A stretch of DNA of 64,000 bases from positions 57,164,001 through 57,228,000 of the forward strand of contig OZ287755.1 in assembly GCA_965649765.1 (NCBI GenBank). Direction: 5' to 3'. Positions within the stretch are counted from its first letter, which is position 1. Every line of letters begins with the position of its first letter. Origin of the DNA: Bispira polyomma. Taxonomy: Eukaryota. The translations under genes and the position numbers were made by a program. Positions 1 through 64,000 of this stretch are shown in pieces. A model generated the notes under the pieces. The model saw only the letters and a program-made list of their open reading frames with translations, was not told where the DNA came from and did not search any database.

Positions 1-589
1 TTCTCTAGCACAGAACCTGGTGACTCACTGGGCCATCGGCAAATTATCATAGGAAGTCCTACTTTTATTCTGTATACCTAATATGTGGTTTTACGGCCAA
101 GCTACTTGCTTCTTAACCCATACTGTCTTGTTTTGTGAATACCTGACTCGTTCATCAATGCCAGTTTTCTTTAGTCATGTATCCACTACTCTCTGTAGGT
201 GATTCGCTCTACGTAGAGTCATCAGGGAAGGCACTAGGTCATCCGTTTCCACCGTTCCAGCCAACGGCGCCGGGTACTGGAAACAGGCATTGCAGGAACG
301 GTTGTCTTTGCAGCAGGTAATAAAAATGCACTAGCAGTCGAGGTAACTCTCTGTTCAGTATGCTCAACACGCCCTTTCATAACGGACATGCATCCATTTA
401 AATGTTTTAGTTCCTGTAGAATTCTCAAATTTACCTCGGAACTACTGATACTGCTAGTATCTGCACTGTCTACATTGTCTAAATGATCTGGTCAACTTGG
501 TCTGCTAATTTATACAGACATTCTTTAATTATTGGTTTTTCATGGCTTGTGCCACAAGCCGTACAACTAAAATTTTTTCTCGGAGCCAT
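1..589 (-). mobile_element. 5' gag fragment of a third Ngaro/DIRS-like YR retrotransposon (degenerate, runs off the window start)
   Basis: Minus strand from ATG 589 reads MAPRKNFSCTACGTSHEKPIIKEC, then ILQELKHLNG..RVEHTE, LALMNESG and VKKQVAWP*NHILG..KSRTSYDNL. These are collinear with the gag proteins at 5968 and 25997 (CxxCxxxH motif, WPQNxxL..RPTYDDL). Confidence 0.8.
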
Positions 590-792
590 CTGTAAGCAAT
601 ATAAGAGACAAAAAGCTAAAAATATGCATATTCACTGAGGTTGTAACTTTTTAATTTCAATTGTAATGGCAATGATTATATATCGATTTTGTTTTTCAGA
701 AATGATTAAGTTTGGTACAGCCCTCAGATATAGCTCCAACAAAGGAACAGAATTCGCATATGTGCCAACAACAGTCTTACGTCCATGCAATA

Positions 793-1043
793 GGGGCCAC
801 GGTGGCCTGGTGGTTAGCAAGCATTGCGCTTCACAATCACTGGTCTCTCACCTCTGGGCGGCGTGAGTTCGAATCCCGTCGATGCCTATGCGGGAAAGGT
901 GGTAGTTCCTTACTGTGGGCCGCTGATTTCAGTGCAGACCCTTGATCAACTGTATGCAGTGTTTCCTTCAGCGTTTCCAATTACCCGTCCCAATATAACC
1001 TAAACAGGTACTAGAGAGGATGTTAAATATCCAAATTCAAAGC
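793..1043 (+). mobile_element. tRNA-derived SINE, family A, copy 1
   Basis: A box TGGCCTGGTGG, B box GAGTTCGAATCCC, 3' end ...CCAAATTCAAA. 15-bp TSD TACGTCCATGCAATA at 778-792 and 1044-1058. Near-identical to 27211 and 56231. Confidence 0.93.
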
Positions 1044-1324
1044 TACGTCCATGCAATATGCTGCAAACAAACAATTCCCGTCTAAAACGTTACATATTAC
1101 ACTAGTTGTAAATAAAATAAGTAGAATATAAAGAGGTATATTTAGAAAGTAAAATGGGGTTTTAAAGTGGGGTAGATTAGTTTGAGCTGAAAAATATGTG
1201 TAATTAGGCCAACTGTCAGCCAATAAGCTAAAGAATCATTTGACACAAGAATTGATTTAAAAATGTAAGTTAGGGTTTAGCGCTGACCTAAGTAGCCTTG
1301 TTGTGTCAACCTTGCATTGCAGCG

Positions 1325-4300
1325 ACAGATGTAACAGGCCGAAGTTTTTAATTGAAAAGCAAGAAAATAGTGGCGAACACAGTAAGAAGTCCATGTATGT
1401 CATCAATATTTAATGGAGCCCAAAAAGCTTTCAACTGATGTCAGTTCCTTTTTTTCAAGAATAGCCACAAATCTGGGTGTCAATAAATGCACTACTTTAA
1501 AGACAATATGGCTCTGTGGTCGAGAAAGAACAGGTGATTGTTTAGATACACTTGCTTTTTCTGGATTTTTTTGGCATAAGAACAAACTCTCCAGTTTGAG
1601 CTATATGAAGTTTTTGATATCCTACTGCCCCAACAGTTAGTTACCAAGTGAGGCTCTACGTAAATAGGGCCCTCTCAGACACCTTGCATAAGTTGATGTA
1701 ATTTCCTACCACTAAAAGCAACAATAATTTATTTTAAGTTGACTAAAACCATGCAGTCCAATGACTGTTCAGTTTAAAGCGTGAATACATATTTAATTAC
1801 AACAGTAGAAGTGTCTCACTAATTAATTGCATTGTTTTATCCTCAGTGTAAATTTACCACTATATAATAAATAGTTTAAGTAGATGTTGTCACAGAGTTT
1901 GTCTTTTGTTTGTTTTTGTAGGGCAATTTTCTGTTAGATATAACCTGTATTTGGAACCATTAATATATTAATTGAGCTTAGATATATTGTCAGATATGTT
2001 TAATATTGCAATAAACATTTTTTTGTTAATGCATGCATTCCTTTAGTGGCAATAGGGTTTATAATTGTCTAAAAATGAGAAATTTTAAAATATATTTATG
2101 ATAATTAGTCTTTGTAAATTATGGAAAGCTATCTTGACACAAACATTCAAATTGGAAAGTTAGGGAAAAACAAAATGTATTAATGACAGTAAAGTTTAAA
2201 ATATTTAAATAAAACCTACGGACTAACTTAAAAAGACACGTAATCGCTTAATCTAATGTTACATTTGCCCGTTGTTTATATTTTTCCCTAAAGACCATTT
2301 CACAGTCAACTAGGTTTTCCAAATGGGCAATAATATTTGCACAAAAATGGGAATATCTGAGAAATAATTACAAATAGTGTAACACTGGATTTTAACCACA
2401 CATCTGTCTTACCAAATCAATAATTGATTTATGAAATGAAAAACTGCCTGAATCATAAACTATATTTCACTTTATACCATAACAAATTTGATTGCTTAAC
2501 ATTTTGATGCAAAACAATTAAATGAATGTCTTGTGTGGAAACATGCTACAAAATGTTAAACTGCTCTTTATGTCCATACAAGTAACTGTGGGTGCTTTAT
2601 TTTTTATGTGTCTTGAATTTGCTGCAATAAACAAGAACACAAATCCAAGATACAAATAAAAAACACACCTTGAAAAAGGAAAGAAAAAAAAATCTTAAAA
2701 ATAAGCTGTAGCATCTGATGTTTTAGTATAATGTGATGACATTGATGACAAATGTAGATTTTTTATCACCCATCAGACACGTTTACATCATAGGATGTGT
2801 CAATGAGATATGAAGAAAGGAAGTTAGTGATATGCTAAATGACAATTTTTGGCTGATAAACCAGGGTTTGTATTAAAGGTCATAAACTTCAACTCACAAG
2901 AATCTCAAAATATGTCCTTCTGTGCCTTTGAGCTAATAAAATTGAATAGTGAAAATTAATTCCCAGTGAACATTTCTAGTTGTATTTATCTTGGTAATAA
3001 AATTTGGCCCTCCCAAAATCCACTCATTGTCTTCACATAAGTAACGTTAAATTTTACCAAAAACAAAGAAATCCACCAGTTCACCACCACTCCTCCTTGG
3101 AAATCAATCTAGACATTGTCTGATTATAAAATCACGATTCAATGCGATGTGATGTAATCAGAGACGTTCTGACATAACCACTGATAATTATTACACAATG
3201 TTTGTCACAATTTTTGTGTTAACACAGCCCACACCATCTCGGTTTACAATTAACGCTTGCTTACTCAATGTGCTCCAGGGGTCCGTATTCATCAAAGGGT
3301 GCAACTTAAACTCACCATCATCTGAAAATATGCCCTAGTGTATCTTTGTGTACACAAAACATATATCAAATCACATGAAAGGTGAGATGAGTTTATGAAG
3401 TATTGAATACATAGTTAAGATCAGTTTTATATTAAGTATTTCCTAAACCCCTTAACCATCTCAATAATTAATTTCATGACAAATTTCTTGACTGATAGGG
3501 CATCCTTTAGGAAGAGCCTCACTTTGTAACTAACTGTTGGAGTAGTGGGATATCAAAAAACTTTATGTAGCTTAAACTGGAGAGTTGTTCTTATGCAAAA
3601 AAACCTCCAGAAAAAGCTACTGTATTTAAAAATTCTCTTGCTACTTTGTCCTTTCTCGACCACAGAGCCATGTTGTCCAATGCATTTAATGACGCCCACA
3701 TTTGTGGCTGTCTTTGACAAAAGGTAACTGACATTAGTTGAAGGCTTTATTGACTCCATTAAAAATTAATGAAATACATATACTTCTTCCAGTACGAAGT
3801 GTGGGTGAATGCTGCAACAGTAGAAGGGTCTCTGTAAATAATATCATGACAAACAATGAGTAAAATATATTCACTATATAATAAAATAGTTTTTGTATGT
3901 GTTGTCAAAGAGTTTGTCTTCTGCTTTTGTAAGATCAATTATACACATATTATATAAATTAAAGGTGTATGGTGTAAATATCTGGAGGCAAGTGTATGTA
4001 AGATATAACCTATGTTTGGAACCATTCATATAATAATAGAGCTGTGACTTCTAAATATGAAATTATCTTGACCATGCATTATGACACGGTGTAGTAAAAT
4101 TTTTAAACAATCATATAAAATCAACTATTGTTCTTTCCTCTCATGAATTAATACTAGTGGAAAAAATAATATTAATTCAAGAATGGGAAGAACAATCTAA
4201 TAATATATATCTGCTTCAGTAAAGAACAAATCTTCAACTGGCCTACACACACAGGTTTTTCAACACTTTGTTTAATCCCCACCCCTAGCTGGTCAATATT

Positions 4301-5655
4301 TGTGATGGACTAAGCTTTGCATACAAAGTTATCCTTCCTTTGGCGACATAAATTTGATTATACATTTGATATAATCATTATTTATATCAGCCCAAATTCA
4401 GGAATATGTGGATTAAAATGGCCAGTTTATAATATCTTTACAATTTGATCACATGAAAAACTGTCTGAATCATTTTTCACTTCATACAATCACAAGTTTG
4501 ATTGCTTAACATTTTGATGCAAAACAATTAAATGAATGTCTTGTGTGGAAACATGCCACAAAATGGTAAATTGCTCTTTATGTCCATACAAGTAACTGTG
4601 GGTGCTTTATTTTTATGTGTGTTGAATTTGCTGCAACAAACAAGAAAACAAATCCAAGATACAAATAAAAACACACATTGAAAAGGGAAAGAAAAAAAAA
4701 CTTAAAAATAAGCTGTAGCATCTGATGTTTTAGTGTAATGTGGTGACATTGATGACAAACGTTGATTTATTTTTATCACCCATCAGACACGTTTACATCA
4801 TAGGATATGACAGTGAGATATGAAGAAAGGAAGTTAGTGATATGCCAATTTTTGGCTGATAAACCAGAGTTTGTATTAAAAGTCTTAAACTTCAACTCAC
4901 AAGAATCTCAAAATATGTCCTTCTGTGTGTTTTAGTTAATAAAATTGGATAGTGAAAATTAATTCCCAGTGAAAATTTCTAGTTGTATTTATCTTGTTAA
5001 TCAAACTTGGCCCTCACAAAATTGACTCATTGTCTTCACCTAAGTCACATATTTATCTTGTTAATCAAACTTTGCCCTCACAAAATCGGCTCATTGTCTT
5101 CACCTAAGTCACGTTAAATTTCACCAAAAACAAAGAAAGCCCACCAGTTCGCCCCCACTCTCCCTTGGAATGTAACATTGTCTGATTATAAAGTCACGAT
5201 TAGTTGCAATGTTATGTAATCAGAGCCGGTTTAACATAACCACTGATAATTATTACACAATGTGTCACAATATTTGTTTTAACACAGTCCCACACAGTCT
5301 CAGTTTACAACTATTGCTTGCTTACTCAATGTGCTCCAGGGGCCTGTATTTAATAAAGGGTGCAACTTAAACTTAAACTCACCATCTTTTGAAAATATGC
5401 CCTGGTGTATCTTTGAGTACACAATATATATATATATATATATATATAAACACATGAAAGGTATATAAAGGATCTAAAAGATTAAACATATATTTTAGAT
5501 CAGTTATAAATCAAGTGCTTCCTGAACCCCTGTACTATTGCAGCATATACTGTAACAGTGGAATCTTAATATCCTTGGGATGTTGGCTGGTGTGTTTCTA
5601 AATGATGTAAGGCAAAGTTTGTAATTGGACAGAAAGGGAATTGTGGCGAACACAA
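1325..5655. repeat. Diverged ~2.1-kb tandem duplication (about 1330-3500 and 3500-5600, third unit starting ~5600) with a ~290-bp internal inversion
   Basis: 2490-3400 aligns by eye with 4495-5460. 1385-1670 is the reverse complement of 3495-3790 (short ORFs MEPKKLSTDVS and MESIKPSTNVS on opposite strands). GTGGCGAACAC recurs at ~1370 and ~5643. Confidence 0.8.
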
Positions 5656-5967
5656 AAAAAAACTGTTTTTTTTTTTATATTTTTATTTTCTTTTTCATAA
5701 CATGTGCACAAATTTATATTCACATATGTTTATATATTTACTAGTCACTATTTGGTGGGCTGACGCCTCGGTGTCAGCCCCCTCACTTCTGGTACCAGGC
5801 TATTGGGGGCCAATTAGGCCACCTGGGGTCACGAGGACAACTATAAAAGGCTTTGGCGCCCAACCAGTGCCAGCATTAAATTTTAACTTGTCACACATTA
5901 AGAGTGTTTTTACAACTGGGCGTTACTACCCACTTTTATGTTTTAAAACCTCATTTTATTATTGATC

Positions 5968-6981
5968 ATGGCTCCTAAAAAGGAGTACCAATGTAGTATG
6001 TGTATGGGTAGACACGAACGGCTTGTAGGCAGAAAGTGTCATTTTGTTATTGATGACAGCGGCGCCGATGATGTACCCACAGCTGGTCCTGCTACTGTAG
6101 AGGTATCCGACTCTTTGTCTGAGCAGATTTTATTACAACTGCAGTCGTTAAACCAGAAGATGGATAGCATGGACCAGCGTGTGAAGGTTACAGAGGCGGC
6201 GCTGGGTGTGTACCGTAAGGCATGTAGTACTTTACCTGTTGGCAAATGTAAATGTTGTTCCTAGTGTAGGCGCTAGTAATGTAGTGGAACCAGTGGTCGA
6301 GGCAGTAGTCCCTTCTCTATCATTCTTGCATTCTAACGAAAATTTCACAAGTTGATCAAAGGTTACTGCAGCTACAACAGTTGAATGAAATAACTGGGGC
6401 AGGTAAATTGAAATCCCAGCGAGGTTGCACTGATGCCCCAATTAAAAGATCTGTGGATTGGCCACAAAATTTTGTGTTGTCCGGTAGTAAAAAGGGCCGT
6501 CCGACTTATGACGATTTAACTTTGGTATAGTTTACCGTGGGATTCGTAAGGTGCGTGCAAGAGCAAAAGTCGTCGGAAATCAAGGAAGCAATGCTTGAAT
6601 ATCTAGCCAACCTCCTGGACGACGCCCACGATTTTTCGTGGGAGGCGGCCAAAGCTTCGCATGCCTTATTACTGACTAATATGGAGTTAGACCGACTTAA
6701 CTGGACTGATGTGGACAAAGTTGACCGCATACGCCGGGCACACGCTCAACGTCATATATCAAATAGTACCAACGGTAACAGTAGTTCAAAAACCAGTACT
6801 AGCAATAAGCAAAAAATCACAGGGTAAAACTCGAGGTGTCATATGTAGATTTTATCAGGAGAGCACCTACATATTTAATGCTAATCACCGAACCTCTGGG
6901 CAACTGTTTAGACACTGTTGTGAAACGTGTGACGGTGCTCATCAAAGCAAGTTGTGTCCGGAAAAGGGGTAAAAAAACTAA
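5968..6981 (+). pseudogene. Gag-like ORF1 of element 1 (frameshifts and stops)
   Basis: N-terminal CSMCMGRHERLVGRKC, core WPQNFVL..RPTYDDL..YLANLLDDAHDFSWEAAKASHA..RIRRAHAQRH, C-terminal Cys/His knuckles CRFYQ..H..CETCDGAHQSKLC. Confidence 0.85.
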
Positions 6982-9501
6982 GGGCCCACTGCAAAAGTGC
7001 AATGGGTATATCACTGTTTACCAGATTCGTGTATAATTCGAAATTCAAAGATTTTAACCTTTGTTTTAACATGTGTTTTAAACAGTATGCTTGTTCTAAC
7101 AAAAATGTACAAAGATCTTATAAAGATGTACTTGTGAAGGGTTGTGTGGTTGACAAAATTCCCAGAGAAAATTCAGCTGTGGGTGGAATTGGAGGAAATA
7201 GTGTACCTTCGAGAGTTCTGGTCAAATACAAAATATTTACAAATGTAAAAGGAGTTGTATTCGACAACAAAGGTCAAAATAAAGGTAAAAATAACACTGC
7301 ACACTATTCCAATCGGGCTGACAGGCGGGATAAACACAACAATGGCACTCGCCATAATTGTGAACGAGGTGTCAAAACCAACTCAGTAAAAGTGTCCAAG
7401 GGGCTTGACCCCACCGTTAACCAACAAGTTGTCAACAAGCCATTGTCTCAGTCAAATAGGTTTGATACTGTGGCAAAGAACAATGACTTCCAATTACCAC
7501 TGTACAATCGATATGCTGTGTTAAACATGGCTTGTGGGGAGGGGGAAGGTGTGAATAACAATGGCTATTGTGTGGGGAGTTCACATTGTAACACAGGCTC
7601 GCCTGTCAATAAAACAATGAAACCAAATGTCAAGGTGTTAACTCCCGTCAAGAAACTTGGCAAAAATAAAATCAATTTGACTGATGACAAATATGCTCTG
7701 GATATGCACAGGTCCTCCGATAAAAGGAAAAGACTTCATGACGCGAAAGCGTGTGATACTTTTAAGTTATGGGACATTCAAAATAGTGGGAAGTTTGGAT
7801 TTATTCCACTTTCGTCCTGGGGAAGCCAATTCTAGACAAATCCAATGAACAAGATTCTATGAATGTGTTTACACTGCATAAATATTTACAACGTGATGGC
7901 CGTCCTAATTATAGGGGACTTCAAATTCCTGTCGCTTCTCAACTGAATGCCTCAGTGTGGGTTGAATACTTGAGAGACTACTGGGACTGGGAAGTCCCGT
8001 TACTGATCAAATTTGGGTTTCCCCTTGACTGTACTAATGGAAACGAGTTTAAGTCTGACCTTAACAATCATTCCTCTGCAACTAGATATCCAGATCATGT
8101 TAGTCACTACTTGGAGGAAGAATGTAGGCTGGGGGCCATGTATGGTCCCTTTGAGGTGCCACCAATTTTAAAATTACATACTTCCCCCTTCATGACCCGA
8201 GATAAGTCGAGCTCAACTAACCGTTGTGTGATCATAGACCTTAGCTGGCCAGAAGGGCATTCAGTGAATGCTGCTGTGTGTCCAATTGCTTATCTAGATA
8301 AGGAATTCTTGTTAACGTATCCATCTATTGACACTATAACGTCTCAAGTCCTTGCTATGGGTAGAAGTTCACTAATTTTCAAAACTGATATTAGTCGTGC
8401 TTTTAGGCACGTGCCTATGGATCCAAAAGAACTAAATTTGCTGGGGCTTTATTGGGATGGCTATTACGTGGATGGTTCACTCCCCTTTTGCTACGAGCAC
8501 GGCTCGGCAATATTTCAGCGAGTCTCGGACAGGGTGAGATATATTATGCAAGGTGAAGGTCACCATATCATAAATTATATAGACAATCTCCTTTGCTGCT
8601 CAGTTCCGTCAAAAATATACCGAACCTACCATCGCTTACAAGCCTTGCTTGCTGAGTTAGGTCTGACCTTGAGTGACAAAAAATTGGTACCTCCTGCCAC
8701 TCGGGTTACTTGTCTCGGTATTATTATACACACTGTTGACTTTACTACCTCTATTCCAGAGGAAAAATCAATTACCATCCAAGCCATGTGTGACAATTGG
8801 GCTGGAAAAAAGTATTGTACAAAAAAGGAACTCCAGTGTTTACTGGGTTCTCTACTATATGTCTCAAAATGTGTCAAATACTCAAGATTTTTCTTGAACA
8901 GGATGCTTCATCTTCTTCAAAGTAATTACAAAGGCAAAACATTTAAAATCACCACGGAATTTCAAAAAGACCTCAATTGGTTCAGAATCTTTCTCAAAAA
9001 ATTCAATGGTGTCTCTTTTTTCCACCATAACCCCATTACAGCCTTAATAGAACTAGACGCTTGCTTGACAGGCATTGGGGGGGGGGGGGTTATGGCCAGA
9101 AAGTATATACACTGCCCATACCTGTTGATTTACAACACCTTAATATTGCCTCGTTGGAGATGTTGAATATATTTGTGGCCTTGAAATTATGGGGTACCTT
9201 GTGGCAATGTCACAAGGTCCTCATAAAATGTGATAATCAGGCTGTGGTTAGTGTCCTCACCAATGGGAGAACTAAAGATAGTATTTTAGCTTTGTATTCA
9301 CGTAATATCTTTATGCTGGCTAGCCATTATGATGTGGAGTTACAAGTTATTCATATACTAGGTGAACATAACACTACTGCAGACTTGCTTTCCAGATGGA
9401 GAAATTCCACTCAAGATCATACTTTATTAAATAGCCTTGTTGGTGCAGTCCAGTGGTGTCCAGTTACAGATCAGTATTTAGTACTTAATACAGAGATATA
9501 A
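6954..9501 (+). pseudogene. Pol of element 1: ~290-aa basic N-terminal extension, RT and RNase H
   Basis: RT motifs KTDISRAFRHVP, LPFCYEHGSAIFQR and YIDN (YIDD degenerate). RNase H LDACLTGIG..IASLEMLN..CDNQAVV..NTTADLLSR. Frameshifts at ~7817 and in the G-run at 9077-9088. Confidence 0.92.
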
Positions 9502-9546
9502 TGCTTAATGTGTTGGATGTTTCCTTGTACTCCCTCTGTGTTTCAG

Positions 9547-10500
9547 ATAAGAGTCCATTACAAAAACTACTGTATCGCAATGCAACGAAAAAACTTCATC
9601 TGGCCTTCTGTAGGTCCACTGCCAGGTCCTACAAAGCTATGTACCGTCTGTATCTGGCTTTTGCAGCCTTTATGGATTGGCCTTTAAACCAGGTGACAGT
9701 ATTTCATTTATTATGTTTTCTTGAAATGTTGCAATTTAACTCTGTAAAACCTGCCCATATGGCAAACTATGTCTGCTATCAAAGCTCAGTCGATTGTGCA
9801 TAATGTCCAAATACAGGCCTTCAGTGATCCTCGTATTACCTACTATCAGAAGGCTGTGCAAATGGCTGCCCCTTTAAATGTTAACCTTAAAAAGATTATA
9901 GACATTCCCACTTTGGCAAATATTATATCCGTGTCCCACACCACCTATATGGGCCTGATATTTAAGGCTGTCTATCTTCTAAGTTTCTTCTCTTTTCTTT
10001 GGTTATCAAATCTTGTACCACATTCAGCAGTGCAATTTTCTGCACTTAGGCACTTAGCTAGGGGTGACGTGCTCTTCCATCCAGATAAAGCTGTCATCCT
10101 TATCAAGTGGTCTAAAACCATGCAAAATAATAAGCAAATCAAACTCCTTACTATTCAACGCTTACCCAGCTCACCATTATGCCCGGTTGACTCCGTCGGG
10201 CCCCAACTTGCCTATGTTTCAAATCAAAATTGGGTACCACTGACTGATACCAGGGTACATCGTCATCTCAAGGATATATTACTCAGACTAAAACTACAAC
10301 ATTCTGGACTTACCTTCCACGCTTTCCGTCGTTCAGGTGCCACTTTTGCTTTTAACCACAACGTAAGCATTCAAAACATTCAGAACCATGGCACCTGGAC
10401 CTCAGATTGCGTGTGGAGGTATGTCACTGACACTGTTGATACTGGTCATCAAGTGGCTGATTCATTCAGACGCCATCTATCTGTGTCCCCTACCTCCTAG
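9547..10500 (+). pseudogene. Tyrosine recombinase of element 1
   Basis: FFSFLW(R)LSNL, KWSKT, LCPV, HAFRRSGAT, HGTWTSDCVWRY (H-x-x-R, H/W and Y catalytic boxes; first catalytic Arg appears mutated to Trp). One frameshift ~9770. Preceded by a strong splice acceptor. Confidence 0.92.
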
Positions 10501-11214
10501 GCTTCTACTCTATTGGGGTTTGGCTGCTTATAGTCAATTATTAATTTTAGCACATCTAAGTTTAACTGATTATGTAATGCAGTTATGTAATGTTACCTGT
10601 ATTGTAGTTAACTGGCTTAGTTAATACCACTTGCTAACGACAACAGTAGTATGTAATTCCGGAGTGTTAAAAGTAACTTCTGTTTATTCAGACTGTTAAA
10701 GTAACTTCTGTATTCTTTCTACTCAGTATGTTATGCTGAAACTGTGAAATTATTATAGCAACTTATTATAAAGGTTAATTTGCTAGACTGTAAACAGTTG
10801 TATTGGTTCTAAGTAAACGCTACAGTACAGTAGCTACCTAGTCTAAATCAAGTTTATAAAGGTTTTGGATTTAAGGTCACCTTACTTTTTAAACCTGCCC
10901 ATGGTTGGATCTTGTAATTATGAACATTAAAATTCTGTATGTAAGGTGACCTTACCTAAATTTATTTATAAATCCTAAGTAACTTAAATTGTTTTAGGGT
11001 GACCTTAAAGTGACCATGTACATAGTAGTAATCTAACACTTAGTCTAATAAATAAATAAATTTACCGCATTCTCTTGTATAACTACCTTATCTTCTGACC
11101 TCTGACCCTCTGGTCTGTTACCGGAGAAGTGAGTACAAAAATATACACAAAGAAGCCACATAAAAAATGAACCAAAACATCTAACTTCAAGATAGTATCC
11201 ACATTAACACTCAT

Positions 11215-14200
11215 GCTTTTTAGAATAAATTTAAGATTAATAGGAATGAAAGGCCTCTCCAATGTAATCTTTACAGTGTCAAACCCAAATCTGGTTAAAA
11301 GAATATTTATTTTACGTTTCACTGTAAGGTAATTCAGATAGTTAAAATGAGCAGAAAATTTTAGACAAAGTTCATCATGTCCCATTACCTTATTATTAGA
11401 TATAACATCTGCGACTATAGTTACTGCTTTCCTGTACCAGTCAGGAAAGTACAGCAGTTCATCTGAGATGACAGGGTTATACCATAACAGACTTGTCATT
11501 AGATCATTTGAATTACAGATTTTTAGGTTGGATGACATAGAAATCCATCCCTCAAAGACATCCTGCCAAAAGGGATTTGACAGTTTTTCTTTGCAGCGTT
11601 TTTTCTTACCTAACCACACTACTTGTGTTTTTTCGGTATTTACCCGTAACCCTGATAATGATCCAAAAACCTCTAGAGTATTTAAAGCAGCCTGCAACGA
11701 TTGAGGTTCCATCTAATATCAATGTTGTGTCATCGGCAAACTGACTGAGCTTGATCTCTGTCTCACCACAAAAAATACCCTTAATATTTGTATTATTTAA
11801 CATAAGTAATGTCAATATCTGAGCAGCAAGAATAAATAGGTAAGGAGAGATCGGGTCACCCTGACTACAGCCACGTTCAATACTGATAAATTTGGATAAG
11901 AATCCACATTGGATTATAGTAACTTTGGTGTTTGTATTAAATAATTTTATCCAATTAATGAAAGACTGTCTAAATCCGAAAAATTCTAAAGTTTTATATA
12001 TAAAGGTCCATGAAAGAGAATCAAATGCTTTTTCAAAATCAATAAGAACTAACATTCCGGGAAGGTTACGTTTTTCAGTAAAATTCATTATGTCAAAAAC
12101 AAGTCGAGTGCACTCGCCAATATACCTTCCAGGAACAAAGCCATTTTGGGTTTTATCAATAAGATTATCAAGATGTGGCTTAAGTCTATTGGCTATTACA
12201 GCAGGTGCAAATTTGTAAAGTACTGATAACATTGACAAAGGACGCCAGTTCTTGATTATTTCACGGTTTTTCTCCTTCTTAGGTAAGCATGTTATTACAC
12301 ATTGTCGCAATGTCAGAGGTAGCTTTCCTTTCTCAATGCTATCATTTAATGCTTTTAAAATACAGGATTTTAAAGATTTCCAGAATACTTTGTAAAATTC
12401 AGATGGAAAACCATCGATTCCTGGAGTTTTATGATGTTTCATATGCTTAAGTGCATTCCCTAATTCATTTACTGTCAAGAGTCCTTCTAATGTATTAGCT
12501 TTGCTTATATTTAATTTATTGATCAAGTACTTTCCTAACATGTCGGTGAAATGATAATCCTGTAAATTTTGATCATTTGCTTTAAAAAGTGCTCTATAAT
12601 ACTGAGATACTGAGTCTAATATTTTATTTTGGGATGTTAAATAACTGCCATCTGGTGGTTTAAGGCGTTCAATAGTTTTGCTTAGGTAGTTTTTAGTTTC
12701 TAATGAACAAAAGTATTTTGATGGTTTTTCACCTTCAATATTCCACTGAGAGCGTGATCTAACCCATTGACCTTTCATTCTTTCACCTCTTATTTCTTCT
12801 AATTCCGACCTTTTGACTTCAAGTACATCAGATTCGTTTACATTTAATTCAAACTCCAATTTTTCAATTTCGGCTTTTAATAAAGTTTAATGTAATAAAT
12901 TAATATATATTTTCTTTTTTTTTTTTTAATATTACTTGCATATTTATCAGTCTCACCTCTTAATCTTAGTAGCATTGCTTCTAAGAAAATTTCGCTATCG
13001 ATTGTAAGGACTACATCTGGGAAAGAATCAACACATATATATCTTAAGTCATAAACTGGAATTGCATATTTGATATATTCATCCCTAATCGCCTCATTTA
13101 TTAAATTCAAATCTAGAAGATCATGTAAGTATCTTGTGTTGAATTTCCAGATTCCTTTTCCTATTTTAAATTTTGTCAAATTCAGCCTTAGATACAGAAA
13201 CGAATGATCAGATTTGTAGCTAGGTTTGATGTCTGTAGCATCAATAAGGTCAGATAAATTTTCAGAGGTCAGAATGCAATCCAAACGGGCCTGCTTAAGA
13301 CGATTACGCCGACGCCAAGTGTACCTTGTTTTATTTGGGTTTAAATATCTGTAAAGGTCTATCAATCCATATTCTTTAATAATACCAAGCACAATTAATC
13401 TTGCTCTAGGGTTGTTCAAATTTGAATAAGTATAACTGTCTAGGTTAGGATTCAGGGTTAAATTCAGATCACCACATATTACTAAATGATCCTGTTCATT
13501 GTCACGGACATTCCTTTTAACATTCTGATAAAAGTCAATGTCATCAGTGGTTTTTCCATATATATTTATAATTCTGAATTTTATGTCCTCGACTTCAAGA
13601 TCCATAACTAATAGATTACCATCATTTTTTTTCTGTTTTTGTAACCTTATTTTTACTAATAAGGATTGCTACCCCCCGCGCATTGCTATGGCGACAATTT
13701 AAATACACTTCCCCATCCCAGTAATTTTTGACAACACTTTCCATTAAGTCTATTAAATGGGTGTCCTGGAGACAGGCTATATTTATTCTAGCTTCTTTTA
13801 TATAATTTCAAATATCATATCATTTTTCTTTGTTATTCAAGCCCCGACAGTTTGCCGACAACAGAGATATTTGATTACCATTAATTAGATTCATAATCAG
13901 TTGTAAACTACTAAATGTATTCCTTTCTGTACGTTTAACCAAACCTGGGACAAATTGACATCTTAACGTTTGAGTGTAATAACTTACTTTACTTTCAGGT
14001 AAAGTCCTAACAGTGGCAACAAATTGACAACAAACATTTAGGTGCACATGAAATCCAAAAAATAAAATAAAAAAAAAAACATACCAAAAAAATAATATAA
14101 ACAGGCTAAAGAAAAATAAAAAAAAAAAAAAAAAAAAAAATCCCAAATTACACACCAAAAATAAAAAAATAAAATTACAAAATGGACAGAAACGTAAACG

Positions 14201-15465
14201 TTGCAGGAGTAAGTATATTTAATACTATTTACATAAAATTTTAACATGTACATTACTGATAATATGGTCACTCCTGAATCTTGATACTTCTAGATATCTT
14301 AACTGTTCTTGCGTTAAAGTAACTGTTCTTGCGTTAAAATAAAAAATTAAACAACAAACTTATGTTAAATTTGAATATACATCCCTGCATTATTAACAAC
14401 ATAAAGGATTTGTACCAGTCAACATTAGAATTGTTGACAATTTATCAGTGACATATATTAGTCTTCAGCAATTTACTGTTAATAAATAGCTGATATAAAA
14501 GACGTACGTTGTATTATTAATTCGCTACAATTATTATGTTATTTTTTAAATTAAGCAATGACATCACAAGGCTCTTGCTTGTTTGAACTATTTGTAAGTA
14601 AGGTGAAACAAGATTTTATCTTAGTTAAAACAGTTTATAACTGAATGATTGACATAATCAGAAGTTCTAAAATTGCTGACACACCTGCTCTTATTATTTA
14701 ATCTATTTTAATTTATTTTAACTATACTATTATAATGTCATTAAATAGTATGTATGTTGTCTTTGGTGTAAATCTTACCTCCAAATATGAACCTATCCAG
14801 TTGAAGTTTAGGTTTCGTTTTGGGGTGAAGCTCCCTGGCTTTGAAGAAAACTGGTAACAGTAGCCTTCTACTCTCTACAACTTTGATAGGTAAATCATCC
14901 TGCATTGTAACTGCTATTTACACTAACTTAAGCTTTAATTTTATCACAGTTTCTTTCTGTCTCCAACTAAGAAATCTAACTAGGATCACTTCCTTCTGCA
15001 TATGTTTGCTTCATGTAGTGAGCTCTTTCTATATCATTCAGATTGAGAGAAACCTTTTCAAAGTTTTGAATCAACGTCTGTTCAATACTCTGGCCTGGTG
15101 AAATATTAATCCTCATCAATCTCAAGTTATTTTTTCTTGAATAAGTTTCTTACTTAATGATCTTATCCTTAAGCTTGCGATATTCCTCATTTACTTTTGT
15201 CATTTCATTTTTTAAATATTGTAATTCCCGGTCTCGTGCAGAAATTTTATTCTCAAAGTCTGATATTTTTTTCAGTTCATCCAGTGCATAAGTTAAGCTG
15301 TGTTCAATCTTTTTAAGCCTTTTTCTCACTGGCTTTGATTTTTCATCCAACATTTTTGAAAATGTGGCCAACATGTCACCTTGTTTTGATCTTGTATTCA
15401 TTTTCCTTGTATAATTTAGGTATAGTTGCAAAACAAAATAATCATACACATTCACAACATTCACA
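11215..15465 (-). mobile_element. L1/Tx1-type LINE (ORF1 without NADAR, ORF2 EN-RT); degenerate, internally deleted and 3'-truncated
   Basis: ORF1 coiled coil 15400-15150, then SRKNNL, VILVRF..QDDLP..KLQLDRFIFGGKIYTKDNIHTI* at ~14745. T-rich spacer. ORF2 SANCRGL, LQDTH, GDLN, SDH, then RT with QGDPISP and QFADD. Stops after ERPFIPINL. Confidence 0.92.
11606..13895 (-). pseudogene. ORF2 (APE endonuclease and reverse transcriptase) of the 11.2-15.5 kb LINE
   Basis: ORFs 12877-13605 (EN) and 11606-12859 (RT: KTPGIDG, NWRPLSML, LIDFEKAFD, FADD), separated by frameshifts. Confidence 0.92.
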
Positions 15466-18400
15466 AAAAACTGTTCTTGATGTCCATGCAGTTAACTGTG
15501 GGTGCTGTATTTTAATGTTTATTTAATTTCTGCAAAGAAAGACCAGAAATCTAAGTTGGAAATTCAAAAAATACATCATAAAAGAAAATAAATAAACTTA
15601 AACAAAAGCTGTAGCACATGATGTTTAGTATAATGTGATGACATTGGTGGATGTATATTTTATCACCCATCAGACACGTTTTCATAACAGGATGCATCAG
15701 TGAGATATAAAGAAAGGAAGTTACTGATATGCTAAATGACAATTTGCGGCTGATAAACCATTGTTTGTATTAGTTAAAGATCTTAAACTTCAACTTACAA
15801 GAATTTTAAAATATGTCCTTCTGTGTCTTTGAGCTAATGAATTTGGATAGTGAAAAAATATTCCCAGTAAAAATTTATAGTTCTATTTATCTTGTTAATA
15901 AAACTTGGCCAGCAGTGAATATTAATTGCAGTGAATTTTTTTTAAAACATTTACATGATTGCAATATCTCCCAGCTTAAGTTTTAGCTCATACACTATTT
16001 AAAATCTGACTATATATTCAGATTCCTAGCTGAATTGTAACATCTTTAGGTTATTGTCATTTATACCGTTATTTTTATATGTGGTGTTTGAGTTTAAGTT
16101 CTAGTTTAAGGGTTAAGTTGTTTTGTAAATACAGCCCCATATTAGAGCCACTTAGTCTGGTAGTTTGCTATTTTAATCACTGATGACTTGCCATTTTTAA
16201 TAAGATAATAGTACCCGTTATGATTAACTTTCTATGTAACTTAAAAAACATCAAGCCAAAAAATTCTATTTTTTTAATGACAAATGCATAAAATAAGTGT
16301 AAAAAGAAAATATTTATAATTTTTCTTGATGTTTTGTATTTATGTTTTAGTTATTTATGTAATAAAAATACTAGGGCGTTGCTGGTGTAAGGGAGACACT
16401 CCAAGCTGGTAGTAGACTTTCTGAAGGCAGTGCAGAACATTTGGACCTTGGTTGTGTGGACTTTCGTAATGCTCGTTACTCCCACCTTTGGAGTTGGGGG
16501 TTGATTCTCTGGTTACATCATGTATGGAAGCACATGAGCCACTACCCAGTTCTCCTTTCTCCCACCAGTAAACCACAAATCAATGTATAATACTCATATG
16601 TCGTGGAAAGTGACAGTTATTACATATATCTTGTGGGAGACACTTTTTGGTTGATGACATTAGCCTCAGCTTAGGGCCGCCATGTTGTATGACGTCTCTA
16701 AGATAAACCATTTAGGGAGTGTAGATTTATTCATAATATTTATAAAAACATATTTCTAGTTTTATCGTAGTTAATGTTATATTTGACTCATATTTATGAT
16801 TAATATATTTTTCCCATATAGGTATACTGATAGAAGTTTATCTCATAAGCAAAATGAAAGAATTAATGGCTGTAGAAAAACAATATTTTATGTTGAAAAT
16901 GCTAACATACCTTTTTTTACTTCTAGGATTATCCTGTCTAGTAACACGTCATAGCTGACCTAATTAGAAGGTCCAATCTCTATGCATAATGGTTACTTCT
17001 AAAACCTAAAGTGTCACTCGGAACCGGAATAGACCCTCAAAAAGTGTTTGTAACGCCTGGATGGTGAATTCTATCAAAATTCATGGAATATTAACTGAGC
17101 TATGTTAAAATTGTCCATGAATGCCCTGTTGGTACAATCTGCTTTCTTTTATATTTTTCGAAGTATTTTACAATAGAGGATAATTAAAATAGTTATAATA
17201 GACTTTAACCTCACTCTAACCTGCTTTTTAAAATGTTATTTTTGTTTTCTCCTAATTAATCATTGACTGCACTCAAGTTCTATAAAATCTTTTAATTATG
17301 CCACTATAATGTTTTATAAAATTAACCACAGGGCTACTAATTAGGTGCTATTAGGAGTGGGCCTATGTATTTATGTTAAGAAGCGTTTGATTACATAAAA
17401 GCACAATGAAACGTGACTTGAAATTCAAACCATGTGTACATAAAACACACAAACTGGAGGTAGTTTTGTAGCATAGAGTTCAAGGATTATACTTAACAAA
17501 TGGGTGTTGTATATCTTCAGCACGGAGCAGCTAATACGTTTATTTCACTGGTGGTTTTCTTTCACCACTCTTGTATCAAACAGTGGCTATTTCTTTTATC
17601 CTCTAAATGATGACATGAGTCACACTTTTAACACGACTGTAGGAAAGACTGTTGTAAACGTTATTCAATTAAAGAAGTCAAACTCTGTATTTAGCAAAGC
17701 AGTTTAGTGTAAATCTCATACCAGTGGAAACAATGATCTTACATTAGATAAAACCAATGGTATATGGCTATACTGAGTATTTGACAAGGATACAATTTAT
17801 ACTTCATAATAGTATCTGTTCTCCATCCTTTTATTACATGACAGAAAAAAACAACAATCTTCAATCATAAACATTGTATAATGATGTGCAGAACCTACTA
17901 GTCAAACTAAAGTTGATGACAGTTAAGATAATTAGTCAACTACAACTCTCGAGTAATATTTCAATAGGTAAATTTTTTTTTTTCAAGTTATAATTGTTAT
18001 CTTACAATACTAATACAACAAATCTCGTGTCCACGATTTTTGTTGGTTTTAAAGTGTGGCAATGTGTAGGAATGGTCAATACTCTATCAATACAAAGTGT
18101 CTGTCGCAGGTGGAATTTAAAAAGCTGATAGTGGGGTGGATGACTAGGTTTTTTTTGTCATGGGGTCCTATCCCCAGTTTTAGAAACCTCTGTCATGTGT
18201 CAGGTAATCTGTAGGTGGACTGTGAGTTACCAACACAGATTGACTGTACTTGTACAGTGAAGAAAGATTTACTGAGTACTTCAGGCAGATAAAATGAGAA
18301 TTTGGACTTGAACAAAAAAGGTAAAAGCAAAATAATACTGCACTGATACTTTCTTAGGGCAAAAACAGTAATTATCGAAACATAGACTGTTAAAGATATA

Positions 18401-20105
18401 GTCATTTAAAGGTATAGAAACTTGTGGCAGAATAGGTTACTTTGGGAACCTTGGTAAATGTTCATCATAAAACCACTTTAGTCCAGAGGTTGTTGGTGAT
18501 TGTACTTGTGTAGACAAGACAAAGTTAATTAGTATATGGAGATACTGTGGTGAATAGAAAATAATAATAATACAGTTTTAAGTAAGTAGCTTTATGAAAT
18601 TAGATATCTTAACAAATATGATAAAAAATCGTTTTCGTTCTTAACTGACATTTAACAAAGTCCCTAAGGATATTCTTATCTTCCATAACAACATATTTTT
18701 AAATTTTCTGTATTTCCTGTTTTACAATATCTGTGTAATACAGATCTCGAAGGAGCTCCAGTACCCAGGTTCCCTTATTTGAGAGTTTAAAATGTCAATA
18801 TTTCAATTGATTAAGCTGTGGTCTGACCTATTACCGAACTTGATTTTACAGATCAACCAATAATCCAGTCTTGATTGAACTGAACCTCCTCTACATTTTT
18901 CAAGTCGTATGAACTGCATTTCATCTTGATTTCGTTACCACCATATATTTACTATGTATAATTCATCCATTAGCCTTTGGAGCTGTTTCATATTTTGAGA
19001 AGTGGTTACTTTCATTCCGCCTTTCTTGTCTAATTTGTTATTCAACTGAGTATTGAAATCACCTCCTATAATCAAAATACTTGCACTATAATTTTCAAAA
19101 ATTTTCTGAAATCCTGTCATAAAGTTGATTTGATCTTTTGAACAATCCTTTGTATGTGCATAAATGTTCACTGGAATGAGTGGTGTGTTTTCTATTTCAC
19201 AGGAAACCAGTAGTATTCTGTCTTCAAGATCTTTTGCTTCTGTTATTAATTTAAAATCAAAGTTGAAGTTTTCTTGAATTAATAAAGCTACCCCCTTACT
19301 CTGAGTTGACCCATTTAAAAATAAAAGTTAACTTCATCTTCAAGAGAACTATGAGTTTCCTGTAAAAATGTAATACCTACGTGTGACCCTTTCAGCCAGA
19401 CAAAAAATGTTTTCCCTTTTCTTTTTATCCCGTAGCCCCCTGCAGATGAAGGAGTTAATAGTAACAATTTTATGAGCCATTTATACTTTATCCTAGCTAA
19501 CAAGATAAGACTTTCTATTTTCCTTATGTAGCAAGCTTCATACATCTGTTTAATCTCATTGAGAAATAACACAGAACAGTGCTGTACATCATACAAAAGT
19601 TTTAGGAATTTATACATTAGTTGATATACATAAAAAAAGACTCGGCAGATGCAGTATGATAACATAACAAGTTTGTAAATGTTGAATACACTAATATATT
19701 CTGACAAAAATTATGAATATGATTTTTAGCTAGATTCCTAGATGTTATCTGGATAGCTGGAGAGTTGGAAGTCTAAATAATAATGTTTAGACCTATAGTC
19801 TTTTCAGATCCTAGAGCAGCTTGGAATAGTATATTTTTACAATGGATCATAACAATTTATTTTTTATTAATTTACAACTCCTTAGTATGCTCTTTTATTT
19901 TTCTAGTAACACACTTTTCAAATATGGGGCTAGTATACATATTACTGCTGTCCAATATGTTGGGATCAGATAATGACAGACCACAGGAGAGGAATTTGTC
20001 TCTTTTGTTAACTTCAACGGCTTGCCAACAGCTTGTCTTTCAGTTACATTTGTGTAAACTTGAGATAAGAAGCCTTTTCCATCACTGATTTTACACGTTT
20101 TTCCC

Positions 20106-20720
20106 ACAGTGCCCCGGGGTACCAAAGATATGAATTAAGTTATATGGACATAACAATTAAAGTGTAACACCATAAAAGACTTGCGGTCAAATTTATTTAG
20201 GTCTACGGTTTTTTATATAGTTTCGGCCAATAAGGAGGGGGGCGTAAGGTCACCTTAAAGTCTGCTAGCTTGAACGAAGGTGTGTAAGGTCACCCTAAAC
20301 CAAAGAAGAATGAGGGTGCCGTATGGTCACCTTAACTTTAAGTTTAAGAATTGCTAAAGGTGCCATGAGGTCACCTTAAATTAATTACTAAGAGTTGAGG
20401 TCAGACAACGCTGACCTTAAATTAGTTTGAATGTTGAAATAAAGGTCAGACAATGCTGACCTTAAGTTTTAGTTAGGTAGGTCTCCTGTAAGGTGACCCT
20501 ACCTTGAGTTTGAGATAATTGTAGATTTTGAGGGTATACCATAAAGTATGTAATAAGTTCAAGCTAGACTAAGACTGTAAAAGAGTGCATTATGCACCCA
20601 GCAGTTAGGTTGACCTTATGCCCCCGGACAGTCATTGCTCTGCACTGTCCACATTTAGACTTTATTATGTATTAATACATATTTTATTATATTTACAGCT
20701 GAGACATAAAGAGCAGTCCA
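20106..20720 (-). repeat. B2 direct repeat of element 2 (copy of B1, 21530-22166)
   Basis: Near-identical ~615/637-bp copies; B1 has a small extra insertion near 21965. Confidence 0.95.
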
Positions 20721-21365
20721 GTCCACTAACAAATGTAGAGAATAAAATATTTAAAGAGTTCTTGACGTAAAGTTCATAAAATACTAGAAGAATAAAAGCA
20801 CATCAAGGAGACTTCCTGTTACTAGCGAGGTAACTGATTTTCGCAGTGACGCCGTCACTCCACTGCATCATAGTTCATGTTATAAGGCAAAGCCAGGTGA
20901 ATGGTATTAACGGCCATTCTCAAAGTTCACTAACCAGCAAAACTCACACTAGCTCGCAGCAACTGTCCTACATGCCGAGCAATACGGCCCCTTACCTAGT
21001 TACACAAATCTCACGTGAGAAGCTGGTACAAACATGAAAACATAAATTAAACACAGATTTTAGAGCAAGGCTCTTCCATCCACTCTAACATAGCAAGACA
21101 TCCAGATGTAAAAACCATCCCAGAACGACCAGCCCAGACGGTCTAAAGTTCTCAAGGTCGCAACACTGGCCTGCTGGTGAACGTTCGCAGAACGACATGC
21201 ATAACCGGCAAAGCCATCTGGGGAAAGGACGTCAAGCAACGAGGATCCAGATAACATTAGCAGGATCATCATGGAGATGGAAGCGCCAAGTGACAACATT
21301 GTACTATTCCTCCAGATAACTCCTGAAACTAAGAAAACATGATTAACAAGGGAGCGGAGGGTGGG

Positions 21366-21531
21366 TGTTACAAAATAATGTTCCGTGGTCGGCTGTAGTT
21401 TTCAAAAGGAAGTTATATTCAGACCGCACAGCTTTATATAGGGAGAGCCGCAGTCAGTGAAGCGTTTACAAAAACAAATAGACTGTTACCCCAGCACTGA
21501 AAGCACCAATGCTGGGGGCGCTGCCTTATAC
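21366..21531 (-). repeat. A2 direct repeat of element 2 (copy of A1, 26783-26948)
   Basis: 166-bp near-identical copies containing a CCCCAGC..GCTGGGG hairpin and a TATA-like TATATAAAG. Confidence 0.95.
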
Positions 21532-22184
21532 AGTGCCCCGGGGCACCAAAGATATGAATTAAGTTATATGGACTTAACAATTAAAGTGTAACACCATAAA
21601 AGACTTGCGGTCAAATTTATTTAGGTCTACGTTTTTTTATATACAGTTTCGGCCAATAAGGAGGGGGGTGTAAGGTCACCTCAAAGTCTGCTAGCTTGAA
21701 CGAAGGTGTTTAAGATCACCCTAAACCAAAGAAGAATGAGGGTGCCGTATGGTCACCTTAACTTTAAGTTTAAGAATTACTAAAGGTGCCATGAGGTCAC
21801 CTTAAATTAATTACTAAGAGTTGAGGTCAGACAACGCTGACCTTAAATTAGTTTGAATGTTGAAATAGAGGTCAGACAATGCTGACCTTAAGTTTTAGTT
21901 AGGTAGGTCTCCTGTAAGGTGACCCTACCTTGAGTTTGAGATAATTGTAGATTTTGAGGGTATGCCACTTGAGTTTCAGATGGCATACCATAAAGTATGT
22001 AATAAGTTCAAGCTAGACTAAGACTGTAAAAGAGTGCATTATGCACCCAGCAGTTAGGTTGACCTTATGCCCCCGGACAGTCATTGCTCTGCACTGTCCA
22101 CATTTAGTTATGGATTAATATATTATATTTTATTATATTTACAGCTCAGACATAAAGAGCAGTCCACCAAACCCAAGACCCTAG

Positions 22185-22521
22185 GAGTAGTGCTGAAAGG
22201 GCCGACCTGAAGGAGTCCGCAACCTGAGAGCCAGCCTGAGCCGAATCAGTTATATACCTCCACACACAATCTGATGTCCAGGTGCCATGTCGTTGAATGT
22301 CCTGTATGTTGACACTATTGTTAAAGGCAAATGTGGCACCCGAACGTCGGAAAGCATGGAAAGTAAGATTGGTCTGCCGGCAACCCGCAAGCTGCAAGAC
22401 ATTCTTCAGGTGACGCCTTACACAGGTGTCAGTCAACGCCTCCTGGCAGTTGAGGCAGCAAACGCAAAATGCAGCCGTTTGCAAGCCCGACCCGTCAGTA
22501 GTGATACCACTGGATGCATAC
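22185..22521 (-). pseudogene. Internally deleted tyrosine recombinase of element 2
   Basis: N-terminal MHPVVSLLTGRACKRLHFAFAASTAR is joined directly to LTDTCVRRHLK..HAFRRSGAT..HGTWTSDCVWRY. About 600 bp present in element 1 (~9630-10235) is missing. Confidence 0.9.
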
Positions 22522-22555
22522 CTGGAATCACACAAATATAGACATGTAATTAGTA

Positions 22556-24997
22556 TTATATTGTGGTATCAACTTGCAGCAGGGTGGCATCTGCTCGTAA
22601 CCATTTAACTGGGCCTGCCAATTCTACCAATAGTTGCTCATTGTTGGTGGTTTTATGCCAACGTGACAACAAATCTGCAATTTTGTTTTTTACACCCATA
22701 ATATGAATAACCCTGTTTCTATGTCAAATCTGCTGGCCCACATGTAAATATTACAGGTATAACAGGCCAAAACTGGATCCTGTGTCCGACCACTTCCTAA
22801 GACACTGACCACCGCCTGGTTGTCGCCCTTAAACAACACTTTTTTACCTTGCCAAACACTGGACCACAATTTGAGGGCTACAAGGATGTTAATCATCTCT
22901 AGTTCCGCAATATTATCCTGAGTCATATTCCAGGGAATATCTAGTTTATACATTTCATTCCCACAGATGCCCCCCATGCCAGTTAGACAGGCATCTAGTT
23001 CAACCTGAGCATGTACGGGTGTATACAAGAAAAAACTCACCCCGTGATACTGTTTAACAAATTTAGTGAACCAATTAAGGTCCTGCTTAAAGTCACTAGT
23101 GACACAAAAGGTTACTTTGCCATTGTTATTACGCAGTAATTGCAACATTCTGTTGAGAAATACTCTAGCATACTTGATGCATTTAGCTATATATAAGAGT
23201 GAACCTAGTAATGACTGCAATTCTTTCTTAGTACAGTGAGTTTTGTCTTGCCAGGATACACATTTTTCTCTGATTTCACACAATTTTTCATCAGGTATTG
23301 AGTTAGTAAATTTCTCATTGTCAATAAGGATGTCCAGACACACTACCTGTGTGCTGGGAGCCACCAAGTTTTTACTGCTAACGGTGAGACCGAGTTCATG
23401 CAGTAAAGCCTGCAACCAGTTATAGCTAGAGAAAATTTTACTGGGCAAATTAACCGCAAGAAAATCATCAATGTAACTGTGGATATTATCGTCAGAAAAT
23501 CTTTGAAAAATTGTTGATCCATTCTGGTAGCCGAAGGGTAGGCACTTATCTACATAAAACCCTTCCATTTTAAACCAAACAGATTAATGTCACTGGGTCA
23601 ATAGGGACGTGCCGGAATGCCCGACGTACGTCTACCTTATAGATATGGCAACCTCTGCCCAACTTAGTGACCTCACTGGTAATGTCATCAATGGAAGGAT
23701 ACGAGAGGAGAAATTCTGTATTTAAATAAGAAGTGGGAGAAACCCCCGCATTAACAGATTGGCCATGTGGCCAACTCAAGTCAACTATTACACGCCTATT
23801 GGCCGAGCTCGATTTATTCCGAGTCATCATTGGCGAGCAATGTAAGTTTCTGATTGGGGGGGTATTAAAAGGCCCTAAAATGGCACCAAATTGACATTCC
23901 TCATTTAAATACGTTTCGACATGTTCAGGAAAACAATTAGCTGAACTGTGGTTAGCATTCTGTGACTGACTTATGTTATCGCGACACACATCCAAAGGGA
24001 AGCCATATTTTACCAACAAGGGAAGCTGCCAGTCCCAGTACTGGTGGAGATATTTTTCCCACTTATCAGCATTCAGTTGTGACTCGACAGCCAACTGAAG
24101 TCCCTGAAAGTTATGTCTATCATCTTTCCGTAGTTTGTTGTGCATTTCGAAAACGCTAAGTCCATGGTTATTACCCACATCCCAGATTTGCACCCAAGTG
24201 TGGACAAAGGTGCAAAGCCATATTCAACTGCAGTTTGAGTTTTCCATTGAATGTGTGTAGCGTCTGAGCGAGCCTTAACCAACAACTCTCGTTTGTTGCG
24301 TTTTTGCTTCAACTCAAGGGAATATTTGTCCCCACAGTCCTTGGTGACACCCGAGTTACATTATTTACATTCGCTTTATGCGACGTAGAGCCAACCTTGG
24401 CTTTTTGCTTATTTACAATATTAACACTGTTTGTTTCCCCTTTTTCCTCCCCATTGCTGCCGGGTTCAACAATGGTTTGGCTGAGGGGGAGAAATCTGTT
24501 GTGTGATACAAGTTCACCCCCACCTCTAGTGTGGGTTTATATTGGGTGACCCTTTTATTCACACCAGTATGGGGGGCCCTTTGTCTCGACTCACTACATT
24601 CATCTTTGTTCCGCGTGGCCGAGACAAAGGGGGCGACCCCATCCATCCGAACGTTCACACCCTTAGTGCCTTCAATGCTGACATTTTTACATTTTTTGAT
24701 ACTCTTAATTGGTTTGAACTTCAGTACATTTTTGACAAATTTTGTAGTGCATTGAGGAACCTTGGTGTTACTTTCTGCGACTTGTTTAGCAATATTGTCA
24801 TTGTAAAACATTTTACTTCCTGCCGAAACAGCATTACTGTATGTACAGCAAGCCTTTGTGCCCCTATTATACATGAGCATTCTATTTACAACAGGTTTAC
24901 CAAACAAATGCTGTTCCTGAAATTTGGAATTATAAATAACTCTGTCCGAATATTTCAACGCAGTGGGCCTTAGTTTTTTAAACCCTTTTTGGTACAC
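22556..24997 (-). pseudogene. Pol (N-terminal extension, RT, RNase H) of element 2
   Basis: KVDVRRAFRHVP, LPFGYQNGSTIFQR, YIDD, LDACLTGMGG, DNQAVV, ADLLSRW; ends LQVDTTI* at 22556. Several frameshifts. Confidence 0.92.
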
Positions 24998-25997
24998 GTA
25001 CTGTTCTTATGGTTACCCCCGCAGGTCTCACACACGTTTGAAAAACGCGTTTCCTGTCTTATGACTAGTAGGGAACTTGCATGACCCATCCTGAAATAAT
25101 TTACAATTTGCATTTTGCTTGGCAAAGCCACTACCTTTACTAGTACCACGGCCACTACTGGTATGAACCACACTATTACTTGACGTGCCTCTGTGCATGG
25201 GCCCTTCTCAAACGGTCTAATTTTTCCACGTCAGACCACGAAAGCTTGTCCGTTTCCATGTGCGTCATGATAACTGCATGACAAGCCTTCGCCACCTCCC
25301 ACGAGAAGTCTTCCGCATCTTCCATGAGGTTGGACATATAATCCAGCATTGTTTCTCTAACCGAGTTACACTTCTCCTCCTGAATTATTCTAGTAAAACC
25401 GCATACCCACTGGGTCATGGACAGATCATCGTACGTGGGTCTAGCACGAAAACTACCAGTGAGCACATGGTTTTGGGGCCATTCAACAACACGTTTAATT
25501 ACTACGTCCACCCCGCCCCCCCCCCTTTGAGATTTGAGCTTACCCTGACTGGGAGCTTCATACGTTTTAGTTCTGCTAGCCGTGATTCGACCTGACTCTG
25601 AATTTGCGTGTTGTTTCGTAGGAAATCAACACTAGGTACCACATTCTGAACATTTTCTTCTATGATGGGTCAACTAATGCGGTTGTATTAGTTACAGAAT
25701 TATCACTAGAATTCAAATTACTGGCCTGTTTTTTGTTTCCACTGCTAATGTTGCCTCGGCGAGTTGCACATGCTGGTCCATTTTTTCCATCATCTGGCTC
25801 ATGGACTGGAGCTGAAGCAGAATTTGATTCGATACCGTGTTCAGCCCCACGTCCTGAGCCATACCAGTATCTGTGTGCTCCTCGCTTTGGTCATCATCAG
25901 CATCAGAAGTGGAAGAAACCTGAGATAGCAAACACCCAGCCCCAACCGGCCTAGCATGTTTCCCCAGACATTTAGAACAGTTTACAACCGCAGGCAT
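24970..25997 (-). pseudogene. Gag-like ORF1 of element 2
   Basis: CSKCLGKHARPVGAGC, GKLKSQRGG, WPQNHVL..RPTYDDL, RLRRAHAQRH, CETCGGNHKNSTC..LKN*. Confidence 0.88.
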
Positions 25998-26049
25998 GTC
26001 AGTATTTATGTAACAATTTGTAAGACAGAAAGGACACGATACTAGCTAG

Positions 26050-26780
26050 TTTAGTTTTTAAACTGGTTTAGAATTAACGTAAAACTGAACTTCGAATGTA
26101 ACAACATGTCACAAATACTAGAACTTCGTTTTGACCAGCATATTTTACAGTACTGAACTTCGAATCTAACAACATATGTTACAAATACTGTGCTATGATA
26201 GAATAATTCACAGCAGTTTAAACACCAAGGCAAAACTTCGAAACTATCAACATGTGTAGAATTTCGTTTTTTTCTACCAGCATATTTTACAATATTGAAC
26301 TTCGTATCTAACAACATATGTTACAAATACTGTTATACCAGCATGTTTTACAATACTGACTATCAAAACTATCAACACGTGTAGCACTTCGTTTCTACCG
26401 GTCTGTCTGATGTTATAAAATATAACTCTACTTTGAGTCTTGCGAGTACTGCTCCTGTTTGTGTCTGTGTATTCAAATTGATAACATATTTACTGATTTA
26501 GACACTCGAGTACACCTTATATATTGCAGGCTGGTTTTCTAGCATATAAAACGGCTCATAGTCACCCTTATAGGGACGAGTACACGGTATATTAAACACA
26601 TATTGCTGGCTGGTTTGTTAGCACATAAAAACGGCTCTCGAGTACCCCTTATAGGGACGAGTACACTATATTAATCAAATATTACACAACATATGTTACA
26701 AATGCTGTGCTATAATAGAATAAAAACAACGTGAAACTTCGAAACTATCAACACGTGTAGAACTTCGTTTCTACCGACAT
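26050..26780 (-). repeat. Imperfect internal repeats in the 5' leader of element 2
   Basis: Recurring AACATATGTTACAAATACTG and CTTCGAAACTATCAACACGTGTAG motifs, plus a ~80-bp duplication (CCCTTATAGGGACGAGTACAC at ~26565 and ~26646). Confidence 0.75.
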
Positions 26781-27210
26781 ATTGTTACAAAATAATGTTC
26801 CGTGGTCGGCTGTAGTTTTCAAAAGGAAGTTATATTCAGACCGCACAGCTTTGTATAGGGAGAGCCGCAGTCAGTGACGCGTTTACAAAAACAAATAGAC
26901 TGTTACCCCAGCACTGAAAGTACCAACGCTGGGGGCGCTGCCTTATACTTGGTGTCATCTAATCCACGAATACGGTAGGAGAGACCTTTTATTCTACCTG
27001 GGTTGGTGTTTCTCATCACAGCTCCTGCAGTTTCCACATCATCAAAGAACAGAGACTTCCGCTAAAGGTAGAACTGCTCTACACACAGATACCTTCTTTT
27101 TCCATCTAGAAAAGGGCTTGGATGGTGTTTACTTAAAACACTGTCTTGTCCAAAGAAGAAGGTTTAGTTGCACTGTGGATTGTATCTTTCCCCCTTCATT
27201 GTCCACCGCT

Positions 27211-27461
27211 GGGGCCGCGGTGGCCTAGTGGTTAGCAAGCATTGCGCTTCACAATCACTGGTCTCTCACCTCTGGGCGGCGTGAGTTCGAATCCCATCGA
27301 TGCCTATGTGGGAAAGGTGGTAGTTCCTTACTGTGGGCCACTTGTTTCTCTGCAGAACCTTGACCGACTGTATGCAGTGTTTCCTCCAGCGTTTCCAACT
27401 ACCTGTCCCAATATAACCTACTAAAAGGTACTAGAGTGGACATTAAATATCCAAATTCAAA
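27211..27461 (+). mobile_element. tRNA-derived SINE, family A, copy 2 (inserted in LINE ORF1 just upstream of NADAR)
   Basis: A and B boxes; 15-bp TSD TTCATTGTCCACCGC at 27195-27209 and 27462-27476. Confidence 0.95.
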
Positions 27462-28759
27462 TTCATTGTCCACCGCAAAAGTTCTGGTACAGTATCTAAA
27501 TCCTGTGCTTTGTATGAAGTTCCATCAAGGACAAGTTTATCCACTTCAGTGAACATTTCTGGATCTTTGAATCTATCTTTGCTGCTTTCAGGATTGAAGG
27601 CAACACTTTCCTGTTCTGCCTCAAAGCCTCTGTATAATCTTCCTGTACTTTGAAATTTCTGTCTTTTAGGTCCCAGCTTGATTTCCAGACCTTGTCTCCT
27701 TGTTAGGGAAGTGTTGAAAATGAACAATTACTGTTCTAGGATGGGTGGAAGCATGTGGTAACATGTGAGATAAAGTCCCTATCCTATGAACTCTTAAAAA
27801 CTGAATCTGAGAAGCATTTGCCATGTTTAACTTGTTCTGTCAAAATTCAGTAACTTTAGTCTCTATATCTTCCTTTGGTGATTCAGCAATACCATCAAAA
27901 AACAAATTGTCTTTTTTGCTGAAGGCATCTTAACTATTTATTTCTTCTTTCAGTTTGCTGATTGTCATATCTTGTTCTTTCTTTTTATGTTCAAAAGTTT
28001 TTTTTCAAGTTTGTTCACATTTTATTTCTTGTTTCACGACCTTAACAGATGTTGTTTCTTTTCTAATTGCACTTAGTTCATTAATGATACATGAGAATGC
28101 CTGCATGAACCATTCTGGAGCTAAATCTTGTATTTGTTTTACCAGTTCATTTCTATCACCTTGTAATGCCTCATCCTTGCTAAGTGAAGGTTTGTATCCA
28201 TTTTTTTCAAACCTAAATTATCACTAAGTGGTGAGACCTAAGGTTCCTCAGCTCCTCTTTTACTCATATCCAGTCTATTTGGCCTATAACTATCCTTTAA
28301 AATATCATTAAAACACACAGGAATAGTTAGTTTATTTTTAGTGCAATCCACAAAACTTTGACATAAAATTACAACCAGCAATCAGTCATAATATCTATTC
28401 ATTCAGTAAACACACTTAATGACCCCTAGGTTTATTATCTGATGTTCATCCCTTTTTTACATCACATAAGGAAATTAACAATCTTAAAGTTGAACTATAA
28501 ACTTATACAATAATTTACAGAGTCTAATAGTCAAACCAAAATTGAGATCGCTTAACTTAACCAGTCAATTAGAACTCTCCAGTAAGTTTTAATTTGTATC
28601 TGGATTACTAACATGACAAGGCTTGTGTCCTCGATTCTTGTTTGTTTTAAAAGTGTGGTAAAATATATGAGCAATGTGTAGGAATGGTCAAAACCCCTTT
28701 AGGGCTCCATACTAATACAAAGCAATTAACTCTGTGTCTGACCCAAGTAGAATTTAAAT

Positions 28760-28932
28760 TTATTTAGGTTTTACATCACTTTCAACAGTTTACGTCATAT
28801 CAGGTTGGCCGGATTCGATGGTGGAAGCAACCGCCATACCTGACAAACTTTCCCACATAAAAGAACAGCCAAACCAACATTTGTGAGAGACCTATGATTA
28901 TGAAGCTAACACGTTTAACCACTAGGCTACCA
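28760..28932 (-). mobile_element. Degenerate tRNA-derived SINE of a second family (partial paralog ~37770-37850)
   Basis: Reverse strand reads GGTAGCCTAGTGGTTAAA..TGTGGGAAAGTTTGTCAGG..GATATGACGTAAACTGTTGAAAGTGATGTAAAACCTAAATAAA; resembles 54500-54700. Confidence 0.6.
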
Positions 28933-30799
28933 TCACACCTCTGTCCAAAGTATAAGCGGATAGTAGGGTGGATGACTAGGATTCTTTGTCATGGGTCCTA
29001 TTTCCAGTTTTAGGAACCTTGAGGAACTTAAAAAAATGAAAAGGTTTAAAGGTTTACTGAGTTTTAATAAGATAAATGAGAAATTGTACCCAATAAGAAA
29101 GATATTAAAGCACTGATACCTTCTTAGGCCAAAATAGTAATTTGCAATATACATAGACAGTTTAAGATATAGATATAGAACAGTTAAAGATATGGAAGCT
29201 TGTTGTATAAAAAGGGTTTATAATTAAACCAGTTTAGTTCAGAGGTTGTTGGAGACTGTACTTGAGTAGACAAGAAAAAGTTAATTAGTACTTTGAGTGC
29301 AAGTAATATGAAGATACTGCGGTAAATAGAAAAAATAATAATAATACAGCTTTAAGTACGTAGCTTTATGAACAAATAGGATGAAAAATGTATGAGTAGT
29401 TTCCCCTTTACATTGCCAAAATCTTCATTTAAAGTACATTTTAGGTAACTTGTGTGTTACACACTTGGGAATGTCGACAATTAACCCACACTATGCTCTA
29501 CCTAAATGCCCAGTTTTGTCTTTTAATTAGTTCATTCCATGTGCAACCAAAGACTGTGAAGGTTGGTGTGATGTTTTATTGATCGAGGAACAAGATTGGT
29601 GGTAGTTTGTTCTAGAATGCAATCAGAACGAAATACAAAATTTTCACAACATGAGCTCAGAGTTACCACAGCACAGATTCAACCACATCTACCGATCGAA
29701 TCCAACTCACACACACACATACAGCCACACACCCAACCAAACATCTACCCATCTGCACACACTTCCTACCTGGATAATAACACATGATACTTGTATTCTT
29801 TCTCGACCAATGACATAATATTTCTTTTCAATTATTGTTTTTATTCATCTGCCCACGTCACTGGTCTTTTTGCTACAAAAAAGATTGTCATTTTTGAAAT
29901 GATACAGTTGTCTTATTAAATTGTCATCAATGTCATGAGTTACTCCTTGTTCAAAAGTTGGGTGTTTCTGTTGGCCCTTAACAGTAGGAACCGGTTAATT
30001 AAATTAAATTTAATCTCTAGTGTCACTTTACCATTGCATAACTAAGGGCAAAAATGGCAAGATTGTATCTGAAAATAACAACCAATTTGATGACAGTGTC
30101 ATTTCAGAAAATTGTGGTAATTTTTCTTCTTTACAACACATGTCAGAGATTTTAAAGTTTTTTTAACCTTTTCACAGAGGTTACGTTTTGGCCCTTGTCT
30201 GTTTCTTTGTTTTTTTTGTCACCGGCGGCCGTATTATGGAAAAAACTTCGAAAACAAACTCAAGCTCATCTAAATTTGGTATACTCGAGCACTTTTTACT
30301 CAAGCTTGGCTGAGATATTGTTTTAGCTTGGATGCATGGCTAGATGACATGTTGGCACCGTTCCAAAATAACAACAATCCAATCAAACGTACTCTTATAT
30401 TGAACCTGTTGTCACAAGATCAATTGGTTTATTTTCAGTTGAGTGAAATTCTTATTGCAGTTGAGCTTACAGCCTTGCCTAACTTTTTGCTTGAGTTGAG
30501 CAATAACCTTAACTCAAAATATTGGAGAATACGCCTTAAAATGAAATTTAATATTACATCAAACTGACAGTGTCACCATAGCAATTGAGTAAAAACTCAG
30601 AGTTGAGTCTGATTTTGAACTACACACTGGGCAGAGATGGGAGCCATTTTGAGATAAATACATGCTTAAACATGCAATGCGTATTTAAGTGTCTTCAAAA
30701 CATGGTTCAATCTTGCTAACTTTGGTTAATTGCATTGATTTGTCTCTTATATGTCGATACACTCTTAGTCTATTACAATTAGTCATGCTATTTCAGATC

Positions 30800-31060
30800 T
30801 GGAAATGTTAAAATTGTGCCCCAGATGTCTGTGTTAGGACCACTCCTATTGTCTCTGTATACCACACCCCTTATAAAAATTATTTAATCCTATAGTTAGT
30901 TCAAGTATCATGTCTATGCTGATGACACACATATTTATGTTCATCTTACTCCAAGCACATTGAAGAAATTCAGAAATGCTTTATAGATGTTCAGAACTGG
31001 ATGGCCTTATATATAAGCCCAAGCTGAACCCATATAAGACTCAATATATTAAGCTATACT
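30800..31060 (+). pseudogene. L2/CR1-type RT fragment (paralog at ~39480-39760)
   Basis: VPQMSVLGPLL..YTTP..YHVYADDTHIY..QNWM..KLNP.KT motifs. Confidence 0.75.
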
Positions 31061-31627
31061 GCTCAGCCTGCAGAACTATTTTTGGTATATTACTCTGTCC
31101 TAAGGAACACACATTTACTCTAGATGGTAGCCATCACCTGGGTTCAATTATAGAATGATAGTAGTTGACGTGTTATGGTGGTCCTTTAAACACCAATGGG
31201 CAGTTACAGAGCATTGATAAATGATGATCCTTAAGCTCCCCCCGCCCCTGTCTTAATTTATGACAATACTAGTTACTACCTTTAGAAACCAAAGTGAAAT
31301 GATATACTTCATTTGGCATATGTTTGACTAATAGCAGTAACCAAAGAATAAACATCACAGTGTTGACAAGTTAATGTTCTTGTACCTTTGTTCAAATAAT
31401 AAATGTCTAAATATATCAAGATATCAAATTATATATTCAATTGTATTTTATATGTTAAGCAACAATTCTTAAGTTATTATCACGGTAAATATATGATTAA
31501 ATTACAAGACTCTTGTCTTTAAAATAGGTTGCATGACAATTTCCTGATCTTTATCTGTATTAATTGACATTACTTCCTTCGATATAAAAAAATGACCACA
31601 TACCACAATTACACGGAAAGTGTGTCA

Positions 31628-31800
31628 TGTTAGTTAGTTAGTTAGGGTTTAATGTTGCTTTTAACACGTCTTGTGTCATATCACAGCGGTAGTTCACTAA
31701 TGGAGGAAATAAGAAAAGGGCAGTTGGTCAAGGTTTTGCTGCTCTTTAACCCACTGACCTTCTGCAAGTTGGCCAAAACTTTCTCATGCACGTTCTGTGA
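31628..31800 (-). mobile_element. 3' part of a degenerate SINE with a (TAAC)n tail (paralog ~51268-51440)
   Basis: (TTAG)3 followed by the reverse complement of ..GATATGACACAAGACGTGTTAAAAGCAACATTAAACCC, similar to the other SINE 3' ends. Confidence 0.5.
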
Positions 31801-34800
31801 TCAAGATTTTAACCTGCCATGGCAGATAATATCCAGTATGCCTCAAAACCATTCTACATTGGATGATACCTATGGCCAATTAGGTACAACCGCATTGGTT
31901 CTAAGTGTTTCTGACTAAGATCACCCCATACCGAATGACAATTTGTTATTGAATATCCCATTGTTTCTGCCTTAGATCCCCTTAAAATTATATTATTCTG
32001 ATATTTGATTTTTTCTGCGTTGGTGCAGAGAAATTTTGAACATGTCCAAAATAATGGCCTCGCACTGCCAACAGTAAAAGGTTTGGGAAGGAAGCCAAAG
32101 TTATGGAAAGTTATAGGTAGGCTTCTTTGCACTTCTTTTATCGCATCTCCATGCCATCATAAGAAAACTCTTGGAAGTGTACCACAGCTTAGAAAGAAAA
32201 ACTAATACCAGTTCTCAGCAAAGACAAGGTCTAATTCGTTTCAGAAATTAAACCTACAGTCTACAAACTGCTGCAGTCACCCGATAGACACAGTCGAGGT
32301 GTTGGCATCTTTGTCGAAAATACTCTTTCATGAGAAATGATCAATCTTGAACCTTACCCCGCTCTTTCAAATGTATTAACTGTAAATTTCAAATGGTTTT
32401 CAATCTTGCCTGGTTTCGTCTCTCTACCGACTCTTCCTAATAAATATAAACTTGTACATCCCTGCATTCAAAATGTAAATAAAATCGATAAATTTAACTT
32501 GACAATGCAAAGCACAAATAAAAATCTGGCAACTTTTTTGATAAAGGCATGGGAATGTAGAAAAAGGTCTTCTGTTTAAATAATTTTTTTGAAATATTAG
32601 AAATTGTATTTTGTTGTTGTGCTAAAATTTGTTAAAATTGTAATCATGGTAAAATATTATGGAATTAATGTAATATATTTTAAATATTTGAAATTGTATT
32701 TGTGCGGAATTATGTATTTACACACATTGAATTATTATGCTTAAACTGCTAAAACTGTATTTATGAAAAAGAAGCTGTAGCACCTGATCTTTTAGTATAA
32801 CGTGGTGAATTCATGATAATGGTGGATGTATTTTTTATCACCCATCACACACGTTAACATCAAAGGATGTGTCACTGAGATATGAAAACAGGAAGTTAGT
32901 GATATGCTAAATGATTTGTATTTGTATTGTATTTATGAAAAAGAAGCTGTAGCACCTGATCTTTTAGTATAACATGGTGAATTAATGACAATGGTGGATG
33001 TATTTTTTATCACCCATTACACACGTTCCCAAGGATGTGTCAGTGAGATATGAAGACAGGAAGTTAGTGATATGCTAAATGACAATTTGTGGCTGATAAA
33101 CCCAGGTTTGTATTTAATAAAGGCCTTAAACTTCAGCTCACAAGAATCTTAAAATATGTCCTTCTCTGTCTTTGAGCTAATAAAATTGGATAGTGAAAAT
33201 GAATTCCCAGTGGATATTTATAGTTGTATTTATCTTGTTAATCAAACTTGGCCCTCACAAAATTCCCTCATTTTCTTCACATAAGTCATGTTAAATTTCA
33301 CCAAAACAAAGAAAGCCCACCAGTTCGCCTCCACTCCCCCTTGGGATTTAATTCAGACATTGTCTGATTATAAAGTCACGATTATTTGCGATAGCCGCTG
33401 ATAATTATTACAAGGAAGATAGAAATATGTCAAATGACAATCTGTAGCTGATAAACCACTGTTTGTATTAATTGAAGGTCTTAAAGTTCAACTTACAAGA
33501 ATTTTAAAATATGTCCTTCTGTGTCTTTTAGTTAATAAAATTGGATAGTAAAAAATAATTCCCAGTTAAAATTTATAGTTGTATTTATATTGTGATTAAA
33601 ACTTGGCTAGCAGTGAATAATAATTACAGTAAAAACATTTAAATTATTGAAATTTTCTCCCAGCTTAAGTTTTAACTCATGCACTATTTAAAATCTGACT
33701 ACATATCATATTCAAATTCCTTGCTTGAATTGTAACATCTTTAGGTTATTGCCATTTATAACGTTATTTTTATATGTGGTGTTTGAGTTTAAGTTCTAGT
33801 TTAAGGGTTAAGTCCTTTTGTAAATACAGCCCCATATAAGAGCCACTTAGTCTGGTAGTTTGCTATTTTAATCACTGATGACTTGCAATTTTTAATTAGA
33901 AAATAGTATCCGTTATGATTAAATTTCTATGTAACTTAAAAACATCAAGCCAAAAAAATCTATTTTTTTACTGACAAATACATAAAATTAGTGTAAAAAG
34001 AAAATATTTATTACTTTTCTTGATGCAGATACAGGATAGATTGTGTTTTGTGTTTATGTTTTAGTTATTTTTGTAATAAAAATACTAGGGCGTTGGTGGT
34101 GTATGAGAGACACTCTAAGTTGGTAATGCTCGTTCCTCCCACCTTTGGAGTTGGGGTTTGATTCTCTGGTTACATCATGTAGGGAAGTACATGAGCCACT
34201 ACCCAGTTCTCCTTTCTCCCACCAGTAAACCACAAATCAATGTATAATACTCATATGTCGTGGAAAGTGACAGTTATTACATTTGTCTTGTGGGAGACAC
34301 TTTTGGGTCGATGACATTAGCGTTAGCTTAGGGTCGCCATGTTGTATGACGTCTCTAAGATAAACCATTTAGGGAGTGTAGATTTATTCATAATATTTAT
34401 AAAAATATATATCTAGTTTTATCGTAGTTAATGTTATATGTGTCTCATATTTATGATTAATATATTTTTCACATATAGGTTGACTGTCAAAATAAAAGAA
34501 TTAATTGCTGTAGAAAAACAATAAAACAATATTTTATGTTCAAAAAGCTAACATACATTTTTTTACTTCTAGGATTATCCTGTCTAGTAACACGTCATAG
34601 CTGATCTAATTAGAAGGTTAAATCTTTATGCATAATGGTTACTTCTAAAATCCAAAGTGTCACTCGAAACCGGAATAGACGCACAATAAGTGTTTGTATC
34701 GCCTGGGATGGTGGATTCTATCAAAATTCATGGAATATTAACTGAGCTATGTTAAAATTGTACATGGATGCCCTGTTGGTACAATCTTCTTTTTTATATT

Positions 34801-36259
34801 TTTTTAGAAAGTTTAGAACAATAGATGATAATTAAAATAGCTATAATAGACTTTCACCTCCCTCCAACCTGCTTTTTTTACCAAGTTATTCTTGTTTTCT
34901 CCTAATTAATCATTAACGGCACTCAAGTTCTATAAAATCTTTTAATTATGCCAATATAATGTTTCAAAAATTAACCACAGGGCTACTAATTAGGTGCTAT
35001 TAGGAGTGGGCTTGTGTGGTTATGTTAAAAAGTGTTTGATTACATACGAGCACAATAAAACGTAACTTGAAATTCAAACCATGTGTACATAAAACACACA
35101 AACTGGAGGTAGTTTTGTAGCATAGACTTCAAGGATTATACTTAACAAATGGGTGTTGTATATGTTCATCACGGAGCAGTCAATATGTTCATTTCACTGG
35201 TGGTTTTCTTTCACCACCCTTGTATCAAACAGTGGCTATTTCTTTTATCCCTTGAATGATGCAATGAGTCACACTTTTAACACGACTGTACGAAAGGCTG
35301 TTGTAAACGTTATTGAATTAAAGAAGTCAAACTCTGTATTTAGCAAAGCAGTTTAGTGTAAATCTTATACCCGTGGAAACAATGATCTTACATTAGATAA
35401 AACCAATGGTATATGGCTATACTGAGTATTTGACAAGGATACAATTTATACTTCATAATAGTATCTGTTCTCCATCCTTTTGTTACATCACAGAAAAAAG
35501 AAACAATCTTCAATCATAACATGGTACAATAATGTGCAGTACACTAGTCAAACTAAAGTTGATGACAGTTAAGGTAGTTAGTCAACTACAACCTGCGAGT
35601 AATATTATTAATAGGTAAAAATATATTTTTTTTTTCATGTTGTAGTTGTTATTTTAGAATACTATCCCACGATTTTTGTTAGTTTTAGAAGTCTGGCAAT
35701 GCGTAGGAATGGTCAATACTCTATTTGGCATCCATACTAATACAAAGCAACTAGGTGTCTGTTGCAGGTAGAATTTAAAAAGCTGATAGTGGGGTGGATG
35801 ACTAGGTTTCTTTGTCATGGGGTCCTATCTCCAGTTTTGGAAACCTTGGTCAAGTCTCAGGTAATCTGTAAGTAGACTGTGAGTTACCAACACAGATTGA
35901 CTGTACCTGTACAGTGAACAAAGGTTTACTGAGTACTTCAGGCAGATAAAATGAGAATTTGTACTTAAATAAAAAAAGTAAAAGCAAGATAATACTGCAC
36001 TGATACTTTCTTAGGGCAAAAATAGTAATTATCGAAACAAAGACAGTTAAAGATATAGTCATTTAAAGGTATAGAAACTTGTGGCAGAATAGGTTACTTC
36101 AGGGACCTTGGTAAATGTTCACCATCAAACCATTTTAGTCCAGAGGTTGTTGGTGATTGTACTTGTGTAGACAAGACAAAGTTTATTAGTATTTTAATGC
36201 AAGTAATATGTACATACTGTGGTGAATAGAAAAAAAAATAATAATAAAGTAAGTAGCCT

Positions 36260-37605
36260 TACGAAATTAAATATCTTAATCGTTTTCGTTTGTAACTGAC
36301 ATTTAACAAAGTCCCAAAGGATATTCTTATCTTCCATAACAACATGTTTTTTAATTTCCTGTTTAACAATATCTGTGTTATTCTCATCTTGAAGGAGCGT
36401 ATTATTAAATTTCCAGGACCAAGGTCCCCTTTTTGAGAGTTTAATATGTCAATATTTAAATTGATTAAGCAGTAGTCTGACCTATTACTGGGCTTGATTG
36501 TGCATTTTGTGACCAGATAGTTCATATATTTACAGATCAACCAATAATCCAGTCTTGACTGAACTGAACCTCCTCTACATTTTTCACATCATGTGAACTG
36601 CATTTCATCATGATTTCGTAACCACCATATATCTACTATGCATAATTTATCCATTAGCATTTGTTTCGTATCTTGAGAAGTAATTACTTTCACGCCGCCT
36701 TTCTTGTCTAATTTGTTATTCAACTAAGTATTGAAATCACCACCTATAATCAAATTACTTGCACTATAATTTTCAAGAATTTTCTGAAGTCCTGTCATAA
36801 AGTTGATTTAATCTTTTAAACAATCCTTTGTATGTGCATAAATGTTCACTAGAATGAGTGGTATGTTTTCTATTTCACAGGATGTATGTTTCTGTTATTA
36901 ATTTAAAATCAAAGTTGAAGTTTTCTGGGATTATTTAAGCCACCCCTTACTCTGAGTTGACCCATTTGAAAAATAAATGTTGTCCCCCATTCTTTTTTCA
37001 ATTTAACTTCATCTTCAAGATAACTATGAGTTTCCTGTAAAAAGGTAATACCTACATGTGACCCTTTCAGCCAGCTAAAAATGTTTTCCCTTTTCTTTTT
37101 ATCCCGTAGCCTCCTGCAGTTGAAGGAGTTAATAGTAACAATTTTAAGAGTCATTTATACTTCATCCTAACCAATAAGACTTTCTATTTTCCTTATGTAA
37201 CAAGCTTCATACATCTATAAAATCTCACTGAGAAATAACAAGGAAGAGTACTGTACATATGACACAGACACAAAACTACATTAAACCATACAAAAGTTTT
37301 AGGAATTTATACATTAGCTAATATACATTGTAAAGATTTAATATACTAATATATGCTGAAAAAAAACTATAAATATGATTTTTGAGCTAGATTCCTAGAT
37401 GTTATCTGGATAGCTGGAGAGTTGGAAGTCTGTATATATAATAATGTTTAGACCTATAGTCTTTTCAGATCCAGCATTTCTAAAGCAGCTTGTTATAGCA
37501 TTTTTTATAATGGATCATAACAATTTTTTTTCATTAATTCACAGCTCCTTAATATGCTCTTTTATTTTTCTAATAACACACTTTTCAAATATGGGGCTAG
37601 TATAC
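36260..37605 (-). pseudogene. Duplicate of the EN fragment of the old LINE; ORF1/NADAR absent in this copy
   Basis: MTLKIVTINSFNCRRLRDKKKRENIFSWLKGSHVGITFLQETHS, GGDFN, SRLDYW, SD; collinear with 18630-19940. Confidence 0.85.
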
Positions 37606-40600
37606 ATGTATTAGACAATCAGTTGTAATAAAACAATTACAATGTACTAGATCCTGGGATCAGTATAATACTGATTATTGAGCACTTTGCAGCATATAAG
37701 GTTATGGATAAAATAATTACTTGAGCACTTTGTAGCATATTAAGTTATGGATAAAATAATACTGGCACACATAAAAGAACAACCAAACCAACATTTGTGA
37801 CAGACCTATGATTGTGATGCTAACACGTTTAACCACTAGGCCACCATCACACCTCTATTCAAAGTAAAAGTAAATAGTGGGGTAGATGACTAGGATTCTT
37901 TGTCATGGGTCCTACTTCCAGTTTTAGGAACCTTGAGGAACCTAAAAATGCTCTTTCTCAAGTGTCAGTAATCTGTAAGTCGACTGCCAATTACCAATAC
38001 AGATTGACTGTACTTGTCCAGTGAAGACAGGTTTACTGAGTTTAATGGAGATAAATGAGAAATTGTACCTAATTAGAAAGATAATACAGCACTGATACCT
38101 TCTTAGGTCACAATAGTAATTAACAATACATAGACAGTTTAAGATATAGATATAGAACAGTATGGAAGATATGGAAGCGTGTTGTATAAAAAGATACTTT
38201 GGGAACCTTGATAAATGTTCATCATCCAACCATTTTAGTCCAGAGGTTGTTGGTGACTGTACTTGTGTAGACAAGACAAAGTTAATTAGTACTTTGAGTG
38301 GAAGCAATAAGGAGATACTGTGGTGAACATATTTTTTTTAAAAAACAACATTAAGTAAGTAGCTTTATGAAATTAAATATCCTGACAAATATGATAAAAA
38401 ATGTATAAATTAAGTTTCCCCTTTACCTTGCCAGAATCTTCATCTAAAGTACATGTGGGGTAAGTTGTGTGTTACACAATTGGGAACTAAACTACAATAT
38501 GCGTGTTACACAATTGGGAACTAATCCACAATGTGCTCTACCTAAATGGTCAGTTTTGTCTTTCTTTTACTTCATTTCATGCACAACCAAAGACTGTAAA
38601 GGTTGATGTGATGTTTTATTGGTCGAAGAACAAGATTAGGGGTAGTTGTTCCAGAAAGCAATCAGAAAAAAATGAAATGAACATGAACTCAGAGTTACCA
38701 TAACGCAGATTCAACCACATCTACCCATCGAATCCAACTCACACACACATACAAACACACAGCCAACCAAACATCTACCCATCCGCACACACTTCCTTAC
38801 CTGGATGATGACACATAATACTTTTATTCTTTCTCGACCATTGACATGATATTTCCTTTCAATTATTGTTTTTCTTCATCTGCCCGCGTGAAGGCTCCTT
38901 TTGCTACATAAAATGTTTTCATTTTTGAAATGATACAGCAGTCTTATTAAATTGTCGTCAATGTCATGAGTTACTCCTTGTTCAAAGCTTATGTAATATT
39001 GTTGGCTCTTAACAGTAGGAACCGGTTAATTAAATTAAATTTAATCTATAGTGTCACTTTACCATTGCATAACTAAGGCCAAAAATGGCAAGATTGTATC
39101 TGAAAATAACAAACAATTTGATAACAGTGTCATTTCAGAAAATTGTGGTAATTTTTTTTCTTTACAACACATGTCAGAGATTTTAAAGTTTTTTTTAACC
39201 ATTTCACAGAGGTTTCATTTTGGCCCTTGTCTGATTCTTTGTTTCTTTGTCACCAGCAGCCGTATTATGGAAAAAACTTCAAAATCAGACTCAACTAAAT
39301 TTGCTATACTCGAGCACATTTTTACTCAAGCTTGGCTGATATAAATACATGCTTAAACATGCAATGCTTATCTAATTGTCTTCAAAACATGGTTTGATCT
39401 TGCTAACTTTGGTTAATTACATTGATTTTTCTTATATGTCGATACACTATTAGTCTATTACAATTAATCATGCTATTTCAGATCTGGAAAGGTTAAAATT
39501 GTGCCCCAGATGTTTGTGTTGGGACCACTCACTATATATTGTCTCTGTATACCACACCCCTCAGTAAAATTATTTTCCTCCTAGTTATTTAAAGTATCAT
39601 GTCTATGCTGAAACACACATATGTATGTTCATTTTACCCTAAGCACATAAGCGGGTGCCTTTGAACAAATTCAGGAATACTTTATAGATGTTCAGAACAG
39701 GATGACCTGAAACAGAGGCTAAAGCTGAACCCATTTAAGACTGAATTTATTAAGCTTTACTGCTCAGCGTGCAGAACTATTCTTGGTACATTACTCTGAT
39801 AAACACACATTCTAGATTCTAGATGGTAGCCATCACCTCGGTTCAATTATAGAATGATAGGAGTAACGTGTAATGGTGGTCCTCTGTCTTAAGGGTGGCA
39901 AACACCAATGGGAAGCTAAAGAATGTTAATAAATAGTAATCCTCAAACCCCCCCCCCCCACCCCACCCCCCCCCCCCCGCCCTGTCTTAAGTCTTAATTG
40001 ATGACAATACTAGTTACTGCCTTCAGAAACCAAAGTGAAATGACATACTTCACTGGGCATATGTTTGACTAAGTGTTCATTCTCATATACGGGGCTTGCG
40101 ACATCCGACGCACGATTTGCGATTGCGACATCCGACGTGGGTATTCTCATGTGAGCGACACAGGGTGGTACATTTAGATCCAGATCGCAGCAATATGTAT
40201 AGAGGAATACATATTGAAGGAAAAAATGGCGGACAAAAGCAAGGCCTTATTATGTGCTAATGAGGAAATTAACGGAATGCTTGCATTGATGATGCTTTAT
40301 ATTAAATGCAAACATAAAAAAAAGCAGGCCAAGAAACTTAGATTCTGGGTACACAATATTATTAAAGGAAGAAAGCAATTTGGAGTCTACCATCACCTTG
40401 TAAGTGAGCTCAGACTGGATGAAGTTCAGTTCAAAGCATATTTTAGGTAAATATTAACTGCATTTCATTTTTTTTTTTTGTATAAAATGTTGTGGTATAT
40501 AACAAATACAGTAAACAAGTCATATCACCGGTGATCATATCACCTAGCAACTACATGGTTGATGTACTATACAACACGTAATAAAACACCAACTAATCTC

Positions 40601-40887
40601 CAAACACTTATGGTTATGACTAAAGTCACAAGATTTACCGATGTACTGAGGCTTTTACTTCAATGTGGCTTCTGTTAAAATACTGCATACACATGTACAG
40701 GAGAGTTGTCAGCCTTTGTAGTTCAGGGTAATTGAGCCTATCAACAAATAACACACAAAATCTCTCTTCGGTAGCAATTAAATTCTATGCGTTTTACTTT
40801 ACAATCTCACTATACATTTATACATATGAGCAGGTCTTGGTTTATGCTGTTCTAAATGAAGTGTTTTAAAAATCTACCAAGAAATAA

Positions 40888-42171
40888 AGTGCAGTCCCAG
40901 CAAGGACCTCTAAACAGGATTACAACCTTGTCTCCCCCGTATCTCAAAAACTCTCATTATTAGATCTGCGTGCAGCTTTAAAGCAAGAACTAGTCCCTCT
41001 GCGTTCAGAAATTGATGGTATTAAACTGAAACTTGATATAGTAGAAAAAATATTAAGCGGTGACATTGAGGATGTAAAAAATTGCATTCTTAAGGTTACT
41101 GAAAGACTTGATTCTGTGAATGATTCCTTCAAAGCTAAGATAGAATTTCTTGAAGAAGAAAATAAGGATCTCCACATGAAACAGATACAGGCTACCACTA
41201 ACATAAATGAACTGACAAATAGACTGATAAATCTTGAGTACCACATGAGGCGAGATAACTTAAAATTTTTAAATATAAATCTTCCCAACTCAACACCCCA
41301 TCATCCAGAAGACTGTGAGTCAATCATCCTTCACATATGCCAAGACCATGGAATTGTCCTAGAAAGAAGGGACATTGTCAGAGCTCATCGTGTTGGTCCT
41401 ACTGCTAACAACAAGAGGGCTATCATAGTGAAGCTTAACCATTTCAAGGATAAGATGAAAATTCTCAAATTAAAAAGTGCTTTTCGTGAAAATGGAATAC
41501 AAATAGTTGAGGACTATCCACCAGAAGTTGTTAGTCGCCGAAAGACCTTCAGATCAGTCCTTCAAACTGCCTTTGCGTCCAATGGAAAATATAAGGCAAA
41601 GTTAGAATTTGACAAGCTTGTTTTAAATGGAAGACATTACAGTGTTGATGAACTTGACAAACTCCCCGTAGACCTTCAGCCGCAATATTTAGCAACTGTT
41701 TCCAAAAACAACATCACTGCCTTTTTCACAGACCAGTCACCACGGTCAAATCATCACCCTCGCAAATTTGAAGTTCAAAATCAACAATTCTCATCAGTAG
41801 AACAGTTTTTCATGTATCAGAAGGCCTCTCACTTTCATGATGACAGCACAGCTAATGACATACTGCGTAGCTCAGACCCAAAAAGAGCGAAGTTCCTTGG
41901 AAAACATGTCAACAATTTTGACATGTCCACATGGCTGCCGGTATGTGACAAATACATGAAAACTGGCCTCACAGCAAAATTTGACCAAAATCCTCAGCTA
42001 GCAAAGTTTCTGAAGGACACCGGATCTACACATATTGTGGAAGCCAATCCATACGACCTATATTGGGGTGCAGGCCTTTCCTTGACCAATGAAGACATTT
42101 GGCACATCCCAAGGTGGAAAGGTAAAAATACCCTTGGTTTACTGTTAGAAGAACTACGTAAAAATATGTGA
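40888..42171 (+). CDS. L1 ORF1p (coiled coil, RRM, CTD) fused to a C-terminal NADAR/YbiA-like domain (~41716-42168)
   Basis: Frame open from ~40888. LEYHMRRDNLKF, IVRAHRVG, AIIVKL and EDYPPEV are L1 ORF1p motifs. These are followed by FF....SNHHP, SVEQFFMYQKA, PKRAKFLGKHV, AKFDQNPQL, VEANPYDLYWGAG and GKNTLGLLLEELR (NADAR motifs). Start codon not resolved. Confidence 0.9.
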   Translation, partial: SAVPARTSKQDYNLVSPVSQKLSLLDLRAALKQELVPLRSEIDGIKLKLDIVEKILSGDIEDVKNCILKVTERLDSVNDSFKAKIEFLEEENKDLHMKQIQATTNINELTNRLINLEYHMRRDNLKFLNINLPNSTPHHPEDCESIILHICQDHGIVLERRDIVRAHRVGPTANNKRAIIVKLNHFKDKMKILKLKSAFRENGIQIVEDYPPEVVSRRKTFRSVLQTAFASNGKYKAKLEFDKLVLNGRHYSVDELDKLPVDLQPQYLATVSKNNITAFFTDQSPRSNHHPRKFEVQNQQFSSVEQFFMYQKASHFHDDSTANDILRSSDPKRAKFLGKHVNNFDMSTWLPVCDKYMKTGLTAKFDQNPQLAKFLKDTGSTHIVEANPYDLYWGAGLSLTNEDIWHIPRWKGKNTLGLLLEELRKNM

Positions 42172-42179
42172 GTGCTAAT

Positions 42180-43020
42180 TTTATTAGCTAGTGCTGTTAT
42201 AAACATTATACTGGTAATATAGTGCTAATTCAAACATTTTACTGACAATATAGTGCTAGTACAAACTTTTTACTGACTATGTAGTGCTTCTATAAACATT
42301 TCTTTGACTAATGTTGCGCAAATATTTTATTGTCTATTGCTTACCTAAAACCCCTTGTACTTGTAAACTTATTAAGTGGACAAAATATGTTCTTTTGTTG
42401 ATTATCTATTACTCATAGCCTTTGTGCATACTACAAACAAAATTAATTCATAGTATTCTTATGGAGCAGTTATGTTTTTTTACTCAATGAATTGTGTATA
42501 TATTTTACAATAATTATGATTATTGACACTAATTTTTTAGTTACTTTTTTGGACCAACAATTTATATGAGATGACATTTATCTGTGATGTTAATCAGTAA
42601 TAGAATACTGCATGTTTTGGGGGTTTTCTAAAAACTACTATAAGCTTAAGTAGATATTACTTAATGAAGTATATACTTCAACAGAGTATTGTAACCTTAT
42701 TCAGTAATTGTTTAGCTAACATAGCTGATCCTTGATCCCAGCTATTCTATAGGTAGCTCAACCAGTATGACCTGCTATATGTTTCATTTATGTTTGCTTT
42801 TTTTGTACAGTTTTGTTCTAGTTTGTTTAAAACCTACTTCTTATTCTCCATTTGTATGTATATTCTTTGATATATTTTCTCTGTTTAAAAGGAGTTACAA
42901 CATGTTCTTCATTTCAATACCTCACATTATCAGTAATAATGTTCAGTTCTTCATTTCAGTAACTCACACTAGCAGTAATAATGTTCAGTTCTTCATTTCA
43001 ATACCCCACAATTGCAGTGG
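42180..43020 (+). repeat. Short tandem repeats in the inter-ORF spacer
   Basis: ~30-bp unit TAGTGCT..AAACATT..ACTG about 4 times (42185-42310); ~42-bp unit GTTCTTCATTTCA..CACA..CAGTAATAATGTTCA about 3 times (42900-43020). Confidence 0.7.
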
Positions 43021-43082
43021 TAATATTAATAATTCTTTCTTTACAGAAAGCAGATATGGAGCTCTTACGTGTTTAAGTAAAA

Positions 43083-46000
43083 ATGGTATTGGATAACATA
43101 ATTAGGGTATCATCAGCAAATGTTCAGGGTATCAGGAATAAAGAAAAGAGGCATGATGTAATAAGTTACTTAATGAACAGTAATACCAATATCCTCTGTC
43201 TACAGGATACACATTTGTTACCTTCAGACAAAAAATATCTCAAGTCATCATTTGACTTTGAATTTTTTTTGCATGGTACTAAGACCAATTCTCGTGGGGT
43301 TTTAGTAGCTTTTAAAAACAATTTTGAATATAAAATAAAACATGTAGAAAATGACACAGATGGAAATCTGCTTTTAATAGACATACAACTGAACAGTATG
43401 TCAGTAAGATTAATAAATATTTATGCACCAAATAATGATAGCCCTGAATTCTTTCATAAAATAAGAGACTATGTTGTAGATTCAACTGAAACTTATATTT
43501 TGCTATGTGGTGATTTTAATTTGGTCCTGAACCCAATATTAGACAGCTATAACTATGTTAACATCAATAACCCACAATCAAGGACAGCCATATTAGAGCT
43601 AATGTCAACTCACAATTTAAATGATGCTTTTAGACAATTAAACCCAGTCACTAAAAGATATACTTGGCGTCGACGTAACCCGATTAAACAAGCACGATTA
43701 GATTATTTCATTGTTTTAAATACCCTAACTGATATAGTTCACAGTTGTGTTATCAAACCTGGTTATAGGAGTGACCACTCTGTTCTAGATATTAACATTA
43801 TTATTGATAAATTTGAAAGAGGTAAGGGAATATGGCGTCTCAATTGTAGTCACTTGAAAAATTCTAATTACATTGATACAATAAATGGAGCAATTAATGA
43901 AGTGAAAATTCAGTATGCATTACCAATATACAATATAGAAAACATTAGCCTTGTAAATGACTCCGATATTCAATTTACTATTCCTGATAGTACTTTTTTA
44001 GAGATGTTACTTTTGAAAATTAGAGGTGAAACTATCAAGTTTTCTTCTCAGTTAAAGAAGAAGAATAACCTTAATGAAAACAAATTACAGCAAGAAATAG
44101 AATTTATTGAAAATAACAATGACCCCCAACAACATGATGTGCTCACAGGAAAGAAACATGAATTGGAAACTTTGAGAGAATTGAAAAATTCCGGTCACTT
44201 AATAAGGTCAAGAGTGCAAAATTTATTGTACAATGAAAAACCAACAAGATATTTTTGCACCTTAGAGAAAAAAAACTATGTTGACAAAACGATTAGAAAA
44301 CTTACTGCAGCTAATGGAGAGTTGATAACCTCTCAGAAAGAGATATTAAATCATGTGAAAGAGTTTTATGCCAACGTTTATCGCAACAGAGATAATTCAT
44401 TACAAGAAATAGATCTTGATAACCTGATTGCAAATAACCATGCAAATATTTTGACAAAAACTGAATCTGATTCAATAAATGGTTTGGTTACAATAGAAGA
44501 ATTAGGTAAAGCCCTTAAACAGATGAAAAACAATAACAATATAATGTTTTACAATATAATGGTTTACCAGCAGACTTCTATAAGGTTTTCTGGTGTAAAT
44601 TAAAATTCTTTATCTTACGTGCAATAAATGAGAGCTATGACAAGGAAATTATGCCTTTTAGTCTGCGACAAGTTGTAATAAATTGCATTCCAAAAGGAGA
44701 CAAATCCAGAGATCAATTAAAAAACTGGCGCCCAATATCATTGACAAGTGTTTGTATAAATTAGCAACTAGTGTTATAGCTTCAAGAATAAAATGAGTTT
44801 TGTCTAAGCTGATATCAACAACACAAACCGGTTTTATTGAGGGTAGATTTATTGGAGAAACAACTCGCCTAGTATATGATATAATGGAATACACAGAAAT
44901 TAATAATATAGATGGGTTATTGATGCTAATTGACTTTGAAAAGGCTTTTGATTCGATCTCGTGGAAATTTATGTATTTGGTTTTAAAAAAATTTGGTTTT
45001 GGTTACGATTTAATAAAATGGGTTAAACTATTTAACACTGAAATTAAAGCCTTTGTTCTTCAAGTAGGAGTACTTTTCAAATTTTTCAACATAGAAAGAG
45101 GCTGCAAACAAGGTGATCCTTTGGCACCTTATCTGTTCATACTATGTAGTCAAGTATTATATTTATTAATCCAACACGATTCTAAGATTAAAGGTATTAC
45201 CATAAAAGATCAAGAATTTAAAATAACCCAATTTGCTGATGATACCGCCTTAATGTTGGATGGTTCTGAGAGTTCCTTATCTGCTACTTTAAATGTTTTA
45301 GAAATATTTGGTACAATGTCAGGTTTAAAGATGAACACAACAAAATCAAAGATGATATGGATTGGAAGGAAAAAAACATTGTAGAGATAAACTGCATTCA
45401 AAATTTTATTTTGAGTGGAATTGTGAAACGTTTTCATTGCTTGGACTAGAGTTTGACATTGATTTAGGAAAGATACCTGACATTAATTATGCTAAAGCCC
45501 TAGCCAAGATTAAAAAATTGATATCAGCCTGGAATAAACGGACACTAACACCTCTTGGAAAAGTAACAGTTATAAAAACATTGATTTTATCAAAATTGGA
45601 TCATTTATTTATGGCTATCTCTCTACCAAATAGGGATTTCTATAAACACATAAATGCACTCCTTTATAACTTCATATGAGAAGGAAAACCAGAGAAAATA
45701 TCTCGTGTACAGATGAATCAAAAATATGTTGACGGTGGATTAAAAATGATAAATATTGAACATTTTGTAAAGGCCCTAAAGAGTACATGGATTAGAAGAC
45801 TGATTATATCACAAAATTCACAGTGGTCCAAACTTTTGAGTTGATACATTTGACCATTGCAAAGATTACCCATTTTGGTCATTACTGGTTGAAAATATTG
45901 ACATCAAGGACTCAAAATCATTTTTGGCAGGACATTTTCCAAATTGTTTCTTCTCATTCTCTAGACAGTACTTGTCAAAGTGCTCAGCATATCTTGCGAA

Positions 46001-46911
46001 CTCCAATATGGTACAATGAGACTATTAGTAAAACAAATCTCTTTAAGTCGAGATGGTATCAAAAAGGAATTACAGTTGTAGGAGACCTTGTACAGAATGG
46101 CAGTATGTTAAGTAAAGAGATGTTGGAGTCATTTTATAACCTTCCTGTCATTAATTTTATTGAATACTACCAAGTAAAAGCCGATCTGCTTCAGTTTATA
46201 AAGAAATCAAACGTGAATTTATCTTCTGATCTTGAAAGACCCTTTATTCCAGTACATTTATCAATACTGCTTAAAAGTAAAAAGGGTTGCAAAGATATAT
46301 ATAACGCTATGAATAAATCTTACGTAGAAAGCAAATACAAATTAAAATGGAATAAAGATGTAAATATGAATATTGATACTACCACTTGGAAAAGAATATT
46401 TTATATATGTTTCAACACTGTAAAAGATAATAAATTCATTTGGTATCAATATAAAATTTTGCATCGCATACTTGGAACAAGAAAACCTTTATTCAAAATG
46501 TCTATTTCTGAATCAGAGTCATGCAGATTGTGCAACTCTAACACTGAAACCCTGCTTCATTTGTTCACGCAATGCCAGCATGTAAAAAAAATATGGAAAG
46601 ACTTACAACTATGGATAAAAATGTCATTAAACACTGATCTGAATATTACCTCAGAAGAAATATTATTCGGTTACTTATTGAAAGATGCAATGTTCCTTCC
46701 AATTAATATCATATTCTTTGTAACCAAATACTATATCTACTCCTGTACCAGAAATAGCACATCTTTAAACTTTGATATCTTAAGAAAAAAACTTACATAT
46801 ATGTATGAATGTGAATATTATCTATATAAAGAGAACAATCAAGAAAATTTGTTTAATGAGGTATGGTCACGATTTTCTAATATGTTTGACTACAATCCAG
46901 TAAGTGATTAA
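43083..46911 (+). pseudogene. L1 ORF2: APE endonuclease, RT and C-terminal CCHC knuckle (disrupted)
   Basis: SANVQG, LQDTH, GDFN, SDH; LIDFEKAFD, QGDPL, QFADD; CRLC...ETLLHLFTQC. Frameshifts or stops near 44550, 44750-44795, 45370, 45677 and 45830. Confidence 0.95.
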
Positions 46912-48121
46912 CAGGTATGAAATGCAAAATTGACTGTTAAGATATGTGTAAGTTAACCATTATTGATAAGATAAATCATTCCATTTATATGTATAGCAAA
47001 TTACCTTGTTAACCATTGTGTTATTTGTAATGTATTTAAATATCAGAAATAAAGTGCAATTGTGGACAAATAATAATGGATACCAATAAATAGTTTTATT
47101 TAGATAATAAAATGTATGATTGCAACCTTCTAAATAGTTATTATGTTTGAAAATTACTTTAGAAAAATATGGTATTATTGTCAAAGTTGAACCATGCTGT
47201 GCATGATTTGCAAGGTAAATTTATTGTAGGAAAACATCTTTATTATGTGTTTTTTGCCTGACTGGTGTAAGAAAAGCTGCAAAGAAACTAAATCCTACAT
47301 GGGATTTAAATTTCATTCCACCTATAAATTTGGATATAGCTGTGTCTCTTTCGACCTTTTTTATAAATGTCTTTGTGTCAAGTTATTGTACATACAAAAA
47401 AAAAGTTTTCTGTAATGACAGCGAGCATATGTTTTAAATCTCCAGTGAACTTGTTGTATTATTATGGTGAAAGATCTTACAAAGATTCCTTTATTTTAAA
47501 TTAACCAGAGAACAGTTTGACAGGTGTTGTACCAAAAAGAAGGTACTATTGCAAAGATCAGTCTCACAAGAGAAAGTATTTCTCCAAAGGAAAGGTTGGC
47601 AATATGTTTAAGGTAGATATACTCTGACATTTTTTTCAGTAATTACCAAATGCTGACAAATAAATTGTTCACAACAATACAAAATAAATGCAATTTATTG
47701 CAGGTTTACAAACTGATGTCAATTTGAATGTAAATGTAGCGAAAATTTTGTATATTTCATTGATTATTATTCAGTCTCATGGCATACATACAACCATTCA
47801 TAACTATTTTGTATATCTTGATACAAAGGTGAAACTACAGTTGAAAATAAACCTTTATTTTATTGCAAAGAACATGTAAAAAACAATTAAAAAGGCACAA
47901 ATGAAAAAAAAAACACAAAAAAATCCAGATAAATCTTTGCAGAATGATTTCTTTAAATTGTTTTTTGTATGACTCCTCCAATTAGCAGAGCAGGTCGGTG
48001 CTAAGTTGAATTACGCCTTTCAAGAACCAATTTTGTTAGGCCAGTACTTCAAAATAGTACTTCTATATTAGGTAACAAATGCTATGGATATAGGATATTC
48101 GACTTGTGGTAACAAAGTTTT

Positions 48122-50752
48122 TTATTGTAAGGATGTCATGGTATTGGTGAACAAAGATCCTGTCTCACCTAAACTTATACTTGTGGGGTGTGTGGGAGAA
48201 ACAGATATGCTTTGGTTACCAAAGCTGGGGAATACTGAGAGATTTGTTCCAGAGGAAATGGCCATGTTACTGGTTTGAGCTTGCAGATTGTTGCTTTCAA
48301 TAAAAGGAAGGTTGCTTGCTGTAGGGAAAAGAACAGTGGTGGCTGAAAATGGCAATTGTACTGTTTGAGGCATCTGAAAATTGAATGCCTCGGCATGGTT
48401 CTGGCCCATCTGTTGTTCTTGAATTTCGAGCACTTCAGTTTCTGCCTTGTAAAAAAATTTTGAATTTAAGATGTGAGGCTTTCCTTGGGGGCAACTTGCC
48501 CATACTTTTGGCATAACTAAGGAAGAGAAGTTCTTTTTCGCTCTTTTCTTCACACAAAGCTTGATCAACTTTGTGCCCCCTTCTCTTTTTGGAGCTGTAA
48601 TAGATCTGCAATCGCTTCGTCCATCACCTGCTTTGATGCACCTGCTTTATTTCGTATTTTTGGGGCCTTCCCTTCACTTGGAGTACTTGTTCTCCTCTTT
48701 GAGAGTATCCTTTTGGGTGTAGTGCCATCGCAAGGCTGTGTGGCATTAATTTGACTTAATATTGTGTTGTTTGCCTCACCATTAATTTCAATGGAATCTC
48801 TAAAAAAATAAATACACAAAATATACTTATTTTACCATTTGGACCATTTAATATAGTACATGCAGAGGTAGTATCAATTTATTTTTTTATTTTTATTCTT
48901 CCTAGTTTGTTTGATCTTTTACAGGGACCTTGCAACTGGAGAATCATATAAATCACTATATTTCAAATATAAATGGCAATTTCCAAATTGCATTGGCGCA
49001 TTGGATAGCAAACATGTAGTTATGAAAGCTCGAAGAAACAGTGGTTCCCTTTTACTTTAACTACAAGGGCACCATATCAATGGTGTTGATGGTCATGGCA
49101 GATGCCAATTTGAAATTCATTTACGTAGATATTGGGGGATTTGGCAGGAACAGTGATGGAGGAACATTTGCTGAATCAAATCTTGGAAAAGGACTGGCAT
49201 CAAACAGACTAAGAATTCCACCTGACACGGCCTTACCAGAAGCACCTGAATTTGGGAGATTGCCTTATACCATAGTTGCAGATGAGGCTTTCCCACTTAC
49301 TTACCACATGATGAGACCATACCCAGGCAAATCAAGTGGCCGAGCAGAAAGAGCGTTCAATTACCGCCTCTCCAGAGCTCGGAGAATCATTGAGTGCACA
49401 TTGGGAATTTTGGCTGCAACATGGCGCATTTACCACACAAAAATTGCCATTGCACCAGAAAGGTTAAAAGTTGTGGTCAAAGCAACACTTGTGTTACACA
49501 ATTTATTGCAGGTGGCCAGCACAGAAGTTACAGCACAGATGGAGGAAGAATAACAGGGAGAAACAGATATGCTACAAAATATCCAGCATACGGGGAACCG
49601 GGGTGCAAAAGATGCAATTGCAGTGAGAGATAAGATCAAAGATTATCTGAATGCTTACAAATTACCTTGGCAGGACAGCTATCTTGATCGGGGATTGAAT
49701 ATTTAATATTTGTATTCATACAAAATGACAATTGACACAGTACATGTAACTAATTTATTTTAATTATACATACGCTGACAATGTCTCCTCAGTGTTGACA
49801 GTTGGATCATCAGGGATTTCACTCAGGTCCTGACTTTCAGTGTCCAAGTTTTCAGATTCTTCCTTATCTAGTTGCAAGTTACATTCAGTGCTGAAACAAA
49901 AAGAAAAACTTTTTTGGTAAGGTATATTTTTATTGTCAAAATAATAAAAAAAATCTTTTTAATTGAGATGAATTTTTCATGATCTTTTTTAAGCATACCG
50001 AAACTTTTAGGTGATGTGTGCATGGCTATATTCAGAAGTACTCACTCTGCTTCTTCCATAAATGGCAACAGAAATTCTAGCATCTTGAAAAATGGCCATG
50101 TAATTGGCTTAGTAGTTGCCTGCCCACTCTTTTTGTTTTTTTGAGCTATGAGGTTCCTCTTGAAGGTGTCTCTGATATTCCTTTACTTCCATTTACAGGT
50201 CTCTGCTGAATAAATATACATCGGTTACATTTATCATTAAAAGATTATCATATGGACTCATGGAGTGGATAGCCCTTGTGTAATTTATAATTAGTGGATA
50301 CAAATTTATGATCCACTTTGTAAAGAAGAAACACACCATCAGAATTACAACCCAAAAATACAGTTTTTCTCATTTAATGTAAACTGATATAACATTGAAC
50401 ACCATAAAAAACACACATGTATAACTTTACATTTACCCAATTAAATGTGATAGAAAATGCTATACATAGGAATGTACTAAATAGGGGGGTTTTGAAACTC
50501 ACTTTTTACAACTACTAAAACACCAATTTTAGTCTTGTACTTATTACACAAGGCATAAGCATGGTAATGAACACAGTACTTACCTGGATATTCAAGGTTG
50601 TCGGCTATTTTTTGCCAAATGTTGTCACTTTTAGGCTTGTCCCTGTACTCTTTGGATGTAATATTATACAGTGATGGATTCTCGGGTACTAATATTATAA
50701 GCTGCTCAATTTTTATCTTTGAAAAGGTAGGTTTCTTGCCTGATTTTGACAT
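48122..50752 (-). pseudogene. Harbinger Myb/SANT-like (MADF) DNA-binding gene, 4 exons (50752-50584, 50205-50046, 49890-49774, 48799-48122)
   Basis: LIILVPENPSLYN..YRDK....IWQKIA, then CKWK*RNIRDTFKR..SGQ..WPFFKMLEFL, an acidic linker and a C-terminal region. Donors GTAAGT, GTGAGT, GTATGT with pyrimidine-AG acceptors; phases 1, 2, 2 are consistent. Confidence 0.85.
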
Positions 50753-52929
50753 AATTACACACGCATTAAAAAAATCCTGATTCCTTGAAAAGTTACCAAA
50801 AGTAAAACACGTGCTTGTGTGGACAAAAATCAATATTGCTCATCACCTTGCACCTGCGATTTCCCCATCTGGATGCGAATTTTTTGGTCTGTAAGGGAAA
50901 AAATCGTATTTGGGCATCGCACATCGGATGTCGCAAATCGTAGTAGCACGCATGAGAACAAATATAGTAAATTTATAAGGACCAAAAAATTCGCAATCGC
51001 AAATCGTGCGTCGGATGTTGCAAGCCGGGTTCAAATATTAAATGATGATATCAAGATATTAAGTTATGTATTCAATTGTATTTCAAATGTTATGCAACAG
51101 TTCTTAAGTTATTATCACGGTAAATATATGATTAAATTACAAAATTCTTCTTAGTTTTCAAAATAGGTTTCATGACAATTTCCTGATCTTTATCAATATT
51201 AATTGACATTATTTCCTTCGATATTAAAAAATGACCACATACCACAATTACACGGAAAGTGTGTCATGTTAGTTAGTTAGTTGAGGTTTAATGTTGCTTT
51301 TAACATGTCTTGTGTCATATAACGGCGGGTAGTTCACTGGTGGAGAAAATCAGAAGAGGGCAGTTGGTTAAGGTTTTGCTGCTCTTTAACCCAATGACCT
51401 TCTGCAAGTTGACTGGCCAAAACTTTACCATGCACATGCTGTGATCAAGAATTTAACCTGCCATGGCAGATGGTATCCAGTATGCCTCATAGCCATTCTA
51501 CATTGGATGATACCTATGGCCAATTAGGTCGCATTGGTTCTAAGTGTCTAAATGGATCACCCCATACCGAATGACAATTGCTTATTGATTATCCCATTGT
51601 TTCCGCCTTAGATCACCTTAAAATTATATTAATTTGACACTGTGTCATTTGATTTTTTCTGCCTTGGTGAGGAGAAATGTTAAGCATGTCCAAAACAATG
51701 GCCTCGCACTGCCAACAGTAGAAGGTTTGGGAAGGAAGCCGAAGTTATAGAAAGTTATAGGAAGGCTTCTTTGCACTTCTTTTATCACCTCTTCATGCCA
51801 TCATAAGAAGACTCTTGGAAGTGTGCCACAGCTTAGAAGGAAGAACTAACACTGGTTCTCAGCAAAGACAAGGTATAATTCGTTTCTGAAATTACATCTT
51901 CAGCCTACAAACTGCTACAATCACCTAGGCCCGATAGACACGGTCGTGGTGTCAGCATATTGGTCGAAGATAATCTTTTGTGAGAAATTATCAATGTTGA
52001 ACCCTCCCGCTCTTTTGAATGTATTACCTGTAAAGTTCTAATGGTTTTTAATCTTTCCTGGTTTCATCTCTCTACCGACTCTTCTTAATATATATAAACT
52101 TGTACATCCATACATTAAAAAAAAATAATAAAATCAATAAATTTAACTTCATAATGCAAAACTCAAATAAAAATCTGGCAACTTTTTTGATAAAGGCATG
52201 GAAGTGTAGAAAATGTCTTCTGTTTAAATAATATATTTGAAATATTAGAAATTGTATTTTGTGCAGAATTATGTATTTACACACATTGAATTATTGTGCT
52301 AAAATTTTAATTATGGTAAAATATCATAGAATTAATGTAATATATTTAAAATATTAGAAATTGTATTTGTGCGGAATTATGTATGTACAAACATTGAATT
52401 ATTGTGCTTAAACTGCTAAAACTGTATTTATGGTAAAATAATACTAAATCAATGTCACGTTCTCATGAAATAATTTAATCTGTATTTCGTGTATTTGTTA
52501 AATTGTTACTAATAAGCCTATAGGGGTAGGAACTCGTTCTGTTTATATTCTTTGTTATTAATACATTGATATGTTTGAGTGACAAAAATAAACCAATAAA
52601 CTAAACTAACTATTCAATTATTTTAAAGTTTTAAATTGTAAGAAAACGTGATGACAAGGGCTTATGGTCAGTAAATGTTTGGGATTGATGTGAAAACTAG
52701 ACCACCACCAATTGATATTCAGTGCAGAAGTACAGCCAAGCAGCCTTCGGTTTCTCAAATATAGAGTTGAATATTTATGTCGCTAACATGCGATTGAAAT
52801 TTTTGCTTCAACATTAAAGTAATGTTTCACCCAGATCAATTTGCTGGTTATGAATGAACCGATTTACATGAAATGAAGAATCAATTAAATTGTGAAGCAA
52901 ATCGAGGTTAAAGGGCAGAACCAGGAACT

Positions 52930-53153
52930 ATATGTTGTTATGTTTAGCACTGCTGCAGCTTGGCACTCTACTGAGTGCTTCACGACGGCCAAATTTAAAA
53001 CCACTGCTAAAGCATTGTGAACCACTACTATACGGCAAAGTAACCGACAATCTTTCCCACTTGAAGGAATGTACAGGATTCGAACCCACATTGGTCATGG
53101 GCCAGTGTTTTTTTTTATTGAAGCAGGTGTTTCTAATCACTAGGCCACTGAGT
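52930..53153 (-). mobile_element. Degenerate tRNA-derived SINE
   Basis: Reverse strand has A box GTGGCCTAGTG and B box GGGTTCGAATCCT, followed by GTGGGAAAGATTGTCGG. Confidence 0.65.
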
Positions 53154-53737
53154 ATGAGTTTAAAATTTTGATAAAAAATGGAGGACTTGAATTGTGTGAA
53201 GTAACAAGCTCATGGACATGAGGTCATTATGACTTCACGTATCTGTGAGTTTCTCAACACAAAATAAGGACGTTTTTCTTGGGTAATCCAATTGCCTTAT
53301 TTACCAGGGTACTTGCTAAGGGTTCTTGTAGTAAACACAAACTACATTCGAATACAATCTATATTGTGTAGTTATTGCTAGTTATGTTCCCTTCTCTAAT
53401 TGCATCAAATCACTTGCATATGACATAAGTTTGTCAGAAAATCGCATTTAAAAAGATTAACTGATGGCTGATTAATTAACGGCTAGTACAGATACAAATA
53501 CTGAAATGAGTACATTGTGTATAATATGTACACATTGCAGTAACCTCTCAGTGGGTACATTCACTTGTATGGGTACGTTATGATCAATAAAATGTTTAAT
53601 TCCACTACAAAATTACAAAATTAAATTAAAGACTATTTGGTATATCCTCGAAAACTATATAATGGGGTGATTGATAGTATCACTAGAGCTGGTCTAAGTA
53701 GCACACTTTACTCCTCTAAAAGTCAATTATGTAATAA

Positions 53738-54285
53738 TTTTCGCCTGAAACGTCTATATTCTGTCTATCTGGTCACCCCACATCACTCTGGACTTAAAAG
53801 CAAAGAAATTTTAGAGTTTTTTTTTCTTTCACAAGGCCGCGTCTCGGCGGTCTGCATGCAGAAAACACACACACAAATTACTTGCCCCCCAAAAAAGTTT
53901 ATTTGGCAAAAATTTCTTCATTTACGTCTAAAACATCTTTATTCTGTCTTTCTGATCAACTTACATCACTCTAGACTTGAAAGCAAATTTTTATGCGAGT
54001 TTTATTTCTTTCGCATCTCGGCGGTCTGCACGCAGAAAACACACACAAATCATTTGGCAAAAAAACATAAGTGGGGTGACCAGAGACACAGAATATAGAC
54101 GTTTCAGATGAAAATGAAGGAATTTTTGCCAAATAAATCCGCTTTTTTTTTTTGCCAAGTGCTTTTGTGTTGTCTGCATTCAGACTGTTGAGATGCGGCC
54201 AAGAAATAAAACTCTAAAATTTCTTTGCTTTCAAGCCTAGAGTATCAACCTCAGACTCTATAGAGGCTTATTTCAGACGAAATCA
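53738..54285. repeat. ~185-bp unit: two direct copies followed by an inverted copy (foldback-like)
   Basis: CTGAAACGTCTATATTCTGT..TGGTCACCCCAC at 53745, a variant at ~53927, and its reverse complement at 54070-54108; the inverted arm continues to ~54245. Confidence 0.75.
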
Positions 54286-54499
54286 TCGATTGAAGCCATG
54301 TTCACCTGAATGGTAACATGAATAAGTTCTATACAATTGTTAATTCTAGAAAAGCACTCAGTAAAAGGCTTATCTTCTCCATGATGCCACAAAGGTGCCT
54401 TAAAGTGAAAAAAAATGTCGTGGTTCTAACTGGATACACTCTAAAACAATGCCATGGATTCTTCCTTGACTCATGCTGCATCCATCCACCGACTTCTTA

Positions 54500-54702
54500 G
54501 GTGCCATGGTGGCGTAGTGATTAGAAAAGTCTTCTTCACAGTCACTTGTCCTAATCCATGTTGGTATGAATCCTGTTTATTTCTTTATGTGGTAAAGTTT
54601 GTCAGGTACTTGCCGTAGATCAGTGGTGCACTGGTACTTCCCACCACTGAACTTGATCATCATGATATGACTGAAGCTGTTAAAAGCTACGTAAAACCTA
54701 AC
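54500..54702 (+). mobile_element. Degenerate tRNA-derived SINE
   Basis: GGTGGCGTAGTG A box, degenerate B box, core AAAGTTTGTCAGGTACTTGCCGTAGATCAGTGG, 3' GATATGACTGAAGCTGTTAAAAG..AAAACCTAAC. Confidence 0.65.
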
Positions 54703-56230
54703 TTAATTCAAACTCAAATTTCACCAATGTTTGGTGTGTAACCCTGGTGACAATCAAACAAACCAACCAATCAACATACATGAGTAGCAACGTATAACAT
54801 CCATGGTGTATACAATATTGAATATTGACGTTGATTTGACTAGCCATAGTGCTAATAGAAACAAGGTATTCCCCCACCTCTTTGCACACCTTATACATAA
54901 GTTTCTGTCAGTCTTTTTCTTGCCTTAGAACACCTATATTTTTGTTTCCAGTTGGACATAAGATTTTACTTCTCCAAAGATTAGACTAGATAGAAACACC
55001 ATAGACTTGTGGCCCAGTTTCTGGTATAGAAAGAAAAATATGTGTATGTGTAAGCGTGTTGAATGCGTTGCAATTGATCTTATTATTTGATCCTATCTAT
55101 AAATCCCATCTGAGTTTTAAAAATGAAATTTATTATTTATTATTATTATTATGCATTTTTAACGCACTTTATTGATGCTAGGCATCTTCTAAAGTGCAAC
55201 AGCAGAATCAGTGATCCAATCGTAAAGTCCATGGGCATAGCAAGGTTGTAAAGGTAGGGGGGTTAACAGCTGGTTAATCAGCAAGCAACCAGACTGGGTG
55301 TTAACCAACCCCGTAGCATCCGACGGCAAAGGGCGCAACTCCCTTTCACGCTTCACATGGTGAAGGGTGCCGTAGCCTAATAACTGCATATAAATATTTC
55401 AAACACTAGTCATAACTTTCCCTGGTGCAATTAGTTTTTATGCCTTGGTATTTTCATCAAGCTTCTTCTCTGTGTAAGTAAAAAAATACACCACAATCAG
55501 TTGCAAAAGGTTATTGAGAAATTCGTAATTCTCTGTAGTCCAAGTCAAATCTTCCTCGAGTCTGGTATGAAACTGAACTCTCCTTTTTGATTCACAGTAT
55601 CTGAGGTAAATCTTTTCATCATTTGACAAATTAATTTACACTCTATATAACCAAAAAGTCAACCTCTCTTAAATCTGCACTGGCTCTGTTGGTTTTGTAA
55701 TTCAATACTCTTATGTAAAACCAGGGGGGCAGCTATTCAAGGCAATATGACATTAATAATAGCACGCAGACCCAATCAGACATGAGACTACATCTATAGT
55801 TTGGATACTGTCTGAAAAAACCCAACAAAGATATGGATTTTCCAGAGTATTGCTTTCCCCTGCCAGATTGTTCTGACACTGAGGTAAGCCAATTATTATG
55901 CATGACATATATCTCAGCTGTGGTGGGTCTATTTTTGTTATGTAACCTTATATATTCATCTAACACATCAGCACGTTTTCCCTGATGGAATGTCCCCAAA
56001 TTAGTAGTTATGAAATAATCTCTTTGGTACAGTACAGGCCAAACCAAAATGTTATGAGCTTCAATGACCTTTATGTTGTGGAACAGTAACACTCTCGCGT
56101 GAGTTTGAATCTTGTCCATGAAAAGTTGTCGGTTGATTTGCTGAAGACCAATGGTTTTCAGTTTTTGTGAAAACAAAATAGCCTGCACTGCTTTCCACCA
56201 GCAGCAAACAGCCCATTGCAATGGAATACA

Positions 56231-56481
56231 GGGGGCCGCGGTGGCCTAGTGGTTAGCAAGCATTGCGCTTCACAATCACTGGTCTCTCAACTCTGGACGG
56301 CATGAGTTTGAATCCCGTCGATGCCTATGTGGAAAAGGTAGTAGTTCCTTACTGTGGGCAGCTTTTTTCAGTGCAGAACCTTGATCAACTGTATGCAGTG
56401 TTTCCTCCAGCGTTTCCAACTACCCGTCCCAATATAACCTAAACAGGTACTAGAGTGGACGTTAAATATCCAAATTCAAAA
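56231..56481 (+). mobile_element. tRNA-derived SINE, family A, copy 3
   Basis: 14-bp TSD TGCAATGGAATACA at 56217-56230 and 56482-56495. Confidence 0.95.
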
Positions 56482-58411
56482 TGCAATGGAATACACATTT
56501 GTTGAAATCAATATTAAATTAAAATTAAATCTAAGTCAAGGTTAAACCTAGTTCCAACAACAAAAACCCGAAAAAAAGGCTGCAGTGACTGTATCAGACA
56601 CATATATCCTCCCTCAATTGGTATCAGAGAAGTTTTAAGGTCAGGGCCACACTTTTTAGACCTAGGCTGGTTTGAGGTCAAAACATGATGTCACACACAG
56701 ATATTGTGCAATATATATTTGCATCAAGAGCTGAGCCCACCTGATAACTGTTGTTTTTTGACATATGAAGCTGAAAGAAGTGTTTACGGTCAAGGTTATC
56801 AGTCCAAGGTTAACCGACGTAGCGATAATCAAACTTTGGTGCTTCTTATATCTACAGTTTCCAATTTTGTCAAATATGTTCTCCTTCTTTGGATGAGGTG
56901 CTGTTGATATATATTCAGAACCAAACGAGAGTAGTCTTTTAAAAAATCAACACACGCCCACAGTGTGAAATACACTAACATTCATATGGCCATTATATAC
57001 TCTGACACCCTTCATTCTAGACAGTTTGATTGTTCCAAACAAATTCATAAAGGTCTTACATATTATTTCTGAAATGATGACGCTCTATTCAGAATGAAAA
57101 CAACATCAGGCTATGCTTGATAAAAACTGCAGTTCACCGCGTGTCTCACTTATAACAGCCAAGGGCTATTCACCGGGGACCATTGATTGGGATATGGAAA
57201 CTATTGCCTTTTACAATAATATCACTGTACATAACAAGGTAAATGAACATGGAAATTGATATTACTGCAATCTAATTAATTAACTGTACTAAGGTTTCAG
57301 GTTTAGAAATTATTGTACTTGTGGTTTTAATTCACAATTATATATATTGTCTTCCTAATATGAAACTCACATTGACCCTGACGATTTGATCTCATGATTG
57401 TTTCTTGTTTTTAGAAAAATGAAATGCCTTATATTTTTATATAACACTATTATGACAATGATATAATGACAGAACTTGGCTTCTGATTGTTTCTCTGTCA
57501 TGACCTGAACCAGCTCAAGCTCGTGATATTACAGGTGACGTCATGACTAAATGAAGCAAAAAAAATCCAAAACAAACCATTTTGCCTTTGTAAACTTGCA
57601 TTTTTTTATTATGTCCCAGCTAGTTTTTCACTTCCGATGTAGTGTATAATTAAGTTTTTAGTTATGTGTCATTAGACTGGATTATGGTAATATAATCTTA
57701 AAATTAAGAAGAGACAAAAAAAAAAAAAAAAAAAGAGGGAATCATTTCTATTAAAATTAAAGGATGTATAATGCAGATATTATTATTTTAGTGAATGTCC
57801 CAAAGGCAATTATAAGATAATATGAAACAAATAATTATACTTTTTTATGAATACAAACTAACTACTGCTTTTCCATGCATTTATTTTTTTCCATAAAATT
57901 AGCTCTGCAATAAATACCAAACAAATATCAAACAATATTGCGCAAGATAACAAACAGTTCAAATACAACACTATCAATATCAATACAGACATTCATACGG
58001 TTTGATAGACAAGTCAGAGTCATAAAATCACATTGGCTTTCCATATCATCCACCGGTCATATAATATCAGAGCATAACACAATAAACCAAAATTCTTTAA
58101 ATTTGTGTGGCAAACAATTGAAGAATACAAATGTTTTTGCCCATCAGCTAGCAGTTTTGGCGACAAAACATTAAAATGATCACAGTCATTGGTCCTTTCC
58201 GTGACCGTACAATCAGTACACAACCTTTGTAAAAGAACAAAAAACAACAGAAAACAATCACAGTGGTTCTGGGGTAAGTTCACACCGGGAGTTTGTTGGG
58301 TTATCATATTCACATCTTGATCATGTGACCCTTTGAGCTTCGCCTGCATTGTTCTGACCTCAGAATCCTTCCATTTGGTTAAAACATTATTACGCAAGCT
58401 TTATGCCCAAT

Positions 58412-59800
58412 CTAATCACTGATACTGTTTGTTTTCTCTGTCATTGATATACTACAAAAGAAGCTGCCGTCTGGATGTTCCCCAAACTCCGGACTGTGCG
58501 TGCAAGGCTCTGACTGATGCCTGACTATTTTAGGCAACTGCACTGTATGGTTCACCTTTCTGAAAGAAACCCCTGTAATGTCTACAGATGAACGTCTTCT
58601 GAGGTAAGAATCTACCTCCCTCCTCACCAGTTGACTGCGAAAGACATAGAGGCAAGGATTGAAAATGCAGCTGGTCAGCGCGACATGAATCGCACTGGTA
58701 CCCATCCAATCCTGTATGAGCTCTGGGTTTGAGACCTTAATTGTCAGCACAAAGAAAAACGGAATCCAGCTCAATGTAAAGGTGGATACACAGAGAAATC
58801 CAGTGATGGCAGCTTTAAAGTCATCCTTATGCAGCATGGGATTTCTCTTTAAACTAGTTAATTTTAGTTTGTGATAGACTTTTTCAGCAAGTGTAGGATA
58901 ATAGGCTGTGAAAGATCTTTTTTCTGAACAGGGGCTCAATCGTATGAGCAGCTGTTTGGGTTGATCAGGATTGAGGCTGTTCCGACGGGCATTTGCTGTG
59001 GTTCTTTTGGCTGCACCAAAGATCTTTAGGTACACCACCAACATACACCCCAAAGGCACGATAAAGAATACGACAGAGAAGAGATACACATACACTCTAG
59101 TAAACAGATCAGTCTGGTTCAAGTCCACCAAACATATACTCAACTGCTGGTCATAATCAATATGTCGAGTGAAAAGTAAAAGTGAAAAGCTTAAGCACAG
59201 GGCCCACATAAACACTATGCACTTGTATGTCTTTTTCGTAGTCAGTGAACGGGAGTACCTCAACGGCCTAGCAATGGCCTGGTATCGATCCATGGATATA
59301 AAGAGCAACGTCATCGAGGACACACAAATGAGTGACGTCACAACACAGCCGGTGACGTCACAGAACAGTTTCCCGCCGAAGTCCCACTGACGTTTAAGTG
59401 CCCCGTTGAGTAGCATTGGCCCAGTCACCAGTGTCAGAATGAAGTTACACACGGCCAAGTGTAGCACCAGTTTGTTGGAGACGGAGAGCAAGACTGGCCG
59501 AGTGGAGAATATTACAAATACAACCAGGTTTGACACTAGGCTGGCTAATAGTAGCAAAGATGTGAGGGTGAGTTTGAAGGCAGTCACAGAGGTCACCGGC
59601 ATCACAGAGGTCACACCGGGCGTCTGCTGGGTGATCGTGTTCATGCTGTCTGTGTTTTCTAGGATATCCCCAAACTGGTGAGTTTCTTCCGTGCCCAGCA
59701 TGGTATCAACCTCAGTTCCTGCATCGTCGACTGAGAGTCGTAAGTAATAATGCTCCAAATCTAAACCCTCCATTTTTTTGAGTTTGCAACAATCACACAT
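58412..59800 (-). CDS. Intronless class A (rhodopsin-like) GPCR, orphan GPR161-like
   Basis: 462-aa intact ORF with seven hydrophobic segments, TM1 SN, ICL1/TM2 LLSVSNKLVLHLAVCN (resembles GPR161 LLTLSNKFVFSLTLSN, Asn at 2.50), WxFG..C, DRY, SWIPFF, NPCLY. Start could be Met1 or Met10. Confidence 0.88.
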   Translation of the reverse strand: MCDCCKLKKMEGLDLEHYYLRLSVDDAGTEVDTMLGTEETHQFGDILENTDSMNTITQQTPGVTSVMPVTSVTAFKLTLTSLLLLASLVSNLVVFVIFSTRPVLLSVSNKLVLHLAVCNFILTLVTGPMLLNGALKRQWDFGGKLFCDVTGCVVTSLICVSSMTLLFISMDRYQAIARPLRYSRSLTTKKTYKCIVFMWALCLSFSLLLFTRHIDYDQQLSICLVDLNQTDLFTRVYVYLFSVVFFIVPLGCMLVVYLKIFGAAKRTTANARRNSLNPDQPKQLLIRLSPCSEKRSFTAYYPTLAEKVYHKLKLTSLKRNPMLHKDDFKAAITGFLCVSTFTLSWIPFFFVLTIKVSNPELIQDWMGTSAIHVALTSCIFNPCLYVFRSQLVRREVDSYLRRRSSVDITGVSFRKVNHTVQLPKIVRHQSEPCTHSPEFGEHPDGSFFCSISMTEKTNSISD

Positions 59801-60252
59801 AAAAAATAATGATCATTGTTGCTTCTTATGAGTTACACAACGACTTAGGATTGCAAAACAACAACTTGTAGACAACTTGAATAAGCTTGTACGTTGTCTT
59901 AAATTCTTTATTTAAGTCATATTGAACTAAGACAATGTATCCCAAGATACTCTATTGACATCTCAAATCACTGAGTTCTTAGTTTATATATGTGTATGTT
60001 GATATCTTCCCCTAAACAAAACTCTCTATCACATAGCATTATAATATCGCCTTTCCAGCTACAGACACGTATCAAATTGCAACACACCCACTGCTTAATG
60101 AAGCCAGATAATGTGAATGCTCACTGGCAGGCAAGTGAGTCTATTCCAAGTGGTGGCACAATTACTAGTGAAGAATCCCCCGCCCAATTTGCTGGGTTTT
60201 ATAAACAAAGCCCCCTCCTCATTGAAAAGAAAAAAAAGGGGGAGGGGGTCAC

Positions 60253-60262
60253 TGCGCATGCG
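60253..60262. promoter_or_regulatory. Possible NRF1/EWG-type motif (TGCGCATGCG) in a small GC-richer patch upstream of the GPCR
   Basis: Palindromic GCGCATGCG core ~450 bp 5' of the GPCR ATG in otherwise AT-rich DNA; motif match only. Confidence 0.3.
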
Positions 60263-63200
60263 TCAACCAGTCACGTTGGCTTGACACATCACTTCCCTCC
60301 CCAGTCCTTGTCAATCACTATATAGAGGACTCGTAATTGGGTGTTACTTCACTTTTTTGCAGTATAGATTAGAATATTGTTTGTATAACTAAACAGCTAA
60401 ATAAGTTACAATAGTAAGAAAAAAGGTGATGAAAATTTTGTCATTGCTAATTTACCCTCAGTGTTTCATTACTGGTTGACGTTGATTCCATTAGTAATTT
60501 TTTAACTATTCAGGTGGAAAACAGAATATATTTGCTAAGACAAGGAAGTGTGGTTAAAATCTAGGACATTTACTGTTAGGACATTTACTGTTCCACTATG
60601 CTGATCATAGCCCCTGACTGTTTCGAATATGTGATCAGGTTATACTCAGGGAGAAGTTGTTGAGGTCATAAGACTTATCATTGAAAATTGGCCCACTCAG
60701 GGTCCTTTGGCCAAATTTTTGAACATGTTTTCATTTTTTTTTTTTATTCACTCGGGGCCATTCGTAACTTTCCAAAGAGTTATTTTTCCATCCAAAGACT
60801 TATTTTTACAATAGTAAAAAAAACAAAGGAGAATTTTTAATGGTATTATAGCCCATAGTGTTTCAGTACTTATTATTTTAAGACTATTGAGGGGAAAACA
60901 AATATATTTAGAACTGTGGTTAAAATCTAGAACATTCACTGGCCCTAAAATTAGACCGGTATGACTCTGTGAAAAAAAGGTTTATTTAATAATAAGAGAA
61001 TCTTTAATTAGATTTACACGGTGAATCAGGTGAACTGAGAATAAAAACTACCTCTTGTCACAGCAAGCGTCTTGAGAAAAATGTTTTACACAATCAGAGA
61101 TCCAGAATCTCTTAAAAATTGTTAAGTTGTTGTTAAAAATGTCATAGACACAGATACAAAAAGGTTTCTGTAAATTTGATTTGTGATTAAATGGGTTGAT
61201 CTTATGTTTCCAGTTTTTATGTTACATCATTCACGCAGGTGTCCCATGAGACTATCAATGAGAAATTACAACAGCAAAAAGAATGATTTTCTAAAAACAT
61301 CATCTGATAAGAGTCCATACTAAGACCTTTAAGTGAAGTAAGTAATCAGACTAGAGTTGAGGGTATGCATTGTATTCAATATTAAAAATGTATTATTTTC
61401 TTATTTACAACCCTGTTACTTCAATATGTACACTAAATAAGGTCACCCTAATTTTAAGTGAAGTACCACGCTAACCTTAACTTAATGTTATGATTAATGT
61501 AATTAGATAATTGATACGATGTAGATAAAAAATTAGATAGTATAGAGATTACATTTCATTAGATAGTTAGCTTGGTGCCACCTTAAGCTTATATACATTT
61601 TTAGGTTGCTATATGCTAAAATGTCTTTAAGCTTACACTAATTCAATATTTGATTAATGTCCTATAATTACTGTTATATAATAATTATAACTGTTAGATA
61701 GACGAACTGGTTTATACATACATATATGTAAATAATTACATTAAACTATCTGGGCCCGTATTCTCGAACGTTTATTCAGCTTAAACTCATACTCAACTCA
61801 AATATAGACCATGTGGAAATCCTTGTACTTGGTTAAACTGTACTGTTATATTTGGTACTGAAGACAACAGTTTTGAAAATTATCATGCTGCTTTACTGGA
61901 AGCCAGTGAAGTATATATAAGAATCTGGAAGCATCGGTAACTTATAAGAGCCAGACTATTGTTGTACACTCTGCAACATTTTAACAATATTTGCTGACAC
62001 AAGGCACCATCACAATGAATTACAGTAATCCAAATGACTACTGACTCATGCTTTTAAACGATGTACATGCAGTGCATTCGAAACTCAGTTGCTCGCTTGA
62101 ATTCCGGCTGTAGGCAATCAACCCGGTCAAATTGATAGGTATCAGCTTTATATTAACAGGTGCTGCCTGGTGTTGCTGCCATGTTGGAAATAGTATGTAA
62201 GGCATTGGCCATGGATTTGTTAGGGGCAATCGGCCTGGCCAAACTGAAGGGTTTCAGTTAATTATTTTTGACACTGTGTGTCTGTTTCTTTTTTTAAAAG
62301 ACAACTCTTGTCTTTAATTAACCTCATTTTTAAATCTCTAAAATTGGCTTCTCACTGCAGTGCTATTTTAAGAAAACTGACATGCCAATCCATTTTCAGC
62401 CTATTTTGTGTGTCATTAGAAATGTATTGCATAATACATCACTTGGAGATTCAAGCACACAAATATCCAAAAGTTTCACATTGGACAGAATGATTTCATT
62501 TATTGTGCTTTACCTGCTCTGTGGATTAGTCTTCCCCGCCATGCTGAAACCTATCAGTATATGGCAGACGTTTACAAATCATCTTTAATATAATGATGCT
62601 TTTCCTGCCCAGTCTTTTTCTTTCGTCTTGGTTGGCTTTCTGGTGAAGTTGATCTCTTTTTGGGATTGACTTGTCATGTACACAATGCGATATGAACTGT
62701 TCACACTTGGATAAGGATGAGGATAAGTAAACTCCTCAAGAACATATCTGTGTGAAAAAAGTGTTTAGGTTGTTCCTATTTACTATTTCTAGTGATGAGT
62801 TGGGGTGTTTGTGTATCTAAGTTCCACTGAAGCCACCTACCTGACTGTCATAAAGTTATCCCATTGGCTAGGCCAAACTTAGGCTTAGCTGCTTTGTGAA
62901 TACACCTTAGCCTATGACAAATATCTTAATCTGGTTCTTTTTCACCAAAATTTAGGACAAAATTCTTAAATTGAAGCTATGTCCATCCGTGAATACCATC
63001 CTGGAATCTCACCTGACAATAACACAGTAACATTAATGTCAACACTGAAACGGCTGACCTTGTAATGTGTTATAATAATGTATATGGTACACAGCTTTTA
63101 GTAACATCCCAGTTTAGTTAAAAACATTTGAGAGGACTTATCTAACACCAAAATGTGTCTTTCTTTTGACTAACACGTCTATTTCAATGATTGGAAGTCT

Positions 63201-64000
63201 AAATCATCTTAATTGCGCCATTAAAAACAGAAAACGGAAATTGGAATGGGCCGGATTTTGGTACATTGACTAATGATACATTATAACAGTTGATGAAACA
63301 GATAATTTTTTGACGATTTTGTTTAATGTCTTTAATTTATCAAAATGTGGCTGGTAAATAGAATCTATGTTTTGTTTTATAATTTTGTACATGTTTTTTT
63401 TAGGTTCAATGTCCTGGAGAAGAAAGTAACTGGTTTTTACTTTGAAAGTAAATGGTAATCTGTCACTGTCAAGCACACATGCTCCACCAAATTGTATTGT
63501 GTTGTATCTTGACACGAAAGCAGAGCATTTTTTACATGTGGCAGTTCTATCTGTGTTCTGGTGAAGCATTTATACAAGGTTTTAACATAATACAATATAC
63601 TTCTTAATAATAATGACAATTACAAATGTCAATACAGGACGATACCATAAAACTAGTTTCCTTAATCAAAATAATGTTTGACTAATCCATGTAGACTTAA
63701 AAACAATAGCTATCAATACTGTGTAATTTAAAATCCTTCATGTGTATTAGTTTAAATTGACATCCAAAATTATAACAAGGTAGCTACAATAATAAGGGGT
63801 AATTTTAAGATGGGCTGTGCTTTTTAAATTTTTTCCACAGTCATTCATAAAAACTTTTATCTGCCCTAGGTATGAGGAGATTTTCATCACCTATCCACCT
63901 ATTTATTGGTGATCCACTTTTTTCCCCATGGTACCTGCAATAAACTTGGTCCCGTTATGGCATCCAAATGTAATGGGTGGAAGAATAACACATCTAATCT

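What the first reader, a model, noticed from the sequence alone, without database searches (positions are those of the whole stretch)
6403..9546. Predicted splicing-out of RT/RNase H to express the recombinase as a Gag-N/YR fusion, conserved across divergent elements
Element 1: donor GCAG|GTAAAT (6403) inside the Gly codon of the gag GKLKSQRG motif, and acceptor TTTCCTTGTACTCCCTCTGTGTTTCAG| (9546) 45 nt after the pol stop. Both are phase 1, giving in-frame ..ITGA-D-KSPLQKLL.. Element 2 (minus strand): donor CAGG|GTAAGC (25543) in the same Gly codon, and acceptor TACTAAT..TATTTGTGTGATTCCAG| (22522), again phase 1 and in frame (..SQ-G-MHPVVSLL..). The third fragment has TCAG|GTATTC (142) at the homologous Gly. 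YR similarity between elements 1 and 2 begins right after the AG. Inference: a subgenomic spliced mRNA, analogous to retroviral env, with a ~3.0-3.1 kb intron, attaching the N-terminal Zn-finger/coiled coil of Gag to YR. Described DIRS/Ngaro elements usually have YR overlapping or following pol; I do not know this arrangement being reported.
Basis: partly seen in the sequence, partly recalled or inferred. Interest (0 to 1): 0.75.

Follow-up and report, generated by a model that had tools for sequence, protein, structure and literature searches.

The report
Retrotransposon splices recombinase onto Gag
A large family of jumping genes in this animal genome, and distant relatives elsewhere, keep matching splice signals that would cut out the reverse-transcriptase gene and join the front of the structural Gag protein to a start-less recombinase, likely explaining how this enzyme is made, though no RNA was available to show it.

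Summary
The three window elements are decayed copies of a large Ngaro-like tyrosine-recombinase (YR) retrotransposon family.

Donor: GT sits in the gag Gly codon in 50 of 50 copies where the motif was found (of 60; 48 GGT, background about 35%).

Acceptor: a phase-1 AG sits at a fixed place in 54 of 55 anchored copies while the encoded residues vary.

Purifying selection starts at that AG (pN/pS 0.91 before, 0.46 after). The Cre-like fold also starts there, 30 codons before the first conserved Met. The pol-to-YR frame offset varies (0, 1 or 2), so the ribosomal frameshift proposed in print cannot be general.

The signals persist in relatives only 27-38% identical. RefSeq models from two mussel species join Gag to YR at the same kind of Gly junction.

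Not shown: no RNA run was listed, and I found no intron-less genomic copy.

Verdict: YR is very likely made as a spliced Gag-N/YR fusion (about 0.83), and I found no published report of this. The scan has reported the same idea before, in this genome and in others.

The parts
5968..6402 (+). Element 1, predicted exon-1 coding part (Gag N-terminal arm: CxxC..H..C knuckle, long helix, second helix); broken by a stop and a frameshift in this copy
6400..6408 (+). Element 1 5' splice site, CAG|GTAAAT, phase 1 in the gag Gly codon
6403..9546 (+). Element 1 predicted intron (3,144 nt): gag C-terminal half plus all of pol (RT/RNase H)
6972..6981 (+). AAAAAAC slippery site plus gag stop (predicted -1 gag-pol frameshift; a hairpin follows in 10 of 10 intact relatives examined)
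9520..9546 (+). Element 1 pyrimidine tract and 3' splice site, 45 nt after the pol stop
9547..10500 (+). Element 1 YR exon (Cre-like fold in the intact relative L037; frameshifted in this copy)
9690..9698 (+). Second donor-like site CAG|GTGA, 146 nt after the acceptor; in 17 of 17 lineages of this clade and 0 of 26 more distant loci
10318..10413 (+). Inverted repeat pairing the HxxRRSGA and HGTW codons of YR; clade-specific; no covariation support obtained
26783..26948 (-). Element 2 repeat A1
25544..25997 (-). Element 2 predicted exon-1 coding part (broken)
25538..25546 (-). Element 2 5' splice site, AGG|GTAAGC, phase 1
22522..25543 (-). Element 2 predicted intron (3,022 nt)
22522..22546 (-). 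Element 2 3' splice site, 34 nt after the pol stop
   Evidence: same spacing in its relative L052
22171..22521 (-). Element 2 YR exon remnant with a large internal deletion
20106..22166 (-). Element 2 3' repeats: B1 (22166-21530), A2 (21531-21366), unique spacer, B2 (20720-20106)
1..589 (-). Fragment 3: gag 5' half of a third lineage (L134/L136-like), donor TCAG|GT at 142; cut by the window edge

Best explanation
These Ngaro-like retrotransposons likely make their tyrosine recombinase from a spliced RNA that would drop the second half of gag and all of pol and join the first roughly 140-200 codons of Gag, in frame, to a recombinase that has no conserved start codon. Shown in sequence: conserved phase-1 donor and acceptor, the onset of selection and of the Cre-like fold at the acceptor, and variable pol-YR frame and spacing. 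Inferred: unspliced RNA gives Gag and, by a -1 frameshift, Gag-Pol, and serves as genome; spliced RNA gives a fusion of about 467 aa (L037: 138 + 1 + 328 residues). More speculative: the shared helical Gag arm co-assembles the recombinase into the Gag particle with the cDNA and may steer target choice. A weak donor, and in this clade a downstream donor-like site that would define the YR exon, would set the spliced-to-unspliced ratio.
For: Donor: GT in 50 of 50 copies with the motif (of 60), 48 GGT, A at -2 in 49, although the preceding residue varies (A, G, Q, K, S, P, R). Background GGT is 24 of 69 Gly codons in gag and 146 of 440 in pol. Acceptor: AG 56 nt before the YR A-F motif in 54 of 55 anchored copies, over ten different residue pairs. 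Amino-acid identity is 0.15 before and 0.51 after the AG, and pN/pS is 0.91 versus 0.46, in 17 lineages. The YR model from the acceptor aligns to Cre from model residue 5 to Cre residue 21 (Z 19.0, rmsd 3.6, 274 aligned), and its first two helices have pLDDT 86-96. The donor follows Gag helix 117-136, in a lower-confidence linker before the C-terminal bundle. More distant genome families: a phase-1 G|GT follows the same helix in 16 of 20 loci (1 lost, 3 not anchored), and in L141. External metagenome loci at 27-38% YR identity: donor in 3 of 3 with a full gag; best-scoring YAG is phase 1 in 13 of 15 anchored. RefSeq models XP_076108317.1 and XP_063434478.1 share their N-terminus with unspliced first-ORF proteins P0273/P0274 up to a Gly, and enter YR exactly where the unspliced ORF P0272 has Ile-Gly after a pyrimidine-type run. 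P0251 (coral) matches the Gag-N profile at E 4.6e-5, and no fusion model matches the Gag-C profile.
Against: No junction was seen in RNA. Five exact-match pattern searches for spliced-type junctions plus one for the L134 group found no intron-less genomic copy (positive control 57 unspliced-type sites), and none of 73 gag-YR pairs in held loci lie closer than 2,639 nt. An earlier scan note's claim of such a copy was therefore not reproduced. A Met at YR codon 31 is kept in 16 of 17 lineages of this clade. Other database models join RT/RNase H exons to YR (P0244, P0253, P0259, P0260), so gene predictors can create such joins, and the RNA support of the RefSeq models is not visible. Donors are modest (+5 is A in 37 of 50). 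Lineages share ancestry, so the p-values overstate independence. None of 89 Gag-N hits among the 50%-identity representatives carries YR.
Confidence: 0.83

Rival explanations
1. YR is translated from its own ATG (the Met at codon 31, or a lineage-specific upstream ATG) on a subgenomic RNA, possibly spliced to a non-coding leader.
For: Met31 is present in 16 of 17 lineages; some lineages have Met at codons 1-16 or upstream.
Against: Codons 1-28 are under purifying selection like the rest (pN/pS 0.46 versus 0.41) and form helices that align with Cre from residue 21. That Met is absent in distant relatives such as L092, L093, L095 and L097. This model does not explain the fixed phase of the AG or the fixed GGT in gag.
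Confidence: 0.06
2. The acceptor is real, but it is joined mainly to another donor (5' leader or inside pol), and the gag GGT is kept for another reason.
For: Some database models join pol exons to the YR acceptor. Other phase-1 GT sites with similar U1 match exist in some gags.
Against: Only the Gly after the second helix recurs at one aligned place across all lineages, including external ones. The mussel RefSeq models use a gag Gly.
Confidence: 0.06
3. YR is made by ribosomal frameshift or readthrough from pol as a Gag-Pol-YR polyprotein, as Poulter and Butler 2015 proposed for Ngaro (quoted in PMC13003380).
For: In 5 of 14 lineages YR is in frame with pol behind one stop. The elements do show a frameshift signal at gag-pol.
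Against: The offset is 0, 1 or 2 in 5, 5 and 4 of 14 lineages, with 22-79 nt spacers, and spacers reach hundreds of nt in external loci. The spacer evolves neutrally (pN/pS 0.91) and the YR frame is open for only 5-37 codons upstream of the acceptor.
Confidence: 0.04
4. The sites are chance products of codon bias and AT-rich spacers.
For: GGT is the commonest Gly codon (33-35%), and control windows are somewhat enriched for phase-1 YAG (63 of 138).
Against: Column controls, 40 of 44 versus the control share (p 3e-10, lineages not independent), and persistence at 27-38% identity.
Confidence: 0.01

Closest known systems
Ngaro-like YR retrotransposons (order DIRS; passages read in PMC8547959, PMC9210276, PMC4157794, PMC3783388)
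   Same: gag, RT/RNase H and YR on one strand; no methyltransferase; split direct repeats A1...B1-A2-B2.
   Different: YR does not overlap pol and carries splice signals. The mechanism in print is a probable ribosomal frameshift (Poulter and Butler 2015, seen only as quoted in PMC13003380). A unique 570-790 nt spacer lies between A2 and B2.
C. elegans Cer1 CERV (PMC10309623, passages read)
   Same: A spliced RNA removes pol and joins Gag-frame N-terminal exons (with a leucine zipper) to the ORF behind pol.
   Different: Cer1 is an LTR element with DDE integrase inside pol, and CERV is an RNA-export factor from five exons. Here the spliced partner is the integrating enzyme itself, with one intron.
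Simple retroviral env mRNA (MLV/RSV layout, described in PMC10309623)
   Same: Unspliced RNA gives Gag and Pol; a singly spliced RNA gives the 3' gene.
   Different: The product is the recombinase and keeps about 140-200 Gag residues rather than a short leader.
DIRS-like and PAT-like elements (passages in PMC3266345, PMC4157794)
   Same: YR integration and related RT.
   Different: They carry an MT domain, and DIRS-like elements have ITR/ICR ends and often long pol/YR overlaps; none of these is seen here.
Cre recombinase (PDB 1pvp, 1ma7)
   Same: The fold of the YR exon product over nearly its whole length (Z about 19).
   Different: About 11% identity; the predicted Gag arm takes the place of Cre's first 20 or so residues.

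Membership tests
Ngaro-like | Split direct repeats A1-ORFs-B1-A2-B2 | tested here: met
   Window element 2, L037 and L134 show A1, B1, A2 and B2 at 93-100% identity, with a spacer between A2 and B2. Several other copies showed only the A pair or no repeats within the stretch fetched.
Ngaro-like | No methyltransferase domain after RNase H | tested here: met
   Intact L037 pol gives only RVT_1, RVT_3 and RT_RNaseH hits and ends about 30 residues after the last one.
Ngaro-like | YR downstream of RT/RH on the same strand | tested here: met
Ngaro-like | RT/RH groups with reference Ngaro elements | not tested
   No named reference element was in hand; the tree (quick method) holds only session loci.
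Ngaro-like | Short -1 overlap of YR with the pol end (Poulter and Butler description, as quoted) | tested here: not met
   YR conservation begins 22-79 nt after the pol stop in any of three frames. PMC3783388 also says the fungal Ngaro YR may be in frame or shifted, so this feature is not strictly defining.
DIRS-like | Inverted terminal repeats with ICR, and an MT domain | tested here: not met
   No inverted pairs in L037 or L034; no MT hit.
PAT-like | MT domain | tested here: not met

The most novel reading that the evidence does not exclude
Splicing of Gag-N onto YR is the ancestral, general way animal Ngaro elements make their integrating enzyme. The shared helical Gag arm is the tag that loads the recombinase into the particle and steers it to targets, which would explain why loss of ORF1 changes Ngaro target choice in Cafeteria (PMC8547959). 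In this clade a silent downstream donor defines the YR exon and tunes the spliced-to-unspliced balance, as in complex retroviruses.
Probability: 0.4. Interest if true: 0.78.

Novelty: new variant of a known kind. Interest (0 to 1): 0.65.

Why it matters
How YR retrotransposons express their recombinase has rested on a guess (a ribosomal frameshift). A conserved splice gives a precise prediction that one RT-PCR can test. It would mean the annotated YR ORFs of many Ngaro families are not the real proteins: biochemical or engineering work would need the Gag-N/YR fusion. It offers a route for delivering the enzyme to the cDNA and for target choice. It shows a retrovirus-like three-way expression plan (unspliced, frameshifted, spliced) in an element without LTRs or integrase. 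It also explains a class of 460-600 aa 'xerD homolog' gene models in animal RefSeq annotations as retrotransposon products.

Tried and rejected
RNA: no RNA holder was listed. The three runs of unrecorded kind were laid on L037 and L141. They behave like genomic DNA contigs. No donor-to-acceptor joint was among the 15 of 18 and 15 of 37 joints displayed; this is not evidence either way.

Intron-less genomic copies: none in six pattern searches (exact matches only, several families not covered) or in held loci. A hit listed with a 482-aa open frame was an ordinary unspliced copy. A DNA search returned only the 40 best full-length matches, so it could not show truncated ones.

Protein searches: the top 120 of 284 YR homologues were all 221-344 aa. 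The 89 Gag-N hits had no YR match. No relatives were found in the viral or prokaryote collections, nor close relatives of the P0238 and P0240 N-termini in G000.

Structure: Gag had no Foldseek match at E 0.001 or better.

Other tests: a conserved branch point was not supported. The YR hairpin is nearly invariant, so I did not run a covariation count.

Literature: nine searches and term look-ups in 14 papers found no report of spliced Gag-YR. Only passages were read and no supplements. [quoted passage not shown]

Full report
OBSERVATION. Element 1 has its donor at 6403 and its acceptor ending at 9546, 45 nt after the pol stop. Element 2 (minus strand) has them at 25543 and 22522. Fragment 3 has a donor at 142, at the Gly homologous to that of L134/L136. 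All three copies are broken, so the test had to be made on the family.

WHAT THE ELEMENTS ARE. The window lies in an animal-sized genome of 1.035 Gb that holds many relatives; the searches list 150 and 145 matches as lower bounds. I fetched 60 close copies, 24 more, one further region and 26 metagenome loci. Intact copies such as L037 have a 331-aa gag, an overlapping 878-codon pol frame (RVT_1, RNase H, no methyltransferase hit) and a YR frame. The ends are split direct repeats A1...B1-A2-spacer-B2. This fits Ngaro-like elements as described in passages of PMC8547959, PMC9210276 and PMC4157794; placement on a tree with named references was not tested. Gag ends in AAAAAAC, a stop and a hairpin in 10 of 10 copies examined, so Gag-Pol is probably made by a -1 frameshift (inferred).

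DONOR. The motif was found in 50 of 60 copies. All 50 have GT at codon positions 2-3, 48 have GGT, and 49 have A at -2 although the preceding residue varies. Gly codons elsewhere are GGT in 24 of 69 (gag) and 146 of 440 (pol) cases. Among 111 near-invariant four-fold columns in 18 lineage representatives, the mean top-codon share is 0.47. Only five reach 0.94: this Gly and four YR sites discussed below. In the Gag model the site follows helix 117-136, in a lower-confidence linker before the C-terminal bundle. In 20 more distant genome loci a phase-1 G|GT follows the same helix in 16; one has lost it and three could not be anchored. It is also present in 3 of 3 external loci with a whole gag and in L141.

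ACCEPTOR. AG lies exactly 56 nt before the YR A-F motif in 54 of 55 anchored copies, over ten different residue pairs, so the constraint is on nucleotides. The spacer from the pol stop is 22-79 nt, and the YR frame is offset 0, 1 or 2 in 5, 5 and 4 of the 14 lineages where the stop was located. Across 17 lineages, amino-acid identity is 0.15 in the ten codons before the AG and 0.51 in the 28 after; pN/pS is 0.91 versus 0.46. A blind score of YAG sites picked phase 1 in 40 of 44 loci (31 of them at the aligned place; 7 of 51 loci dropped for lack of an anchor), against 63 of 138 control windows. Shared ancestry weakens the p-value. The YR model starting at the acceptor has mean pLDDT 88.6 and aligns with Cre from model residue 5 to Cre residue 21 (Z 19.0). 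The acceptor therefore sits at the very start of the fold, and initiation at the Met of codon 31 (kept in 16 of 17 lineages, a point for the rival) would remove the first helix and half of the second.

INDEPENDENT ANNOTATION. A search for long YR proteins gave 61 hits, of which I read 23. Six RefSeq models (acorn worm, mussel, two scallops, amphioxus, coral), plus a second mussel species in one cluster, carry a Gag-like N-terminal arm fused to YR with no RT. The mussel case is exact. The models share their N-terminus with unspliced first-ORF proteins up to a Gly, and they enter YR at the Gly that follows a pyrimidine-type run in the unspliced YR ORF. Against over-reading this: only one of these models matches my Gag-N profile significantly (P0251, E 4.6e-5); four other models join pol-derived exons to YR; and RNA support for any model is not visible.

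WHAT WAS NOT FOUND. No RNA holder was listed. No intron-less copy appeared in six pattern searches, with 57 sites in the positive control, nor in held loci.

MECHANISM. Shown: paired phase-1 signals, selection and fold boundaries, variable pol-YR frame. Inferred (0.83): a single splice gives Gag-N/YR of about 467 aa, while unspliced RNA gives Gag and Gag-Pol and is the genome. Speculative: the two helices shared by all exon-1 sequences (the Zn knuckle is missing in L117, L118 and L141) let the fusion co-assemble with Gag, and may affect targeting. This would agree with the ORF1 effect on target choice reported in PMC8547959 (passages read).

Two further nucleotide constraints are limited to the clade of the two window elements. 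One is a donor-like MAG|GTGA 145-146 nt into the YR exon, in 17 of 17 lineages and 0 of 26 other loci. It may act in exon definition, by analogy with HIV-1 D2 (recalled, untested). The other is a stem of about 17 bp pairing the HxxR and HGTW codons, in all 14 in-genome lineages matched.

COMPARISON AND NOVELTY. The published expectation for Ngaro YR is a programmed frameshift in a short -1 overlap (Poulter and Butler 2015, seen only as quoted in PMC13003380). PMC3783388 notes that YR may be in frame or shifted, without giving a mechanism. The nearest working analogue is Cer1 CERV, a spliced Gag-N fusion to the ORF behind pol (PMC10309623, passages), but that product is not the integrating enzyme. 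Nine literature searches found no report of spliced Gag-YR; the primary Ngaro papers and Repbase were not read, and no supplements were read. The scan has noted the same idea in this genome and in other genomes; those notes were treated as leads, not support.

VERDICT. A real feature, and very likely a splice: a new expression variant in a known element class. Interest 0.65.

Noticed in passing
window 9690-9698 (+); 17 lineage representatives: Second donor-like MAG|GTGA 145-146 nt after the acceptor, in 17 of 17 lineages of this clade and 0 of 26 distant loci. It could be an exon-definition site or a real second donor.
   Followed up: partly
window 10318-10413 (+): Stem of about 17 bp pairing the codons of the catalytic HxxR and HGTW motifs, nearly invariant in the clade and retained in internally deleted element 2. 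Possible replication or packaging signal.
   Followed up: partly
window 6972-6981 (+) and 24970-24979 (-): AAAAAAC slippery site, stop and downstream hairpin at the gag end, conserved in 10 of 10 intact relatives examined.
   Followed up: partly
L093:1561-1565, L110:1316-1320, L129, L141:3690-3694: In some distant lineages gag and pol are in the same frame, split by one stop, suggesting readthrough instead of frameshift.
   Followed up: no
L065, L070: gag and pol lie in one open frame (1221 and 1105 codons) in single copies, probably through an indel.
   Followed up: no
window 20721-21365; L037:6821-7390; L134:7543-8332 (oriented): Unique 570-790 nt spacer between repeats A2 and B2, conserved among L036, L037 and L041, so part of the element.
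   Followed up: partly
G000:C8:46520000-46538000 (L141, L142): Head-to-tail array of a distant family (about 40% identity), unit 5,583 nt, with the same donor and acceptor signature; its Gag lacks the N-terminal Zn knuckle.
   Followed up: partly
window 11083-13668 (-): LINE-like endonuclease/RT fragments abut the 3' end of element 1, which lacks A2 and B2.
   Followed up: no
window 40888-46911 (+): A LINE-like element whose first ORF ends in a region resembling a NADAR/YbiA domain (recalled, untested).
   Followed up: no
window 49026-49553 (+): Fragment resembling a Harbinger/PIF transposase (recalled, untested).
   Followed up: no
window 58412-59812 (-): Single open frame of 466 codons resembling a rhodopsin-family GPCR (recalled, untested).
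   Followed up: no

What the first reader, a model, noticed from the sequence alone, without database searches (positions are those of the whole stretch)
19895..27163. A second, hidden and highly divergent ORF1p-NADAR, split by the Ngaro insertion
Not visible in the ORF track. Removing 20108-26948 restores a minus-strand frame: TFFFGQDSVLSKHHPSPFLDGKRRYLCVEQFYL*RKSLFFDDVETAGAVMRNTNPGRIKGLSYRIRGLDDTK|WEKRVKSVMEKASYLKFTQ..LKDKLLA, then after a frameshift VEVNKRDKFLSCGLSLSDPNILD. This aligns motif by motif with the NADAR at 41716. It follows DKLVLDGTSYKAQDLDTVP (compare DKLVLNGRHYSVDELDKLP) and precedes an L1 endonuclease at ~19480. The two domains are very divergent, so the fusion looks like an old lineage-level feature rather than a one-off capture. 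The usual D..WG motif reads DKFLSCG here, from decay or a variant active site.
Basis: seen in the sequence. Interest (0 to 1): 0.8.

Follow-up and report, generated by a model that had tools for sequence, protein, structure and literature searches.

The report
Dead LINE copy with split NADAR
This is a decayed copy of a jumping gene (an L1/Tx1-type LINE) whose first protein carries an ADP-ribose-removing NADAR enzyme domain; two later mobile-element insertions cut it apart, and the copy itself is an ordinary fossil of a very abundant family type already noted in oysters.

Summary
On the minus strand, 28267-27477, 27209-26949 and 20107-19942 are co-linear pieces of one LINE ORF1 that ends in a NADAR domain. 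A 252-bp SINE with a 15-bp target duplication and a 6,841-bp tyrosine-recombinase retroelement without one interrupt it. Two paralogs elsewhere in the genome carry both flanks directly abutting, so they act as empty sites. The copy is dead: it has stops, frameshifts, a deletion of about the last 20 NADAR codons, and no reverse transcriptase after the endonuclease.

The odd DKFLSCG motif is not decay. D-x-[FY]-F-S-C-G is conserved in every scored member of a second ORF1-NADAR clade. That clade includes a family with a 436-aa open frame at 13 places in this genome and about 25 proteins from other assemblies. The catalytic Glu/Lys/Glu positions are kept; the Trp that contacts pyrophosphate is Phe.

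The fusion is old and abundant (over 2,000 NADAR candidates in this genome). Strict co-divergence fails: ORF1-NADAR and endonuclease trees conflict, which argues for module reassortment.

A 2025 paper already notes NADAR in ORF1 of Crassostrea gigas Tx1 LINEs. This scan noted the fusion at least six more times in this genome. Verdict: a new member of a known kind, of modest interest.

The parts
27477..28267 (-). ORF1 body of the decayed LINE (N-terminus, coiled coil, RRM/CTD-like part). The ATG is at 28267. It holds many stops and frameshifts and ends in ...DKLVLDGTSYKAQDLDTVPELLRWTM
   Evidence: Translation. tblastn with L051/L053 ORF1 is co-linear, E 3e-36 and 5e-48. The ORF1 N-part tree places both pieces in clade II with 98/99 support.
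27210..27461 (+). 252-bp SINE inserted in ORF1 in antisense orientation. It is flanked by the 15-bp target-site duplication gcggtggacaatgaa (27476-27462 and 27209-27195, read on the minus strand).
   Evidence: Sequence. The C4 paralog lacks it and has one copy of the duplicated site. At least 980 candidates in the genome; all 39 other scored full-length copies are 98-99% identical.
26949..27209 (-). ORF1 linker plus the N-terminal half of NADAR (domain from 27163). A TAA lies just before the domain and a TAG at 27064-27062 between the catalytic Glu and Lys. The invariant Asn of the LSN motif is Lys.
   Evidence: The C4 paralog is 92.7% identical over 261 nt.
20108..26948 (-). 6,841-bp tyrosine-recombinase retroelement (DIRS order, Ngaro-like) inserted between a Lys and a Trp codon, with no target duplication. 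Split direct repeats: A1 26948-26783, B1 22166-21532, A2 21531-21366, B2 20720-20108.
   Evidence: Repeats. Weak Pfam hits below the curated cut-offs: Phage_integrase E 3e-4, RNase-H-like E 6e-3. YIDD RT motif, and 55-66% amino-acid identity, co-linear, with a second such element at 5992-10485. Empty sites in paralogs.
19942..20107 (-). C-terminal part of NADAR: WEKRVKSVMEKASYLKFTQM*LKDKLLA, then a frameshift (13-14 nt shorter than the paralogs), then VEVNKRDKFLSCGLSLSDPNILDSS. It is cut short by a deletion that removed about the last 20 codons.
   Evidence: Paralog ORFs continue ...KWEGENNLGHILTSLRHKLSQ*. The C4/C7 alignments stop at 19942.
18615..19940 (-). Inter-ORF spacer (19940-19481) and the ORF2 APE endonuclease (ATG 19480, to about 18615), broken by frameshifts. 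No reverse transcriptase follows.
   Evidence: tblastn with the EN of the external relative L068: E 4e-49, 47.6% identity. RT queries find nothing here. The same EN type follows NADAR in the C4, C7 and C6 paralogs.
15714..18614 (-). Non-coding tail attached to the EN. It is shared only with a local duplicate at 33412-37607 and holds a roughly 380-bp high-copy repeat at 16668-17051.
   Evidence: blastn at 85-86% over 4.2 kb. The genome search finds the full stretch only at these two places.
40888..46911 (+). Comparison element: a LINE with an intact ORF1-NADAR (open frame 40888-42171, canonical D..WG) and an ORF2 (EN, RT, zf-RVT) read in several open frames between 43083 and 46911.
   Evidence: Pfam NADAR E 1.8e-38, Exo_endo_phos, RVT_1, zf-RVT. 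Open frame from 40888.

Best explanation
The region holds one old, dead copy of an L1/Tx1-type LINE on the minus strand. Its ORF1 protein is a coiled-coil/RRM/CTD ORF1p with a C-terminal NADAR domain.

After insertion the copy was hit by several events, all shown in the sequence:
- a young SINE with a 15-bp target duplication, hence LINE-mediated;
- a tyrosine-recombinase (Ngaro-like) retroelement that integrated between two codons of the NADAR domain without a target duplication;
- point stops and small indels;
- a deletion that removed the end of NADAR and part of the spacer;
- loss or replacement of everything after the endonuclease.

The copy belongs to a low-copy old family inside a large second clade of ORF1-NADAR LINEs. 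In that clade the D..WG.G motif is replaced by a conserved D-x-[FY]-F-S-C-G.

The following steps are inferred, not shown. In live relatives the NADAR is a working ADP-ribosyl hydrolase tethered to the RNA-coating ORF1p trimer. The catalytic Glu, Lys and Glu are kept, and it is the best-conserved part of ORF1. It probably removes base-linked ADP-ribose (as known NADARs do for guanine-N2) from the element's RNA or cDNA. The Trp-to-Phe change at the pyrophosphate contact suggests altered ligand handling. ORF1-NADAR has stayed together as a unit but has been reassorted with two different ORF2 lineages.
For: Identity and continuity of the pieces: co-linear tblastn to the intact L051 ORF1; profile hits in order; an alignment with no missing residue at the K|W join; both NADAR halves fall in one 7-row subclade with 94/85 support.

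Empty sites: on C4, 46396357-46396615 abuts 46396177-46396356, and the same holds on C7. C4 is co-linear from the 5' region to the EN start and lacks both insertions.

Nature of the insertions.

The closest intact relative is a true ORF1p-NADAR. Pfam NADAR scores E 2.8e-33. The AF2 model has pLDDT 86. It matches NADAR 8BAU (E 1e-10, TMt 0.78) and the human L1 ORF1p trimer 2YKO/2YKP (E 2e-7, TMt 0.60-0.70).

Variant motif: it is conserved in intact copies in this genome and in about 25 external proteins. It aligns to W133 of 8BAU. The residue roles come from PMC11543638.

Constraint: among clade II pairs, NADAR is 52% identical, against 46% for the RRM/CTD part and 32% for the N-terminus.

Abundance: 2,147 PF08719 candidates, with all 150 scored above 136 bits; 13 places with a 436-aa open frame.

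Reassortment: AU tests give p 1.5e-11 on NADAR and p 0.0086 on EN. The ORF1 N-part tree agrees with the NADAR tree.
Against: Pfam does not call any single piece of the broken copy (best E 0.11), so the assignment rests on relatives and custom profiles.

No RT is present in this copy. The junction at 19940 coincides with the edge of a local duplication, so the 3' part has been rearranged and its history is not resolved.

Enzymatic activity of any LINE-borne NADAR is untested. Trp-to-Phe and Gly-to-Ser next to the active site could weaken ADP-ribose binding.

A search for Scabin-like guanine ADP-ribosyltransferases in this genome found nothing, although the control was silent too.

The EN-tree test rests on partial sequences, and L024 has a long branch.
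Confidence: 0.9

Rival explanations
1. The NADAR-like strings are chance similarity in decayed DNA; there is no second NADAR.
For: Pfam gives no significant hit to any single piece.
Against: Four co-linear profile hits are the only ones among 2,753 six-frame pieces apart from the intact ORF1. tblastn scores E 2.8e-32 to an intact relative. Paralogs have an open 73-80 aa NADAR C-half.
Confidence: 0.01
2. The two flanks of the 6.8-kb insertion belong to unrelated elements that happen to lie side by side.
For: The region is a nest of repeats with at least one local duplication.
Against: Paralogs on C4 and C7 have the two flanks abutting to the base. The alignment continues K|W with no gap. Both halves fall in the same subclade.
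Confidence: 0.02
3. The endonuclease at 19480 is a separate 5'-truncated element and not the ORF2 of the ORF1-NADAR element, so the locus is a chimera.
For: The break at 19942/19940 coincides with the 5' edge of the duplicate at 37607. EN type B differs from the EN of the nearest intact NADAR relatives L051 and L067.
Against: The same NADAR, spacer and EN type B order holds in paralogs C4, C7 and C6 and in L050. It also holds in external elements whose NADAR groups with this one, namely P0006 (L070/L071) and P0002 (L073).
Confidence: 0.05
4. In clade II the NADAR is no longer a hydrolase but a binding or structural module (for example an ADP-ribose or nucleotide reader), because the D..WG motif is changed.
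For: W133 hydrogen-bonds the ADP-ribose pyrophosphate in 8BAU (PMC11543638). It is Phe in all clade II sequences, and the next Gly is Ser.
Against: The residues shown by mutagenesis to matter (Glu, Lys at +7, and the last-strand Glu) are invariant or nearly invariant in the 24-sequence alignment (E309, K316, E388). A clade I family also has Phe at this position yet scores highest against Pfam NADAR (DKIFGIG). The fold is predicted with high confidence.
Confidence: 0.2

Closest known systems
Tx1-type LINEs of Crassostrea gigas with a YbiA-family NADAR domain in ORF1 (Repbase entries, noted in PMC12477816, Genome Biol 2025)
   Same: A LINE ORF1 protein with a C-terminal YbiA-family NADAR domain, in an invertebrate genome, with many families.
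   Different: I could not compare sequences with Repbase. That paper gives one paragraph and a supplementary alignment. It does not describe two clades, the F-S-C-G variant, copy numbers, or the ORF1/ORF2 conflict. The copy studied here is a fossil.
Human LINE-1 ORF1p (PDB 2YKO, 2YKP, 2YKQ)
   Same: The predicted structure of the closest intact relative matches coiled coil, RRM and CTD over about 190 columns (E 2e-7, TMt 0.60-0.70).
   Different: About 20% identity. Pfam's L1 ORF1 family is not detected. Human ORF1p has no enzyme domain.
Phytophthora nicotianae NADAR (PDB 8BAU) and E. coli YbiA (2B3W)
   Same: Same fold (E 1e-10, TMt 0.78) and sequence match (E 1.6e-15). The Glu43/Lys50/Glu125/Asp130 equivalents are present.
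   Different: Trp133 is Phe, and the following Gly-x is Ser-Cys in clade II. The domain is fused to a retrotransposon RNA-binding protein rather than standing alone or paired with a toxin.
Esterase (SGNH) domains in ORF1 of CR1/L2-type LINEs (from my own knowledge, not checked here)
   Same: Another case of an enzyme domain carried by a LINE ORF1 protein.
   Different: Different fold, chemistry and LINE clade.
Ngaro elements of the DIRS order (tyrosine-recombinase retrotransposons)
   Same: The insertion has gag-like, RT (YIDD), RNase H and tyrosine-recombinase ORFs, split direct repeats A1...B1A2...B2, and no target duplication.
   Different: A 645-bp stretch separates A2 from B2. Ngaro was not told apart from PAT-like elements.

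Membership tests
NADAR (Pfam PF08719, YbiA family) | Significant match to the family profile | tested here: inconclusive
   Single pieces of the broken copy: best Pfam E 0.11. Custom NADAR profiles: four co-linear hits at E 2e-11 to 2e-4. The closest intact relative L051 scores Pfam E 2.8e-33. The joined sequence was not searched.
NADAR (Pfam PF08719, YbiA family) | Catalytic Glu and Lys seven residues later, and the Glu of the last strand that defines the YbiA family (PMC11543638, PMC11125620) | tested here: met
   CVEQFYL*RK and VEVN in the window copy. E309, K316 and E388 are invariant or nearly so in relatives. In this copy a stop codon lies between the Glu and the Lys.
NADAR (Pfam PF08719, YbiA family) | The D..W motif contacting the ADP-ribose pyrophosphate (D130, W133 in 8BAU) | tested here: not met
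   Asp is kept; Trp is Phe in all clade II sequences (Leu-shifted DKFLSCG in this copy). This is a conserved variant, not decay.
NADAR (Pfam PF08719, YbiA family) | YbiA-like fold | tested here: met
   Tested on the closest intact relative only: 8BAU E 1.1e-10, TMt 0.78; 2B3W E 3.6e-8.
L1-type ORF1p | Coiled coil, RRM and C-terminal domain upstream of ORF2 | tested here: met
   The model of L051 ORF1 matches the human ORF1p trimer 2YKO/2YKP/2YKQ at E 2e-7 to 4e-6. The broken copy's ORF1 pieces align to it. The Pfam and PDB sequence searches of this part are blank.
Autonomous LINE (non-LTR retrotransposon) | APE endonuclease and reverse transcriptase in ORF2 | tested here: not met
   For this copy, EN is present at 19480-18615 (E 4e-49) but no RT follows. 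Relatives (L069, L070, L073 and the window element at 43083) have EN plus RVT_1.
Ngaro / DIRS-order retroelement (the insertion) | RT/RNase H plus tyrosine recombinase, split direct repeats, no target-site duplication | tested here: met
   (weak Pfam hits below cut-off). The 1-nt ambiguity at the ends means no TSD.
SINE (the 252-bp insertion) | Short, high-copy, with target-site duplication; tRNA-related head | tested here: inconclusive
   At least 980 candidates at 98-99% identity and a 15-bp TSD are met. ARAGORN and Rfam find no tRNA. The box-B-like GTTCGAATCC was seen only by eye.

The most novel reading that the evidence does not exclude
The F-S-C-G clade is an active, specialised de-ADP-ribosylase that LINEs carry on ORF1p to strip base-linked ADP-ribose from their RNA or nascent cDNA. 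This would counter host DNA/RNA ADP-ribosyltransferases such as the CARP-1 family, which the literature places mainly in bivalves (PMC12945103). Under this reading, the repeated reassortment of ORF1-NADAR with different ORF2 lineages reflects selection for this counter-defence.
Probability: 0.15. Interest if true: 0.8.

Novelty: new member of a known kind. Interest (0 to 1): 0.33.

Why it matters
The copy itself is a fossil and matters only as annotation. The class it belongs to is more interesting. These are thousands of LINE copies whose RNA-binding protein carries an enzyme known to reverse guanine (and cytosine) ADP-ribosylation of nucleic acids, in animals whose relatives encode DNA ADP-ribosylating toxins. 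No role for NADAR in animals has been established (PMC11125620).

First, there is a second clade with a conserved change at the pyrophosphate-contacting Trp. Second, NADAR is the most conserved part of ORF1. Third, ORF1-NADAR behaves as one module that has changed ORF2 partners.

Tried and rejected
- Pfam on the separate pieces gave nothing significant.
- Rfam and ARAGORN on 19000-29000 gave nothing, so the tRNA origin of the SINE is unproven.
- Pfam and PDB sequence searches of the ORF1 N-part were blank; the fold search was needed instead.
Full-length RT trees for families of this genome could therefore not be made; EN N-termini within the 1.5-kb flanks and external full-length elements were used instead.
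- A search of the genome for Scabin-like ARTs (PF22596) found no match, and the control genomes were silent, so this says nothing.
- A NADAR was sought in the neighbouring LINE at 15437-11215 and none was found.
- The joined step (splicing the three pieces into one sequence) was left out; pieces were searched by reference or as separate rows.
- No family consensus was built; natural intact copies were used.
- The big representative-protein search and complex prediction were not needed.

Full report
**What is there**

ORF1 starts at ATG 28267 and runs, through many stops and frameshifts, to ...VDKLVLDGTSYKAQDLDTVPELLRWTM at 27477.

A 252-bp insert (27461-27210) then follows, flanked by the 15-bp direct repeat gcggtggacaatgaa (27476-27462 and 27209-27195). 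After it the frame resumes as RWTMKGERYNPQCN*TFFFGQDSVLSKHH... and runs to ...RIRGLDDTK at 26949. A 6,841-bp block (26948-20108) follows. After the block the reading continues as WEKRVKSVMEKASYLKFTQM*LKDKLLA. After a frameshift it reads VEVNKRDKFLSCGLSLSDPNILDSS, ending at 19944. Every search used the pieces by reference or as separate rows, and the joined step is left out.

**Is it more than chance**

The window's intact ORF1 (Pfam NADAR E 1.8e-38) hits 27169-26957 by tblastn at E 9.7e-9 with 35% identity. Pfam on the short pieces alone is not significant (best E 0.11).

The genome (G000, 1.04 Gb) holds 2,147 first-look candidates for PF08719. All 150 that were scored exceed 136 bits, and many lie in open frames of 400-460 aa. 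A search with the open C-terminal half of a paralog found 1,352 candidates, among them 13 places with a 436-aa open frame. That 436-aa protein (L051) has Pfam NADAR at E 2.8e-33. Its tblastn against the window is co-linear from 28267 to 19944 across both insertions: the N half of NADAR scores E 2.8e-32 at 51% identity, and the C half scores E 1.2e-9.

Profiles built from intact NADAR domains were run against all 2,753 six-frame pieces of the window. Apart from the intact ORF1, they hit only four pieces of this copy. The hits fall in profile order 5-37, 39-79, 75-95 and 109-148. In the multiple alignment the join falls between adjacent columns (K|W), with nothing missing.

**The flanks were once contiguous**

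On contig C4, 46396357-46396615 matches the upstream flank at 93% identity and abuts 46396177-46396356, which matches the downstream flank at 82%. The same abutment occurs on C7. The C4 paralog is co-linear with the window copy from the 5' region through ORF1, NADAR and spacer to the start of ORF2. It lacks the 252-bp insert and has a single copy of the 15-bp site.

**The insertions**

The 252-bp insert is a full-length member of a young SINE family. There are at least 980 candidates, and all 39 other scored full-length copies are 98-99% identical.

The 6.8-kb block has these features:
- split direct repeats: A1 26948-26783, B1 22166-21532, A2 21531-21366, B2 20720-20108;
- no target duplication, with only a 1-nt ambiguity at the ends;
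- a YIDD reverse transcriptase motif;
- weak RNase H and tyrosine-recombinase Pfam hits, below cut-off;
- ORFs that are 55-66% identical to, and co-linear with, a second such element at 5992-10485.

It is a DIRS-order element of the Ngaro type. I did not separate Ngaro from PAT-like elements.

**State of the copy**

The copy is dead. Its lesions are:
- the two insertions;
- a TAA just before the domain;
- a TAG between the catalytic Glu and Lys;
- a TAA after KFTQM;
- a frameshift, with the stretch 13-14 nt shorter than in the paralogs;
- Lys in place of the invariant Asn of the LSN motif;
- a deletion after 19942.

The paralogs continue ...KWEGENNLGHILTSLRHKLSQ*, so the deletion removed about the last 20 codons and at least 294 nt of spacer.

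ORF2 starts at 19480, and its APE endonuclease is recognisable to about 18615 (E 4e-49 to an external relative). No reverse transcriptase follows. The stretch 15714-19940 is 85-86% identical to 33412-37607. Its inner part occurs nowhere else in the genome, so the two are a local duplication. Why the edge of that duplication coincides with the deletion junction at 19940 is unexplained.

**What the family is**

The AlphaFold2 model of the closest intact relative has pLDDT 86. It shows a long helix, an RRM-like domain, a small C-terminal domain and a NADAR domain. Foldseek matches it to NADAR 8BAU (E 1.1e-10, TMt 0.78) and to the human LINE-1 ORF1p trimer (2YKO and relatives, E 2e-7, TMt 0.60-0.70). 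It is therefore a true L1-type ORF1p with an added enzyme domain.

The NADAR tree has two deep clades (100/100). Clade I has the canonical D..WG and holds the window's intact element. Clade II holds both halves of the broken domain, which sit in one small subclade.

Every clade II sequence in which the motif could be read carries D-x-[FY]-F-S-C-G or a one-residue variant. This includes the intact multi-copy families here and about 25 proteins from other assemblies.

Aligned to 8BAU, the changed residues are W133 (to Phe), the next Gly (to Ser) and the residue after it (to Cys). In that structure W133 and D130 contact the pyrophosphate. E43, K50 and E125 are the catalytic or essential residues (PMC11543638), and those three are kept. 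Among clade II pairs, NADAR is the best-conserved part of ORF1: 52% identity, against 46% for the RRM/CTD part and 32% for the N-terminus. This argues for selection on the domain.

**Co-divergence**

The ORF1 N-part tree agrees with the NADAR tree, so the fusion has been stable within ORF1.

The endonuclease tree does not agree. It splits 100/100 into type A (LQDTH) and type B (FLQETH). Elements with clade II NADAR fall on both sides. Type B holds this family, L050, and the external P0006, P0002 and P0005 elements. Type A holds L051, L067, and the P0008 and P0003 elements. One clade I family (L024) has type B.

AU tests reject the constrained trees in both directions. The EN data reject clade II elements as one group (p 0.012 on 83 columns; p 0.0086 on 243 columns). 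The NADAR data reject type B elements as one group (p 1.5e-11). The simplest reading is that whole ORF1-NADAR modules have changed ORF2 partners at least twice. The caveats are that the EN sequences are partial, L024 has a long branch, and the groups were named after I had seen a first tree.

**Known or new**

PMC12477816 (2025) states that ORF1 proteins of several Crassostrea gigas Tx1 LINE families in Repbase appear to carry YbiA-family NADAR domains. No other paper in the library links a NADAR domain with ORF1.

ESM Atlas neighbours of the intact relative are 415-489-aa NADAR proteins recorded from annelids. Related full-length elements sit on megabase contigs of other assemblies. This scan's own first readers noted the fusion six more times in this genome.

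The fusion is therefore a lineage-level feature, and one already in print. This copy is a new member of a known kind.

**Function**

Function remains inferred. Known NADARs reverse guanine-N2 ADP-ribosylation and, per PMC12945103, cytosine ADP-ribosylation. That paper places CARP-1-type DNA ADP-ribosyltransferases mainly in bivalves. A search of this genome for Scabin-like domains was blank and had no working control.

Noticed in passing
window 11215-15437 (-): Another decayed LINE. Its ORF1 ends at the ...LDRFIFGGKIYTKDNI stretch, and an AT-rich spacer follows with no NADAR. Yet its endonuclease and its ORF1 body are sister to a family (L003) that does carry NADAR. The domain was either lost in this copy or the family lacks it.
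   Followed up: partly
window 15714-19940 and 33412-37607: A local duplication at 85-90% identity, holding the spacer, the endonuclease and 2.9 kb of non-coding tail. Its 5' edge (19940 / 37607) coincides with the deletion junction that truncates the NADAR. This is unexplained.
   Followed up: partly
window 16668-17051: A repeat of about 380 bp with at least 1,307 candidates in the genome at 78-82% identity, sitting inside the tail shared by the two duplicates.
   Followed up: no
window 5992-10485 (+): A second tyrosine-recombinase retroelement. Its gag-like, RT/RNase H and recombinase ORFs are 40-66% identical (55-66% for all but the first gag-like ORF) to those of the one that splits the NADAR.
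   Followed up: partly
loci L051, L056-L063 (G000) and table: A clade II ORF1-NADAR family with a 436-aa open frame at 13 of 150 scored places and 97-98% identical endonuclease starts. It looks recently active.
   Followed up: partly
L004-L015, L022 (G000): A clade I family (446-aa ORF1) has D-K-I-F-G-I-G, that is Phe instead of Trp but Gly kept, and gives the highest Pfam NADAR scores. The Trp-to-Phe change has therefore arisen in both clades.
   Followed up: no
C4:46393619-46398115 (L044 + L032), positions 3514-3765 of the reverse complement: The C4 paralog carries a copy of the same SINE family (90% identical) at a different site, in its inter-ORF spacer, plus a duplicated 100-nt spacer unit.
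   Followed up: no
window 40888-42171 (+): The intact ORF1 is open from 40888 (427 codons stop to stop) and aligns to a 442-aa relative from residue 21. The ORF list's GTG start at 41116 therefore understates it.
   Followed up: partly
window 28433-29372 and 37866-38402: Old fragments (64-75% identical) of the region 17810-18629 lie just upstream of the broken copy's ORF1 and of the duplicate. This points to further nested or rearranged pieces of the same sequence.
   Followed up: no

What the first reader, a model, noticed from the sequence alone, without database searches (positions are those of the whole stretch)
40888..42171. L1/Tx1 retrotransposon ORF1p carrying a C-terminal NADAR (ADP-ribose / N-glycosidase) enzyme domain
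Seen: one continuous frame joins a typical L1 ORF1p (coiled coil, RRM, CTD) to a complete ~150-aa domain with the NADAR/YbiA motifs (SN.HP, EQ..MYQKA, K..G..V, KF.QN, VEA.P.D..WG, G.N.LG..L...R). This part is still open although ORF2 has several lesions. Established: NADARs are YbiA-like N-glycosidases; the NADAR antitoxin of DarT1 removes ADP-ribose from guanine in DNA; NADARs also occur in phages and some nidoviruses; guanine-ADP-ribosylating enzymes exist in animals (pierisin, clam CARP-1). The ORF1 accessory domains I know are esterase, PHD and zinc knuckles, and I do not know a description of NADAR on L1 ORF1p. Inference: the RNP may carry many copies of a de-ADP-ribosylase that protects element RNA or cDNA from host ADP-ribosylation, i.e. 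a transposon-encoded counter-defence.
Basis: partly seen in the sequence, partly recalled or inferred. Interest (0 to 1): 0.92.

Follow-up and report, generated by a model that had tools for sequence, protein, structure and literature searches.

The report
LINE ORF1 protein fused to NADAR
This is a dead, 5'-truncated copy of a jumping gene (an L1-type LINE) whose RNA-coating protein ends in an intact NADAR enzyme domain, a fusion shared by a large, old and recently active clade of such elements. It was already noted in passing for oyster elements, so its interest lies in the untested idea that retrotransposons carry their own eraser of ADP-ribose marks on nucleic acids.

Summary
Frame 40888-42171 (+) is open for 427 codons. 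It encodes an L1-type ORF1p (coiled coil, RRM, CTD) joined to a complete YbiA-type NADAR domain (Pfam PF08719, E=2.7e-38). The fold matches NADAR-ADP-ribose (8bau) and human L1 ORF1p (2ykp). All five ADP-ribose-site and catalytic residues are present.

The window copy is a relic. It spans 40894-47044, has a 14-bp target-site duplication, lacks the ATG and about 17 codons, and its ORF2 is broken by at least 4 frameshifts. Its open ORF1 is no evidence of selection on this copy.

The fusion is clade-wide:
- about 1,945 NADAR candidates in this 1.04-Gb genome;
- every locus read shows ORF1 sequence upstream of the NADAR, and all 20 read further show EN-RT downstream;
- at least 11 families, some with copies 99-100% alike;
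- 77 of the best 150 public NADAR clusters carry the ORF1 module;
- ORF2 relatives at 33% identity keep the fusion.

The domain is under purifying selection (pN/pS 0.36, P=9e-5), as strong as on the RRM-CTD.

The fusion is not new. A 2025 Genome Biology paper mentions NADAR on oyster Tx1 ORF1 proteins, and this scan noted the fusion at least five times elsewhere in this genome. The counter-defence function is plausible but untested. I found no host guanine ADP-ribosyltransferase, and no RNA data are on record.

The parts
40880..40893 (+). 5' copy of the 14-bp target-site duplication (AGAAATAAAGTGCA)
   Evidence: Exact 14-mer repeated at 47045-47058. Expected by chance about 1e-3 or less. It abuts the point where similarity to sibling copies begins.
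40894..47044 (+). 5'-truncated, decayed L1-superfamily LINE copy (6.15 kb)
   Evidence: Siblings L002-L004 and L016 align from about 40890 onward at 88-98% identity. L003 and L016 continue upstream, and L016 shows an ATG there. A TSD flanks the copy.
40894..42171 (+). ORF1 remnant, open to its stop, encoding ORF1p-NADAR without start codon
   Evidence: Intact relatives are 425-443 aa and start with Met.
40957..41247 (+). Coiled-coil region (protein residues 24-120)
   Evidence: Single long helix in the AlphaFold2 model. The three-copy model gives an in-register parallel trimer, ipSAE 0.69 against a best control of 0.00.
41257..41691 (+). RRM (residues 124-208) and CTD (residues 212-268) of L1-type ORF1p
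   Evidence: Profile hit to human LINE-1 ORF1p 2ykp at E=1.7e-13. Foldseek 2ykp E=2.6e-6, target TM 0.69.
41716..42168 (+). NADAR (YbiA-type) domain, residues 277-427; E305, K312, E385, D390, W393
   Evidence: Pfam PF08719 E=2.7e-38. 8bau E=5.6e-36 and 2b3w E=1.2e-26 by profile. Foldseek target TM 0.75-0.76. Residue mapping.
42172..43082 (+). Non-coding, T-rich inter-ORF spacer (911 nt)
   Evidence: Stops in all three frames and no similarity to the spacers of other families. The 20 loci read have spacers of 0.6-1.5 kb.
43083..46911 (+). Broken ORF2: AP-endonuclease (about 43113-43778), RT (about 44806-45357), zf-RVT (about 46363-46596)
   Evidence: Pfam Exo_endo_phos, RVT_1 and zf-RVT. At least 4 frameshifts and about 4 in-frame stops relative to an intact relative.
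46912..47044 (+). 3' UTR, ending without a poly(A) tail
   Evidence: Sequence read. A young family in the same genome ends in about 23 A.
47045..47058 (+). 3' copy of the target-site duplication

Best explanation
The window holds a 5'-truncated, dead-on-arrival copy of an L1-superfamily LINE. It belongs to an old, diverse and recently active clade whose ORF1 protein is a fusion: a trimerising coiled coil, an RRM and a CTD as in L1 ORF1p, followed by a catalytically intact YbiA-type NADAR domain. Those points are shown. The following is inferred. ORF1p trimers coat the element's RNA in cis, so the particle carries many NADAR active sites next to the RNA template and the nascent single-stranded cDNA. 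Characterised NADARs cut ADP-ribose from guanine N2 (and cytosine) in ssDNA and RNA, and the same residues are kept here. The domain therefore most likely strips base-linked ADP-ribose from the element's own RNA or cDNA, keeping them readable by the reverse transcriptase. That would protect against a host or microbial nucleic-acid ADP-ribosyltransferase. Fusion to ORF1p would supply the nucleic-acid affinity that free NADARs lack. I put the identity and evolutionary part at about 0.95 and the functional part at about 0.4. The overall figure reflects the functional claim.
For: Identity: Pfam NADAR E=2.7e-38. Profile hits to 8bau, 2b3w and human L1 ORF1p. AlphaFold2 pLDDT 90.4 with Foldseek matches to the same three structures. 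Trimer model ipSAE 0.69 against a best control of 0.00, runs agreeing in at least 92% of contacts, partner pLDDT at least 82. That mark was reached by 21 of 30 proteins solved as pairs and 0 of 23 solved as single chains, and the pass may come from memory of 2ykp. Active site: E305, K312, E385, D390 and W393 correspond to E43, K50, E125, D130 and W133 of the ADP-ribose-bound NADAR. They are invariant in 28 of 28 copies from about 14 families, and kept in 22-27 of 27 homologues at 25-50% identity. Clade-wide fusion: 1,945 candidates in this genome, with all 150 scored at E<=3e-38. All 49 loci read show ORF1 sequence upstream of the NADAR, 43 of them reaching the RRM/CTD or further. All 20 long loci have EN-RT ORF2 downstream, several in frames over 1,000 aa. 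Distant ORF1 and ORF2 homologues from other assemblies keep the architecture. 77 of the best 150 NADAR representatives carry the ORF1 module. Selection: independent within-family pairs give pN/pS 0.36 for NADAR (P=9e-5) against 0.49 for RRM-CTD. Between families, codon-position distances are 0.36, 0.28 and 0.62. Biochemistry and precedent: NADARs reverse guanine ADP-ribosylation on DNA and RNA but not phosphate-end ADP-ribosylation (PMC11543638, PMC11833690). Phage orphan NADARs neutralise DarT1 (PMC11825919). A conjugative-element polyvalent ArdC protein carries NADAR (P0177). An oyster nidovirus encodes NADAR plus Macro domains (PMC12377751). CARP-1 guanine ADP-ribosyltransferases occur mainly in bivalves (PMC12945103).
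Against: No enzymatic data exist for any LINE NADAR. No ADP-ribosylation-based restriction of retroelements is known in animals. Searches of this genome with Pfam Enterotoxin_a, ADPrib_exo_Tox and DarT found nothing. Only three ARTC-type frames (PF01129) of unknown substrate turned up on C14. These searches are insensitive, and I had no CARP-1 or pierisin sequence to query with. No RNA run is on record, so expression is unshown. The residue equivalent to R93 of 8bau varies (C, S or R). A nematode NADAR protein acts in RNA processing with no defence context (PMC9303266).
Confidence: 0.45

Rival explanations
1. The NADAR domain has an RNA-processing or housekeeping role in the life of the element's RNA rather than a defensive one. 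Examples are removal of an NAD- or ADP-ribose-derived group made during RNA maturation, or another N-glycosidic cleavage. The Ectocarpus paper suggested this, and de Souza and Aravind suggested it for RNA viruses.
For: PMC12477816 proposes processing of transposition RNA intermediates. The nematode protein SNA-3 needs its NADAR residues for spliced-leader trans-splicing. The catalytic residues are conserved and selected, which fits any catalytic role.
Against: No such substrate is known for any NADAR. [quoted passage not shown] Most LINE clades manage without the domain, which argues against a core RNA-maturation need.
Confidence: 0.25
2. The domain antagonises protein ADP-ribosylation, for example PARP-type antiviral factors acting on ORF1p, ORF2p or host proteins. 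This would parallel the viral macrodomains of coronaviruses and alphaviruses.
For: By analogy only. RNA viruses carry ADP-ribosyl hydrolases, and the oyster nidovirus has both Macro and NADAR domains.
Against: Every NADAR activity reported in the papers read here is on base-linked ADP-ribose. I saw no report of activity on protein-linked ADP-ribose, which is handled by macrodomains and ARH enzymes. I did not check whether NADARs have been tested on protein substrates.
Confidence: 0.1
3. The domain is a non-catalytic reader or binding module, for example for ADP-ribose, NAD or N2-modified guanosine. It would target or regulate the particle.
For: NADAR binds ADP-ribose tightly enough to co-crystallise (8bau).
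Against: All catalytic residues are invariant across about 14 families and nearly so down to 25% identity. Pure binding modules usually lose their catalytic residues.
Confidence: 0.07
4. The fusion is a neutral passenger or a chimeric accident of this one copy, or an assembly or gene-prediction artefact.
For: The window copy itself is dead and shows no sign of selection in place.
Against: The same architecture appears at every locus read (ORF1 remnants upstream of NADAR at all 49, EN-RT downstream at all 20 long ones), in at least 11 families and in other assemblies. pN/pS is 0.36.
Confidence: 0.01

Closest known systems
Tx1 LINE families of Crassostrea gigas in Repbase, whose ORF1 proteins carry YbiA-family NADAR domains (noted in PMC12477816, Genome Biol 2025)
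   Same: A LINE of the L1/Tx1 group with a NADAR domain on ORF1p. This is almost certainly the same clade of elements.
   Different: The paper gives one sentence and a supplementary figure, with no account of copy number, selection, catalytic residues, distribution or the ORF1p fold.
Human and mouse LINE-1 ORF1p (type II ORF1p; PDB 2ykp, 2ldy, 2w7a)
   Same: Coiled coil, RRM and CTD in the same order, a predicted parallel trimer, and a gene upstream of an EN-RT ORF2.
   Different: 18-20% identity in the structural alignments. The Pfam L1 models miss it. It carries an extra 150-aa enzyme domain after the CTD, and the inter-ORF spacer is 0.6-1.5 kb rather than tens of bases.
YbiA-type NADAR hydrolases (E. 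coli YbiA 2b3w; Phytophthora NADAR 8bau)
   Same: Same fold. Glu, Lys, Glu, Asp and Trp of the ADP-ribose site are all kept, including the YbiA-type Glu at the E125 position.
   Different: It is fused to an RNA-binding protein of a retrotransposon. The R93 equivalent is not conserved. Activity is untested.
Phage AdfN and other orphan NADARs that neutralise DarT1 (PMC11825919); DarG1 antitoxins
   Same: A mobile element carries a NADAR without a cognate toxin, presumably to clean its own nucleic acid.
   Different: Those act in bacteria against a known DarT1. DarT1-associated NADARs use Asp in place of the YbiA-type Glu and a conserved extra Lys. No DarT was found in this genome.
Ectocarpus Gypsy LTR retrotransposons with NADAR at the N-terminus of Pol (PMC12477816)
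   Same: A retrotransposon-borne YbiA-type NADAR.
   Different: A different element class, a different host protein (Pol rather than the Gag-like ORF1p), and an independent acquisition with bacterial nearest hits.
Other accessory domains on LINE ORF1 (esterase, PHD, zinc knuckles)
   Same: Modular addition of a domain to the nucleic-acid-binding ORF1 protein.
   Different: Different enzyme chemistry. That these are the known accessory domains rests on my own knowledge of the literature and was not checked here.

Membership tests
L1-type (type II) ORF1p | N-terminal coiled coil that forms a parallel trimer | tested here: met
   Continuous helix at residues 24-120. The three-copy model is in register with a heptad pattern, ipSAE 0.69 against a best control of 0.00. 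The mark was reached by 21 of 30 solved pairs and 0 of 23 single chains, and the pass may reflect memory of 2ykp. This is a model, not a measurement.
L1-type (type II) ORF1p | RRM followed by CTD, homologous to L1 ORF1p | tested here: met
   The profile of 27 homologues hits 2ykp at E=1.7e-13 and 2ldy at 2.2e-8. Foldseek 2ykp target TM 0.69. The Pfam Transposase_22 model misses the single sequence and reaches only E=0.0019 on relative P0038.
L1-type (type II) ORF1p | Encoded upstream of an AP-endonuclease/RT ORF2 in the same element | tested here: met
   True in the window, in 20 of 20 long loci and in distant loci L031-L033 and L066-L069.
L1-type (type II) ORF1p | [quoted passage not shown] | not testable with these tools
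   Needs biochemistry.
NADAR superfamily, YbiA subfamily (PF08719) | Sequence model above the curated cut-off | tested here: met
   132.2 bits against 35.1, covering profile positions 11-161 of 163.
NADAR superfamily, YbiA subfamily (PF08719) | NADAR fold | tested here: met
   pLDDT 94-98 over the domain. Foldseek 8bau E=6e-11 at target TM 0.75, and 2b3w at TM 0.76.
NADAR superfamily, YbiA subfamily (PF08719) | ADP-ribose-site residues Glu43, Lys50, Glu125 (YbiA-type Glu), Asp130 and Trp133 in 8bau numbering | tested here: met
   They correspond to E305, K312, E385, D390 and W393. Invariant in 28 of 28 copies from this genome.
NADAR superfamily, YbiA subfamily (PF08719) | Hydrolysis of guanine- or cytosine-linked ADP-ribose, or N-glycosidase activity | not testable with these tools
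   Needs an enzyme assay.
DarTG1-type antitoxin or anti-DarT NADAR | A cognate or targeted DarT1 ADP-ribosyltransferase in the same system or host | tested here: not met
   No ART gene in the element. Pfam DarT PF14487 found nothing in the genome, though that search is insensitive.
DarTG1-type antitoxin or anti-DarT NADAR | Asp at the position of E. coli C7 D171 instead of the YbiA-type Glu | tested here: not met
   The position holds Glu (E385), as in YbiA-type NADARs. The conserved extra Lys (K115) was not mapped.
LINE, L1 superfamily (L1/Tx1 group) | ORF2 with AP-endonuclease, reverse transcriptase and a C-terminal zf-RVT | tested here: met
   Pfam Exo_endo_phos, RVT_1 and zf-RVT. The RT of an intact relative hits human L1 ORF2p and R2 at about 1e-18.
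LINE, L1 superfamily (L1/Tx1 group) | Target-primed insertion marks: target-site duplication, 5' truncation, 3' tail | tested here: met
   14-bp TSD and 5' truncation relative to siblings. The window copy has no poly(A), but a young family ends in about 23 A.
LINE, L1 superfamily (L1/Tx1 group) | Placement in Tx1 rather than L1 proper, by RT phylogeny or target-site specificity | not tested
   No reference Tx1 or L1 RT sequences could be brought in. 120 ORF2 homologues carried no clade names. No target specificity is evident from the few flanks read.

The most novel reading that the evidence does not exclude
The particles of a whole clade of invertebrate LINEs carry a working nucleic-acid de-ADP-ribosylase because their hosts mark retroelement RNA or cDNA with ADP-ribose on guanine or cytosine, possibly through CARP-1-type enzymes. 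That would be an animal genome-defence pathway nobody has described. It would also mean that many of the 'metazoan NADARs' discussed in the ADP-ribosylation literature are transposon proteins rather than host genes.
Probability: 0.25. Interest if true: 0.85.

Novelty: new member of a known kind. Interest (0 to 1): 0.58.

Why it matters
NADAR is the only hydrolase family known to remove ADP-ribose from guanine and cytosine bases. Its role in animals is an open question in the ADP-ribosylation field, which currently treats metazoan NADARs as host protection against microbial genotoxins (PMC11125620, PMC12945103).

Here the NADAR sequences of one animal genome that most resemble the query are overwhelmingly LINE ORF1 fusions. 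All 49 loci read carry ORF1 sequence upstream, out of about 1,945 candidates. About half of the best-scoring public NADAR clusters carry the same ORF1 module. The domain is as constrained as the RNA-binding core and keeps every catalytic residue, so the elements need it.

That gives a concrete, testable system with thousands of natural variants. Two questions follow: whether animals ADP-ribosylate nucleic acids of genomic parasites, and whether retrotransposons counter it as T4-like phages do. If the domain instead serves RNA processing, it would be a new step in LINE biology. The window copy itself is ordinary junk; the value lies in the clade.

Tried and rejected
- Pfam L1 ORF1 models on the N-terminal 283 aa found no hit even at E=10. 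A family profile and the fold settled the identity instead.
- A word-based search with the NADAR domain alone returned only 3 hits, all likely ORF1 fragments.
- ORF2 naming failed. 120 homologues carried no clade names, and the PDB search hits L1 ORF2p and R2 equally. Tx1 against L1 is unresolved.
- Host ADP-ribosyltransferases: PF01375, PF03496 and PF14487 gave nothing, and the tool warns that this does not show absence. PF01129 gave 3 frames on C14.
- Polinton PolB-NADAR fusion (a lead from earlier notes): the 12 best PolB loci (L054-L065) show no NADAR by a LINE-derived HMM or by Pfam. The lead is neither confirmed nor refuted.
- Expression: no RNA run is on record and only 3 contig-level runs exist, so I did not use read laying.
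- Between-family dN/dS: synonymous sites are saturated. I used codon-position distances and independent within-family pairs instead.
- The inter-ORF spacer has no ORF and no conservation across families.
- Supplementary text of PMC12477816 holds no oyster Tx1 sequences.
- Selection on the window copy's own ORF1 is rejected. The copy is 5'-truncated with no ATG, and its intact frame is compatible with chance.
Full report
**What is in the window**

The frame 40888-42171 on the + strand is open for 427 codons. At 35% G+C that has a chance of about 2e-14.

- Pfam finds a near-complete NADAR domain at residues 284-426. It covers profile positions 11-161 of 163, at E=2.7e-38 and 132 bits against a cut-off of 35.1.
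- The first 283 residues match no Pfam L1 ORF1 model, even at E=10.
- I aligned the protein with 26 homologues at 25-50% identity that share its whole length (A1). A profile of that alignment hits the ADP-ribose-bound Phytophthora NADAR 8bau (5.6e-36), E. coli YbiA 2b3w (1.2e-26) and human LINE-1 ORF1p 2ykp (1.7e-13, over the end of the coiled coil, the RRM and the CTD).
- The AlphaFold2 model has mean pLDDT 90.4. It shows one long helix (24-120), an RRM (124-208), a CTD (212-268) and the NADAR fold (276-426).
- Foldseek returns 8bau (target TM 0.75), 2b3w (0.76) and the human ORF1p trimer chains (0.63-0.69) as the only strong hits.
- A three-copy model of residues 20-272 gives an in-register parallel coiled coil with ipSAE 0.69 against a best control of 0.00. 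The runs agree in at least 92% of contacts and the partner pLDDT is at least 82. The mark was reached by 21 of 30 proteins solved as pairs and 0 of 23 solved as single chains. The pass may come from memory of 2ykp, so it shows likeness only.

**The active site**

The Mol Cell 2023 paper defines the ADP-ribose contacts of 8bau as E43, K50, R93, E125, D130 and W133. It shows that the equivalents of E43, K50 and the E125 position are needed for guanine de-ADP-ribosylation (PMC11543638).

In the pairwise alignment these correspond to E305, K312, C353, E385, D390 and W393 of the window protein. The Glu at 385 is the YbiA-subfamily signature.

- In 28 full-length copies from about 14 families of this genome, E305, K312, E385, D390 and W393 are invariant.
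- In the 27-sequence alignment they are kept in 22-27 rows.
- Only the R93 equivalent varies.

**This copy is a relic**

- Siblings L003 and L016 continue upstream of about 40890, and L016 shows a proper ATG there. The window sequence diverges at that point.
- An exact 14-mer (AGAAATAAAGTGCA) lies at 40880-40893 and again at 47045-47058.
- The copy therefore spans 40894-47044, has a 14-bp target-site duplication, and lacks its 5' UTR, ATG and about 17 codons. It was dead on arrival.
- ORF2 (43083-46911) carries AP-endonuclease, RT and zf-RVT. It runs through frames 3-2-1-2-1 with about 4 in-frame stops.
- At that lesion rate, an intact 1.28-kb ORF1 has a Poisson probability of about 0.05-0.26. 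The open frame is no evidence of selection on this copy.
- The 911-nt spacer is non-coding and not conserved between families.
- There is no poly(A) tail.

**The fusion is a property of a whole clade**

- The NADAR domain finds 1,945 first-look candidates in the 1.035-Gb genome. All 150 that were scored have E<=3e-38 at 45-100% identity, and about 50 sit in open frames of 400-480 aa.
- All 49 loci I could read show homology to the ORF1 part of the window protein upstream of the NADAR, in the same or a shifted frame. In 43 of them it reaches the RRM/CTD or further.
- All 20 loci read over 7.4 kb have an EN-RT ORF2 0.6-1.5 kb downstream. Several ORF2 frames exceed 1,000 aa.
- The sample holds at least 11 families that are 60% identical or less in protein. 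Within families, copies are 96-100% identical.
- One such family has different flanks at each copy, poly(A) tails and a 3' UTR of about 50-nt tandem repeats, which indicates recent independent insertions.
- Outside this genome, the most distant ORF1 homologues (P0029, P0036) and ORF2 homologues at 33-39% identity all keep an ORF1-NADAR gene next to an intact EN-RT gene.
- An exhaustive phmmer search of 1.84 billion representatives with the NADAR domain gives 11,205 hits at E<=1e-3. Of the best 150, 77 carry the ORF1 RRM/CTD module, 19 are multi-NADAR proteins and the rest are short or of other architectures.
- On a quick tree, 89 of 90 LINE NADARs fall in one subtree (SH-aLRT 86), and all families of this genome fall in one 22-row clade. 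Resolution is weak, so a single origin is compatible but not shown.
- The ESM Atlas lists look-alike clusters of 415-489 aa whose few taxon records are annelid.

**Selection**

Between families, synonymous sites are saturated. Eight independent within-family pairs give:

| Region | pN/pS | Binomial P |
|---|---|---|
| NADAR | 0.36 | 9e-5 |
| RRM-CTD | 0.49 | 0.0035 |
| Coiled coil | 0.35 | 0.0035 |

Between families, mean distances at codon positions 1, 2 and 3 are 0.36, 0.28 and 0.62 for NADAR, and 0.38, 0.29 and 0.65 for RRM-CTD. The enzyme domain is as constrained as the RNA-binding core.

**Prior knowledge**

- PMC12477816 (Genome Biol 2025) reports NADAR on Ectocarpus Gypsy Pol. [quoted passage not shown]
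- No other paper in the library links NADAR or DUF1768 with LINE ORF1.
- First readers of this scan noted the same fusion at least five times elsewhere in this genome.
- The fusion as such is therefore not new. The scale, the selection, the conserved active site and the ORF1p fold assignment do not seem to have been described.

**How it most likely works**

Shown:
- ORF1p is L1-like and predicted to trimerise.
- The NADAR active site is intact and under selection.
- Characterised NADARs remove ADP-ribose from guanine N2 in DNA and RNA, and from cytosine, but not from RNA phosphate ends.

Inferred:
- Coating of the element RNA by ORF1p places many NADAR sites on the template and near the nascent cDNA.
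- There they would remove base-linked ADP-ribose that would otherwise block reverse transcription or integration.

Precedents for mobile elements carrying NADAR against ADP-ribosylating defences:
- T4-like phage AdfN.
- A polyvalent ArdC-NADAR protein of a conjugative element found here (P0177).
- An oyster nidovirus that encodes NADAR plus Macro domains.
- CARP-1-type guanine ADP-ribosyltransferases, which are reported mainly from bivalves.

Against the inference:
- I found no such enzyme in this genome with the Pfam models at hand. Only three ARTC-type frames turned up on C14.
- No RNA data exist.
- No animal ADP-ribosylation defence against retroelements is known.

I put the de-ADP-ribosylase, protective reading at about 0.4, a non-defensive RNA-processing role at about 0.25, and the rest lower.

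**Limits**

- For that reason the Polinton PolB-NADAR lead from earlier notes could be checked only on 12 PolB loci, which show no NADAR.
- Tx1 against L1 placement is unresolved.

Noticed in passing
window 11681-15491, 18615-20139, 26906-27839, 36278-37133 (minus strand): Three or four further decayed LINE copies of the same superfamily. ORF1/NADAR remnants lie at about 14744-15491, 19875-20139 and 26906-27839. ORF2 remnants lie at 11681-13852, 18615-19480 and 36278-37133.
   Followed up: partly
window 49041-49553 (+) and 40214-40450 (+): A Harbinger/PIF transposase fragment (DDE_Tnp_4, E=6e-23) lies 2 kb downstream of the LINE. A short ORF whose sequence recalled, to my eye, the N-terminus of a Harbinger transposase (no Pfam hit; not otherwise checked) lies just upstream. 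The LINE may have inserted into a Harbinger element.
   Followed up: partly
window 58412-59800 (-): A single-exon rhodopsin-family GPCR gene (7tm_1, E=1e-40, 462 aa). This is the only clear host gene I saw in the window.
   Followed up: no
window 7859-9166 (+): A 435-aa ORF with a weak, sub-threshold RVT_1 match (25.6 bits). It is probably another retroelement remnant.
   Followed up: no
proteins P0086-P0102, P0124, P0138 (public data): Proteins with 2 to 7 or more tandem NADAR domains, up to 4,240 aa. One group (P0090, P0099, P0102, P0138) sits among the LINE NADARs on the tree. They may be host genes derived from LINE NADARs or gene-model artefacts.
   Followed up: partly
protein P0177 (public data): A 974-aa polyvalent protein with ArdC-N, a zincin peptidase, NADAR, DUF5710, Toprim and KfrB. 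Here NADAR is embedded in a conjugative-element anti-restriction protein.
   Followed up: partly
L051-L053 (G000 C1:1.33 Mb, C3:85.65 Mb, C5:80.76 Mb): A young family of at least 6.9 kb whose copies are 98.5-99.4% identical. It has a 5' UTR of at least 624 nt with a 109-nt direct repeat, a 3' UTR of about 50-nt tandem repeats and a poly(A) tail of about 23 A. One copy has an ORF2 frame of 1,305 codons.
   Followed up: partly
G000 C14:20789201-20920426: Three clustered open frames of about 375 aa matching the ARTC-type ADP-ribosyltransferase family PF01129 (best E=3e-9). Their substrate is unknown. They are the only candidate host ARTs found.
   Followed up: no
G000 PolB loci L054-L065 and unfetched long-frame PolB hits (e.g. 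C6:48955639, C8:57687376, C2:87510525): Protein-primed PolB genes (PF03175) are present. The 12 best loci carry no NADAR. The long-frame copies, where earlier notes report a PolB-NADAR fusion, could not be read.
   Followed up: partly
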